Assembly: GCA_030248215.1 (NCBI GenBank)
Contig: JASANG010002537.1
Location: 310,001-374,000 of the forward strand
DNA: 64,000 nt
Direction: 5' to 3'
Origin: Enoplolaimus lenunculus
Taxonomy: Eukaryota
In this document: in pieces, positions 1-64,000 of the stretch
How positions within the stretch are numbered: the first letter of the stretch is position 1
Layout of the letters: every line of letters begins with the position of its first letter
Notes under the pieces: model-generated
Told to the model about the DNA's origin: nothing
Seen by the model: the letters and a program-made list of their open reading frames with translations, nothing else
The model's database searches: none
Position numbers and translations under genes: made by a program

Positions 1-3000
1 TTTGTAGCTGGAAAATGCCACATAAACTAATTATGACATTACACACCTTTGAACTACAATCGAAAGTTCACCAATTACATTGTCACTGGTATTTTACAAT
101 GTTCCGCGGAATGCTTGCCAGAATAGAGTGTTTGCAATTTGTTGAGCAGCATTTGAGTGCCATTTTCAGGTTTTTAATGTTTTGCAAAATCCAGCGAAGC
201 AGAAAAATCGCGGAAAACTATGCATTTTAACATTGTTTCTTGTGTTGTCCATAGCATTAGTTCTTGTTAATGTTTCGCTAGAACATGGTTCCAGATCCTA
301 GTGATGTCAGTTTGAACTGAGCGTGTAAAAAGTCAATTTAAAATGGTCCATATTGCACAATTTTGACAAGTATGCTTAATTCACTTGATAATTACATACA
401 AGCAACCCAAATATTACAATGGCATTCAAATCGTCTGACTCGGACAGATATGTGTTAAGTTTGAGTGATTGTTTGTGTTTTCATATCTGGGATTTATTTA
501 TTAATTATAATTGCTCGCTTGTTTGCAGCGATTAACGATTGCTATGAGCATTTTAATTACTAAAACAAAAAAAAAATATTTTTTCTACTTTCTAGGAGTT
601 TCTCTCCATCTTTTGAGTCGAGCCGAATGTTGCAAAACAATGTCCTTTTTTCAAAAACCGGATATTTTACACCGAATAGTCAATATAAAGCCAGTTGTAT
701 TGTAGGGGGCACATATGGGGAGCTAAGCGTCCGAGACAAATCTTACCCTCATATGGAACTGGTTTAGATTGTACTTACCATGCAATCTAAGTGCTGCTTT
801 TAACCTGAATCTATCACTCGCTAAAGTTGTGGGCAGGTGCGGATTCAGGATAGGATTTTCGTGTTGGCTTCGGATACTTTTGTGTTGCGAAGTTTTAAAG
901 TTTAAACCCGTTTTTATAAAATATTTCAACGTTTTTCAATTGCGTCGAAGGGAAGATTTTTTAATTTTGGGCCATAACCTCACCATATTTTTTGCCACTT
1001 TGACTAGAAAACACATTTTGAGATTTGTTCAACGATTTGGATCGTCAAACCACTTCAACACGGCAGGTCTGGTGTGGGGATACATTTCTCACCCCATTTG
1101 GTTCGGTCACACATTGTTAGTCAGACTATGGGTCTGGCTGTATGTACACTTTCGGTATACATTGGTACGGTGCAGGGTCGTGGTATCAATTTTCACGTGT
1201 TTGGCTTGCTCTCTCTGTCTTCGTTGCTTTTGTAAACTAAAACCGTACCAGGGGGGCCTTGGGCGAAAATATTTTATTTTTTTAAGAAATGTTTAATGAG
1301 CTTTTTTCGTGTGTGTTCGTCACGAGCGTTTACTGCTACATCAATTTTCAATTTATTGGGCGTGTTGTACTTTTAACGGTGCAGCGTAATGGACCTTCGA
1401 GAGTCTGTACACTTTATGTGCCATTTTTCCTTCTTTATATATCTAAGCTTGACGGCAAGATATATAACAAGTACATGGGGGTTCACTTTGGAATACATTT
1501 CAACTTTTCTGGAGGGATAATAAAAATAAGCACTATTATAAGCTTTAGAAATTTAACCTACTGTTTGGTAGATGCGAAATAATTGTCTGGCTCGCTATCG
1601 TCATCCATCGCAGCAAAAAGTTTAACTTCAAACGATTCCCTCCAACAAATTAAATGCCAGGCTGTCCCTGTACCCAGTCGCACGTTTTGTTTGTGTCCCA
1701 AAAGTTTTTCCTGGATGACTGGCACAAATATGAACGCAGGGTAGACCGAAAACACCATCCCAACGTATTAAAGCGTGCTAATAACGGGACTATATTTGAT
1801 ATATAATTTTATGTTTATTTTTAATTTGAGCCAATGAACTGCAAAAAGTCAATGAAAATCGTTTCGAATCTGAGCTGAGCGCTCGCCTGACTCCCGTTTG
1901 ACGACGAGTCAAATCCCAGACATTAAGCCAGTCTTTTTTTTTGCTGGGTCTCAGTGTTCCTTGGTTGATCTTGACACAAAATGTGTATTTTGCGTATTAA
2001 AATGTGTGGCATATTGTGTTTCCGTCTGGATGGTTCACTTAATAGCCACGTGAATTTCACATGTCTTCTAAGCGTTCTGGGTACAGCTTTTAGTTGGACT
2101 CTTTTTTTACGACACAAAAGATGATAATTGATACGTCTTCAAGTTGAGCGGTACATTGACAACGAACGAAAGCGCTAATGGTTCGGGCACTTTTGACCAA
2201 ATTGACGCACAGACCTGTGTAGTTGTTATTACCTATTTATCTGGGCACAAAATATTGAATAAACCAGGTAATAAACCAGGTTAGAAACTGGGCGGTCTGA
2301 AAAAAATAATTGTTGTTCAGAAAAGACCCAAACAGCAACTCAACGAAGTGGGTTTAGACTAAGAAACAGGGTATTGAATAGTTTATGACTGTTTGCTGGC
2401 TTTTTCTGCTGGTTTTTCCTGCGTTGTTCAAATAGATTGAGTCACTGTGATTAGTCAGCGACTACGGAAATAATTAAAGGGTCTAAAGCGGATGCTACTT
2501 TATCATACTTATTTTTTAAGTTATGCGGTGTCGGTATCATTTGTTCAAGTGATTTGGCTTGCATGCTAAAATCTGAAGCAGATGTTGTCAAAATAAAATT
2601 TCGCTTGGTTTCAAAAAAATAGAATAGTTTTCGCTCGTCAAATATGCACGTTTTAATTCCAAATATTCAAACGTATCTGAAATTTGGTGTTTTTATAATG
2701 ATTTTCTATATTGGGAAATGAAGAGAGAAACATTATAAAGTTGCCTAGCTGGAACTTATATGGTAACAGATTGAAAATCTAGTATGCGAATTTTGAACAC
2801 ATCGCGAACACGAACCGGTAAAAAATGATTCGGCGCTCTGATTGGTTATAATTGTTTTAAATCAGAATAAAATTTGTTTAGCAAATGGCACAAGCCTGTG
2901 ATCGTTGATCGCTGACTGTTTTGTACTACCCGTTCCACAGACGGAAAATAGCGAATTGGTGTTTTCAGAAAGTTTAGAAGACATATTTGCCGAGCTCGCT

Positions 3001-3029
3001 ATATATATGGTTGCCGGAGTTAGGAGGAC

Positions 3030-3190
3030 GGTCACGTAGCCAAGGGGGGCCAAGTGGGCCCAGCCCCCTCCCCTTGAAAACTTTTGCCCCCCCTAGAAAG
3101 TTTTCAACCTTGCTTGTAACTCATTGCGAACCCTTGAATGCCCGTTCTAAAAAATTTTTAGCCCTCCTAGCAAGGTGGTGAGCTGGCCTG
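3030..3190 (+). mobile_element. hAT-like GC-rich MITE (family C), degenerate
   Basis: Shares CGTAGCCAAG-G-rich...TTTTCAACCTTGC..GTAA...AAATTTTTAGCCC..CTAGCAAGGTG.GAGCTGG with the copy at 4925-5102. Partial copies lie at about 3955-4080 and 8840-8960 (reverse). Confidence 0.7.
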
Positions 3191-4924
3191 TAGGTGGACC
3201 TTAAATATTCCCCAGTATCAGCGGTTTAAAATAATTGTATATATACTCTAGTTTAGCGAGCAAATGATTTACGTAAATATTTTATATCGAATTGCGTTTT
3301 TTGTAAAATGACATCAAATCTGTCTCTGAGTGTCTAGGAAACGCGAAAATAGTTTTGATGTTGTTGCAGTTGTTGAAAGTGCATCTGTGACATTTAGTAC
3401 GCCCGCACTACAACTGCAATCACAATAATTGAAGGTTGAAGCAAGCAATGTCAACAATTTGTTGAATTTCATGCATTCATTCTCTTTTACATGCAGTTAT
3501 TTGTTGTCTTGCTACAGCATTGTGTGTTATAAGTGTTGTTACAGTAGAAATCTTTCGACAAATTATAATTGTAGCTTAACAATTTCACTTTTGTTCATTT
3601 TGCAAGGCGCATTTTTATGGATGGTAATCCTATGCGATGAGTGCAATTATCTTTGCCCAAAAAAGCAGAAAAGTTGACGTTTTGTTGGCTTTGCTAGCGA
3701 GCTTTCTTCACTGTCGTATATCGCGCAAGCCGTTGACAGAAACTTCTGGATCCGCCACTGACAATTTAGTTTTAAGGGTACCATGCAATTTTCTGTGACG
3801 CATGTGAACACATCATTTTTGGTCACTATTCAGAAATAAGTTACCAACCGCTTTGACCAGTTGTTCCGTAGTTTTATAAATGACATTTTTTAAAGTATTC
3901 GGACCGAAATGCTTAGAACATAAAACCACATTAATATATGTCTGAGATTATACGAAAAATTTTGCCCCCCCCCCACCATTTGAAAATGTTAATTCTTGCT
4001 TGTAAGCCATTGAAAAACCTTGTATGCCCATCTGAAAAAATTTTGACCCCCGCTAGTAAGGAATACTGGCTACGGGCCTGTATCTACCAATTGAACGGTT
4101 TTGTCAATCATTTGTGACAACTAACGCCTGAATTGCTATTATTAATCTAATCGTTTTTCATATCTTACTAGGTCAAGTTTACCTATGTCCAAAAAACGCA
4201 GGCGTTATGTTTGCTAATCTAGTTTTTTGACTAAAGTTTTTCGTCGTAAAACCAGGCTTGTAAACGCGAAAACCAAGTATTAGCTATGTAATTTTGCCGC
4301 CTTGCGCATATTGTGTATATTGTTCAAATTTCTAATCCTACAGACCGTCATCAGGGACTTAGTGATAATAATGATGATAAATTTGATTGGTTAATGGTGC
4401 CAGCCGTTCTGTCAACCTGGCGTTGTCGACCTTTGCACTATTTAAGGTTTAGATAAAGTTTACTTCGCGTAAATAACAAGGCAATATATTGTTAAAATTT
4501 CCGTGTAATATATTTTAGTTTCTAAACCTTAGTTTGGCGTAACTTTGGAAATACCAATTGACTACTAAACTTGATTTGTCCACAGGTACGCGCACGTGAT
4601 TTTTTTCAGCTGTGTTAGCTGTCTTGTAACCGTGTATTCTTGCTTCTGGAGGAAATTCAATTGAAAGCTGTCGATATGAACTTCTGTTCAGAACTCGTAT
4701 TAATTCAACGCACAAAATGTGCCACATTTACAACGTGACCGTTCACTAATTTTAAAGTCATACAAACAAGCAAATTACGAACTGTTGATAGGTGCTACAT
4801 ACATTAGAGAACAGGGCTCTGATATGAGAAATTAGAATTACCAATGTGATATGAAATCGAAAAATTATTTTTTTCGTAGATACCTTTCTGTTGTAGAACC
4901 GATGTCGTATATCTTGACCGTCGG

Positions 4925-5102
4925 CGGGCCCGTAGCCAAGAGGGGCAGGGGGCTCACCCCCCTGAACAAATTTTAGCTTCCCCCTGAACAAATTTGGGCC
5001 CCCCTAGATTTTCAACCTTGCGTGTAATTCATTGAAAATCTTTAAATGCCCCTCCTGAAATTTTTTAGCCCCCTCTAGCAAGGTGAGCTGGCTACGAGCC
5101 TG
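4925..5102 (+). mobile_element. hAT-like MITE (family C)
   Basis: TIRs CGGGCCCGTAGCCA / TGGCTACGAGCCTG; 8-bp flanking duplication ACCGTCGG / ACCCTCGG (1 mismatch), typical of hAT. Confidence 0.8.
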
Positions 5103-5293
5103 ACCCTCGGCATGCCATTTCTGAATATATATAGCTGAAATAGCATTATACGTTTCAGAAGTAAATAGAAACTTTAGACGTTTCGAAGAGTTTGTAATTT
5201 CAAAATTTAATTTGTACCTCTAAGGAGTGATACGACCTATATCTCCGAATACTTCGTCAACTTCAATGAAATAGTTCGACTCATTATCCGAAC

Positions 5294-8200
5294 ATGTTTC
5301 GATCAGCTGCAACGAAAGCAACTTCTGCAATATTGTCTGCAAACAGTACAACGTGTTCGCAATTGACTGCTGCTGCTCGGCAACAAAGCTCGCAGCATGC
5401 AATTAAGTAAAGTGATTTGTCAACATACTGCTTAGTTTGAGTGCTTTTTTAATTAAAAGCGCTTCCGCCGAAATTAAAAAAAAAACTTAATTTGAGTTCG
5501 CAATATCAGCTAAACATTTCGCACAACAAAGTACTTCGAATTCTAGTAACTAATAGTGCTCAAGACTCCGTTATATCTTTTATCGCTCGTGCTTTTCAAA
5601 TTCAAACAACGATCTTAATCTAAACAGGAGGTTTTAAAGTCATGCGTTTGAATGGTTGTTCGAACAGTCTGGGATCAAATTGTAAAGTTGAAAACATTCC
5701 GAAACGATTTTGCTTGTTGAAATGCTACTCAACCTGCCTCGACGCGCTGATCACTTGTAGGAGCGTATACAACGGGAGGGATAGAGGTTACATATATATT
5801 AACCTTTATCACTCTCCTTGTATACGCTCCTGTAAGTGCGTATATATTTATATTTTAATATTATATCAGTGACGTGTCCAGAAGGTTGGGGTCCAATGAG
5901 TAAGGTCCCGTCCCTGCTCATAAGACCGAAATTAAAATGAAACTTAGTACACTATAGTAAATGCAGTATTTAGTATACCCTAAGAGATCAACAAATTCAT
6001 GTTGCAAATAATATTCCACACTGAAATCGTACTCTCTAAAAACTTAAACTTAAATTATAGCTTACGCAAGCTTGAATATTAGTTCAAGTAAAACTTTTAA
6101 ATGACTGACTGCGCGGACTAACTAAACTATAATTGTAACTTTAATTTTAGACTAACATATTTTAAGTGTAACACGAGTTTAAATTAAATTTTGTTTTAAT
6201 TTAAGTAACAAGTGCAACCGTATCTCAGATTATCCACAGGTCGCAAACTGTGTTCATATCGAAAACCAACTTTCTGAACGACAAATTTCAGATAAGTCTT
6301 GTTGTGTATGAAATGGTTCCGTTCTCAAAACTTATCCAATCATTCAAATTTCAGATACGTCGAACCAATATCCGAACTTTATCGGCACGATCACGACGAT
6401 CGATGTGGGACATCATCCACTCGGGCGGACGCTCAACCTCGACTGATCAACTTTAATCGGTTAACCGGTGACCATGTCGAATCTGTCCTGTCATTGTATC
6501 TTGGCCCTTATCTTGATATTGAACCGTTGAATCGTGCAGTTGGATTGACTCGGCGAGAAGCGCAAACGTCGTATCGAGAAATGTTAGATAACGCCGCACG
6601 CGATGGCAACAGTTTTGTTGCGGTCGACGAAGATCGTGAGAAAGTTGTTGGTGCGATTATTAACGAGAAACAACTGGTAAGTTTGCGTCGCACGGTACGA
6701 ACAATATAATCAAGTTCTGGAAATTGCATCAAACCAAACAGATAATCACTGTGGCAGAATTTAGAATTGCACTTTGTTCGGAAGGTATACACTCCTAAAA
6801 TGAAATCTTAGCCACACCTCGAATTAAGGACTGAAAATTAAGGGTAATTAAAATTAAGGGTAATTAAAATGAAGGGTAATTAGAATTAAGGGTAATTAAA
6901 ATTAAGGGTAATTAAAATTAAGGGTAATTAAAATTAAGGGTAATTAAAATGATTAAGCGTAATTAAAATAAAGGGTAATTAAAATAAAGGCTAATTAAAA
7001 TAAAGGGTAATTAAAATTAATGCTTAGGCTTACGAATACGCTTAATCTACTGTTACGCCCTTTGAAGTAACATTGGACAACCAATTAATAATATAATGTG
7101 TCGCTCGCTATGCAACACATTGAGCAACAACTTGAGCACCAAGCAAAAGCTTAATAACAAACCAAATTCTATTGTTTTGTTGAAAATTGTTTTAATTAAC
7201 AATTTTGTTCGTTTTTGCAGCGTGGCCGCTATCTTTACACAAGTCGTACCAGTGATAAGCTTGCACGAATACATGCGTTTTTGCGATTTGTCGAAGGTGA
7301 CGCGTTTGCACAGTTGCCACACGCTCAAATGATACTCAAGATACAATCTGCAGTTGTACGACAGGGATACCAAAATCATGGTATGTCAGTCGTGTATGCA
7401 AATGAGATTTGATTAAAATGCTCGTAGTTATTTTGTAAGTTTGAAAATGATACTATTCGACAACAGCTTGCAGTTGTAGGTAAATTACAGGTCAAAGTTT
7501 TAGTGCTAGCTGTAGCACTTATCGTTACATAATACTAGCAAGCTTGCTTGCTGAGAAAGGTACGCTATGTGTGGCGTGAATGAAAAATTTCGCAATGCCG
7601 CAAGTTTACTTTGTCTGAAGCAAGTGTATGGTGTACAGAACTACGTAAGCTTTGATTTTCACGTTCGACGTTCGCAAAACTTTAACCCTTTCACTCATAG
7701 AGTATACTATAAGCAACTAAATACAATAATGTACGAGAAATACACATACTGTGAGCAGTGTTTAACGTTTATAACATATGCGCAGATCGTGAGAGCCCTC
7801 TCGGGCTCGAGCGTCAAGCTCCTATAGCTCAGTGGTCATCGTAAACGCCTCCCTACCATGAGACTGGGGATCGAATCTTACCTTCAAATTACATTTCATA
7901 TGAAATTGAAAATATTCATGTGAGAAAGGGTTGAGACAACAAGTGATGGATGCTGCACACATCTGAGAATATTGAACGGTGTTAAATCAATGAATATTGA
8001 TTGAAATATTTCTGCAATTTTATGGTCGTTTGTAGTATTTAAGTTGACTTGAAATTCATAGCTACCTAGCAGCTATTGTGTGTTTTATTTTTGTTTCAGG
8101 AATTGGTAACATGTTAATGCAGATGTCAGTTGATCGAGCGATACAAGAACAGTGCGATTACATCACAGGCATCGCAACATCACCTCTCATTCAGAATATG

Positions 8201-9191
8201 CTGTATTTCAAGCTTGGGTTTCGGCCAGTTTGGTAAAAAACTTTAATATTTAACACTTGTGTAGAATTGTGTTGATATTACCATTGAAATTTAGACATTA
8301 GTGTTGCCCATAATGATACGGTGTTGTATATATTTCGTGTCAAATTCAATTTCAAGCTAGCGTTCTAAACCAACAGGTGTTCAACTGGACGGCATTTACC
8401 AATCTCATACAGCTATGTAAGGTGGCTGGTTGAAGCCGATGGGTCTCTTACTCCCTATAGATGGAAGTTTGTATTACACATACGTAACAGTAATTGTAAA
8501 ACAGTGTACATTGTTTTTTATCGTACAGTTTGCAGTTAGGTGCTTATAGTATACTCGATGCGACGAGGGTAACAGTTATGGCACTCTTTTCTGGTAAGTG
8601 CTCGCCAGTCGGCGTTTGCCCAAAAATGGTTGAATTTTGAAAAAAATTCATATTTGTTAGCTTCAGACATTAGCAAAGGTATGAGAAGCTGAAATACGAA
8701 AAATTTGTAAAATCCGGCCATTTCTGGGCAAACGCCGGCCTGGCGGGCACGTAACAGAAAAGAGCCTATTTTTTACTAAATTACAATTACATAAAGCATG
8801 CATCCTTTATTGATCCGTGATCAGGAAACAAAATGCAGTCCCGCAGCCCGCTCACCGAGCTGCGGAGCTAAAAGATTTTCACCAGGGGCATACAAGGGTT
8901 TTCGTTGACGTACAAGCAAGGTTGAAGATTTTCTAGAGGGAGCAAACTTTTTCCAACGGTGCTGAACCTTTCCTGGCCGTCTTCTGGCTAAGAATCCGAA
9001 TAGATAACGGTACCAACAGTGTTGTCTGTTGTACATTACATTTGTGTTAAAAAATTGTGTACAGGTCATGCAGTACAATGACATATGCCGAAGAAGACAC
9101 ACAAGAAATGCCGTTCCAGTGTATTGCACATTCGTCACCATCCGTAGTATTTATGGCACGCAATCTTGTTGAACAGCCTGAACAGTACTAA
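5294..9191 (+). CDS. GNAT-family N-acetyltransferase, AANAT/dopamine N-acetyltransferase-like (about 284 aa, 5 coding exons)
   Basis: Exons 5294-5406, 6355-6676, 7221-7380, 8100-8232 and 9065-9191 are all GT-AG with consistent phases (855 nt). The protein has 'YLDIEPLNRAVGL', 'SFVAVDEDREKVVGAIIN', acetyl-CoA motif A across a splice 'VVRQGYQNH|GIGNMLM', 'IATS...LYFKLGFRPVW' and C-terminal 'MPFQCIAHSSPSVVFMARNL'. The first exon is uncertain; alternatives are 4344/4394-4446 or ATG 6308. Confidence 0.82.
6031..6225 (+). mobile_element. AT-rich MITE (family B), partial
   Basis: Near-identical to the first about 190 bp of the 16561-16901 copy (ACTCTCTAAAAACTTAA.CTTAAATTATAGCTTA...GTAACAAGTGCA.CCGT). 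Confidence 0.75.
6834..7020. repeat. 16-bp minisatellite (AAAATTAAGGGTAATT)n, about 11 copies
   Basis: Directly visible tandem array in a GNAT intron. Confidence 0.95.
7686..7930 (+). mobile_element. piggyBac-type MITE with internal tRNA-like module (family E)
   Basis: TTAA-CCCTTTCACTCAT...ATGTGAGAAAGGG-TTGA ends; internal A-box TAGCTCAGTGG (7825-7835) and B-box-like GGATCGAATC (7868-7877). Confidence 0.75.
8580..8766. mobile_element. Foldback MITE with about 60-bp TIRs
   Basis: CTCTTTTCTGGTAAGTGCTCGCCAGTCGGCGTTTGCCCAAAAATGG is mirrored by CCATTTCTGGGCAAACGCCGGCCTGGCGGGCACGTAACAGAAAAGAG. Confidence 0.8.
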
Positions 9192-10754
9192 TTGTGACAA
9201 AATATGTACGCGTAATTTGATCAATGGTTTACCGCCACTTGTGGCTGAAATTTTAAATTCTAAAGACAAGAGTGTTGAATTTAAGGGCATTTAAGTAAAA
9301 AATATATAAATGAATAACTTTCGGGATTTGTGGATTCGTGAGCTAACGCTTTAATGCTGGATGTTGATTTTTAGGACTCCAGATACACCAAATAGGCTGT
9401 AAAGATTTTATAGTCGATTCTTTGTGGTCTATGAATTTAGCATTATGGGTCACTTTACACGCGTTTCTCGCACTGTTGTCTCTTCTTTGCAGTGAGGTTT
9501 AGGCCTAGTAATGTACGTGCGTAGGCAACTGTTACGTATCTCAAAGCAAAACAATTGCCCAACAATTCTGTGCTCTTGGCCGATTGAAGTTGTGATACAC
9601 TATTATATAGTGATTGGACTTTAATGCTGCAATGTTACGTTCGGTGTATTTGTCAGCGATATATACATATATAATATATTGTAAATATTTTTAAGTTAAT
9701 TATATCTGCACTTAAAATGTATTTTTAAAATTCCCGCATTTAAAGTTTGGAAATCGTATATTTTCCGTAATTTTCAACAATTGACTACTTAAGATTATAG
9801 AAAATGTTTATTTTGAATTGTGTCAAAACAATACAATTGCGATTTAATTTTAATTTTGTTTGGAAAAGTTGTTCCGTTTACTACAGAAGTGATGTTCGTG
9901 TACAATTTTAATGAAATGGGGAAAAACTCGTTGCAGGAATTATCATTTTGTGTGAATGAATCGATTGATATAATTGCTATCTGCTGGTCTATACCTTTAT
10001 TATCTTGGTCGGCTCCGAAGTGGTTCAGGGATATACGTATACAGCTTTTTGTTTAAGTTCTGTTTTACAATTGTTTATAGAATGGAACCCCAACTTTTGC
10101 GTTATAGTACAACTGCACGAGCCGTTCAGTGTTGCACTATTAATGCTTAAGCTGTGGTATAAATAATCTGTAAAACGTTTTACGACCGGGTATCATGTAA
10201 TGGCTTCTTACAACTATATGACCGGTAAATCTAAGCCTAAGCGTAAGTATGAGCTTATTCCTAAGCAAAAGCCTAAACCTAAGCAAAATGATTACTCAAT
10301 GTCAAAGGTTAAACTTTACTGTATTGCAGTCTCACAGAAAAACGTTCCACCCCTGATATTTACATAGGCCGTGGTTTAGCTTCGAAAGATTACTACTCTT
10401 CGTTTTTGATATTATGTTCTATGCTTTTTGGGTTTTTGGGTTTGTTACAAAAATAGGTTTTTATTGCTATATTTGTAATGGTTTCTAAATTTATTCAATG
10501 TTATATGAAGTATATACTCAGTTTGTGTTGAGGGCTTTAAGGCGGACATTAAACGCAACTATTAAGGTTATGTTGATTCATTAAAGCACAAAGCATAATT
10601 ACGAATGTTTGAGCCTGGTTTGTACAATTTTGGAGCTGTCTTTATTGCCTTTCAGCTACATCCTGGGTAGTAATATATTTGTTGTACAAAAAAATTTTGT
10701 GTTCCATGGGTCTACTTCGTACCAATAAAATCTCAATTAGTTTGTTTTTGTTGA

Positions 10755-10995
10755 CCTTTTAATTAGAGACATACTTTTATGCTAGGATTCGAACTCCAGT
10801 GACTGGAGTGGGAGACGTATACCATCACCACTCAGCTATAGCAGCTTGACGCTCGAGCCCGAGGCGGCTGTCACGTCTTGTGGTGATTTAGTACTATGTA
10901 TACTTGTTGCAATTGTTAAACACGGTGCGATATATATTATTTAACGTATATACACTGCGCTTAGTTGCCTATAGGCAACTCAATGTGAGAAGGGG
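10755..10995 (-). mobile_element. piggyBac-type MITE with tRNA-like module (family E), reverse copy
   Basis: Right end ATGTGAGAAGGGG-TTAA. The minus strand carries TAGCTGAGTGG and a canonical GTTCGAATCC, and shares CGGGCTCGAGCGTCAAGCT with 7686-7930. Confidence 0.75.
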
Positions 10996-11637
10996 TTAAG
11001 CCTTGCAAAAGAGCCATATTCATTGTCTCCAGAAATTTCCGGAGGGGCATATTTTTCTATGCGCTCCAGCGTTCGATACAGACTTTCAAAAAAGCAGCAT
11101 ACTTTTCGAAATCGAAGCAGGTGTATGAATGCTGAGCTGGTTTTCTTAACTGTAAATGACACCTAGTTTCCATTGGGTTAAATACGGTCCAATCTCCCAA
11201 GTCCCTGAGAACATCGAACTTGGCTGGGTGGTCGGTATTCTCGCTTGAGACGACGTCATCAAGCATAAAAAGCTTTTTTATTCAAATTAAACAATAAAAA
11301 CTTTAAAATATACGTCATCGTTTTAATTTTTCGCATGAAAACGTCAACGAAGCATTTCTGAGCAACTCAGCCAGTAACAGCACATTTACAAAATTGATGA
11401 TTTTAAGAACACTTTTAGAACGCCTTCATCAATTAAAAAAACTGCTATGTCAAGCATTAGTTTGCGTTTAAGTTTAGATTTAGTATAGAAACTGTAAAGC
11501 CAAGCTAATGTGCTATCAGTTCAGCAATTGCCAGCGTTTTAAAACAAAAAAGTTTTCAAAATGACACATTTAATTGTTTGACTTCATATTACGTAGGTTC
11601 ATAGAGGTCCGTCCCTAATTTAAACAACTTCGTAGGA

Positions 11638-12009
11638 TTAGCGTTTATTCCATGCTTTTACTGGCGCTGGACGCTTCCCCCAATTTTTAACTGGGGCTGG
11701 CCGTTTTGCCCAATTCTGGACCGGAGCCGGCCGTTTGTTCCACGCTTTCACAGGTGCAGGCCGCTTGTTCCAACTTTTCACTGGTGCCGGCCGTTTGATA
11801 AACGGTAAAATTGGATCACTGAACCAAGATTTAACTGGCGCTGGCCGCTTGTTTCCGGCGTCGGTGAAAATATCATTAATACGAGAATCGCGTTTGCTCC
11901 ATGATTTGACAGGTGCTGGCCGTTTGCGAACGTCAAAATCGTAGCCGTTGAAGCATTCTGACAAAACGAAACAGCAAACAGTGATCAAAAGTACTGTTTG
12001 TAAGCTCAT
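11638..12009 (-). CDS. Neuropeptide precursor with 7 PAPV(K/Q)xW peptides
   Basis: 123-aa ORF with a hydrophobic signal peptide (MSLQTVLLITVCCFVLSEC) followed by seven KR-flanked copies: PAPVKSWS, PAPVKSWFSDPILPFI, PAPVKSWN, PAPVKAWN, PAPVQNWA, PAPVKNWG, PAPVKAWN. TTTCAG acceptor at 12077-12072 upstream; AATAAA at 11282-11277 downstream. Confidence 0.92.
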   Translation of the reverse strand: MSLQTVLLITVCCFVLSECFNGYDFDVRKRPAPVKSWSKRDSRINDIFTDAGNKRPAPVKSWFSDPILPFIKRPAPVKSWNKRPAPVKAWNKRPAPVQNWAKRPAPVKNWGKRPAPVKAWNKR

Positions 12010-12654
12010 ATTCTGTTATGCTTTGATGTCGGCTGATGTTATATATTCGTACTGGCTAAGATATTAACGATCTGAAATGAAATTTTTGATAAAGTTAGGT
12101 TTTGTAAGCAGTGTTCAACCGGAGACGAAAAAACTGAACCGGGAACGAAAGGACTGCCGATTTTTCCGGAGTCCGAACAGGAGGTGAAACAAATTTAGGT
12201 AACGAAAATAAATGTTAAATTTGCTAATTTTATCTATAATCTGCAAAGATTTGTCACAATAAATTGTTTTTGTTGTTTTTTATTTGAGAAATCTTTTGTA
12301 TATTAAAACTTTAAAAGTAGCCTCGAAGTTACAAGAAACTTATTGAAGGGCACCAATTTCACTGAACTGTGTAAGATCCGAGGACAATAAGATTTACCGG
12401 AACCAGGTAGTTTGAACTTTGCGTTTTCTTTTTTCTTCGGCGAACATTTGACATCAAAAAATTGTGTAAACAAACAACATAAAATACCGCAATTTAATTA
12501 TGCTAGCAATTCCCGTTCAGCAACTGTCGTTTATTTTGAATCCATAAAATCCACATTCAACTCATTGATCACGCAAACAATGGTGGGCCGATCAGAATAA
12601 ATAGATACGCTGTACCAGTGTTGTATGCTGACTTTCAACCTATCAAAGTTTTTA

Positions 12655-12828
12655 GCCAATGTAAAAAAACAGGGCCGTAACAGTAGTAAGAGCATATTCC
12701 TAAACCTAAGCGTACGCAAAAGCCTATACCTGAGCCTAAGCCTAAACCAACAATTAGTCTAAAGCTTAATCTTCCTCTATTGCAGTCCTGCTCAAAAACG
12801 GTCCGCCCCCCAAATCTTTACATGGGCC
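12655..12828 (+). mobile_element. MITE with internal degenerate telomeric (GCCTAA)n (family D)
   Basis: Ends GCCAATGTA / TACATGGGCC; core CAGGGCCGTAACAGTAGTAAGAGCATATTCCTAAACCTAAG...GCCTAAGCCTAAACC. Further partial copies at about 10230-10370, 17580-17703, 26355-26498, 62820-62880 and 63710-63820. Confidence 0.8.
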
Positions 12829-15800
12829 AAGTTGTCAAAAGGATCGAGTCGGGCATAAACTTTAGTCTAAAAGTTCATGTGTTTCTGCAGTAAAAAATAT
12901 ATGGCAATCTTTAATTCATCTGAATATTTTTCTACGAACAATACATGAAAAACTGTCTAAAGTATATTTAAATCACCGCAAGGGTTTGTTCATTTGTCCG
13001 TTAAAAAGATACTGTGTGCAATTGACCGTAATAAATCAAGAACAGGGACAGTCACAACAACCCGAAAAAGCTTACAAATTGAGGAAGAACCTCGATTGAT
13101 TAGTGGCCGCTAAAATTTAAAGTTGACCCCCAAGATTTAAATGTTGCGAAAATTGTTCGGTTTGTCGCTCGATTTAAATGTAGATTTAATTGGCGTCCTG
13201 CAATTATCATTTGGAAAATTCTCACACTTGTAAAGTCGTCCCTGATCAAGACTGTAGCAAGGGGACGTAAAGGTTGCCTGCCTTTTACGCATTGGTGCCA
13301 GTCCATTAAGCTTTTTTAACGAATAAATGCGTTTAATCAGGAGGGTTCAAACCGTAAAGAGTCTGGGGGAAGCAAGCAAGTACAAAACGCAGACACACAT
13401 TTAAGCCCAAAAAAGAACACAAAAATTTTACTGGATTTTCGATAAAACAAGGTTTGCGGCATTTCGGTTATTGCCCCATCCGGCGTGTGCACAAAATGGT
13501 GGATTTTGAAATTTTTCCCCATATTGGAGCTTCTAATGACCTCAACTGGTCATTTCTCGCCAAAATTTGAAATTTTTAAAGATTTGACTTTTAAGGACCC
13601 AAGGTCACCCTTGTATCCCATGGAATTTTGTCAAGAAATGAGGTAAATTATATACACCATTGAACGCAGCTTACGAAGTTAAGTGGAATGGTGTTAAAAT
13701 TTTATAACTCAACGAGTTATAGGCAAATAACTCATTTGATCCGCTGGAAACGGTTTGGGATAGCGCCAAATCAGTTATTTGAGCATAGCTACCCAATCGT
13801 CTATTGCAGAAAATTAAACACCATTCGACTCAACTTTGCAAGCGGTGTCGAATGGTAATACAATTTGTTTCACTTTCTGATTTAGAAAAAAGTTTTTGGG
13901 TCCCAAGGGAGGGCCTGGGACACTTATACCCGAATTTGCCAAAAATTAAATTTAGGCGTGGAATGATCACACGAGGTTGTAGGTGGCTGTGCCACACTCA
14001 AATATATTTCAATCTAAAAACTAAAACAAATCTAAAACCAAACCTAAATCCACACCTTAAGGGAGTCCCCGGCTCCGCCTAGTCTCTCTTAGAACTTAAG
14101 TTAGGCTTAGGCGTTGTTAAACGGCGTAGGAATTTATAAATCTGTAAATGGCGGCTGCGTCCGCAAGATATCAGTACTCAGGGCCCTGCGTGGCCACTTA
14201 ATATTATTTTCGTTGGCATGGTGCGCCAAATGTCATAGTTAGGGGTCTGGGGGGTTTATATTGTTGTTGCTGTTGTTACATTATTGTAACGATGGATTCA
14301 GGTGTCCCTAAGGTGTCTAAGACTCCCGGGACACCCAAAAGTATGCAAGTTAACAAAACACGGGGGCTGGGGTAGCCAGCCTCCAAATTCATTATGGTTT
14401 TGACACATTACGGAATGCGGCGTTATATTTTTGGTGCGATTTGCCTGATTTAGTGCGGAGGTTTACAGTGTTATTTGAATTTAGTTAGTTTGCATACGGT
14501 TATCGGGAGACTTGGACTTAGGATTTAATTGGATAAATAGAGCCACGGTAGCTCCAAATGTGAGCACGGTGAAACCGGCGTAAACAGGGATTCATTCGGT
14601 AGAAGCGCATAGCGCGTAGCCTTCGGGCAGTACCAGGGGAACTCGGGGATTACTTGGGGAATGTGTTAACGGGGTTCTGGGGATTTTATTTGGAGTTTAC
14701 TTGGGATAGTCGATTCTAGCGGGGCTAGTCTCGGCTGGAGAACTTGGGATTTACTTGGGGATTTTACGGTTATTTGGGGATTTACGGAGAACTTGGGTTG
14801 TCACGTTACGTTTGCATTTGTTTGTACAGTGTGAGCTAGTGACTTAGTGGAACAACAGGGTTAAGGATTATCGTACTTGACGTGCGGAAAGCACCTAACA
14901 AAGGAACTTTCGGCACCTTCGGAGAATATAAGGTCGGCAGCATAAGCATTTTTACTCGTTTACTTGTTTACTCGGTATTTGTGCTTTACGGAATATAGCT
15001 TTAATACGGTGTTGGGGGAATAAAAGAGAAAACGACTGCATTTATTAAATCAGAGCGATATAAGCGTCATTGGAATATGGACCGGAACGCGGAGTTGGTG
15101 GTTTCAACCCTTAGCCGAAATCACGAACTATTCACAGAGGTCATGAATAGCTCAAATTTGCAAAAGATTTGCAAAATCAAACCATTTTGGCCAAATACCG
15201 GATGTGGGATCACTGAAAACACTAAAGGTTTAACCATCAGCTTCTCAAGATTAAGCTGTCTACCTAACCGGAAACATTACGTCCTAAAATTCAACCGTAG
15301 CTAAAGAAACCACATGACACAATGTAAAAAATATTGGTAAACCCTAAAAACCAAAGCGAGGACTTACAGATAGATTCCCTTATACTGAAAATGTGTCCGT
15401 ATTCTGGAGGAGTGCCAGGATCTGACTCAGTTTCCCTAAAAAATATTGGACAATTTTGACATTTTTGACCCATATTAAAATAGTTTCAACCTCGCTCGTA
15501 AAGTCATCTTAAATCCTTGTTGTACTCCCTGTGAACATTTTTTGCACCCCTGTAGCACGTTGACCTGGGTACGGGCTTGACTGAACAAGCCCATTTTCGC
15601 TATTAGTGCAATATAGCGATCATAACCAGTAAATGCTAGACTTTGACATTTTGTACGGAAATTAATTGATTATTAAAACTATAAATAAGCAAAAGCATGC
15701 GTGCGAACGAAGGATATTCTAAAAAAATTCTCATCTTAAAAAACTGGCATCTATACCGGTTTTTCCCAGCGTGTAATATCCGAATGCACGGTAAAATATA

Positions 15801-16560
15801 AAAAAGAATAGGCGTGTCATTGTGGGCTTTAACTTGCCTAAAACGTACAAAGAAAGCTTAAAAAGGCAACCTTTTACTGGCAATAAAATACGTTTTAACC
15901 AGTAGATTTTGCGTTGGTGTAAAATTATTTTTGTAAACCTAAACCGCTTACTGTTACGGGTTTAGAATTATGGACCGGAAACGTATTTATAGCCATGAGC
16001 AGGAGACACACATTTACTGAATACATGGGTGTATACAATTAGAGGATCCAAGGGTTTTATATCCCTGCCCAAAATTTCTAGACGGACATTGAAACACTTT
16101 TAAAGCTTTAATACGGTTTATCCTGCTGGATTCTAGGGATTAAAAAAGTTTATTTTAAACTGAGGTTATTCCGCCCCAAAGTCAAACCTGGCTACAACGC
16201 TGCTAAACAATATATACGAAAAGTTACAATAAAAGCTATTATTATTCGCCTTTGCTAGAGAGGAAGAAAACCTGCTCGGCAATCCACTGTACCAGAAACT
16301 AAAAGTTTGGCTACGAAATCGCTGTCGTCTTCCAGTTCACCACACCACATTCAATTTGTTTTCGCTCATAAAATATTGACATATGTAATCGCCGCTCTGG
16401 TTGAAATGCGAAGTTCGAACGCTCGCGAAAACATGGTTCGCCCTCAAAGTAAACAGTACGTCCTTTGTCTCATTGGCAAGAGCATGTAACTGCGTTTCAT
16501 CTTTGCAATACGGAATCTACCCAACACGCGTTCAAGCGTATCCAGCCAGCGCACTTTACT

Positions 16561-16901
16561 ACTCTCTAAAAACTTAAGCTTAAATTATAGCTTAACTAAA
16601 CTTGAATATCAGTTTAAAACTTAAATGGCTGGACGTACTAACTAAACTAGAATTTTAAGTTTTACTTAAACTAACGTATTTTTAAGTTTAACACGAGATT
16701 AAGTAAACTTATTTCTAGCTTAAGTAACAAGTGCAGCCGTGTATCTAACAGTTCATTAAGTTTAGCTTAAATTGAAAATAAGTATAATTTTAAATGAGTT
16801 TAAGCGCAAACCTACCAGTTAGTTTAGTTAATCTGGAAAGTTAGTTTAATACTGGTGGATTAGCTTAAGCTTAATCAAGTTAGTTTAAGCATTTAGAGAA
16901 T
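16561..16901 (+). mobile_element. AT-rich MITE (family B), near full length
   Basis: TIRs ACTCTCTAAA / TTTAGAGAAT; homologous to 6031-6225 and, in reverse, to about 27333-27610. Confidence 0.75.
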
Positions 16902-18809
16902 AGGGGCGCTAAATATTTTTAGGACCGGCAAACAAACGTTTTCGATGACTTACAAGTGAAAACTTTTTTGGGGGAGCCAAAATTATTTCGGGGGGTTGAC
17001 CCCCTGGCCCTTCTAGCTACGAGCCCGCGCGCGTTGCATTTTCTTGATACCGCAAACCATCTACTGTGATTCGCAGCTCCAAAAGATTTGCAATTTCGTA
17101 TGCTTGTTTTCAGGCAAATTGCTATAACTAGCCTACTCTTGTTATAAGTCAAATTCGAACTTCATATTGGCAACTGACTTAGAGTTAAAAAGTCAAACAT
17201 TTTAAAAACTGCTGAGTTCCCGTTTGTGTATTTGTCTCGCTGCAAAATTAGAACTAAAGCCTCTAAATTTGTACTTTCTGTCAGCATTAACTTAACTACC
17301 AGACAAAACCTCTGACATAAGTCAAATTTGGACTTGAGTCAACATGAGACGAAAGACATGATATGCTACAAATGTATATAGCTTGTTGTTCACTTGGACC
17401 AAAAAACTCAATATCGTTTGGAGCGTTCAAATCATTCAATAATAAAGCAAAAAAGTATTGGTATAAAGACGTTCAAATTTGCAAAATACAAAATGCTGGC
17501 ACCGCTAAGGTAGTACCTAACCGTGCTAATGTAACTAAATGCGTCCTAGTCCATAACTTTCAAACGGCAATAAACTAAGTGCAAGCTTTAGACTAATTTT
17601 TTTGCCTAGACTTAGGCTTTGGGCTTAGGTATAAGCTCATTGTTACGTTTAGGCTTACGAATATGCTTATACTACTGTTACTACTCTGTTCTATATATTG
17701 GCCGGCATCGTTAATGCTTAAAAAGCACTAGAATTAATATTGCGAATACCATAAAAAGTACTAAATTGCAAAGTGCACGGTCGAAACACTACAAGTCATT
17801 TTAAAAAACAACTTTGAAGGCTTTTTTGCAAATTCAAATTGATTTATGAACGTATTTTCTGGAAAAATGGTACAAAAACATGGGAAACTGCGTATACATT
17901 GTCGTATTTTTTGGCGAAAATTGACAATGACAGTTTGTTGAGAGTAAGAAATGTTGATTTTCATTAGCATTGTTTCCTGAAATGCTATAATGTACGAAAT
18001 CACACGCATTTGAAATATGCTTGTAACAATTAGTAAAAAATATTTAATTATTAAAAATATAACTTTAAAGGTGATAAATGTTTACAAAGACTTTATATCT
18101 CAGTTTAAAATTGTATAGATATATCTGTAAAACACTTTACTTCGGAGCGCTAAGAACACACCATACTGAAAGGCGTACGATTCGAGCCGGAGTTGGTTAT
18201 TAACCCCTATCAAAACATCACCCGTACACACCCAGGAACAAAATGTATAGGCAACATTGGTGAGAGATTAGAACATAAACTTGTATCAAAGCAAAGATTT
18301 CAGCCTAAGCTTGGCGCTAGAGACTGAGTAATCCGAACACCAGAGGCCTATAATTCTGCTCGATTATATATTATATATATATTTTTATATATAAACATTG
18401 ATGACGAGGTGAAACTGCTCATAAAAACCCGACTGAAAGACGGACATATACTACTCAGACTGTGGAAAATTACCCTTTTTCTCAAGCTACTACTCTAAAT
18501 GTCGATTATTTTGAACGCAAAAAAATTCGTGTTGGCTGGTTTAATGCAAATTTTAAACGAAACTACCAGATTGAGTTTTTTAAATTCCGGAAGTGAAAAG
18601 ATATCGGACGCTTTTTACCATGAATATATTCAAATACGTGTCGGCTTTAAAACTTAGATTTTAAATTATTCAAACTAGTAATTAAACGATGCACGTCAGT
18701 TTCACTTCATAAAAATTGTCTATGCGAATGGTTGATGTTTCCGTTTTTTTTACAACGTCGAAATTTAAAACGTTTTTGCGATTCTCAGATGTAAGTTTCG
18801 TTCCTGTTA

Positions 18810-19206
18810 CTGTAGTGACCCGAATAAGACGGGGGCTGATATTTATTTGCCTTCTCTAGAGGGTATCCACTGGTATTTATTTTTTAACCGCACTCCGCCA
18901 TACTTCGTTACTGATGTACTCATTATTGCAACGATTCGTTGAACTAAACGTTTATTTGTCTTGTATCAAAAGCTTTAGGAATGTACTTTCATGCTTAAGT
19001 ATGCCTTAAAGTTTCGAACTCAACTATTTGGTCCTGGAGTTATTTATCCACTATTATGAGAGAAAATTGGCATTTATTGACTCTAATTAGGGTTTAGCAA
19101 CTCTATCCGCATACGGGCTCTTATTAGGGATACGGACTTCTATCGATTGGGACTCAAAATGGGGACCGCTCCTTAATTACCCCCTCTAATATTCGGGTCA
19201 CTACAG
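18810..19206 (+). mobile_element. TA-target (Tc1/mariner-type) MITE (family A)
   Basis: TA-CTGTAGTGACCCGAATA ... TATTCGGGTCACTACAG-TA; four near-full copies in the window. Confidence 0.9.
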
Positions 19207-20167
19207 TAAGTTAACATAAAAAATTATGTATATAATTAATTTTAAGTGAATTTTTCAGTATATACCAGAGGTCCCACCCCGTTGCGTTTTCTGACAAATT
19301 TTTTGTAGCCGCTCCATGTCGCCCAGTGTGGCCCCACGAAAAAACTTCGCTCCACCAGCTCCACGAAAATAGTAGATATATTTCAATATTTTATGCAATT
19401 ATAAGTTTTAGAGACATTTACATAATCAGTACAGTTTAAAATGAAATTTTGCAAACGGCGGGCCAGAAACTTTGGTGAACGATAAAAAAATTTCAAATAT
19501 TTAGTTTTGTCTAAAAACAGATTTTTCAGCTTACTTTTGAGCTAAAGTTTTCAATATCGAAATAAAGTTACCTTGCGATTTTTGTACCATTCGCCTTGTA
19601 TAGGCGGGTAATTCCGCGCCGCTCCATTGAGCTCCACGGAGCCCAGCCCACGGTCAACTTCCATCTCTGTTATATACTATACCTCAAGCGGAGTTGGCAC
19701 ACACATGTGATTAACAAGTGTTGCCACTATAACAGCAATACTGTACGTAAAGCTGTTTTGTTAGTTTTAAGCTTTAGCCACGATCGAGGTACGGGTTTAA
19801 TCTTAGGTTTATCGATTACTGGTTAGTGAATTGTAGATTTAGTCGTTTTTGGCATTTGCAATATACCTTCGCCAACAATGGCCTTATGTCCCTTATTTGC
19901 AAAAATAATAAGAATCTCAGACGTCATGTATTGTTGTTTTTTCATGAAACCAAGATTGTATAAACAAATGATGAATGAACTAAATTACTATCATAAAGAA
20001 CTAGCGAATTAGGACACTGATAATATATGGTGACCTGCGTCGAGTTTGTAGACACTCCAACTTTTTAGACGGATTCTATGCTTCAGAAGACGTTCGCATA
20101 TATAGGCATGTTTTCACTATTTGGCAAAAAATGTTAACGTTTTAGATGCACAGGTTTTACACACATC

Positions 20168-20390
20168 GGCCAATGCATGTAACAGGGCCGTTACAGTGAC
20201 ATAAACATGTTACTAATCCTAACTCTAAGCCAGGCGTATTAAGCCTAAGCCTAAGTGTCAGCGCAAGAATGAGCTTATACCAGAGCTTAACCACAAGTCT
20301 TGTCTCAGTAAGCAAAAAACAATCTAAAGCTGAAGGTTACTTAATTCCAGTCCCGCAGAACCACGGTCGGTCCTTTATTTTTACAGGGGC
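20168..20390 (+). mobile_element. Family D telomere-repeat MITE
   Basis: GGCCAATG...CAGGGCCGTTACAGT...AAGCCTAAGCCTAAG...TTTACAGGGGC. Confidence 0.75.
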
Positions 20391-21251
20391 ACAAAAATCT
20401 TTAGATCTGAGCCATTTTAACATCAAATGTGTTTCGGCTTCATTGCGATTCGACAAAAGTTTAAAATGATACTTTACCGCGTTTTCAACGTTAACACAAA
20501 ACCAATGATTTATTCACAATTGAAATATTTTCATTTGATGTTATAAAGCACATCCTTTTAAGAACGAATAAGCGTCACAGAGAATTCTATAATTCGATGT
20601 TTTTGGTACAAAATTATTATTTTCGTCGTGTTATCCAATCATAACTCAGCTTCAAACCGTACGTTTTCCAAATCTAAGAAATTCATTCGCTCGTTTGGCA
20701 GGACCAGCTGAAATATATTATGAATACTGTTGGTTACGACGCAAAGTTTGCAACACCAAAACTTTAACACCTTTTACAATGAATAGTGTGTACTTTTAGT
20801 TATGTTTCTTGTCCTATGGACCAGATTATTCTTGGGATTAAGCGGCACATTTAAAAACTTAGATCAGAGAGGCGTTGGGCTTTCGGGGATCCCTGGCAAA
20901 ACGAACCAGACATGGTACTTCAAAAAAACTTTGCGCCTTTAATCCAGGTTAACGCGCTATTTACGTTTATTTGCCTTCTGGCTCGTTTACGTCTCGGATA
21001 CCCTGGTCGTGGCACTGCATCACTGACCTGCGTCAAAAAATTTATTTTTAGTGAAGGCTTTGAAATAATAAGCGTTTCGTAGCGACGGTTTACTTGGGTA
21101 GTTTAATAAGGTATATAGTAGTAATAATATTTCTCAGAAAATTGAAAATTTACGTGAATGGCAAAATTTGTTTCAGTCAGTTTCTAGAGCAACCCGTATT
21201 GAACACTAAGTTCTACAATGTCAAGTTACAAGCTAAGTCATTTCTGTCTGC

Positions 21252-21466
21252 GGGCCCGTGTAAAGATCAAGGTGGACTGGTTTTCCGCAAGACTACAATC
21301 GTGTAAGCTTTTAAGCTTCAGACTATTTTTTGTTGCTTAGGCTAAGGCTTGGGCTGAAGCGTAAGCTTTGAAATAACGGATTCTTTCCCTTAGGCTTAGC
21401 CGTCGGCTTAGGCTCAGGCTTAGGAGTACATCTACTACTGTTAAGGACCTATTCTGTACATTGGCC
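21252..21466 (-). mobile_element. Family D telomere-repeat MITE, reverse
   Basis: GGGCCCGTGTAAAGATC...TTAGGCT variants...TACATTGGCC. Confidence 0.78.
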
Positions 21467-22189
21467 CTGACAGGATACGTATTATATTAACAAAATCTGA
21501 GTTTAAACAAACTAAACACGATATGATGATAGGGACCCAGCATCATGCAGTAGCGCAACAAACAAATAAAGCATTGCGTATAAAAATGCAATTTGCAGAG
21601 ATTAGTCGTTTCAAAATTTAGTTCTAGTCAATTTTTGCATTTGTTAATAATGGACCTCAGGTCAGTTACATACATCAACGAACGCGAAATTAGATTTTTT
21701 GACCATTTAACTTTAAGTCAACAATTTTTAAAACTTTTTTTGTTAATTTTGGTACGGAGTAAAAAGTCGAAACAATATAATTCATTCGTGGAACTTCGCA
21801 CAGCTCGCGTTAACCCATAATTCAACTGATGTTATGATCATTTCCGCGATATAACTGATTCAATCATTTGTTTACGTATGGTTATTTGAAAAGCAGTAGA
21901 ATTTGAAATTAATTTCTATTGGAAAATCGTTATACAAATGCACACTTTTTGCCAAAAGTTTCAAACTTTTATACAAATTCAATAAGTATATACTGCATTT
22001 CAGCAAAGCCGTGTATCACACGAAGCCAAGCCTTTGCGTTATACAGTTGTGCAAACGCTAATGAAAAATCTGGGGTTACTTGCAGTTAAAGCAACGATGG
22101 ATCAAAAAATCATGCTTAAATTCAATATTTAAAAAGCTTAAAGGATTGAGCATTGTCAAGTCTTGCAACGCACCAAAATGCAATTTAAT

Positions 22190-22924
22190 TTAACGGCCAA
22201 ACCGGATAAACTCGTTGTTGCGCTTTGATAGCGGCCAATTTGGTAAATCATAATATACCATCATCCATAAATCAGACGGTGCTAAATTTTTTACTCGTTT
22301 CAATATTCTGAATTTGCTATTTAGGAAATTCAGTGAAAACAAATCCGTTATAAAATATTGTTCAAATTGTTCAGATTGAAAATAAATACTGCTACCGATT
22401 GATATATTAAGGTTTGGCTTAACGCCAAAAGCTGTAATATCACCTTGAGAATTTTTGTGGCAGAAAATGGTTAAAACTGCCCGTTGTTTGCGATATCTAC
22501 AGACGGGTATTTCTTCATTAATCGCAACACAATCGTCAAAACTTACATCATTTTATGCTATAACAACGCGCTTAAAATTAAAATAATTGTAAGAGATATG
22601 TACTCTTGTAACTGACTATCAGAGCAGCGATAAATTCGAAATCAAATTTAACCTTAAACTCTTACAATAGTCTCCATCCAACGGCTGTGACGCAGCTAAA
22701 TTTCGACACCACGATTGAAGTTCCAGTGCTGCGTTGGGTTGAAACGCAAGTTGACACAACGAATGAGTCAATTCATAAGTGTACCAGCGATCTGCCGCAT
22801 CAGCTGGTATAGTTTTCAAATCGTTGACTACAGATAAAGGCATTCCGCTTGCGGTCCACGACGCAAGTCCCAAAACCAACACCAACTTTGACACGTTTAT
22901 GCTGTAAGTTTGTTGTGCGACCAT
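22190..22924 (-). CDS. flp-8: FMRFamide-like peptide precursor, flp-8/AF1-like, single NNEFIRFamide (about 116 aa, 2 coding exons)
   Basis: Exon 1, 22924-22666, has a signal peptide, a Cys pair and donor T|GTAAGA. Exon 2, 22281-22190, follows a TTTAG acceptor in matching phase and reads SPSDLWMMVYYDLPNWPLS-KR-NNEFIRF-G-R-stop. FLP-8/AF1 is KNEFIRFamide. Orthology and the exact exon-2 acceptor are inferred. Confidence 0.8.
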
Positions 22925-23123
22925 TTTTTTAGCCTTTCAACTATTTATAGCGTAGAATATTAAAATTTTTTTAACCTGATATTTAAAAAAAGTTGTAAGA
23001 AGCAAAAAGAGCACAAATATTAAACTCGCAAGAATAGAGCGATACACTAAACGCAATTTTAACACTAAATAAATCTGAATACTAAATTTTGGTTTTGTTT
23101 CCTAACGGGGTGGCTTGACCAAT

Positions 23124-23295
23124 GGACGCGTAGTCAAGGGGGGCATCGTGGGAGGCTCAGTCCGTTGTAGAGAAATTTCACCCCCCCCCTCCAAACATAT
23201 TTTCAACATTGCTTGTATTAAGTCAACGAAAACCTTTGTATACCGCTCCTGAAAAATTGTAGCCCCCTTAGCGAAGTGAGCTGGCTACTGGCCTG
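23124..23295 (+). mobile_element. hAT-like MITE (family C)
   Basis: Homologous to 4925-5102; ends GAGCTGGCTACTGGCCTG. Confidence 0.7.
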
Positions 23296-23695
23296 ATGGT
23301 TAGCATCGGCCCTTTCTTAGATTAAATGACGAAAACCTTATTGAAGCGAATACTTTTACTCGGTTAAAATAGCGTCGTTGAAAACGATTTTTGCAATCAG
23401 CAAAAACCCGCTAAAACCGCATTGCTATAGTAGCAATGTAAGGTTTAGCGAACACTATTTGATGAAATGTTTCAACTTTAAATTGCCAAAATTTCTCAAA
23501 TAAAGCTGCTTAATACAACACTTTACATATGTATAGTTGAAATCTGAAAATCCGAAATCATTTTATAGTTCCACAATTTTACCTCACATCCGGTTCCTGT
23601 TTCAATTTTGGTAAAATGTCTGGATTCATGTTTTCACTTCCAAGTGCATCCTAGTAGTAGTACAACTCAAGTGTTCAGTTTATTATGAAAGTTTC

Positions 23696-23862
23696 GGCCA
23701 ATGTAAAGATCATGGGAATAGAGTAAACTTATTAAACTTTAGACTATTTTTACTTCAGCCTATGCATAAGCTCATTCTTACGCTTATGCTCAGGCTTAGG
23801 TTTAACTTTAGGTTTAGGAATGTTCTCATGCTACAGGTCCTCCCCTGTTCTATACATTGACC
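23696..23862 (-). mobile_element. Family D telomere-repeat MITE, reverse
   Basis: GGCCAATGTAAAGATC...CAGGCTTAGGTTTAACTTTAGGTTTAGG...TATACATTGACC. Confidence 0.72.
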
Positions 23863-24290
23863 AAAGTTTGTAACGCTGAAAACATCGCTGAAGCTGCTGG
23901 CACTTATAAGGTCATGGTGCGTTGGCTAATTGGAAATTAGAAAGGTTCACGGTGGGTCATGATGCGTCAAAGTTTTGACCCAGGTTCATCTGATCCATTC
24001 ACTTTATAAATGCAATTCAACGCAATAGACCACTACGTTAAAATTGAGTTAACAAAGAAACCTTGCATGCTTCAGTTAATTGCTGACAACTTAACCGGTG
24101 AACGAATATATATTATGAAAATACAACGGATGAGCCCGATAGCCTATTCGCGGCTTTTTATACTTCCTGATGCTTGCCTGTGTTTTAATGCTTCAACTGG
24201 ATGATTTAGTTTCCCTAATCAGCTAAAGCACATTTTAAATGTTAAACTTGGGTAATATGGGTTATGAATATCCATGCGTCATATATCATA

Positions 24291-24745
24291 CTGTAGCGAC
24301 CCGAATAAGAGGGAGGTAAAAAGAGGGAAGTAATAAGAGGTGGGTCCCCGTTTTGGGTCCCAATCAATAGGAGTCCGTATCACTAATAACAGTACGTAAG
24401 CGGTTAGAGTCCCTAAACCCTAATTAGAGTCCATAAATATCAATTATCTCTAACTGTAGTACATAAATGACCCCAGGACCAAAAAAGCTGAATTCGAAAC
24501 TTTAAAGTGTACCTACGTTCTGAAAGTACCTTCCTAAGTACAACATTGCATTATCGCTCAAGCTTTTGATACAATACAAATAAACATTCATTTCAACGGA
24601 TAGTTGCAATACCGAATATATATTAGTAACAAAGGACGGCCGCCGGTGGATTAAAAATAAATAACAATCCGTAACCCAATAACAGGGAGTGCCCTCTGAA
24701 AATGCCAAATAACGATCAGTCCCCCTTTTATTCGGGTCTCTACAG
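24291..24745 (-). mobile_element. TA-target MITE (family A), reverse
   Basis: TA-CTGTAGCGACCCGAATAA ... TTATTCGGGTCTCTACAG-TA; the interior is the reverse complement of 18810-19206. Confidence 0.9.
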
Positions 24746-25478
24746 TAAGTAGTATCCCATTTTCTGCTCTGGGTGTAGGCTAGTAAAGCATTGCCGCGTG
24801 GGTTTGAAAATGTGTTTAACTCTATAAGAAATTGCTTCAACGCCTTTTGATAACCATTTCCTTCCCTGTGTGTATGCTAGTAAAGCGAACCTACGATACT
24901 TCGTCCCCCGACAACTTGTCGCCAAACTGTGTCCTAAAGCATATGAATAAATCTAAGCACAGTCCTAAGCGCATTACTAAGCCTAAAGTCTAAGCCTAAG
25001 CATAATGACGGGCGACCAATCGTTCAATTGTTGGCTTACAAGTGGTCGGTCGACGATTTGACGGGCACCGAGTTATCGTTATGCCTATAGAAACGTATAA
25101 CCGTGTGGGCTGGAAAATGTGTTTAATTGTATAAGGAATTACGTCACCACCTTTTGATGACATTTTACCACGTGACCGAAAATAACCGTTTTGCATACTC
25201 TTACTTCAGACGCAACAAATTTGATTATCGTTTAATTGTACTCCTATGACTTTGGTTCTGTATTGGACATTACAGATTATCATATTGTCACTAACAGCAT
25301 TCACTAAAATATACCTACACAAGGCATGCGGAGAAGGTACTGTTTGAACATAAAACTGTTGCAAAATTTAAGATGTTGCTAAACATAAAACATAAAATCG
25401 AAATATTTCTACTAGACTGAAATAAATTTTGTGTTTTATTATTTATGTTTAAAGACAACTGAAGATTTCCGTTTTTTA

Positions 25479-25757
25479 CCCTTTTCCACGTGATGAATAA
25501 TTTTTCATGTCAAATCTGATTTCAAGCTAGGAATCGAAACGTCAGGTTCTCATTAGGATGTACTTACCATCACCACTCAACTCACCTATAGGAAATTTAT
25601 GCTTGACGCTTGAGCCCGATGGGACTATCACGTCTTGTAGAGATTTTGTATTGTGCATACTTTTGCTAATCGTTAAAATACGTTGTATCGTACTTACATT
25701 GGTTGCACACGTACACAGTTTGGTATTCGGTAGTTGCTCATAGTATCCTTAATGTGA
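25479..25757 (-). mobile_element. Family E piggyBac-type MITE, degenerate
   Basis: CCCTTTTCCACGTG left end; GCTAGGAATCGAAAC...CCATCACCACTCA...GCTTGACGCTTGAGCCCGA shared with 10755-10995. Confidence 0.65.
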
Positions 25758-25803
25758 CGCTCGCTGTCCGTTAACGTGCGTTATCGTACGCAAGTTACAC
25801 TCA

Positions 25804-26175
25804 TCAGGGTGCAACCGGAATAATACAATACCGGAACCGGAGCCGGAACCGAAAAATAAAAAATATTTGTTACCGAAAAATTCATTTTTAGCGCTATTTT
25901 TCGCTTTTAATGCTGTAAACACACCATTTACAATGCCAAAATCCTGAAATAAATGCAGTACTTAGGTGGAAACATATGATAAATTATGGAGTATGGCACA
26001 AATTAAAAATTTGGGCAGTACACGCTTGAACAATTTTAGATAAATAAGTTAGAATAATATGCCTATTTTTCTTAAATTTTCGAGTGAGAAAAAATTTTCA
26101 ATAACGAAAATACCGTAAAATTCCGGTGAAAAAATACCGGATTTCTTACCGGAACCGGGTAAGTTTAAGTCCAAC
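25804..26175 (+). mobile_element. CCGGA-rich MITE (family F)
   Basis: CAGGGTGCAACCGGA...ACCGGAACCGGAGCCGGAACC; related segments at about 12110-12410, 35331-35400, 49771-50100 and 51010-51320. Confidence 0.6.
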
Positions 26176-26961
26176 CTATAAAATTGCCTGAAAGTATATT
26201 TTATGATTATTCAACGTTCGCACGCTACGTGGTTTCTATATTACCTTTTTGACCTAATAAAAATAACAAATATAGTTGCTCAAAAACTATATTGTGCACA
26301 TTATAAAGGCTACAAATTTTAACCTTAATTAACGTACTTTTAACACGAATATTGTCGAATGTAAAACAACCGGGCCGTAACAATAGTATAAGCATAATCC
26401 TAAGTCTTAAATTCTAAAAAATCATTCGTCTGAAGCTTACGGTTACTCTATTGCAGTCATATAGAAAAACGTTCCGTCTCTGATCTTTAGATGTGCCCGA
26501 ATGTTGCTCAACCTTGTTTCATTTATAGAAATACAAAGAGTTGTCATTCGTACTAGTACGATGGGTTTGGGTCAAAAATGCAAAACTTCTTTCACGTTTA
26601 AAAAACGTTTATACTAATTTTAGCATAATATTTTGCCAAATGGCGCCAAGCACTTTGAGCTGGCGATAATTCAAGCATAAAATGCGACGAATTGTTACGT
26701 CAGGTATATATATTTATTTTTACTTTTACGTTCTGCAAAGGTGCGAGTTGAGGTTGTAAAATACTGAAACCAAATGTCGGCAATTTTTGCTGAAGTCAAA
26801 CACGAAGCAAGTTCTGGTAACATAAAAGATATTAAGTTCACTGAATCTAGTGCCGGCGTTAGCTTTCAGCTGTTTAGTAATGTTTGGTACATTTTAGTGA
26901 TACCTAAGCATTTAAAACATAACTCAAAAATATCAAAACATAATCATTGGTAAACAGAATA

Positions 26962-27160
26962 CACTGCAAGAAATAGGGAGTTAAATTGACTCTCTTCGAA
27001 ATAAGCTTCTCCTGACTACACAAACTGAGTCAAAATTCGATTTCGCCACAGTCAGTTTGAGTCGAACTTGACTCTGGCAGAGTCAAATTTTGCCTCAGTT
27101 TGCGTAGTCACGAAAAGCCTGTTCGGAGAGACACAATTTGACTCACCATTTTTTGCAGTG
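26962..27160. mobile_element. Palindromic (foldback) TA-flanked MITE
   Basis: TA-CACTGCAAGAAAT...ATTTTTTGCAGTG-TA; the arms pair imperfectly over almost the whole 200 bp. Confidence 0.85.
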
Positions 27161-28212
27161 TAATATAAAATTTGCAACAAATATTTACCACATTGTATAA
27201 ACCAGGTGCAAAATTACGCTGATACGGGAGCACCTGGTCGATTTTCTACCAAAACCTGAGCCGGACACAAACTGGTGGTTGAAGTGTTCATAGTACGAGT
27301 TTAAATATTCCATAAAATCCTTTGGAAATTATATCTCTAAAAGCTTAAATTAAGTCGATTTAAGCTCATGTTAATTTAGCAGTGTTAAACTAACGTTCTA
27401 GATTAACTAAACTAACAGGTAGGTTACGCTTAATAAGCTCATTTGAAATATAACATATTTTTGAGTATAATGTAAAACTTAATTTTAAAACTACACAGTT
27501 TCTGAGCAGCACTTGTACCTTAAAGCAAAAAAATAAGTTTAGCTTAAACTCGTTGTGAACATAAAAATTAAAAATATGTTAGTTTAACTTAAATTTAAGA
27601 TTTTAGTTTAATGGTGTATGTTTAAAATGTACCGACCAACTAAAATTTCAACTTTCTTTGATATAATTTTCCGCGATTTCGACGAAATTAAATGTGATAT
27701 AATATAACCAATATATAATAGGTACTCAAGAGTGATTTGCCCACTCTCATTGCTCTCCCATATCTGTAATGCCAAAAAAATACGCATAGCCTCCGCAGCT
27801 GTTACTCTTGATGAGTTTACGAACGCCATGCACGCAGTTGTGGAGGTTGATAACTTGAAATTTAAACAACATTCCTTAAATAAACTATTTCAATTAAATT
27901 AATTTATAAACTAACGTTGAGAGGTTTTCCGTCGACGAAATCGCAAGAGAATCAAGGCTTTACTTGAATATGTGAAGATCAAATACATGAATAATTTATT
28001 TTAACCAAACCAAAAAGAATAACATTTGGTTTAAACATACGCTGATTTCAAATTTTGGTACAGCGCCTCCAAGGAATCGTCAATACTGTGAAGTCGTCTC
28101 CAGATTCAAATTGTGACAAGCAACACGTTAATTATAATTAATATCATAATTTTGCTGTTTGTTTTTGTCAACAATATGTTACACAACGCTGCTAGTATTC
28201 GAATTGCAATTT

Positions 28213-28562
28213 AACAAACAAATGACAAACAAACAAGCAAACAAATAACTGACCAAGCAAACAAAAACCCAACAATTATACAAAGAAATAAACAGGCAAG
28301 TGACCAACCAAGCAAACAAACAAATAAATATACAACGCGCAAACGAGCCAATGAAACAACAAGTAAACAATCAGGCAAGCAAACGAGCAAACAAACAATC
28401 AAACAAGCAAACAAACAAACAAACAAACAGACAAACAAACAATTAAATAAATAAACAAATAAACAAAAGGAAAGCGAATAAGCACGTAACCAAGTAAACC
28501 AACAGGCAAACAAACAAACGAACAACCAAACATGCAAGCAAGCAACCAAACAAACAAGCAAA
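28213..28562. repeat. Degenerate (CAAA)n microsatellite
   Basis: About 350 bp of AAAC/AAGC units; it explains the spurious C/L/F/V-rich ORFs at 28179-28614. Confidence 0.95.
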
Positions 28563-31248
28563 TCAACCTGTTGATGATTATATATTTATAAAGTTTTATC
28601 GATTTAAAGCTCAAAAACAGAATATGAAATGAAATTTTGAGGCCGGATTCATGAAAATAATTTTATTTACCACACGTCTCCAAAAATTGATTTTATTCAA
28701 AATATTGTGACAGGATCCTTAAATTTCACATTGTTAAGAGTTAAATTGGTCTCATTGTATTTGACTCTTGTTATGTCAAATAAGAAACCGTGCCATTAAG
28801 GCCATAAACATGTGACAAAACCTTATAAGTGGTTTATAGGTAATAGGGCAACACTGAATAGCAACATGAAAAAAATTATAATTAAGCATGCATATATTTT
28901 TATTAGAAACACAATCTAAACTATTGTTACCCCCGACTAGTGTCATGCCGATGCCTCACTTTTGCCAAAACATACCTCCAAATATAAAATCAATGATTTA
29001 TAATGCTCGCGTAAAAACGTTTACAACAGCTTTACGATTAACAAGCGGCCTCTGAAAGGTGCAGGGAGTCGATGTTGGTATCGAAATATATACACGTATC
29101 TGGCTAGTTTAACAAAAATTTTAGGTAGTGCAGATCTAAATATCGCTCCTGTTCAAAAAATGTTATTTTAACCGAAAGCGGAGATGGAAGAAGTACACTA
29201 TAGGTCAGCATCCTGATCAGGATTTTCCTGGATTACACGTTTATGCAGTTCTTTTCTCGATGCACGCTATCCGCTCTGATTACGTAACGCGGCCGATAAA
29301 TGTTTATTAACCCTCCCAAATCTTTTACAACACCAAGTATTACAAGCAAATCACAGGTTATGCAATTTTACTTGTAGCCTGATCCGAAATCCTTAAGGCC
29401 TATGCCTGAATCCGTTTTAATCCAGCCACTGGCTTCATCGATACCAATACTTTTACTATTTCCCAGAGTCTGTGCAATCCTAACCCCGTTAGAATTACAC
29501 TCTACTTTTCCCAAGTTTATAACCGTGCACTCTAACCCCTTTAGAGATACACGCAATTTTACGACCAATCTAACCCCGTTAGATTTGGCCCAATCCGTTG
29601 TAGAATATTAAACCTAACCCCGTTAGATTCACTAGACTACGTTCCCCAGGTTTCCTTTAAATCTCCGGTCTTCCCCAATTAGCACATAACGCCAGTATGC
29701 GATACTGGGTAAATCCTGCGCCCTGCGCAACATAAGTGAACACAATACGCCCTTGTTTCCTTCACATTCTATTCCACCGTGACTATTCTTAACTTAAGTT
29801 CACTTCCAATCTTACTTACCGCAACTCCTTAGATACTTCACACGTCCAGAAATCCCAAATAAGAAAGCCGTAATTCGCACACGAAATTCAACAGAAAACT
29901 AAGCCACCGATTTCCACTAGCCAAAATTTCAAACTGATTCCGGTCCCGGCTACCCCTTGTGCGTCTCGACCTAATTTGCATACAGACTGATACCCACAAC
30001 TGGGTGTCCGCCGATGCTATTTTAGGTCCAGAGCCACCCATCCTGTACACCAATTACCTACAACAACAACAATACAATATACAACAACCAATCATGTCGG
30101 ACACTCACGACATGCTGACTTAGGCTAGCGATGTCGTTAACCGATCGAAACCCTTGCAACAAAATGCTTTCTTGAGGAAACAGAAATATGGAGGAGCTAT
30201 ATATTCTCGCACAAAAAACGGAAAACAGGACAGCAATATTTTTTGAGACTGATTTTATCCGTGGGAATGACCCTATGCAGGATTGGGGGCTGCCGCCCCC
30301 AAGCCCCCCGTACTAAGCGATCTTGCTAACTAACTCACAAATAACAACAACAAAGTATAATAATGTTCGTGTATGCGCAAACAGGAGTAGCAAATGCTGC
30401 TCTTCGGCAATATTGCTGTCCCGCGGGATAACGGGGCGCCCCTGAAAGTTATACGGGCCAATTTTCGGATGAAATCCTAAGACAAATTGCGACGAAGCCA
30501 TAAAGAAATGTGTGATTATTTTTAACTGCATGATTTCCTGCAGACAATAAACTGTTTGATTCATTGATCATGATAGCCAATCGGCAAAAATCCTAGTTTT
30601 ACCCGTGATAGGTGTAATGTGCATTATTCAGCGTTACATTTTTGAATGGTTTGTTTTCAAAATTATACTAATAAATGTTTCTTAGTATGTAAAATCGAGG
30701 GACTGACATTTTACACTGTGAAATTATACAATTGTATTGAACACAGAAGAAAAAATAAGGGCGGGTAAACGCGGGTAGTGGATAAATGAAACTTTGCACG
30801 GTATACTTGCAAGTAAAAAAAATCCGCGAGAAACGGGCAGCGCGAAAGAGAAATATTCTCTCACTTACGCCTCTTAGCTGCATATGAATTACTTACATAG
30901 ATTTCAGTCCCCCAATATTTATTGAACTTGAGGCTCATGTTTTGGTGCTGATGTAGAGGCTAAATAACGGATAAACACATAGCTAGTTTTAGTACTTAAA
31001 CATGGATTTTTTGGTTCTGCTGCTATTAAAAATTAAGAATATCTTGTTGCGGATTCCAAAAAGTCGATATAGATAACATTGTATGGTTGTTCTATGATTG
31101 TACTTTATGTTGTTACACATTTAGAAATATTTGTTGCAAATCTGATTGTCTGCTGTTAAGATCAAGTAACATATTGCTCAATGTTTTGTTAGTTTTTGAG
31201 TACTGTCAGAACTGCACGGTCGGGACGACCCCTTTCTCCGAAAGATAT

Positions 31249-31320
31249 GGCCACGCCGGGAATTGAACTTCGAATCTTTCGCTCGTTAGTCAAGCGCGCT
31301 ACCCATTACACCACGCGGCC
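31249..31320 (-). pseudogene. tRNA-Arg-like pseudogene / tRNA-derived module
   Basis: Minus strand GGCCGCGTGGTGTAATGGGTAGCGCGCTTGACTAACGAGCGAAAGATTCGAAGTTCAATTCCCGGCGTGGCC: 72 nt, with an intact acceptor stem and A/B-box-like motifs, resembling eukaryotic tRNA-Arg. The anticodon and T stems do not pair. Confidence 0.7.
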
Positions 31321-31653
31321 GATATCCTAATTTCCTCTGGTGGTATATGTGCACGAGTATGTATATGTCTTTACATTACACACTCTGCGCATACACAAGC
31401 CGCGTATACTCACAAGTACGTAACAGTTTTGTAACATGGACCATAACTCAAAAATAATTTGCTCACTAGTAAAAAAATTTTAAGTTCTACGCCAATGTAC
31501 ATATTGTTACGTTGCGAAAATGCGCATCGAAAAATTGTATATTTATCCGCTTAGAATTTTGCGTGCATTATAATTGAATATCGTTATGTGGCTGAAATTA
31601 TCACAGTGACGTAATTTGCGTTCGGCGTTTTCTGGTAACAATATTGCTTAGCA

Positions 31654-34600
31654 ATGGGCGAAACTCAAGAAGAGGTTTGTGCCGATCTTATAATTTTGAA
31701 CATGTATTCTATCAAAGAAAAGTTTTAACAAAAATACGATAAAACTAAGGACTCTAAATACTTTGTTGTATCTATATTAGGGAACGACCGGTTTTTTATT
31801 CAGCCGGATGCTGAAGTGGAGACGGATAGTTAGTATTTACCGAAACGTTACTTTAAGTATATATGTTTAATGATTTAAAACGAGTTGCTCATAGCTTGAA
31901 TTTTCATTTCACATCAGTGTTAAAAATTAATCGAAGCTCGCCAACTTGAGATTTTGCGCGGAATGAGTACTTTTAGCCTTAAAGATTTTATTTTTTGCAT
32001 GTCAAACACACTTTCTCTTTATTTTTTAGTCAGATGTAATACATAGATAAACGGGTAAACTGTGTTTAGTTTACATATATAAGAGCGATCATACACGGTT
32101 AAATGGGATTTTCTTTTCAAAACAGTACTTTTGTTTGTAAAAATTACATCTCACCCACACACAAGATGTTCCATCCGATTGTCAACATGGGCGCTTCCCC
32201 CGGTCCTGCACTTTGCTATGATTTTAACTGGAGCAAAGTTTTCTTTTTTTCAAATCGGTCCGATTGTGCAGACCACATAAGAGATTTTCTTCGCCGAAGT
32301 TTACCCTCGACATATCAAGTAAAAACGTAAACTTGTTTGCGCATTAAGGCAAAAACCGCCAGATGTTGTGAAAAACATAAAATTCCGCCTGCATTATTTC
32401 ACTGTATAACAGCACCATATTCGTATTACGTATATCGTAGCTCATATTGATAGTTGTCTTGTCTTTACGTGTTCTAACTTGGCCCCGGTTTGCCCCGGCC
32501 CCATGGCAACTTAACCTAAAATACTACAAGCTCCTCTTGAACGCGTTATCCCTCTGAAAAAGTATCATTAAGACTAGGCTTGTGAAATATTAGCCTAGCA
32601 GAAATGTTTGATGACGTCTCTAAAGGTGTACGTATATTTCACTTATTTAGTACCTGGAACGTTTGTGCAAAGATTTGTATGAGGCAACAGACCATCAAGA
32701 CCGGGCGCTTGCTGAAAAAACGCTGCTTGAATTCTCCGAGTCTTCTGATTGTGTTCGCAAATGCATGGTACTTTTAGAAAGAGGCAAGGTAGGCAATGGG
32801 ATAGGGTAATCAGCGTCTATACCTTTTTGATTAATCAATACGTAATGGTTATTCACTGGGTTCATTTGGTGTTTCTTCGATATTGTCACGTTTTGCCCGC
32901 TTTAGTTTTTAAAAATCATTCATGTTTGCTTGAAAACAAATCTTTCGTTGCCTTTCAATTACTTAGTGTTAGTATATATCTGCAGAAAAAGAAATATAGT
33001 AAAAGATATCGCTGCAAAGTTGTAATTGAAAGTAATGAAACTTTTCGTCAACTTGTTTTCGAAACCGTAATTTAGCTAGCTAGCATTGTAGATTTTTTGT
33101 TTTCCCACCATTTTCAGTCTTCTTACGCGCAGTTAGTTGCTGCAACAACGTTATTGAAAGCTGTGTCTCGATCGACTCCCGTAGTATCGCTATCATACCG
33201 AATCGAATTGAGTAAGTTTTGTGTAAAATTGCATAAACGATGTTACTTTATTTTGTCATACTTTTGTTTGAGCAACTTTTTCAACTGTGCTTTGAAACAT
33301 TCGTACTAATTGTGATCAGATGTGTTTATATTAAAGCCCAAATCTTTTCAGTATTTGTACGCAAAGCAACAGCAAATTTGATATAATAAATGTTTGCACT
33401 AACACAGTTTTCTCAACGCGAAAACTGAAAAACTGAAATTATATGCTTAAATGTTATATTGCTGTGTTGAAGATATTTGACTAAGTTATGCGAGTGCGAG
33501 GTTTTGTTAACACTTTTCTCTTATATTTGCTAATTTCAGAAAGTTACCTGTTGAACTACATGGTCAACCGTCCAAAAATGCCAAATTACGTGCTTTCATC
33601 GCTTTGTCAGGTATATTTGAAAATTCTTTGTCATGCTTAGTTTATGATACGTATTATATTATATTGAACAGGTTTTTCTTTGTAGCCGCTTTATGATGTT
33701 ACCTAAAACGAAATTGATTTGTGTAATACCTAATGGGAACGAACTAACGGAATCATTATTGTTGACAATGTTTTTGACTTAAAAAGCAAATCTTTGTTTT
33801 GTATAACGATAGCGGTTATCTAATATCTGAATGAACACATTTACGCATACAATCTAAACAAACATTTTCACGTTTTTCGATTTTTCAGCTATTTGCACGG
33901 TTAATTAAGTTGGGCTGGTTTGATTTTACAAAAGAGGATGAGTATATGTTCCGATCCTGCATCGACGAAATTTTCCAAGTAGCTCAGGTACGCACCTTAT
34001 GTTATATAATAGCGACATTGTTTTCCGTTTCATATGTTTTATATTGTTTCAATTCAAGCTTGAATTCAAACCCAATCTCTTCGGTGGCAGGAATTTACGA
34101 TTACCAATCAACTATATACGCTTGATGCTCCTAACGATGGCGCTTTTACGTCTTCTGAAAATACTGTACTGTACTGTAGACGGGCAATATTTGTGATACA
34201 GTACAGATTCTTTACTATTCGCGCACATAGTTTGCAATTTAGTGCCCATAGTATAGTCTGTGTGGCAGGATTAATCAGATGTGTGTAGATTGGATGATAT
34301 TGTCTCAGTCCAATATGCGAGCGGATATTCGGCTCCGGTATAACATCCGGCTAAAAACCGATATCCGTGTTCGGTGCTTGTATCCGGTTTATACCTACCG
34401 TATATTGAATAGTTAAGGTTGTGGTCCCGAATAACTCAGAAACCGTTTTTACATTTGGATGTATTTAATATGTTGCGGCGTTTGTATTTCCATAAAATTT
34501 TGCAACAGATAACAAATTTATATGCTTCATCCGGTTCCGATATTTGGTAATTTGGTATTTGGTCGTACGCTGCACTCATATGCATGTCAAAGGGCGTAGC

Positions 34601-37600
34601 CAGGTGGTCACGAGGGCAGAGCGCCTCTTGGTTTTTGTCAATTGGTTTTAGGAACTTTTTCAGTAGACAACTCAAGAAGCCTCTTTGAAAATTTTATGGA
34701 ATGTAACTCCCGTTGCAAAATGTACTTACTAAGTGTGCTTGACCACAGGTTTATCAGTTCGGTTTATATTTGACAGCGGTTTTAACTTTAATTATTAGCT
34801 TCTGATATACTGTGGGGACAACATGGGTCTGTTCTTGCGTTAAACAGGGGGTGAATAGTTTGAGATGATAACTGTGTATGTAAAATCAAGAAATAGGCAT
34901 AAGTAAACTAAACAACCAATTGTGCGACATTTGATAGGTTCGGGTTCGTATTTTCTTGTTTACGTGGATCAAAGTTTTTTTCGATATTAAAAAGTAGGTT
35001 TCGTTTTTTCCAGGGTTCTCTCGATTTGTGCACTATAGCTGTTCAGTTGTTTGGTCATATTGTTACTGAAATTAATCAAGTAAGTGGAAATGTTGGCTGA
35101 GAGACAAATTGCACCGGTTCTGCCCAAATATATATTCAAATGGAAAACAAAGTAGGATATACGTTCTATGTTCTTTCAAATACTATCAATATACCCTTGA
35201 GTATTGGTTTATTGTTTCACTTTCTGTGTGGGTTGCTCGTATGTCGGATATTCTTGAGAAAAATTCAAATCAGACTGTGTAGTTAGTAGGTAACCTGAAT
35301 TTTTATACATAACTTAACATTTGTTTGCATTCAGGGTGCAATTGGAATTTCGGTTCCGGTATTGAAATCTTTAAATTTCCTTACACTGTTCCGGCATTCA
35401 ATTTTGTTGCATGTTTCAGAGTGCGGGTATTTCCTCGATCAGTAAACATCGTAAAACGGCGGCATCGTTTCGTGATCTCTATTTGTTCGACATTTTCAAA
35501 CTGTCAATTCGACTCCTGCAAGAAGCATTAGACAATATTAAAAATGTTGATTTGTCAGATGAAAATCAGGTTTGTTTTAAGTATGAGATATACGGCTTAG
35601 AGTCAAAGCTGTCCGCATTTAGTTTTGATCTGTATCTTTTTTTCTAGTATTATCAGGCATCCGTTTTATTTATGAATGACGATATCATTAGGGTCCTCAG
35701 TGGTGTACTACATAAAGTTAAAAATTCATTGGTACTTGCATTATGCAGTCATTAGTGGAACAGTAGCATGATCTGTCTTGCCTGTTTCAATTTGGTAACT
35801 AAACTTATTCAAATAGTCTAGCCACCGTGCTATATGACGTGCCAGTTGCATTTCAATAATGATTTGTTGTAGCAAAGCATTATTGGTCAACTATTATCGC
35901 TAGCATTAAGCTGCCTGTCGTTTGACTTTATTGGATCGGTATGCGATGACTCCGCGGACGAAAGCCTCTCTGTTCAGGTGCCCACTGCTTGGCGAGTTGG
36001 TAAGTATTATTGGCGGCGTCTGACATTTTTTAGCAGGTTAAGCAATGAATTAGAGTTTTGTGACATTTTCAATCGATGTATGTATCGATGGTTTTGAAGA
36101 TTATTCAATATTACGTTCATATACTGAATTATAGAGTTGCGTTAAAATTGTAGCTGAATGATGTTGTATGAGGTATGGTACGCTGAAACTGATTTCTTTA
36201 CTTTAGTGAATTTTATATAAATAAAATCAAACTATACTGCACTGTACTTATTGTTTTTCAGCATTTTTGGATGCAACTATACTCAAGATGTTTTATTCCC
36301 TGTTTCGAGCTCTACCTCCGGTTTTAGCTACTGTGGTAAGTTCAAACTTTCAGGAGGCTTTCATATGTTGGACGATCTAGATAAGTTGAAGGAAATATAT
36401 AGTTTTTCATTATATAGATTTTAAGATAAACTGTTCTTAATCCGTTATAAAGTTATAAATGTCCAAATTGCTAGCTCAGTTATACAAGCTATAATTTTTG
36501 AGAGTTTATTAGTGGTTTAAGGTTCAAATTTGTAAATATAACTAATTTTTGTAATAAGTTTGAATTGATGATGGCAGTGGTTTAATCTGAAGACGAGAAG
36601 TAAGTAGAATTCAATGGCAAGATCGTTTTATGGAGTGCACTTCAGGCGCTATCGTGCTTAGTTCAGTTGGCTTCTATTCGTCGAACAATTTTCAATAACA
36701 ACGAACGTCAAGATTACTTAAACGCGCTGGTACTGGGAGTCAAAGATGTTTTGGAAAATACTCAGGTGTGTTTAGCTTAGATTATTTTCCGACTCGCAGC
36801 AACATGTTATCATTTAGAACTGTGTTGCTTTTGACACACTGAAACCTGTTTTTGAACTTTAATATGTACAACTAGATTAACTGTGATTGGTAATAGTTTT
36901 TTGCTTTTTTGCCAATTTTAAGTTTAAATTAGGAAAGTGTTTATCTTGCGCTACATGCGAAAATAACAGCAAACAATTCCGCTATAGGTTCTCAGCGAAC
37001 AAAACGTGTATCACGAGTTTTGCCGACTGATCGCTCGTTTGAAAAGTAACTATCAACTCGCTGAATTGATCAAAGTGCCAGATTATCCTAAAATCATTCG
37101 CATGATTGCGGAATTCACTGTCAGCAGTCTTGGAGTAAGTCTTGATAAGATTGCTATTGTATGTATATTTGCGTACGTTAATGTTTCAAAATTTAGAGAA
37201 ATTGAGCAAGCTCGACCTAGTTTTGTTGGCAAAATAATACAACTCGGATTGTTCGCCGGTTACTGTGAGATGTTTGGCTTATAGTTCAGTTTGATCCAGA
37301 ATATATAGATCGGGTACTTTGCTAAAATTAACGCCAATGTAAAGAAACGGAATAGGTTTGTGCTGGAATGATTATGATTTAGTTGGCAGTCGAGAGTCAA
37401 GAAAGTTTAACAATTATTGTTGAAGAGACTACCTGACGGGTCTAACCACTTCGAGGTCTCTGTCAATGATATATACCTGCCTATTTTTCCTGGGGATGAC
37501 AGCAACATCAGTGTCATAAGGTTTTAAAGCATTCTCTGACTGATGAATCCATAAACGGTGAACTACTTTTATACGGCACGTGATATTTGTATCAATTTCC

Positions 37601-40600
37601 TTGTTTTGCGATTTCGCAGATGTATCAGTTTTCGGCGAACTCAATTCATTATTTGCTTGCGTTTTGGCAGCGGCTTGTTTCCAGTATGCCGTATATTCGA
37701 AATGATGAAAACCATCTGTTACACAGTTACGCACCGCAAGTGACCAAGGCTTACGTAGAATCACGCTTGAATGTTGTTGCAGCTGTGTCTAGGTATTTTT
37801 AAGTATTTGTTATGAATCGCAAAGAACGATTTAGATTAAACGTTCAGTTCTTTACCATCATCTTTAAGTAATTCTGTTTCGTATGATATAAATGCAAATT
37901 TTTTACCTCATTTATTGTTGGCATTGCACTAGTGAGGATTTGGGCCTGGGCCAAATTTCCTCACTCGAAAAATTTTCATGTTCAGCACCCACTTGAACGA
38001 ATCTCATGGTTTAAAATTATGTATACTTATAAAATATGTAAACTTATAACATCGGAACGATTACAAAATGGGTTAGCGTCACCTCTGAACTTCAAAATAT
38101 GAAATTTATGCGAAAAAATTTAAAAATACAAAAATTTGCTAAAAATATCAAGAATTTGCGAAAACTTACAGATTGTAACATTTTAATTGTTTATTTCATA
38201 CAATATTGAAGTCAAGTCATCCGCCATCCTCTAAGCTTTAGGAAAATTTAGGACCCTTTAAAAACGTTTTTGTCCGATTGTGAATTATGCTAGTTCCGGT
38301 TCCCTTCGCATGTAGACTTGCGTCATTGATTGTCGAGTGCACCTGAACTGGTTACCGGCAGATGTTTTAGCGTTTTCCTAACTTTGACATTGCGTTTCTG
38401 GCATCGTTCGTATTTCAGGGATGGAATAGAAGATCCTTTGGATGATCACAGTTCGCTTGCTCAGCAGTTAGAACAAGTAGAATGAATCTATTCTATAATT
38501 TTAAATATATTTTGAGAACGTATATAAGTTTTTCAACTCATATTTGTTAATGTAATGTCATTTTGGGAATAGACAGTTAGCAGTGCTTTGAACAAACACC
38601 AGTTTATCGTGATATCGCGTTTTTATATCAAATTATTCTCTTGATTTCAATTAGCTGGTTGTGTGTTTGTAAGATTGTTCTTGATTTTAAGTTTGAATTT
38701 TGAAATTTTAATGTAAAAAGATGTCTATCTGTCATGGAATTGCGCTATATTGTTTATAATGATTGGTGCCGTCTATGACTATTGGAACTGGTCCAGAACA
38801 ATCAAGTGCAAGATTATCCTAATTACGGTTTTCAGCTATCTGTCATATGTCGTTGTGATTACGAGTCGTTTTGTCAATTAATTGCCCAACTGTTTGATGA
38901 AATGGCATCGCGTTATCAGTCTAGTGTGACGGGAGCTGGTGTTACAGCCAACAGTCAAACAAGTCACCAGCCGCAAAGTAGCACCGCTGAAACAAACGGA
39001 CCCACAGCGACGCCGAGCATTGCCGATCAGGAAGGCTGTTTGGCGTGGCTGGTATTCATTTCAGGTGCAGCCATTGGCGGCCGAGTCTCGTTCAGTAGTT
39101 GTGAAGACGAAGACGAAACCGACGGGTATTTGATTTGTCGGTAAGTGCAAAACCCATTTGTTATTCTGCAAGAAAGCATTTAGACAATAATTAAAGCAAC
39201 ATATAGCTTGGCTCTGTTTATGAGACGGATGATGGTTAACTTTTAATTATTTTGTTTCAGAGTTTTACAACTGATGCAATACACTGATTCTCGGTTGCCA
39301 GCACACGGAGTTGAAAAATTGGAACTAGGATATCTTTGGTTTTTAGAGCAGTTTCGAAAGATTTACATCAGCGATCAGATAACCAGGATATTAAATGTAC
39401 ATGCTATGTTTTTGTTTTGTCCAGTGTATTATCCTTGTAACATGTAATACTAACCGAAAAGTTTGTTTATTTATATCATTCACTTAGCAATGTTAAAACT
39501 AGTATGCTCACCCAGTTTCTGTTGTAAATAGGTACCACAGCATCAAAACCTGGATAAGCGCAACAATAAGTGCTATTAATTTTCATATTTCACTGAGGTA
39601 TGTATACAATATCATAGGTTGTTCGAACAAAAATTTGCAATGTTGGCTGTTTCAGGTATACAAGAAGCTGGGTGAAATTCTTGGTCTTAAAGATGAATCT
39701 ATGGTTCTAGCTGTGTTTGCTCGAAAAATGTTAGATTTTATAAAAATGACTTTTACTTTTTGATTCGTTTTTATCGGAACAGAATAGTTATACTTGTTAT
39801 TTTATTAGACGTTGATGTCAGTGAAAACTACGTTTCCTGATGTTTACACTGTACAAAACAATTTAACAAAATCGTTTAGTTCTTTGAATTACTATGTAAA
39901 AAGGTTCAATAATTTGTTAGCTTTGCTGCGTTACGATTTATTAAATAGGACTACTTTGAATGTTTTAGCATCACCAATTTGAAATATTGGAGCTGTCAAG
40001 AGCGAATAATCGATGAAACACTTGCTTTATTGAATGATCTTTCGATCGGATATGCGTCAGTAAAGAAACTAGTCAGACTTGAAGAAATACAATTCCTTTT
40101 TAATAATCATACGGTGAGGAGATAAATGAGTCAGCCATATATAACACGAGTTTCTGTTAGTACGAAAGTCATTGAGATTATAGTTTGGCATAAAGAGTTG
40201 AGGAAGTGAAAATTTTCAGACTAATGGACTAGAGGTTGTATCTGAACACCTTGACGTGTCTAGTGTTGCAAGCTATACTTAAAAACTTGTACTTTTTGCA
40301 GTGTGAATTGAGATAATGAGTGATTTTAGGGCAAGATAATTTGTGGTTACATAATTTCATAATTTGATATTTTTTACCGTATAGCTATTTTTTAGTTATC
40401 CATAATAAACATTTAGACGTAAAATAAGCACGGATTGCAGTGTGTGATACCGTGTGTATTCCGAGTTATTTTATATCATTTCAGAGCGATCATTTTGAAT
40501 TGTTGGGAACAAATGCAAACGTCAAAATGATGAAGAGTCGTAGTAAATTTTACACCGCATTAACTCGATTATTAGCGTTAGAGTTACAGTTAGAAGACGA

Positions 40601-43600
40601 CGAACAATTCCAGCGATATATGATGCCAATTACAGGTATTACAGGTCGTTGTAGCAAGGCTTTGAATCAGGCTTAACTTTATCTGCAGATTTGATATTCA
40701 TATATAGTTAATTTGAATGTTTGTTGATTTTAATTAAGGTTTGTTCAATTTGATCAGTTGGTAACACGATTTGGTCTAATTAATTGCACCAAACCTATGG
40801 GACTAATATTTTGCTTTTGTAGACAAAAATAGTGTGAGATATTTCTCCACCATCTCTGATTTTTTGCACTTGGTCACTGACTCTTATTAAAATATCAATT
40901 TTTCGCTTGTAATCGATACTCAATTGTTAAGTTTTCTTAAACAAAATCATTGCAGTATGAACGCGACGAATTTGTAGTTTTTCAGCTTCTTTGGATCAAT
41001 TACGGAAGCTGTTTGCATCTATGCCTGACAGTTCATTAATTGCTCAAATTGAGGCCAAGGTACGCGATTAGTTTGTTCAGAATTTTGTAAAAAATTTATG
41101 CTGTAAGTATAGTGCAAAACAGACAGCTGCTGAATGAATGTGAGAATTGGCTAACTTTTTGTTCGCTGTCACTTCAAAAAGGGGCTAGTTGTATCTTTCT
41201 AAAGGCAATGTTTTTTCGGCTAACCATAGTGAAAATATTATAAACCATTTTAGTTTGCTTGCTGTGGAACAGCTGAGTTTCGTCTTTTTCGGTTGTAAAG
41301 GCATTAAGGCGACGTTTCTCAATGAACTGTGTGTAATTTTTAGAGAATGACACGTTTTTAACTGAAGTTGATCTCAGGACGTTTTTAGAGTTATTCTTTT
41401 AATGCTATGTGCTTCTTGCTAAAGAATTGAAGCAGTATTGTTTATTTTTAGAAAGCGATAATTGGCCTGGCTCGTGATATTCATGGCATAGCATTTGCAA
41501 GCAACTCAAAGTCAGCATATTATATGCTGTTCAATTGGCTGTGAGTCTAATTTTATTACTGTTTTCTTATTTGTTTATATTTACAAATGAATGGTTATAC
41601 TGTTGTATTCATGCATATTGGTTCTACGAAACATAATGCGTGTGTAACACGGTACGGGGTTACACTTGAACTAACCATAACGCCCGCTGTAAAGGTGCTC
41701 GAACTATCAACCCTTAGACGCCGCTTTCTTGTACAAGGAGCAGGCGAAAGCAAATTTCAAGGGAAACACCAGAAATCGCCGCTCACTTACTGGGTGCTGG
41801 CGAAGGAAAATAACACAACGAACATACTAAATATGCTGCCACTTTTAACACGAAAAAACCAATGCGATAACCTATAGTTGCGTTTATTAAGAGAATAAAA
41901 ACACCCGAATAGCGAAACTTAGACCTTACAACTCAATTCACCGCATTTTTTTACAAGAAAATGCATATATCGCATGCTTTGAAAAAGATTATAATTGTCA
42001 GCCACGATTCAAAACAAGTTGATATTGCATAATAAACTAAAATTATTCTCTGAAACGTTATGTTTTTAGAACAATATTTTGACAGACTGAATATCTGTTA
42101 AACGAAATTCTTGCGCTAAACAAACTGAACGAAATTCTTGTGCTATGGCAGAATAAAAATGCAGGATTTATAAAAAGAATATAAATTGCGGGGACCATCA
42201 GCAATTGCAGCATGAATGCATACGTTTGTGTGTAATTGTATGATGTTTGTGTGCGATTGTATGTATATGTAATCATGTTTGTTTTGTTTGTTTGTTTATT
42301 TGTTTGCTTGCTTACACATGTACGTACTCTCAGAGACGACTTTTTAGCTATTTCATATGAGATTGTTGCGTAAAATATCACAGAGTTGCGCATGGCTCAA
42401 ATCAGATTTTTTATTTTAAGGTACCCCGACTATTTCAATATCTTCCACAAAGCAATAGAGGTAAGTTGCTTTATTGCATTATAAACAGACTCACTTATTC
42501 ATACAGGTTCTTCTTTTCATAAACTGTGTTTGTGGTGTTAGAAATCGTTATTTTATTAAAGCTGGAGCTAAACGTAACAGAATTCACAATCATTTGTAAT
42601 TTGACTCATCTAAAACAAGGGTTTTGCTCACACAGCTTTGTCCCCCAACATTTATTGAAGTAGAAGCTAGATGGAACGGAACATACAATCAACCCAAAGT
42701 GTAATTTGCGTCAATTAAAACTAGGTGTTCAAATCTTTTACAATTTCAGAATATACTATTAAATTTATAAAAAAATTTCTTTTAAGCTATGGTATGCTGA
42801 TCCTGACCTCACAACGCCAATATTGAAATTAATGGCTGAACTGTGCCATAATCGCAGTCAACGCCTTAATTTTGACGTAACATCGCCGAATTCATACCTG
42901 TTGTTTAAAGAAGCATCGAAATTTATTTGTTCATATGGTAAGTTCAGCTTGCTTTAGTGGAGACTTAGTCTGGCGTTATTTGTGCGGCGCCGTCCACAAG
43001 TCAAAAAATGTTTAAAAAAATTTTATGCGGTAACATGCGGCATTTTACGTGCATTTCCTGCTATATGGTGCCGCGCAGCACCAGACGCCAATGAAATGTT
43101 CAAAAAGTAATGTGCTACCTTTAAGTCTATGTTGTAATGCTAGAGGGCATTAAGCTATACAAATGGATTGCCATTTTAGATGGATTCTCAATAACTGGTT
43201 TTTGTTCTACTAAATGTTTTTGGAACATTGGATTTTAAGTTCTTATTTTTTAATTCTTAACCTAAAGCCGAAAAATCGCAATTAATTTATAATCCTGTGC
43301 TAAGATAGTATCGCAAATGCTATATATAGAGTACGAGTTGCTTACGAGTTGCTTACGTTTTTGTAAGTTTAGAAGTATAAATGTGTTTATTTAATGCTTT
43401 ATTAAGTTGTTTGTTTAGGCACTCGTATGCTTGCCATTGCTGACATTCCAAAAGACCAAATGTATAGAATGCGACTCAAGGGTGTAACAGTATGCTTCGG
43501 TATGCTCAAAGCGTGCCTCTGTGGTGCATATGTCAACTTTGGCGTATTTCGGTTGTATGGTGATTCCTGTCTAGACGACTCAATTAATATGTTTATTCAA

Positions 43601-46570
43601 ATGCTCATTGCGATACCACAACACGATTTATTGGTAAGTCAGTGTTTTATACTCTCTATTTCAGATGTTTTGAATTTCTCAGATATGTAATTCGTTTTTT
43701 GAAAACTTTCCAAAATTATTTTGGGCCAAATCATGTAAGATTGTTAAAATTTGTTTTTCAGATAAGCTACTGTTCAAGTGCAAATCAAAGGCAAATCCGG
43801 TTTAATTTAAACTGAACTTTTGTTCAAGGTTTTAAAATTATACGTGCGCGTATGATTTTTTCTTTCAGGCGTATTCTAAACTAAGCCAAAACTATTACTA
43901 TTTGTTGGAATGCCTGGCGCAGGATCATATGTCGTTTGTTTCTCATCTTGAGCCACAGATCTTTCTGTATATTCTGCAAACCGTACACGAAGGTGTTACA
44001 GCACTTGGTAAGTTGATAAGAGTGCAAAAATAGTAGAAGTAAACTAGTAAATAAAATTATGATTTTCTCTCTTGGTTTTGAAGAAAATATTGAACCAAGT
44101 ATAGCTGATGATAAGGTTTGATTATTCCTCTGTGTTTTGCTATAACCGCAGATTTTTGATACGTTTACTGTCTGATTATGTTACCGTAGTAGTGAAATCA
44201 ATAGCTGAGACAAACACTGCTTTGTTAGCTCTATACCACTATCCAGCTTAGCCAAAAATGCAATCTGTTGATATCTATTGCTGAAGTGTAATTTAACCCA
44301 TAAACTGTTGTTATTATTATGAGCAAAATTACATTATCATCAGTGACTTTATTCGAGGAGACAGAGTTTTACTCGAAGTGACTGAGCGGACTGTCACAGA
44401 AAACGCTATTACCACTAAATTTAAAAATTTCATGTGGGCCGCTCCGGCATATTTTGTGACACCGTAACAATGTTATTTTGAGCAAAAACCTATATATGTA
44501 CGCTAGCGCATTTTGTTGTTATGTTATTACTTTTGTTAGATTCCATGATTTGTTCTGCGTGCTGCAACACACTTGATCACATTGTCACTTATTTGTATAC
44601 CCGAGTATGCCGAGTGCGTGCAGGTAAAACTGGAGAACAAACCCATATTGGAATGCCGCCGCAAGGAGATAATTGTCTTCGCACGCTTGAATTACACCCT
44701 GAAGTTTTTCAGCAGGTAAAATAGTAATAGTAGTTGGACTTGAACGAAACACTTTAATTTTTAAAAAATCGGTATTTGTGAAACCAAACCAGCGTATACA
44801 AATGATACAAGTATAATACAAAGTGAAGAAGCACGAAGCAACAAACTATTTTAAGGTTATGTGTCTGCAAGATCGCTGGTCTGTACTAGTGGGTATTTAA
44901 CTTTTTATTGTAGATAATGTCTACTATACTTGCAACGTTGATCTGGGAAGACTGTCGCAATCAATGGTCAATGTCGCGGCCACTGTTAGGTTTGATACTG
45001 TTGAACGAAAGCTATTTTTCCGAGCTTCGTGACCAGGTTAGTTTTTAGTCAAAAAATATTTTTATTTGACAGCTGTTTTTAATTATTCCTGGTTATAAAG
45101 TGCATTGTCAGTGCACTTTATTAATTTTGTTGTAATTAAACCGTATTAAGGGTATTTTGGTAGTACACAGTTAGCATGGCTTTTATCGTATTGATTTGCA
45201 CTAAACTTTTTCAATTGTTTATGTATTGTTTAATGTCTCAGTATTGTAAGTGTTGCAGATAATCAATTCGCTGCCTGAATCTCGACGGCCTGCTGTTGTT
45301 TCTGCTTTCAATCATTTAATGGAAGGCGTTGAACGAAGCGTATCGGTCAAGTGTAAAGATAGGTTAGTTTAATTTAGTGTCCAAAACAGCGTTTTTAAAC
45401 CGTCACGTGAAACGTGCATCTCCAAGAATTTGAAATCAAGTTTACGTCTGAATTTGCAACTGCCTGCATAGAGCAGTAAATAGCAGATAACTGCACTAAA
45501 TATCAATCACAATATTTATTGCGTGTTTTAATTTATTTGCGTATATTGCATTGTGACATCACTGGCTTCTCCACAGCTTGAAAATTGCCGCCGGGCGTTT
45601 CCTGGGGGGCCCCAGGAGTTTCCTGGGGGACAGCTGATTTTCCTGGGGGGCCCAGATGATCTGGGGGGTCCTGGGGGGCAGGCTTAAAATTTTGCAAACC
45701 GACTTTTTGGACCATTTTTTTCATTCTAGACCGTGTTTCCAACTCAACGTAAGATTATTCATCGCTCAACATGACAAAAATTTCTCGCAAACGCTAATAA
45801 TAATTTTAATTAATATTACGTATATACTGACAACTTAACCAGAAGTTGAAAGAAGCACAATTATATAAAATATAGATAATCTATAATTGAAACTGTGATT
45901 AATATATATTTTGTATATTAGTCACAGCTTCAATTTATCATAAGGCTCAGGCGCGTTGAACTTGCTGCTGCCAGGTACTTTCGAATGCTGTATGCCCTGA
46001 AACGGTCTTTATATAATTGTGCTTTTTCAGTTCATTATTGAATTGTATTAGTAACTACGGGTATTTGTAACGCTATTAAAAATTATGAGTACTCAGCGTA
46101 ATATAAAATCATATTTTGCCGAATGTCCGCCTCAAAAGAAGTATTGAAAATTTTTGACCTAGAAAAGTCAAATTTGCTGGGGGCATTTTGCTGGGGGGCG
46201 GCCGAAAATTCGCCGGGGGCCTTTCCTGGGGGCGTCAAAATTTTCGCCGGGGGGAAAATGAAAATTTCGAAAAGTGCTGGGGGGCCCCCGCCCCCCCCCC
46301 CCCCGCTGTGGAGAAGCCAGCATCATTACATACAAGTATGGAAATGTTTTCAGATTCACTCAAAATTTGTCCGTATTTCGACGCGAAGTATGCGAGTCAA
46401 TGAAAGCTGTAGTTGAAAACGAAGCTACTTCACCGTCGTCGGCGATGGCTGCTAGTTTAATCGGGGGTCCAGGTGGTATTGCAGTTGTGACACAGAGTGG
46501 CAAATTAACACGGCCAAATGCGGCCGCGACTGTGCTTAGTGGACAATCATCATCAATTATGATTACGTGA
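31654..46570 (+). CDS. XPO7: Exportin-7 / RanBP16-17 family karyopherin (about 1158 aa, 28 exons)
   Basis: Exons 31654-31674, 32651-32788, 33118-33211, 33540-33610, 33889-33987, 35014-35079, 35420-35569, 35873-35999, 36262-36335, 36646-36765, 36988-37134, 37620-37792, 38419-38476, 38836-39140, 39261-39396, 39656-39729, 39969-40113, 40485-40635, 40986-41059, 41452-41540, 42421-42460, 42787-42937, 43419-43633, 43869-44007, 44540-44715, 44914-45036, 45259-45362, 46354-46570. All are GT-AG and sum to 3477 nt in frame. Family motifs: [81 protein letters not shown]. Confidence 0.96.
42225..42312. repeat. Low-complexity TG/TA and (TTTG)n tract
   Basis: Visible simple repeats in XPO7 intron 20. Confidence 0.8.
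45562..46320. mobile_element. 759-bp non-autonomous DNA transposon, 16-bp perfect TIR, 5-bp TSD
   Basis: CATCA-CTGGCTTCTCCACAGC ... GCTGTGGAGAAGCCAG-CATCA; GC-rich subterminal CCTGGGGG repeats and an AT-rich core. Confidence 0.88.
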
Positions 46571-47505
46571 TAATAATTCCAGCAAAATTGTGGCCATTTG
46601 TGCGGAAACTGTAACAAAATCAGGAATTATTTTAGAATTCTTTTAAAAGCAGTTGCCTTCGTGACGCCTAGCAGTTTTCGTGAGTTGACGATTATGGGAG
46701 CAAGGTTTTTGCTTTAAGTGAACACAAAGATTTCTTGCTTATTTTCCCTCACAAAAAGTTCCTCGCACCTAATGGTTGGATTTATAAAATAGTTTGAGGC
46801 TTAAATTTTGACCAAGTCAGCATAGGCTTCGTTCAATAACAAACGGGGGTGTGTGTGAAAAACGTTTGCCTTCTATCAAAATATTAGCATTAGTGTAAAA
46901 GAAAGTAAACAAGTACCGTGGCAGGAACCTTAGCGCGCTGTTGAGAAATTTAAACACCGGCACGCTAGCAAGCATTTGCATTAACATTCTACTGATTAGT
47001 GGAAATCCCAACATTTTCGAGGATTAGAATATTCACTGGATTTTTGTTTTGTGTACTCTTTTTGTAAGCGAAACTGTTTTATCGAATACTGGAAACGCCT
47101 ACTGCTACAGTTTTAAAATCACTAAGCGAAACACAGATAACACAAAACGAAAATGGGGCCTGTGTTGTATGATTATCGCAAATCGTATTTTCATGTTTTG
47201 ATGATTGTATTTCTGTGTTATGTAAATTGTGTCAAGTTACACACTGTCAGATTAACAGAACTAAAGTCGTTGTATACATATTTGCAGTTAGTTCACATTA
47301 ATTTTATCAATGGTTGTACAGAGTTGTTTCTTATAACCCAGCGCTATCATTAGGTCATTTGTGGAGCCGTTGACAAAAATTAATATGAACGGTGCATTAC
47401 TACTGATAACATTCACCGGGCATCAGCATGTTTCTTTTGTGATGTATTGCAGTTATATTGTAATGCTCTATAATGTGTTTTTTATTAGTTTCTTGTTGAT
47501 CATAG

Positions 47506-47511
47506 AATAAA
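47506..47511 (+). promoter_or_regulatory. Candidate polyadenylation signal of XPO7
   Basis: AATAAA about 940 nt after the XPO7 stop, following a U-rich UTR-like stretch. Confidence 0.4.
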
Positions 47512-48319
47512 TATAATCAAAAGTTCGTTATGCCATTTCATGCATATTTTAGTGTTGTGGTCATTTTCGAAATCACTCCTTATTGTTCAAACTATCTGCT
47601 TTGGGTGCTTTTTATTTTCTCTTCAAATAAACAAATGGTACATAAAAAATTCTTTGGAACCAGCAATGAAACACAATGTTTCTTTATACTAGTGTTCCAT
47701 AAGAATTATCAATTCGTGTTGATTCCTTTTTGCCGCTGTATTGTTTTTCATAAATTTATTTTACATAGTTATAAATAAACAAGCAAAAGATTTGCTTTGT
47801 TTAAAGGGGATAAGATTATATTTGTGGGAAGTAAATAAGTGCCTAAGCTGAGTTATGTACGATTGCTGCGCTACTCATATATGTCTGTGAAAGCTCAGGT
47901 CTCGTTTAGTTAGTAATAAGGTAGTTTGTGGAAGGATTAGGATTGAAATGCCTATGTTAATCCATTTGTATTTAAATAACTTATTTAAAATAGGTTTTGT
48001 TATATGCTGTGAAATTGTGATGTGTAGTCCGCATGATGCAGATAGTGTCGTTGGTAAAGTTTCACTTTAATTGAAACTTGAAAGTAATTCATTTTGCCGG
48101 AAATTTTGCTTTAAGTTGCAATAATTATTATCCATGGTGTGTATAATAAAGGTTGGAATTCATCAGAAATGATGGTTAGAATGATTCTCTTGTTGACTGG
48201 TCGTTATGTGAGGTTCACGTTATACCCGGTCATCTTGGGCCCTGTTTTATTTCTATGAGAGTACAGGGTAACATTTTTGCTGCTTTTCACCCCATATCGT
48301 ATCCAAAAATTTGTAGCTA

Positions 48320-49198
48320 TCTCATCATATATATATAAAGGCCGTCCCATTTTCCCGAAGCAGAAATGTACCAGGAGTACCCGTCCCATTATCCCGGGAC
48401 AGCAATGTACCAGGAGTACATGCAAAAAATAATTGGGACAATGGGGACGCTTGGGACAGTGGAAACCAGCGGGGTAGATATGACGGAAAGTAAACAAGTG
48501 CCTATATGTGTATATACATATATACGTATATACATATATGCATTCACACACATATATTCTACGTAAATATATCTGCCTGCATATGTAAACAGGAGCGCAT
48601 AAGTGTGCACTCCGGGTATATTTTTGTCCCGAGAAATTGGGACGGCCTTTATAGTATCATGGGCCGAAATGTGGATGTCCGTCGGAAAAATCTCAAGAAC
48701 GGCTGAACCGATTTTGATAAACTTTTTTGCTTAAAAGCCAATTATTCTGGGGTGTTAACCTCGCATTGGGGTTTTAAAATTTTAAGCCGTTTATTAGCTA
48801 CACGGTAATTTGCATAATTAGTAATAAGCCTAAATTAGGATTTTCTACGTTATATCACTAATTATTACAGTTACAAGCAATCTATTTTCGGAATTAAAGG
48901 GTTTTTGGGTGCGAGAAATCTGCATAGACTGTTTGCAAACATCCAAAACCGATAATTGAGCAGTTAGCTAATAGATAATTTGCATAGTTTATAAGCCTAA
49001 ATTAGGACTTTACAATATTTCACTAATTATTAAGGTTAAAAGCAATGTAATTTCAGCACTAAAGGGTTTTCAGGTGCGAGTAATCTGAATAAATTGTTTA
49101 CAAACGTCCAAAACCAATAAATGAATAAATTTGCATATTAGCTTAACTGCTTACGCGTGTTCGAGCTTCGCTCAATACATGTAGTCCACTACGACTGG
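48320..49198 (+). mobile_element. Non-autonomous Helitron/DINE-like element
   Basis: Putative A|TC 5' end; core ATCTCAAGAACGGCTGAACCGATTTTGATAAA; internal repeats of roughly 130-150 bp; 3' hairpins GAGCTTCGCTC and GTAGTCCACTAC, then CTGG|T. An inverted homologue lies at 56119-56900. Confidence 0.65.
48333..48654. mobile_element. TIR element nested in the Helitron-like copy
   Basis: TATAAAGGCCGTCCCATTTTC ... GAAATTGGGACGGCCTTTATA inverted ends; internal direct repeat ATGTACCAGGAGTAC x2 and a TA-rich tract. Confidence 0.75.
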
Positions 49199-49770
49199 TT
49201 ATTTTGCGAAATCAAGCGATGGGTTCCTGTGTTTGGATTACACCGCAAACAACACTATACATTTATATAATTGTGTTGTGTGTTATATCTAGGTACTTCT
49301 AAAAAGTGTTAGTTAATGAATTTGTAATAAATTAAAATATTTTACATGTTTGAGCAGCTAACGTCTCTAAACATATTACAAAGATTTCACAACAAAGATA
49401 TTTGGTAAAATTAGCAAATTAAACATTTTAAATACCTAATTTCGCCTCACCCCTGGCTCCGGAAATTTTCACCTCCGATATTTACTTTTGCCGGATGTGC
49501 CGGCATTGCTAAATAAATGGTTGGGAGTTCGTAAGAAGCCTAAAATAAGCGCCACCAAAGTTATTTCGAAAGTTGAATTAGTCTCTACGTTTCTGTTTCC
49601 GACAGAAATTTTGCCTTATATACCTCAGTACATAAGCATAATTCGTATTTTCATTTTTAACTGTATTATAACATTCTACAAGCCACGCAGGCTTGTTTAC
49701 TGCAACTTTGCAGGCATTTTAAACGTCATGATATTGACAGACATTATTTCGAATATCATGATATTGCAGT

Positions 49771-50106
49771 CAGGGGTAGCCGGCAGAGTGCAACCAGAGG
49801 TGAAAAATACCGGAGCCGGAGGTCAACGAAACTTGCTGGAGATGAGGCGAAATTAAGTAGTGAAAATAATGGTTAATTAGATAATTTTAGCCAATATCTG
49901 CAAAATGTTAAATAGTTTGGTTTCACGCTAATTTTCTGCCAAATTTCGGCAATTGTTTCATGAAAATTGTGACAAAAGTCAATCTAAACGCGCTAAACAG
50001 ATAAATTTAGGAAAATTGTGCAAAATTTTACTACCGAAATTGCCGGAACCACCGGCAAAAAATCTACCAGAGCCGGAGGCAGACCTCCGGTTGCACCCTG
50101 GTAACC
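49771..50106 (+). mobile_element. CCGGA-rich MITE (family F)
   Basis: CAGAGTGCAACCAGAGG ... CCTCCGGTTGCACCCTG inverted ends. Confidence 0.7.
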
Positions 50107-50846
50107 GGATATCCGTGTCCGATAAAAATCAATGTCTTTTTCCTTAATATAAATAATGGGAATTCTGTTATTTGTACGCGCGTGTGTATCTCCACTATTT
50201 TTCATTGCACAAATGGCGCAATTATTCGAAATGAAATAAAAATTATGAAATTCATCGGACACCTTAAAAAATTTCGATGCATCCGCCATTTTTTCCTTCA
50301 AACTTTAGAAAACCAGGGAACATTTGCACGCCCCTTTATTGGCAGAAACATAAAACATGTAAAACTTTTATACTTCAATATCCGTTTTCCCTGTTTACGC
50401 CCTATTTGCAGTACAAACAGTGAATGTCACATCAGTATACCAGACAATTTAATGTTTAAGGCTTGTTGCCTGTTTATTGTTAATACGGACAAAACGTGGT
50501 CCAGGTTGCCCCAGCTATTATGTGAACCTCGACCTGGGTCTGATATTTATTTTGCCTCTCTAGAAGGTACCCTCTGTCATTCGATTACGGACTGTCATTT
50601 ATTTTCAATTCACCCCATGCAATGTAGTTGGCCCCAACATCATTCTTTTTTATATTCTTTGCTTTGGGCAGAATTGAGTTGCTCGAAACGTGACTGTTGG
50701 TTACCATGTCCGTTATTCTTTTTTCCCGGATTTTGTATACTTTGTGCTGTTTGGCTGAATGTCGGTTACATATTTGAACAGCCTGGGACATTCTACTCTT
50801 GTCTCTTTTATGGAGTCTATTATTAATAAGCATTATAAGCAGGGTA

Positions 50847-51003
50847 GGCAAATTGTATAGATGATGGCCGTAACAGCAGTATGAGCATATTCCTCAATAT
50901 AAAATCAGATATCTAAGCCTAAGCAAAATAAATAGTCTAAAGCTTAAGCTCATTTCATAGCAGTCCGCTGAAACACGGTTCACCCCTGATCTATACATTG
51001 GCC
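50847..51003 (+). mobile_element. Family D telomere-repeat MITE
   Basis: GGCCGTAACAGCAGTATGAGCATATTCCT...CTAAGCCTAAGC...GATCTATACATTGGCC. Confidence 0.72.
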
Positions 51004-52581
51004 GCTTGGTATAACCGGTGGGAAACCGGAGCCGGACGTCAACTAGTCTTACCGGAGCCGGAGGTGAAGTAAAATTACTAAATAATATTAATGTTTAATT
51101 TGGTAATTTTAAAAATAATCTTAAAATATTGTCAAAAATTGTTTTAAGTCTTCCGTTATTGCAAATTCTTGGCAATCAAAACCTTTAAAATTAAACTCCA
51201 TAACACAACCAAGCTCGTTATTAAATAGCACAACTTTTATAAAAATACGAAACGTTTATGCAACCGAAATTACTGGTAACAAATGTGTCAGAGTCAGAGA
51301 GGGTGACGTCCGGGTGCAACTTTATTATAAAGTTATTGAACGTGCTATTAAGTTTTTGGATTTGGAAGAGTCCAAAAACAAATTTTTTAAAAATTATCTA
51401 GTTTTAAAAACATAATATCTCTATGGAAGATTAGAGTGCGATTCACTGCAACGATCTTCAGATTTCAGCACTTTCGTCCAAAATTTCTCAATATTTTTAC
51501 ACTTTTGCAATCAACGCAAGCTTTAATTACCGAAGCTTATATAACCAATTTTTATATACCATTGAGCGCATTTTAGTGTCCTAAATTTTGCAAATTTAGT
51601 CAGCTCATTTTTATCACCTTAAATTTCGTTTCACCTCTGGCTTCGGCAAAATTTGGTTAAACATGCCGTGGTTCCTACGTTTTAGCAGTGAAATTTCTTA
51701 AGATATGGTGTTGATTGTTGTTTTTAAGTTTAAATTGATAGCATTCGAATATAATAGATCCGTTGTAAAAAACGAAAATATATTTTGTGAACATAAAAGA
51801 ACATTCTGCAATAAGTTTAATTGCCATTGGTGCAAAACTGGAATGTGGAATTGAATAAATAATAAAAAGTACAAACAAACAACAAAATTAGCTGTCCTAA
51901 ACATCAGGAATGCATGCTTAACCGCGAGGGCGGAACCAGATATCCGTTTCCGGTAAAAACAGCAGCACAGCAACTTTTCAAATTGTTTTACAAGATAGTT
52001 ACACATTGTTCTCACCTGGTGGTAGGCATCTAAGACCTGATGTGGTTTCGCAGGACATAAAACACAAGTGTGAATCGGGCCAATTCTAACGAACTCCTAG
52101 TAAATTTCTCAACCTCATTGTTCTTGCTCGTGACTTGTGATTATGGCAATTTGGTACACTGCAGTTTTATTAACCTATGCCAAACACTATTGTTTAGCAC
52201 AATTTTGAAAGCTTTTAGTTGCTAGATTTACCAAAGAAACAATGCTTAAAAACCAATTATTGATAACATAGCAAATTTAGCATTGTTTTGTTTACGTAAT
52301 TTGATTTTGTCTCCACCACCGGCTAAATTTGTTGACCCCGGCATTGCGCAATTTTGTTGGCATCCAGATCGGGATTTTCTCAGTTTGTGCCCTGGTTACA
52401 ACCATTAAAACTTATATGGATGGGCTATTGACAGCCGTTTGACATGTGTGTATTTGTTATACATTAGCAGTTGGAAAATCTATTTACCGGACCTTTTCAG
52501 TAAAATTTCATTTACAAAAACGTATTATATATAGATTGAATCGAAACGCATAAAGCAGTGAGAAATAATCTACTTAATTCT

Positions 52582-55500
52582 TTAAGTAGTTTTATCAATT
52601 GTTGACGAAGCTGACACCGAAGAAATTGGTGACACTTTTGCCGCTTCAGACCGCCTATGAAAAGGTCCCCTAATACTTTGTTTGGCGAACTGGCGTTCAG
52701 TTTCGTTGTCATGATGCCGTGATTTAACATGACCATCTTGCTCTACTGCACAGCGAACACCGTGTAAACTTAGCGGCGGAGGCAAATTGAACAAACTTTG
52801 TGCGCACAACTGTTCATCAGACGACATTTTGGTCAAGAATTTGTTGTTTTTAAACGTGGCAGCATTGCAATATCGAACAATCATGATTGCTACGCAAACA
52901 ATGCTCGTCATACAAAACAACACTACGAACGCGAGTAACGCAGCGAATTGCGTTTGATTCAGGCAAAGTTGATCGGTGGCAATAGGCGGTAGGTTAGCGT
53001 CTGATGAAGCTTGTGTTTGAAACGATACAGACGGTGGTGGTGATTCGCCAACTTGTCCAGTAATAATTTCTGGTTTATAATTCGTTGACGTCTTTTTCGC
53101 CGCTTGTCCATGGTCATACGTTTGGTAAGCTATCGACAGTGGATTATAATTAAAAACTTGGAATCCGCTTGCTACTTCGAGCACTTCATCTTCCGCACTT
53201 GCGTCTTCTTGTGGTTGTAAGCTATCTTTAGTGTAGTTGACATCATCCGCGTTATATTGAGGTGGTGCTTGGCGATGGGCGCTAGAAAGGTCACGCCTAC
53301 GGAGTAACGAACGAGATGCTCCTAACGGTTCGCCAACCTGTGAGTCGTCGAGAGATTGTAACGCAATGTCTGCTTGACATTCGGTCGAACTGCAAGCATC
53401 GCTTGGTGCGTTCGGCGAGCATATATGAACGTTGCATAGTATGTTGACGTGTGATGACGTTGGAAATGCCCACGTTTTAATGTTGTTGAATATAATTTTT
53501 GAGTCGTCCGCATCGGTTGTTTGAAAATTGGTCCAAACTTGACTACCTTGGTTTTGAAGTGAGCATCCTGAAACAAAACATATATATTTATATGTATGTG
53601 TGTTTGTATGTATATATGGAATGGTAAAGCCATAGTCATAAACTCAGTGAACCTTTTTGGCTTCAGTATTCATCGTGTAATTCTGTCAAAGGATACCTGG
53701 TGCTGTGGTATTGTGGAAGTTGAATGATGGTTAGATCCTCGACAGAAAATTGCAGAAAGTACAGCTAAATATTGCTTTGCTGGGTTCGGTCGTTTTTATA
53801 ACGTCGATTAAAATATACTCAATATTTGGATTTGTTCAACTGGATTATATTGAATTTCTAATTTTTTTCTTTGAATCACGATCAAATTTTTTGCGCATAG
53901 CTGAACCTTATTTACTCGCAGGTAGTATCGACCCCACTATGCTATTATAACTTAAAATCATCCCAATGCGCTAGTAGGGGTTGAGGATGTGGGACACTTG
54001 TTCCTGGGTCATCCGATTGGTGGGGGCAAAATGTGGCAGACTTGTCCTTCTATCCGTGCCTCAAATTGTTTTTCTAAAGATAAATTAAACAGAAACTTGT
54101 TATTTGGACATGAATTGGCAAATGTACCGTACTCATCAATCTGTTTAGCCCCCAGTTCTTTCAAAAATCGTTCCGGCTCCCGTGGAACAAAATACTGCTA
54201 TTTTTGGTTGAGGGTGGTGCTATACTTGTTATGTGGCGCCGTCTGCCGTCGCAAGTCAGTACAATTTTGGGTTACAATTTTTTGGTGCAAGACGGCAATT
54301 AACGTGCGTTGCTGTACGGTGTCAGACTATACCGGACGGCACTGGATAGCTCCAGGTGGCATTAATTTATTCAAAAACTATAGCGTCAACCTAATACTCA
54401 CCGCGATCATCCGACAGCTGAATTTGTGACGTTGAATCGGTTGCCCAGCAACGGCCAGCTCTTACATTGTATCCTTTTAGATGTGACATTGAAATGACGT
54501 ACGAAATTGGTTCACCGATATTCAACGGCCGGTTCACTGGCGCCCCGAACGGGCCTTCGCCAAGTTGAATTGCGACATTGTAATCGACTTGTAACGGAGT
54601 TAGACTCGGATTGCTGACTATTTCTGAAACGTATAGGTCAATTTAGCAGACACACAAACGCGGATTTTTGTCAATTTAAAGGACTGGTGTCATATATCGT
54701 TATAACTACTACCGTATGGTCCCAAGCAAAAGATGTTCAGCTGCTCCCACTGTCCGGCATGAGTTGTCTGTTTGAAATGTATAACCTTGAACTTGTTTTA
54801 CAAAGTTTAATCTAATGCATAGGAACTCAGGACCATGCTACAAGCCCCTTCGGTCCAAAACCATCGCTTGGATCGGTTTTAAAGGTCCAGATGTTGAAGG
54901 ACAAAATCACTTTAAAAGACTCCACTGAATATACTTGCACCAACCTGAATCTTTTAAAGATCCTTCTACTGCGATACTTCCCAATGTTACTGTAAACTGG
55001 CGTCCAAATCCTTGGTCATGTTCACGATTCTCAGGATTACACGTCAGTACGTATTTGTTATCGCCGATTTCTGTAAGCAAACTATTATCAAAACAGTAGA
55101 TTCAAATGATTTGATGTTCGTTCACCTCGGACATTTTTTGTTTTTTTCCTACGATTTCTACTCACCTTTTTATGTGACTCATTTTCTGCTGTTCAAAATA
55201 TGAAATTTCGCTTTTCAACAGGATGTGGTCATGAAACAGTGTTAGGGTTGCGCTATACTCGCCGCGTGCCGCCGGACGTCGACTTGCGCCACGATAAATT
55301 TTGTTATTCAAAATTGTCGCACGCCATCCAAACAGATTTTGCCTATGTTTTGGTTAGTAACGTACAGTGGCGAACGGCGCACGACGCCGTATGGGGTATG
55401 GCGGATGGCTGCTTCGGCCGGTGACGATTTGCAAATTTTGGTACGCCACTGCACGAAACACGACCTATTGCTACCACAATATTCCGTCTAATGCTTTTCT

Positions 55501-57247
55501 AAACTTTCTTATGTCGCCTGGTCGCGAAAAAGAGTAAAGATCCGAAAATAAACGGTGAAAAAATCGGAACCAAACTCACCAAGTATCCGCGGATCTCTTT
55601 GTATTACAACGGTGTTTCGTCTTGTTCCATCAGGAAGTATTTCTGAATTACATCGATCCAATGGAATGGTGATATTAAAAAATGAACTTGGCAACAGCCT
55701 TCCATCAACATAACGACAATTGGCATCGTTGAATGTACCGTCGGTATAAATTAAACCAGTAAAAGTTCGTTCAAATGTTAAACTCAACACAATCGCCGGC
55801 TGTGATTGGTCAGTTTCAGCGTGAGTGCAAACTGCTGATTTGCTGAGTACACGATTTGTTGAACGCTGTGATGTAATTTCACTGGCTGCAGCGGTGAGAC
55901 GCTTTTGAACTATAGTGTCTTGTTGAAATCGTGACGGATACAAGTAGCTTTGTGCAAAAAGTTGCTGTGTGACGCTGAACATCAGTGAAGCAATCAGTGC
56001 TGATATCTATAATACATTATTTGCTAAGATTTCATAATATAGGCGCACAGAATTTTAAGGCCAAATTTTAGCAACGTTTGGCATAATAGCGTTTTAACTA
56101 ACGAAATATATATAAATACCAGTCGTAGTGTGATTACATTTATTGAGCGAAGCTCGAACACACGTAAGCAATTAAGGTAATATGCAAATTAGTTATTAGC
56201 TAACTATTCATATATCGGTTTTGGAGGTTTGTAAGCAATTTCCTCAGATTCCTCGCACGCAAAAACCTTTCAGCCACCGTAATAATTATTGGAATAATTC
56301 AAAAAGTCCTAATTTTGTCTCGTCAATTAAGCAAATATGCAAATTACCTATTAGCTAACTATTCGATAATCGCCTTTAAAGGTTTGTAGACAATTTATTC
56401 AGATTCCTTGCACCCGAAAACCCTTTATTGCTGAAATTATATTGCTTTTAACCTTAATAATTATTGAAATAATTTAACAAGTACTAATTTTGCCTGATCA
56501 ATTAAGCTAATAAGCAAATTAGCTATTAGCTAACTATTCAATTATCGGTTTTGGAGGTTTGTAAACAATTTATTCAAATTTCTCGCACTTAAAAACCCTT
56601 TAGTGCTGAAATTATATTGTTTTTAACCTTAATAATTAGTGAAATATTGTAAAAAGTCCTAATTTAGGCTTCAGATTCCTCGCACCGAAAAACCCTTTAG
56701 TGCTAAAATTAGATGGCTTCTAACTGTACTAATTAGTGAAATATTGTGGAAAGTCCTAATTTAGGCTTAATTAATTAGGCAAATTAGCCTATAGCTAATA
56801 AACGGCTTAAAATTTTCAAACCCCAATGCGAGGTTAACACTCCAGGATAATTGGCTTTCAAACAAAAAAAGTTTATCAAAATCGGTTCAGCTGTTCCTGA
56901 TTCGAAGTCCTAACCTTTGGGTAATTTTAGATAGCCTAGTTTAAAGCAAGCTCGTAGTCTGCCAAACAAATTAGAGGGGTCCAACGCAGATGTGTTACAT
57001 AATTTACAATCAGTGAAAGATGTTTCCAAAGTGTGTAGCTCAGTTTCCCGGTTCGAACTTGGTGAAGGCTTTTTAAACGATCGTTTGACATATGTATTTA
57101 CATATTGTTTTTTTGCGTAAGTTTATTTCTTGGCGTCCTGCCGTATAATTCTGGCCCATGCTGAATTGAGAAATTAATTTTCTGTACTTTTTAGGTTTAT
57201 ATACTAATATTTGATACTAGCAAACTTACTCGCATGGCAAGAATCAT
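52582..57247 (-). CDS. ZP-domain (cuticlin-like) single-pass membrane protein (about 592 aa, 5 coding exons)
   Basis: Exons 57247-57230 (MILAMR), 56006-55580, 55070-54945, 54623-54402 and 53567-52582 have consistent phases (1779 nt). Features: signal peptide; ZP-N (FTGLIYTDGTFNDANC, NTVVIQRDPRIL..GDNKYVLTC); ZP-C (AGRCWATD..LSDDRGCS, KTWAFPTSSHVNILCNVHIC); basic site LRRRD; TM helix FAALLAFVVLFCMTSIVCVAIMIV; cytoplasmic tail. Confidence 0.9.
56119..56900 (-). mobile_element. Helitron/DINE-like element, 5'-truncated, in the first coding intron of the ZP gene
   Basis: Reverse complement of about 48695-49198 with the same 3' end and more copies of the internal repeat. Confidence 0.7.
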
Positions 57248-57969
57248 ACTCGATATATTAAGCTCTATTTATAATGTTTTTACGGCTACATTGCATAATT
57301 TAGAATAATCTGAAACAAAATTGGTTAAAAAATCTGTGCCAGATATGGTTTATAAGAATTAAGAAACAATTGGTTAATAATCGCGGCACCAGTTTCACTT
57401 CTTTGCCCACGTAGCAAATTGCCTTAAACAAATTGACTTCGGTGAAGCATGTTCGATTCATTAGTTTTAAACGAATCAAGTAAACTTATTCCACACTTGG
57501 GTATAGTTCCCTCCACCTAAGACTGTTGCTGTAAGGTTTTTACATCTGGAGATTTCTAGTACTCAAAGGGTCATGGTGTGCAATGCGACCAAGTTGAAAT
57601 TTCTTTGCGCTAACGAAATGGGTATGGGCATGCATGTATTCACAGTCAACTTCTTAACATTGTAGTCTTGCAAAACGATGGTTATAAGCGATACACCGGG
57701 ACTGACGGAAACTGTTCGTAAATACCCACGAAGCGCATGCGGTGAGTTACGAGAGTTGGTGAAAGTTTTACTTGAAAAGTTCATGTTTGCGGGAACGCAG
57801 TTAAAGAACGAAATGTTCTCATGACAGGGCATAGTTTCGTTTTATTCTCAAAAACTCTACCCGTAATTGCAACATCGTTTTAAGGCATAGCCTTTCGCTA
57901 AGAGCCTCTTATCTGCTAATATACCATTGAAGTCTTTGCAAGGAATAGTTAAATTGTTTAAAGTTTATA

Positions 57970-58358
57970 TATGTCGTAGCCCAAGTCGTAATTCAGCCCA
58001 ATTCCGAATTGTGCTAGCCCAAAGCAGAATTACGATTTGGGCTAGCCCAAAGCGGAATCATGTCTGATAAAGCTGTGAGTTTTCTGATTGGTTACTTGAT
58101 TGTCGTAGTTCTGCTTGATTCCACTTTACTCAGTAAAACAAACTGTTTGGTAACAACAGGTTGCGATTACTTAGCCAATCAGAAAAGAATATTTCCAAAA
58201 GCAAATCGTAATTATGTATGGCATTAAGGAGATAACCAATCACAAGGCGAGGGCTTCTTGTATAGAAGGGATTACGCCGTGGGCTAGCCCAAGTCGTAAT
58301 TACTCCCGGACTAGCCCAATTCGGAATTGGGCTAAATTACGACTTGGGTTACGACATG
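57970..58358. mobile_element. MITE with about 50-bp TIRs and internal CCAAT motifs
   Basis: ATGTCGTAGCCCAAGTCGTAATTCAGCCCAATTCCGAATTG ... CAATTCGGAATTGGGCTAAATTACGACTTGGGTTACGACAT. Confidence 0.85.
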
Positions 58359-60142
58359 TATAGTATGCCATTTACTGGTTCGAAAGGAAAAATTGCAAAC
58401 AAATATTATTAAGTTTACTCGTTGAGTATGAATTAAAGTCCAGAGATTCTTTTATATAAAAACAATTTCAACAATTTAAGATTAAATAATTGTCACACAT
58501 TAACAAATTAACTAAGTACTCGGCAGATAAGTTTCAAAAATTAGCTAAATTTTATTACCGAATGCTACCGAAACTTTTGGCAAAAAGTTTACCCAAGGCT
58601 AGGTCGATTTTCGGCCGGAGGTTAATTGTCCAGTTATTAATACTATGATGCTTATTACGCCAAAGTTTAATTTCAAAAAACAACTCAACCCAGACACGAT
58701 AAGAAACAATCTCAAGACAGTGTAGAATATTGAAAAACGAAGGATATTTTGAAAAAAAAGAAACGAAAAATCAAACTACAAAGTCACATCTTTAAGGGCG
58801 ACAACAAATGGAATATATTTATTTTTGTACGACGTCTGTACGTTGTTTGAAATTATTTAAAATTCGTATCTCTTTTGTATTGGTATACTTTATACTCGAA
58901 ACACATGCTGGTGTGATTCGAGTAAAATTTATTTTAAAAATTCTATCTCGACCACGGTGTATTCAAGTGGGAATAAGGGGAATATATACCCCTTCCTAAA
59001 ATTAAAATGGAACTATTTGCTTTTAACCTACTTGATCGTGGAATCTAAATTCGCTCGCTGGTACGAAACTTCAGGTTGTACCCGTCTGAAATGAAATTCT
59101 AGTTACGCCACTGATTTAGGGCTGATAAAATTATCATTCGTTTTGAAATATCAAAGACATACTGTGCGGCGAATTGTATATATCTAAAGACGTAATACTC
59201 TAGAGATATCTTGCATGTGAATTTTATGTTTAATACGCATCGGAAGTCGTTATATAATTTTCGATATATTCACTAGACGCTTCCTAAACCTTGACGAACA
59301 GCTGCTGGTGCGCATATTGAAAAATTCATGTCAAGAGTAGCGTAAAATTCGCTTTTTAAGAGACGAAACTACAGGAAAATATAATTTGCTTGTATTTGGA
59401 AGCGGCTGTATTAATTTTGTTGAATAAGTTTATTCAAAATATTAACAATGTTGGCTTTGCAAAATTGACGAAGAATTCAGCGATACGATCATAGTAATTT
59501 AGTGGGAAAACAACATTAGGAAAGTAAAATGTTTCTAGGGTTTCGCATAACCGTTTATATGGCTGATGTAATTCGAATTCAACATTTCTAAGACTGACAA
59601 CCTAGAAAACGCAAAAATCTAAACTAAAAACCGTTAGTGCAATTTTGAAGCGTACATTTCCGTGACAGCGTTGCTCGTAAAGTTTCTGATCAGCTAGTAT
59701 ATGTTTGACAATAAACTCTCTGTGTTTTAACGCTGTTCCAGCGTAGACAAAAAACTGTGGCGTGTGCCACTGAAAAACGGACGTTTTTAGTCTAAACTTT
59801 AATCTAAACAGCAGTATTTAGCGCAAAAATTTTATGCTACACATACTTTCAACAATTTGTCATTTGTATATTTCATACAAAATTTGAACACTTGCAGTTT
59901 CACGACCCCCATCACCTGTGTGTGTATTGTTTTGTAGCTTAAATTTGAATTAAACGTCGAATGAAACGAGGAGCTTAAGTTTTTTTCATTTTCGTTATTG
60001 AAAGCAACGTTTAGTTAAATTTTGGGTGCGTAGCTGTTGAAAGTTTGAAACATATTTTGAATTTATAAAAGCTCCACAAGACCTCGTTTTTAACTTTGCT
60101 AAACAAAATAATTACTCAAGTCCACCGATTGTTACATTTGTA

Positions 60143-60555
60143 CTGTAGTGACCTGACTACGAGATAGGTAGAATGATATTTATTTGACCTTTCCAGAAGG
60201 AACCCCCGTTGTTCGGTAACGGACTGTTATTTATTTTTAACGCGCGCTCCGCCATCCTTCGTTACGTTGAACTAAACGTTTATTTGTCTTGTATCAACAG
60301 CTTGAGCGATAATGCAAGGTTATACTTATGAATGTGCCTTCAAACCGTAGAATGTTGTAAAGTTTCGAACTCAACTTTATTTGGTGCTGGAGTCGTTTAT
60401 GCGCAACAATTAGGGAAAATTGACATTTATGGATTCTAATTAGCGTTTTGGGCCTCTATCCGCTTATGGGTTCTTATTAGGGCTGCGGACTCCTATTGCT
60501 TTTGAATCAAAATAGTGACCCACTTTTATTACGCCCCTTATTCAGGTCACTACAG
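60143..60555 (+). mobile_element. TA-target MITE (family A)
   Basis: TA-CTGTAGTGACCTGA ... TTCAGGTCACTACAG; the interior is homologous to 18810-19206. Confidence 0.88.
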
Positions 60556-61524
60556 TTTGGCCCATTGAAGTATTGATAACAAAGCTAGTTTTATCAGATA
60601 ACTATAAGTTAGATGGGGTCACTTGATAGAATTAAACCAAGCAATTGCTATTGCACTATATATTATTATGTTCTAAAATTAAAACTATATAACGGTCGTT
60701 CATATTTAAGAGTCCGCAATACCTGTTGTATCTGAACTCGGCACTGAAGTAGATACAGTCTTAATCCAAATTAACACACTTCTAAAACTCAGTCGTTACA
60801 TGTACCTAAAAAGTGTTCTATTTTTTAACATTAATGGTTGTTGAATTCAGTTGAGCCGGGTATTGGAAGAAATTAGACCATCTGACAATGAACAAATGTT
60901 ACGAATCAAAAAACAGCAATTGTGAAAAACAACTCCATTCGAAGATTGAAAAATGCAAACTGTGGATTAATGGCTTAGTCAGACAAAGATTTGGCCAAAA
61001 ATAGAAACAAGTCAATTCGAAAAACACTGTTTTGAGTGAAACCTAAAACGATTTCATTGTTATATTTTAGTTGCGCAAAAATTCGAACTTCAATCAGCTG
61101 AAAATTAAATACGTCATTTTGATTCTTCCAAGCTGTTTTAATACCAAAAACGATCATAGTTTATATTTGAAGGTCACTATATATGATGTTATTTTTTCAC
61201 TGTGTTCATATTTAATACTGAAAACTTTAGTTAACCTTGACAATGGAATGACAATTGAATTTTAAGTTGAATATGATAGCGCAGAAAGGAACTGTGATGA
61301 GTAAAATGAACCATTTTAAATGTCAAAATATTCCACAACGAGCAAAGCGATGCGTTTAAAACCAATGGCCTGATAGTTCATGTAAAATATGATAGATTTT
61401 CATTAGCCATGTCTAAATCATGCAATTATTTTGACGGGTGACGGGTTTAATCGCTGTTTTGACAGTATACTTTAACTGAATCTTTGCTATTGCTGAATTT
61501 AAAGCTAAATCTAATATAATTCTA

Positions 61525-61956
61525 CTGTAGTGACCCGAATAAAAGGGGGAATGATATTTATTTGGCTTTTCCAGAGGGTACCGCCTGTTATTCGGTTACG
61601 GAGTTCTGCGTTTTTAACCTGCCCTCCACCGCCCTACGTTACTAGTATATTTCCAGTATTAAAACAATCTGTTGAATTAAACGTTTATTTGTCTTCTATC
61701 AAAAACTTAAGCGATAATGCAAGAGGAACGTACTTTCAAAACTCCATTATATTTGCTTAAAAATTTCAACTCAACTTCATTTGGTCCTAGAGTCATTTAT
61801 GCGCAACAATCAAAAATAACTAACATTTATGGACTCTAATTAGGGTTCAGGGACTGTATCCGCTTACGGACTCTTATTAGGGATACGGATTTTTACCGTC
61901 TGGTACTCAAAATGGAAACCCCCTCTTATTACCCCGCAATTATTTGGGTCGCTATA
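61525..61956 (+). mobile_element. TA-target MITE (family A), right TIR decayed
   Basis: TA-CTGTAGTGACCCGAATAA ... TTATTTGGGTCGCTATA. Confidence 0.85.
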
Positions 61957-64000
61957 AAATGTTAAACTAATACTCGAAATCAACAAAAAAATTTGTTTCA
62001 AATCTTCTCAGACTTCTTTTAAGCTGAATAAAACTCTGTTCTAAACTGAGTAACAACTCTGTGCTGCATGAAACTTCGCATATAGAAATACTGCAAACGC
62101 CATCATTTGAAAATATACTTCTGAATGTTTAAAAGTTACCTAAAAATGTAAAAATTTCAAAAAATGTAAATGAGGAAGAAGTCGTACAAGAGCCAATTAA
62201 TTTTTTACGAGTGATCTGTAATTTTGCAGGGTGCTTCATATTTTAAATAATTTACAACGGTTCATTTGTATTAATATTTTCGACATTCTATCCCTTATAA
62301 CGACATCTTCAGGTCGGCTGCGTTTTGAAATTAAGAATAAATTTTGTACGATGTCGAACCTTTTGATTATAAAATTTAGGGTTTATAAAAATGTAATTTT
62401 TTATAAATTTTTTAAAGAAGTTTGAGGAACATTAAGTTGTCAATTTCAATTAAAGTTAAAGTCACCGAAGTTCAATGTGTGAACAGTGGGGTTTTTTACT
62501 TCAGTTTTTAAATAATATTCATGAGTTTTTGAATTTTTGATGTTTTCTATATATATCAAATATACTCATTTCATTATAATATATGAAGAAATTAGAGCAA
62601 ACTAACGAAAATATATATAGACCACAGAGTTTGTCTTAAGATTTTTTCATTGGTAGATCACAGGTGTCTTCTTGACAAATAAAAATTAAAAATTGCATGC
62701 GGAACTTACGCAATCCTAACCTTTAAGTTTTACATTCTTCAGCCGTTATCAAACTGCTAAAATGTGCTGTCCAACTGCAAACGTAAAAATAAGGTTGCAC
62801 GCAACTCAAAACAAAGCCTTAGGGCCGTAACAGTGGTATGAGCATATTACTAATTCTAAGCCTAAGCGTAAGACTAAGACCGTTTCATTTAGCTATTTGG
62901 CTTGAAACAGTTTAAAAGCAAAGCTCTAATACTAAAGTGTGGTCAGAATCTATAATTTGCTAGTTAGAATACAAATTCGCTAATACTGAGTACTGATATG
63001 ACATTTGCGCACTCAAATCTAGGCCCATATTCTCAAATTTGTACAGCATCTATCACCAGTTGGTAACAAGTTTTCAAATTTCCGAGCTGTTTCAGTCGCA
63101 AGTCTCAAATTTTGCATAAAAATCGGGAAGTCAAATCAGGAAAATATGATCAATTCCTAAAAGTTCTCCTTTCAATGGTTTAAAAGTACCAAGACTTGTC
63201 TTCAACTGGTGTTACGTGCTACACACATTTGAGAATACGGTCACTAGATACAGCTGCGATAATCCCGAACAATACTGGCTCTTGTACACTTCCCCACCCA
63301 GACTTGGACTTAACCGCACGTGTGCGCTTTAGTTCTCAAACTTAGATCTAGAAAACTAACTAAAAGCCTAAGCCTAAACCATAAAAAGAGCGAAAGATAA
63401 AAACTAGCAGAAATATACTATCGCACTATAGTTATAATTTTTTGTCATTATCAGCAACGGGAGCGTTAATATTTGAAACCATAACTCCAATTGAAATGTC
63501 TCACATTGATCTCACACGGTCAACCATTAATAAATCTAATACTTATCCTACAGCTTCAACATCGGTTACATCTGTCAGGTGGTCAACCGTGGTTAAACTC
63601 GTCGTTGAAAAACTGTCACCCCCAAATTTGTGTTTAGGACTAGTTTCCGAAAAAATAATTCATATTTTATGTTTAAATCGAAATTGAAAATGAACCCGTG
63701 TTAATAAAGGGGCCTGCCTACATAAAAGTGGGGGCTTAGAACTCGGGAAGTTTTAGGTTTAGGCTTGAGCTTAGTATTTAGGCTTATATTTACGCTGACG
63801 CTTAGGCATAGGCTTAGTTTTTAGTAAACCAGATCCCTATTATAAAACGTGTTAAACCGCTCCTCGCTGTATAAAACGATCAAAACGAAATATTTTTGGA
63901 AGGTTATGTTCCGATAAGCAGTATATTCAACTGCGCTAATAAAACAACAATTGCAGCTAAAAATAACGCAAATGCGTGTCCCGACGCGCGTTGCTGAGTG

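What the first reader, a model, noticed from the sequence alone, without database searches (positions are those of the whole stretch)
11638..12009. Unrecognised multi-copy neuropeptide precursor: the PAPVxxW peptides
Seen: a signal peptide plus seven dibasic-flanked peptides with invariant P-A-P-V and Trp. Only one copy (PAPVKNW-G-KR) can be amidated; the others end WN, WS or WA, and one is extended. Synonymous codons vary between copies while the amino acids are conserved, which suggests selection at the protein level. Known: this is the classic prohormone-convertase precursor layout. Inference: I cannot match the motif to a named nematode nlp or flp family. It has only loose resemblance to APGWamide or to kinin-type xWS/xWG endings and lacks the kinin Phe, so it may be an undescribed peptide family with an unknown GPCR.
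Basis: partly seen in the sequence, partly recalled or inferred. Interest (0 to 1): 0.88.

Follow-up and report, generated by a model that had tools for sequence, protein, structure and literature searches.

The report
Undescribed multi-copy PAPVxxW peptide precursor
A 123-residue reading frame in an animal genome, probably a nematode, holds seven conserved copies of a short PAPVxxW peptide between Lys-Arg pairs behind a predicted signal peptide; it is likely a neuropeptide precursor of a family that we found in no database or paper searched.

Summary
Window 12009→11638 (minus strand) encodes 123 aa: a hydrophobic N-terminus, then seven KR-flanked PAPVxxW copies. Between copies, silent sites are near saturation (pS 0.70) while replacement sites barely change (pN 0.09). 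Seven of nine columns are invariant; a neutral simulation never exceeded five in 200,000 runs. The DNA is single-copy and spanned by single contigs. A TTTCAG acceptor lies 62 nt before the ATG. The host is an intron-rich, long-branch animal with nematode-type splice sites; the phylum is inferred, not shown. No homologue appeared among 1.84 billion protein representatives or in metagenome and viral scans, and the motif is in none of the papers or nematode neuropeptide supplements searched. It fails the defining motifs of leucokinin, Wamide, APGWamide and nlp-97. It does share nlp-97's spacing (Ser/Ala-Trp at positions 6–7 after KR) and mostly unamidated, variable tails, so a remote link is possible. 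Best reading: an ordinary prohormone layout with a new peptide motif, likely cut by a PC2-type convertase into short peptides for an unknown GPCR. Expression, processing, tissue and receptor are untested. Lineage-restricted neuropeptides are common, so interest is moderate.

The parts
11638..12009 (-). Uninterrupted ORF, 123 aa, predicted peptide precursor
   Evidence: GC 0.48 against about 0.37 for the window
11953..12009 (-). Predicted signal peptide, residues 1-19 (cleavage after 17 or 19)
   Evidence: hydropathy and (-3,-1) rule only; coordinates
11926..11952 (-). N-terminal propeptide, residues 20-28, ending at an RKR site
11896..11919 (-). Copy 1, PAPVKSWS
11851..11889 (-). Acidic spacer peptide, 13 aa, between KR sites
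11797..11844 (-). Copy 2, extended to 16 aa (PAPVKSWF...)
11767..11790 (-). Copy 3, PAPVKSWN
11737..11760 (-). Copy 4, PAPVKAWN
11707..11730 (-). Copy 5, PAPVQNWA
11677..11700 (-). Copy 6, PAPVKNWG, the only copy that can be amidated (predicted PAPVKNW-amide)
11647..11670 (-). Copy 7, PAPVKAWN, followed by KR and stop
12010..12077 (-). TTTCAG splice acceptor ending at 12072 and a 62-nt leader without ATG (end of a 5' UTR intron or a trans-splice site; inferred)
11277..11574 (-). Candidate polyadenylation signals: ATTAAA at 11574 and 11327, AATAAA at 11282
   Evidence: consensus matches only

Best explanation
This is a protein-coding frame under purifying selection with seven KR-flanked PAPVxxW repeats, and it is likely a secreted neuropeptide precursor of an undescribed family in what is probably a nematode. 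Shown: the frame, the repeats, the codon-level constraint, single-copy DNA, the upstream acceptor. Inferred: the transcript is spliced at 12072; the signal peptide routes the precursor into secretory vesicles; a PC2-type convertase cuts after each KR and a carboxypeptidase trims the basic pair (enzyme roles from general knowledge); copy 6 is amidated. The products would be five octapeptides (four distinct), one amidated heptapeptide and one 16-mer. Because residues 1-4 and Trp7 are fixed while residue 8 and the amide are free, a receptor, most likely a class A GPCR, would read the N-terminal PAPV and the Trp, as in nematode families with N-terminal conservation.
For: Layout and cleavage sites. 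pS 0.70 against pN 0.09; the two other same-strand frames and two of three opposite frames have 0 of 8 invariant columns. One contig each in runs X1 and X2 spans the ORF with 1 and 0 differences at flank-level depth (these runs may be the window's source). The Atlas feature search ranks neuropeptide and hormone precursors first (0.82-0.84, below its 0.9 bar, a lead only). Unamidated multi-copy nematode peptides were detected by mass spectrometry, including nlp-9, -14, -21 and the NPYSW precursor with mixed amidation (PMC8153747 section 8). KR-Pro sites have a precedent: P0055 carries KR-PMSMLRLG repeats and PMSMLRLamide was found in single snail neurons (PMC8172996 passage). No homologue.
Against: No transcript or peptide evidence. 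Every copy starts with Pro right after KR, which convertases often disfavour (recalled; PMC9070308 passages did not address it); only 1 of the peptides in the Haemonchus NLP table starts with Pro. The signal peptide has no basic n-region and was not run through SignalP. With no orthologue, conservation is seen only between copies of one gene. No nematode exportin-7 was among the 120 listed hits, so the phylum was not placed by a tree. The literature search misses most subscription papers.
Confidence: 0.65

Rival explanations
1. It is a strongly diverged relative of a known nematode precursor, most likely nlp-97 (NPYSW) or less likely the kinin-like nlp-43, and acts on that family's receptor.
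For: nlp-97 peptides also put Ser/Ala-Trp at positions 6-7 after KR, have free tails and are mostly unamidated with one amidated copy; Steinernema copies begin KR-Pro and filarial copies begin K-PAP (PMC8764417 supplement 1; PMC8153747). Non-insect kinins end W-[S/A/G] (PMC7913504 passage), as copies 1, 5 and 6 do.
Against: 0 of 7 copies has the NPY of nlp-97; 0 of 7 has the Phe three residues before Trp; 0 of 7 has W-x-Gly for a kinin-type amide, and Phe, Trp and amide are reported as crucial for kinin activity. The word search and phmmer returned no such precursor. The resemblance is by eye, two or three residues, and was not scored.
Confidence: 0.17
2. It is a processed secreted peptide precursor but not a neuronal one: a gland, pheromone, defence or host-directed product released outside the body.
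For: No orthologue in any collection searched fits a fast-evolving, lineage-specific product. The layout alone does not show the tissue. The host's way of life is unknown.
Against: Copies are under strong purifying selection and not diversifying. The peptides are 8-mers with one basic residue, unlike typical antimicrobial peptides (general knowledge). An acidic spacer and one amidation site are typical of neuroendocrine precursors.
Confidence: 0.12
3. The KR-Pro sites are not cut, and the product is a small secreted repeat protein with a structural or binding role.
For: Pro follows every KR that precedes a copy; five copies form a perfect 10-residue tandem array.
Against: KR also closes the last copy just before the stop, and flanks two unrelated spacers. 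KR-Pro sites are processed in myomodulin precursors.
Confidence: 0.04
4. It is non-coding repeat DNA, an assembly artefact, or the real gene is the mirror frame on the plus strand (11642-11944).
For: The plus-strand mirror frame is open for 100 codons with 5 of 8 invariant columns.
Against: The mirror frame has no Met and no hydrophobic start; its constancy follows from shared wobble positions. The neutral null is rejected and single contigs span the ORF.
Confidence: 0.02

Closest known systems
Nematode nlp-97 (NPYSW precursors; PMC8764417, PMC8153747)
   Same: Signal peptide, several dibasic-flanked copies, Ser/Ala-Trp at positions 6-7, variable tail, mostly unamidated with an occasional amidated copy.
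   Different: Core is PAPVK, not xxNPY; tails are one residue in six of seven copies; no sequence-search hit.
Leucokinins and nematode nlp-43 (FX1X2WX3amide; PMC7913504, PMC11004728)
   Same: Multi-copy short peptides with Ser/Ala before Trp and a small residue after it.
   Different: Val-Lys replaces Phe-X; no copy can form W-x-amide.
Wamide superfamily (MIP/AstB, nlp-38, nlp-42; PMC7270403)
   Same: Repetitive precursor with an invariant Trp; copy 6 would end in Trp-amide.
   Different: Six of seven copies cannot be amidated and carry residues after Trp; there is no second Trp.
Molluscan APGWamide
   Same: Ala-Pro near the start and a Trp.
   Different: Three residues lie between Pro and Trp, there is no Gly-Trp, and most copies are unamidated.
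Nematode nlp-9 and nlp-21 (N-terminally conserved, unamidated peptides)
   Same: Conservation lies at the N-terminus and the C-terminus is free (PMC8764417 section 3.4; PMC8153747 table).
   Different: No sequence similarity.

Membership tests
Convertase-processed peptide precursor (NLP-type) | N-terminal signal peptide | tested here: inconclusive
   Hydrophobic core 6-16 (mean 3.24) and two (-3,-1) sites; no basic n-region; no SignalP
Convertase-processed peptide precursor (NLP-type) | Similar short peptides flanked by dibasic sites | tested here: met
   7 of 7 copies have KR on both sides
Convertase-processed peptide precursor (NLP-type) | Peptides constrained at the protein level | tested here: met
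   pS 0.70, pN 0.09; null maximum 5 of 9 invariant against 7 observed
Convertase-processed peptide precursor (NLP-type) | Neuronal expression and detected mature peptides | not testable with these tools
   No RNA holder listed; no peptidomics tool
Leucokinin / nlp-43 | Phe three residues before Trp (FX1X2W) | tested here: not met
   Val in 7 of 7 copies; definition from PMC7913504 passages
Leucokinin / nlp-43 | C-terminal W-X3-amide (W-x-G-KR in the precursor) | tested here: not met
   0 of 7 copies
nlp-97 | NPYSW motif | tested here: not met
   0 of 7; only Ser/Ala-Trp and its spacing are shared
nlp-97 | Orthology by synteny or intermediate sequences | not testable with these tools
   No whole genome held; no related animal genomes searchable
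Wamide (MIP/AstB) | Amidated C-terminal Trp in the repeated peptides | tested here: not met
   1 of 7 copies; definition from PMC7270403 passages
Wamide (MIP/AstB) | Two conserved Trp residues per peptide | tested here: not met
   One Trp in 7 of 7 copies
APGWamide | Gly-Trp-amide end | tested here: not met
   0 of 7 copies has Gly before Trp; motif taken from the family name
Any of the above | Activation of the family's receptor | not testable with these tools
   No receptor in hand

The most novel reading that the evidence does not exclude
This is the founding member of a new neuropeptide family with an N-terminal PAPV-plus-Trp recognition motif and its own GPCR, kept in a poorly sampled (probably early-branching) nematode lineage and absent from C. 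elegans and the catalogued parasites, so that current nlp catalogues miss part of the phylum's signalling repertoire.
Probability: 0.5. Interest if true: 0.62.

Novelty: new member of a known kind. Interest (0 to 1): 0.47.

Why it matters
Nematode neuropeptide catalogues were built outward from C. elegans and a few parasites, so families absent there stay invisible. This is a clean candidate with exact predicted peptides and masses: it can be searched in unannotated genomes, tested by peptidomics and added to GPCR deorphanisation libraries. If orthologues grade into nlp-97 or kinins, it would help root those orphan families (the C. elegans kinin receptor TKR-3 has no identified ligand; PMC11004728 passage). 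It does not point to a new mechanism.

Tried and rejected
Homologue searches. Exact look-up: not in the collection, though the Atlas holds the sequence letter for letter, perhaps from the same genome. Word search of 67-216 aa proteins: 4 candidates, 0 at E<=10; longer and shorter lengths were not searched there. phmmer on 1.84 billion representatives: 62 hits at E<=0.001, 0 of 62 with dibasic-PxPxxxW, 2 of 62 with PAPVxxW but no dibasic flanks; the rest are 10-residue periodicity matches, three of which look like precursors of other families. Pfam: 3 matches, all under cut-off. PDB: 0. Metagenome scan: 115 pattern matches, 0 confirmed. Viral scan: 36 matches, 0 confirmed. Earlier findings: none.

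Expression: no RNA holder listed. A second laying on 11560-12110 to look for paralogues returned nothing in all three runs, even those that hold the DNA, so it is a filter miss and says nothing. Run X3, a second sample, shows 14 differences over 11180-11585 and 1 over 11585-11712; too few to test.

Phylum: exportin-7 searches listed no nematode (3 hits; best 120 of 1124, biased by the aphid and leech scaffolds). The tree of 35 sequences joins the window's gene to the long leech branch, which I read as long-branch attraction; the first tree run did not finish. The Atlas search with the ZP-C exon gave chordate- and nematode-rich clusters and does not place the host.

Literature: the one PAPVK hit was the abbreviation CapaPVK; three five-letter hits were unrelated by title and were not read. 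One wanted paper on global neuropeptide clustering was not held. Structure and complex prediction were not run: the precursor is short and low-confidence in the Atlas model (pLDDT 0.48) and no receptor is known.

Full report
1. The observation. The minus strand from 12009 to 11638 translates without a break into 123 residues: a hydrophobic N-terminus, a nine-residue propeptide, and seven copies of PAPV-x-x-W, each with Lys-Arg on both sides. The repeat finder gives seven copies with spacings 30, 30, 30, 30, 54 and 75 bases. The copies end WS, WF (extended to 16 residues), WN, WN, WA, WG and WN; only copy 6 has the Gly for amidation.

2. More than chance. Over the 27-base core, third codon positions vary in 8 of 9 columns (15 extra alleles), first positions in 2 of 9 and second in 1 of 9. 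Pooled over 21 copy pairs, which are not independent, pS is 0.70 and pN 0.09. Seven of nine residue columns are invariant; when the same numbers of base changes were scattered at random on the consensus, the maximum in 200,000 runs was five. Four of the five other frames keep 0 of 8 columns. The fifth is the mirror frame on the plus strand (5 of 8), which shares the wobble positions and has no Met. Of 25 Met-started frames of at least 80 residues in the window, this is the only one with both a hydrophobic start and three or more KR. One contig in each of runs X1 and X2 spans the frame with 1 and 0 differences at the depth of the unique flanks, so it is neither a collapsed repeat nor multi-copy; these runs may be the window's own source. 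No second copy lies in the window.

3. Gene anatomy. A TTTCAG acceptor ends at 12072, followed by 62 bases without ATG; candidate polyadenylation signals lie 63, 310 and 355 bases after the stop. The signal peptide rests on hydropathy (residues 6-16, mean 3.24) and two possible cleavage sites, after residue 17 or 19. It lacks a basic n-region and was not tested with SignalP. No RNA run was listed, so expression is open.

4. The host. The window holds an intron-rich exportin-7 gene (about 32.6-46.4 kb, plus strand) and a ZP/cuticlin-like gene (52.6-56.0 kb, minus strand; both Pfam matches below cut-off). Of 24 exportin-7 acceptors that I chose beside the aligned exon starts, 13 are TTTCAG and 22 have T at -5, against 23 of 694 AG dinucleotides in that region preceded by TTTC, the real acceptors included. 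That is the nematode pattern as I recall it. The exportin-7 is 54-59% identical to 33 of 34 compared proteins from arthropods, molluscs, annelids, a brachiopod, vertebrates and unnamed records (44% to the leech), while those 33 are 67% or more identical to the aphid and salmon references. It therefore belongs to a longer-branched lineage outside them. No nematode was in the comparison, so the phylum is an inference, about 75%.

5. Relatives. None was found. These collections hold few unannotated animal genomes, so this shows absence from annotated sets, not rarity in nature. The Atlas feature search ranks prothoracicostatic peptide, allatostatin, tachykinin, PBAN and FLP precursors first at 0.82-0.84, under its 0.9 bar: consistent with the class, no family call.

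6. Literature. Full-text searches for six- and seven-residue forms of the motif found 0 papers; five-residue forms found 3 unrelated listings; PAPVK with neuropeptide found 1 false hit (passage of PMC5885757). Supplement searches found no such peptide in PMC8764417 (8 files), PMC11462694 (9 files; five PAPV strings in a receptor, NLP-1 and NLP-55, none followed by xxW), PMC9881375 (6 files held, file 6 unreadable) and PMC7615250 (3 files); the NLP section of PMC8153747 was read whole. Alignments cut into 50-column blocks can hide a motif, bioRxiv supplements were closed, and most subscription papers are not held, so 'undescribed' means not found in these searches.

7. Comparison with known families. 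I read parts 2 and 3 of 6 of PMC8764417 and part 15 of its first supplement, and passages of PMC7913504, PMC7270403, PMC11004728, PMC8172996 and PMC9070308. Leucokinins need Phe, Trp and an amide (FX1X2WX3amide): here Val stands for Phe in 7 of 7 copies and no copy can form W-x-amide. Wamides need an amidated terminal Trp, and MIPs two Trp: met by 1 of 7 and 0 of 7. The nearest analogue is nlp-97: NPYSW copies with Ser/Ala-Trp at positions 6-7 after the dibasic site, free tails, two unamidated and one amidated peptide detected in Haemonchus, and some copies starting KR-Pro or K-PAP. Its defining NPY is absent here. So the gene works like an NLP-type precursor but is not shown to be a member of any named family.

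8. Mechanism. Shown: frame, repeats, constraint, acceptor. Inferred: secretion; cleavage after KR by a PC2-type convertase; trimming of the basic pair; amidation of copy 6; release of five octapeptides, one amidated heptapeptide and one 16-mer. The weak step is cleavage before Pro. A precedent exists: P0055 has KR-PMSMLRLG repeats and that peptide was detected in snail neurons; against it, only one peptide in the Haemonchus NLP table begins with Pro. Fixed residues 1-4 and 7 with a free residue 8 suggest a receptor that reads the N-terminus and the Trp, as with nlp-9 and nlp-21. A Pro-Ala-Pro start would also resist amino- and dipeptidyl-peptidases (general knowledge, untested). A GPCR is the most likely target by class; no receptor was identified.

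9. Verdict. A real, constrained gene with a classic prohormone layout and a motif not found in any source searched. Neuropeptide precursor of an undescribed family 0.65; diverged nlp-97 or kinin relative 0.17; non-neural secreted peptides 0.12; uncleaved repeat protein 0.04; artefact 0.02. New member of a known kind; interest 0.47.

Noticed in passing
window 32650-46400 (+): Exportin-7 (RanBP16) gene with at least 24 exons and mostly TTTCAG acceptors; 54-59% identical to other bilaterian orthologues.
   Followed up: yes
window 52582-56006 (-): ZP-domain, cuticlin-like membrane protein gene; ZP-C and CUT_N matches below Pfam cut-offs.
   Followed up: partly
window 6355-8500 (+): Exons that look by eye like a GNAT acetyltransferase of the arylalkylamine N-acetyltransferase type, pointing towards the peptide gene; Pfam gave no match and PDB only weak ones, so the label is unconfirmed.
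   Followed up: partly
window 10766-10999: Very high-copy dispersed repeat (summed contig depth about a million against 13-30 for unique DNA); two diverged copies at 7788-7891 and 25565-25677. Looks SINE-like by eye; no Rfam match.
   Followed up: partly
window 12668-12790: Second high-copy repeat, rich in GCCTAA-like units (the nematode telomere motif, recalled), with at least seven other matching places in the window.
   Followed up: partly
window 11642-11944 (+): A 100-codon open mirror frame with TGAGR repeats opposite the precursor; no Met, read as a by-product of the real frame.
   Followed up: yes
window 31248-31320 (-): Rfam tRNA match (34.5 bits) that ARAGORN did not call; tRNA, pseudogene or tRNA-derived repeat.
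   Followed up: no
window 11585, run X3: The second sample's contig carries about 42 extra bases at this point of the presumed 3' UTR and about 3.5% differences in the flank.
   Followed up: no
protein P0040: Unnamed 129-aa precursor with a signal peptide and six GVFRW-G-KR-type repeats, no Pfam match; a different Wamide-ending family.
   Followed up: no

Follow-up and report, generated by a model that had tools for sequence, protein, structure and literature searches.

We propose that a locus on the minus strand of the window (the 64-kb stretch of DNA analysed here) is one RFamide neuropeptide gene, in which an exon encoding a signal peptide and pro-region (exon 1) is likely spliced to either of two short exons, 2a or 2b, and would yield NNEFIRFamide or ANEFLRFamide, respectively. 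We regard this as the probable reading of the locus, short of a firm one. The exons, their matching phases, and the cleavage and amidation signals are present in the DNA; both splices we infer from DNA signals only. The features concerned are as follows, in window positions.

22666..22924, minus strand: exon 1, coding part, 259 nt, ending in phase 1 (open reading frame, hydropathy, coding score, GC)
22844..22924, minus strand: predicted signal peptide, residues 1-27 (hydropathy and -3/-1 rule, by script)
22706..22756, minus strand: Cys-x15-Cys (Cys57/Cys73), predicted helix-loop-helix (sequence and AlphaFold2 model)
22660..22665, minus strand: candidate donor site GTAAGA for both splices, phase 1 (nine-site matrix: 2.1 bits, top 22% of GTs)
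22190..22281, minus strand: exon 2a, ATTTAG acceptor ending at 22282, stop at 22190, predicted precursor of 116 aa
22225-22220 and 22219-22199, minus strand: KR and NNEFIRF of exon 2a, then Gly, Arg and stop (translation)
22168..22173, minus strand: GTGCGT, a possible donor that lies 16 nt past the stop of exon 2a (5.3 bits, top 4.7%)
21250..21470, no strand assigned: dispersed TTAGGC-rich repeat between 2a and 2b (families D1, D3, D5 and D17)
20652..20707, minus strand: exon 2b, TTTCAG acceptor, phase 1, predicted precursor of 104 aa
20696-20691 and 20690-20670, minus strand: KR and ANEFLRF of exon 2b, then Gly, KR, two residues and stop (translation)
20509..20514, minus strand: AATAAA, likely polyadenylation signal, 137 nt behind the exon-2b stop

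A proposed front exon with two peptide exons

An ATG at 22924 (minus strand) opens a 101-aa frame in the open reading frame list (22924-22619). The sequence-only reading had proposed that this frame is left at the GTAAGA at 22665 and rejoined at the TTTAG at 22282, adding a hidden exon, and our analysis bears this out: exons 1 and 2a join in frame into a predicted 116-aa product with the C-terminus KR-NNEFIRF-G-R-stop. To score coding potential, we used a three-periodic model whose training set was 16 exon pieces from elsewhere in the window (3783 nt); when left out of the training, 14 of the 16 came out positive. The scores were set against the 99th percentile of a null made of stop-free non-coding stretches. 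The exon-1 pro-region scores 0.355 bits/codon (null 99th percentile 0.145), the read-through past 22665 scores -0.406 bits/codon, and exon 2a scores 0.205 bits/codon (null 99th percentile 0.196). The drop behind 22665 and the exon-2a score together support both boundaries of the earlier proposal. Exon 1 has a GC content of 0.46, compared with 0.24 upstream and 0.33 in the intron (next 234 nt).

Residues 13-21 of exon 1 are hydrophobic, with a hydropathy peak of 2.3, and cleavage of the predicted signal peptide is most likely after Gly27; this call uses only hydropathy and the -3/-1 rule, with no dedicated predictor. In a single-sequence AlphaFold2 model of low confidence (mean pLDDT 66.6), the pro-region forms helices at mature residues 19-33 and 40-52. 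Cys57 and Cys73, which may form a disulfide, probably act in folding or sorting, a role already suggested for the pro-regions of other FLPs. Searches of the PDB by sequence and by fold returned no match. The exon-1 protein search gave one candidate, which is not a relative, and the best Atlas score for exon 1 was 0.80, with no lead; the exon-2a end gave no candidate in a protein search. A phmmer search of exon 1 against 1.84 billion representatives had four matches, each the sum of 6-10 stretches, and both of the two inspected are tandem-repeat pseudo-proteins. A degenerate FLP-8 pattern matched metagenome contigs once (L001 41-69, minus strand), with KR and out of frame in a bacterial-looking gene, a match that we discarded as chance.

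Splice sites were scored with matrices made from nine acceptors and nine donors of the exportin-7-like gene of the window, picked by eye, in part by the expected sequence of the protein; TTTCAG ends seven of the nine training acceptors. By this measure the acceptor of exon 2a ranks as weak, with 0.4 bits (top 36% of AGs), and is one of five phase-compatible acceptors of its frame. That frame stays open for 89 more codons upstream of the acceptor (22552-22283, minus strand), as it does in 6 of 5000 shuffles; among about 1100 window frames of at least 31 codons, 14 (about 1%) reach 120 codons. The upstream open stretch contains a Cys-x8-Cys, and no acceptor reaches those cysteines. Use of TTACAG at 22431, a phase-1 acceptor that scores higher, would lengthen the product to 166 aa, and the extension it adds looks like intron (GC 0.27, -0.264 bits/codon), so we retained the boundary at 22281. 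Two further kinds of structure were rejected. Mini-exons via the GTAAGT at 22546 run into a stop with five of six acceptors, the sixth (22602) ending in phase 0 with no good downstream acceptor, and none of four candidate continuation exons after a split Arg codon (IR|FG) is convincing.

The peptide encoded by exon 2a is as earlier described, an AF1/FLP-8-like sequence with Asn as its first residue. The Pfam FARP model matches the exon with 13.1 bits, under the cut-off of 15.5. The window has one match to the pattern [KR]R-x-NEF[IV]RFG and none of 150 fourth-order Markov copies of the window has any, and a looser pattern, a dibasic site followed by RFG and a basic residue, occurs twice (Markov mean 0.33, at least one in 36 of 150). 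When Leu is also allowed ([KR]R-x-NEF[ILV]RFG), about 3e-6 occurrences are expected by chance per window.

Inspection of every RFG triplet in the six frames (23 in total) uncovered exon 2b, on the same strand about 1.5 kb downstream of exon 2a (gap 1.48 kb), and with it the earlier description of the gene as single-copy falls. Its KR starts 11 nt behind TTTCAG, and its acceptor at 20707 (9.2 bits, top 1.2%) outscores every other AG in 22640-20650. The coding score of exon 2b, -0.077, lies within the null and, at 17 codons, the exon is too short for the score to inform. A search for a third peptide exon down to 12100 found none. Exons 2a and 2b both need phase 1, the phase in which exon 1 ends. 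In the 11-codon stretch that runs from KR to the following basic residue they share eight identical residues, six of whose eight codons differ synonymously, and blastn detects no DNA similarity between the two exons. That the peptide is kept while codons differ silently suggests an old exon duplicate under selection on the peptide, and an old exon duplication is the likely origin of the pair. The locus has the predicted layout of alternative peptide exons: two of them in phase with one front exon, and no second signal exon found.

Against this model stand the modest shared donor (2.1 bits), the weak 2a acceptor and the open frame upstream of exon 2a.

In peptide precursors, KR cleavage is followed by carboxypeptidase trimming and then by glycine-dependent amidation. 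If both splices are used, each mRNA would encode one amidated heptapeptide at the precursor C-terminus, with computed [M+H]+ of 938.48 for NNEFIRFamide and 895.48 for ANEFLRFamide. Cleavage at KR would fall to a PC2-type convertase (PMC4196577). Exon 2b would be the default, more abundant form, because it has the strong acceptor and the AATAAA. Exon 2a may serve as a proximal terminal exon that has a weak poly(A) site of its own, only variant hexamers lying within 490 nt 3' of it (ATTAAA at 22189, TATAAA at 21973, AATGAA at 21786), or it may be a stop-containing cassette exon spliced on to 2b, as the possible donor GTGCGT suggests and no more; either form would give the same two precursors.

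Alternative readings of the locus

The canonical acceptor and AATAAA lie at exon 2b and neither lies at exon 2a, as would be expected if only exons 1 and 2b worked together, giving ANEFLRFamide, and exon 2a were a skipped or rarely used duplicate. We consider this unlikely, given that exon 2a retains KR, peptide, Gly, Arg and stop, differs from 2b by saturated synonymous changes, and has a coding score over the 99th percentile of the null. Moreover, weak splice sites are frequent in regulated exons.

Next in probability, and likewise unlikely, is a pair of tandem genes resembling adjacent flp-8 and flp-12, the one made of exons 1 and 2a and the other ending in 2b behind a signal exon of its own, its first exon being perhaps untranslated or very divergent. 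Such neighbours have counterparts elsewhere: Plectus flp-8 and flp-12 are numbered consecutively on a single scaffold (g14051, g14050), and a Wuchereria flp-8 model is fused to a FLP-12 peptide. The window holds no exon-1 paralogue, however, with no second copy of exon 1 in its 64 kb by tblastn or blastn, and the 1.48-kb gap, which is partly dispersed repeat (similar copies lie near 17580-17700 and 23700-23860), offers no convincing signal exon among 13 ATG frames. Only one of these frames, at 21574, has a hydrophobic core above 2; it is 20 aa long with a stop and speaks for a second gene, but none of the 15 best donors is a good phase-1 site for it.

A three-exon precursor carrying both peptides would arise if exon 2a were spliced out at GTTAAA (22194), before its stop, to 2b. 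This join is in frame, and clade-2 flp-8 precursors do hold two different RFamides. Nonetheless we think it improbable, since the donor scores -1.6 bits (top 60%) and the glycine of the first peptide would be left with no basic residue, so that the peptide would not be amidated.

Finally, chance motifs or an assembly duplicate, with no gene at all, would fit the lack of a homologue in the protein databases searched and the single chance occurrence, out of frame on a bacterial contig, of the exact FLP-8 motif in the whole metagenome collection, but we give this very little credence, as none of the 150 simulated windows has the motif and in the window two copies share a strand at a distance of 1.5 kb, both in phase with a signal-peptide exon, and 2a and 2b are dissimilar by blastn.

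Other features of the window

The neuropeptide locus is flanked by two copies, in opposite orientation, of a MITE-like element of 400-460 nt (18807-19209 and 24289-24747), whose terminal inverted repeats start TACTGTAG. A second neuropeptide-like precursor, of 123 aa on a single exon, lies at 12009-11638 (minus strand), with a signal peptide and seven repeats of K-R-P-A-P-V-x-x-W, most of them bounded by KR sites; one repeat ends in Gly, and a TTTCAG stands 62 nt upstream of the ATG. No relevant paper contains PAPVK, and the precursor has no match in NLP survey supplements and no entry in the protein collection; neither of two window open reading frames looked up exactly in that collection is present.

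The exportin-7/RanBP17-like gene occupies 33118-46567 (plus strand) in at least 12 exon pieces, one of which matches Pfam TPR_XPO7 (E 1.4e-19); an insertion rich in Ser, Thr and Gln lies near 38920-39020, and the C-terminus is extended. A protein search with an exportin-7 exon brought up 224 candidates, none of them a relative, and Atlas gave no lineage for exportin-7. At 56006-52585 (minus strand) there is a gene that resembles cuticlins, with a ZP domain and a C-terminal membrane anchor, its Cuticlin-N and ZP-C matches lying under the Pfam cut-off. Cuticlins, TTTCAG acceptors and TTAGGC-rich repeats are nematode traits and, with the exportin-7 exon, indicate that the genome is probably that of a nematode. 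An open frame at 6296-6706 (plus strand) has no Pfam match and presumably resembles an exon of arylalkylamine N-acetyltransferase, and Rfam reports a weak tRNA match at 31248-31320 (minus strand; 34.5 bits).

Comparison with known peptide genes

The locus has the generic features of an FLP precursor gene, namely a predicted signal peptide and, in both peptide exons, an RF-Gly peptide with basic flanks. We compared it with a 2024 phylum-wide survey of 109 species and 2143 flp genes (PMC11658156); further sources were PMC4058706, PMC7615250, 10.1101/2022.10.30.514428, PMC13302288, PMC5885757 and PMC8764417. NNEFIRF has no occurrence, nor has NEFLRF, in supplementary file 4 of the survey (2143 genes) or in our full-text literature searches; preprint supplements may hold further nematode precursor lists.

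Like flp-8 (AF1, KNEF[I/V]RFamide), the locus encodes x-N-E-F-[I/L]-R-F-amide behind KR (compare PMC11658156 supplementary file 4 and PMC4405611 supplementary file 2), and it has a signal peptide and a cysteine pair in the pro-region. By eye, 32 residues separate the second Cys from KR in the 2a precursor, compared with 33 in C. elegans. The flp-8 core N-E-F-[I/V]-R-F-G is complete in 2a, and in 2b Leu replaces Ile/Val at position 5. Unlike flp-8, residue 1 is Asn (2a) or Ala (2b), whereas it is Lys in the intact copies of about 90 catalogued precursors read by eye; one decayed Haemonchus FLP-8 copy begins Asn-Asn. Copy number in those roughly 90 catalogued FLP-8 precursors ranges from one to six (PMC11658156 and PMC4405611), and Trichinella and Trichuris flp-8 have one C-terminal KNEF[IV]RF copy beside a different RFamide. 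The locus differs in having one peptide per predicted mRNA, with the peptides on alternative exons. The earlier proposal of a single terminal-copy layout holds for each predicted mRNA, which ends in one peptide, and fails for the gene, which has a second peptide exon.

The Cys-x15-Cys of the pro-region, which the sequence-only reading had singled out, is present and is not special. By eye, the pair is 8-17 or more residues apart in the published FLP-8 precursors at hand (17 in C. elegans, 10 in Trichinella, 8 in Diploscapter, 15 in Panagrellus and Steinernema carpocapsae) and 15 apart in C. elegans FLP-14; a Cys pair also occurs in FLP-1, -6, -9 and -14 precursors as far as seen, and PMC11658156 remarks on conserved pro-region cysteines. 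Our comparison of the pro-region with published precursors was by eye only.

With flp-12 ([R/K]NKFEFIRFamide) the locus shares the EFIRF-amide end (2a) and a single C-terminal peptide per predicted mRNA. It lacks K-F-E-F, so the motif [R/K]NKFEFIRFG is absent, and it has the Cys pair, which none of the four FLP-12 precursors inspected has. With flp-14 (AF2, KHEYLRFamide) it shares the Cys-x15-Cys of C. elegans and the two endings EFLRF and EFIRF, which occur as variants in Romanomermis FLP-14; unlike flp-14, it has Asn for His at position 2 and no Lys-1, which departs from the motif KHE[Y/F]LRFG, and flp-14 usually has 2-4 tandem copies. Given that neither peptide has Lys-1, we place the locus beside flp-8, flp-12 and flp-14 as a so far unnamed relative of that group and do not call it flp-8. 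We estimate that it is somewhat more probably a paralogue than anything else, with a divergent flp-8 orthologue a serious second possibility and any other origin improbable. According to the survey, flp-8, whose peptide hardly varies, was proposedly among four flp genes that the most recent ancestor of all nematodes carried, and flp-12 is put forward as its paralogue; what is missing, it says, are genomes of under-sampled clades (PMC11658156).

In its likely mode of action the locus is an RFamide gene of the FLP-8/FLP-14 type in which the peptide exon is chosen as in certain insect genes. Isoforms of flp-23 carry different peptides. C. elegans flp-1, 2, 8, 11, 22 and 23 have been reported as alternatively spliced, and the text of PMC11658156, in the part available, does not mention splicing or isoforms. 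By analogy with C. elegans, in which FLP-8 and FLP-14 have a common receptor module (FRPR-19, FRPR-15, DMSR-3, NPR-39/40 and NTR-1), signalling would go via FLP-8/FLP-14-type GPCRs. The two natural variants at an otherwise fixed residue 1 are ready probes for this module. If an exon switch chooses a neuron's RFamide, this nematode group would gain a mechanism that insects are known to use. Exons this short easily escape gene callers and BLAST catalogues.

Among insect genes, Locusta myosuppressin likewise has a front exon common to two alternative peptide exons, joining exons 1+2 or 1+3 (8 vs 62 reads; PMC4237046). Here this layout and the peptides are predicted from DNA, and the reach of the finding is limited, the peptides being new members of a well-known family. 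The locus also resembles myosuppressin in having a signal peptide, a single C-terminal peptide, a Cys pair (separated by 14 and by 16 residues in two beetle myosuppressin precursors) and, in 2b, an FLRF-amide end. It differs in lacking the N-terminal DVxHV motif, its peptides having 7 residues vs 10 in the decapeptide xDVxHVFLRFamide, which it does not encode, and in its Cys pair lying about 30 residues behind the signal peptide. An early EF[I/L]RFamide state, a myosuppressin-like precursor with duplicated peptide exons and possible source of the flp-8/flp-12 pair and of flp-14, is a speculative and rather unlikely reading; if true, it would tie these nematode FLPs to the protostome myosuppressin layout. 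One front with duplicated peptide exons is also found in beetle DH37/DH47 and termite CNMa, whose peptides are unrelated to those here: Tribolium DH37 and DH47 come from alternative peptide exons (PMC6585902), and Zootermopsis CNMa uses a stop-containing cassette (75 vs 931 reads; PMC4237046).
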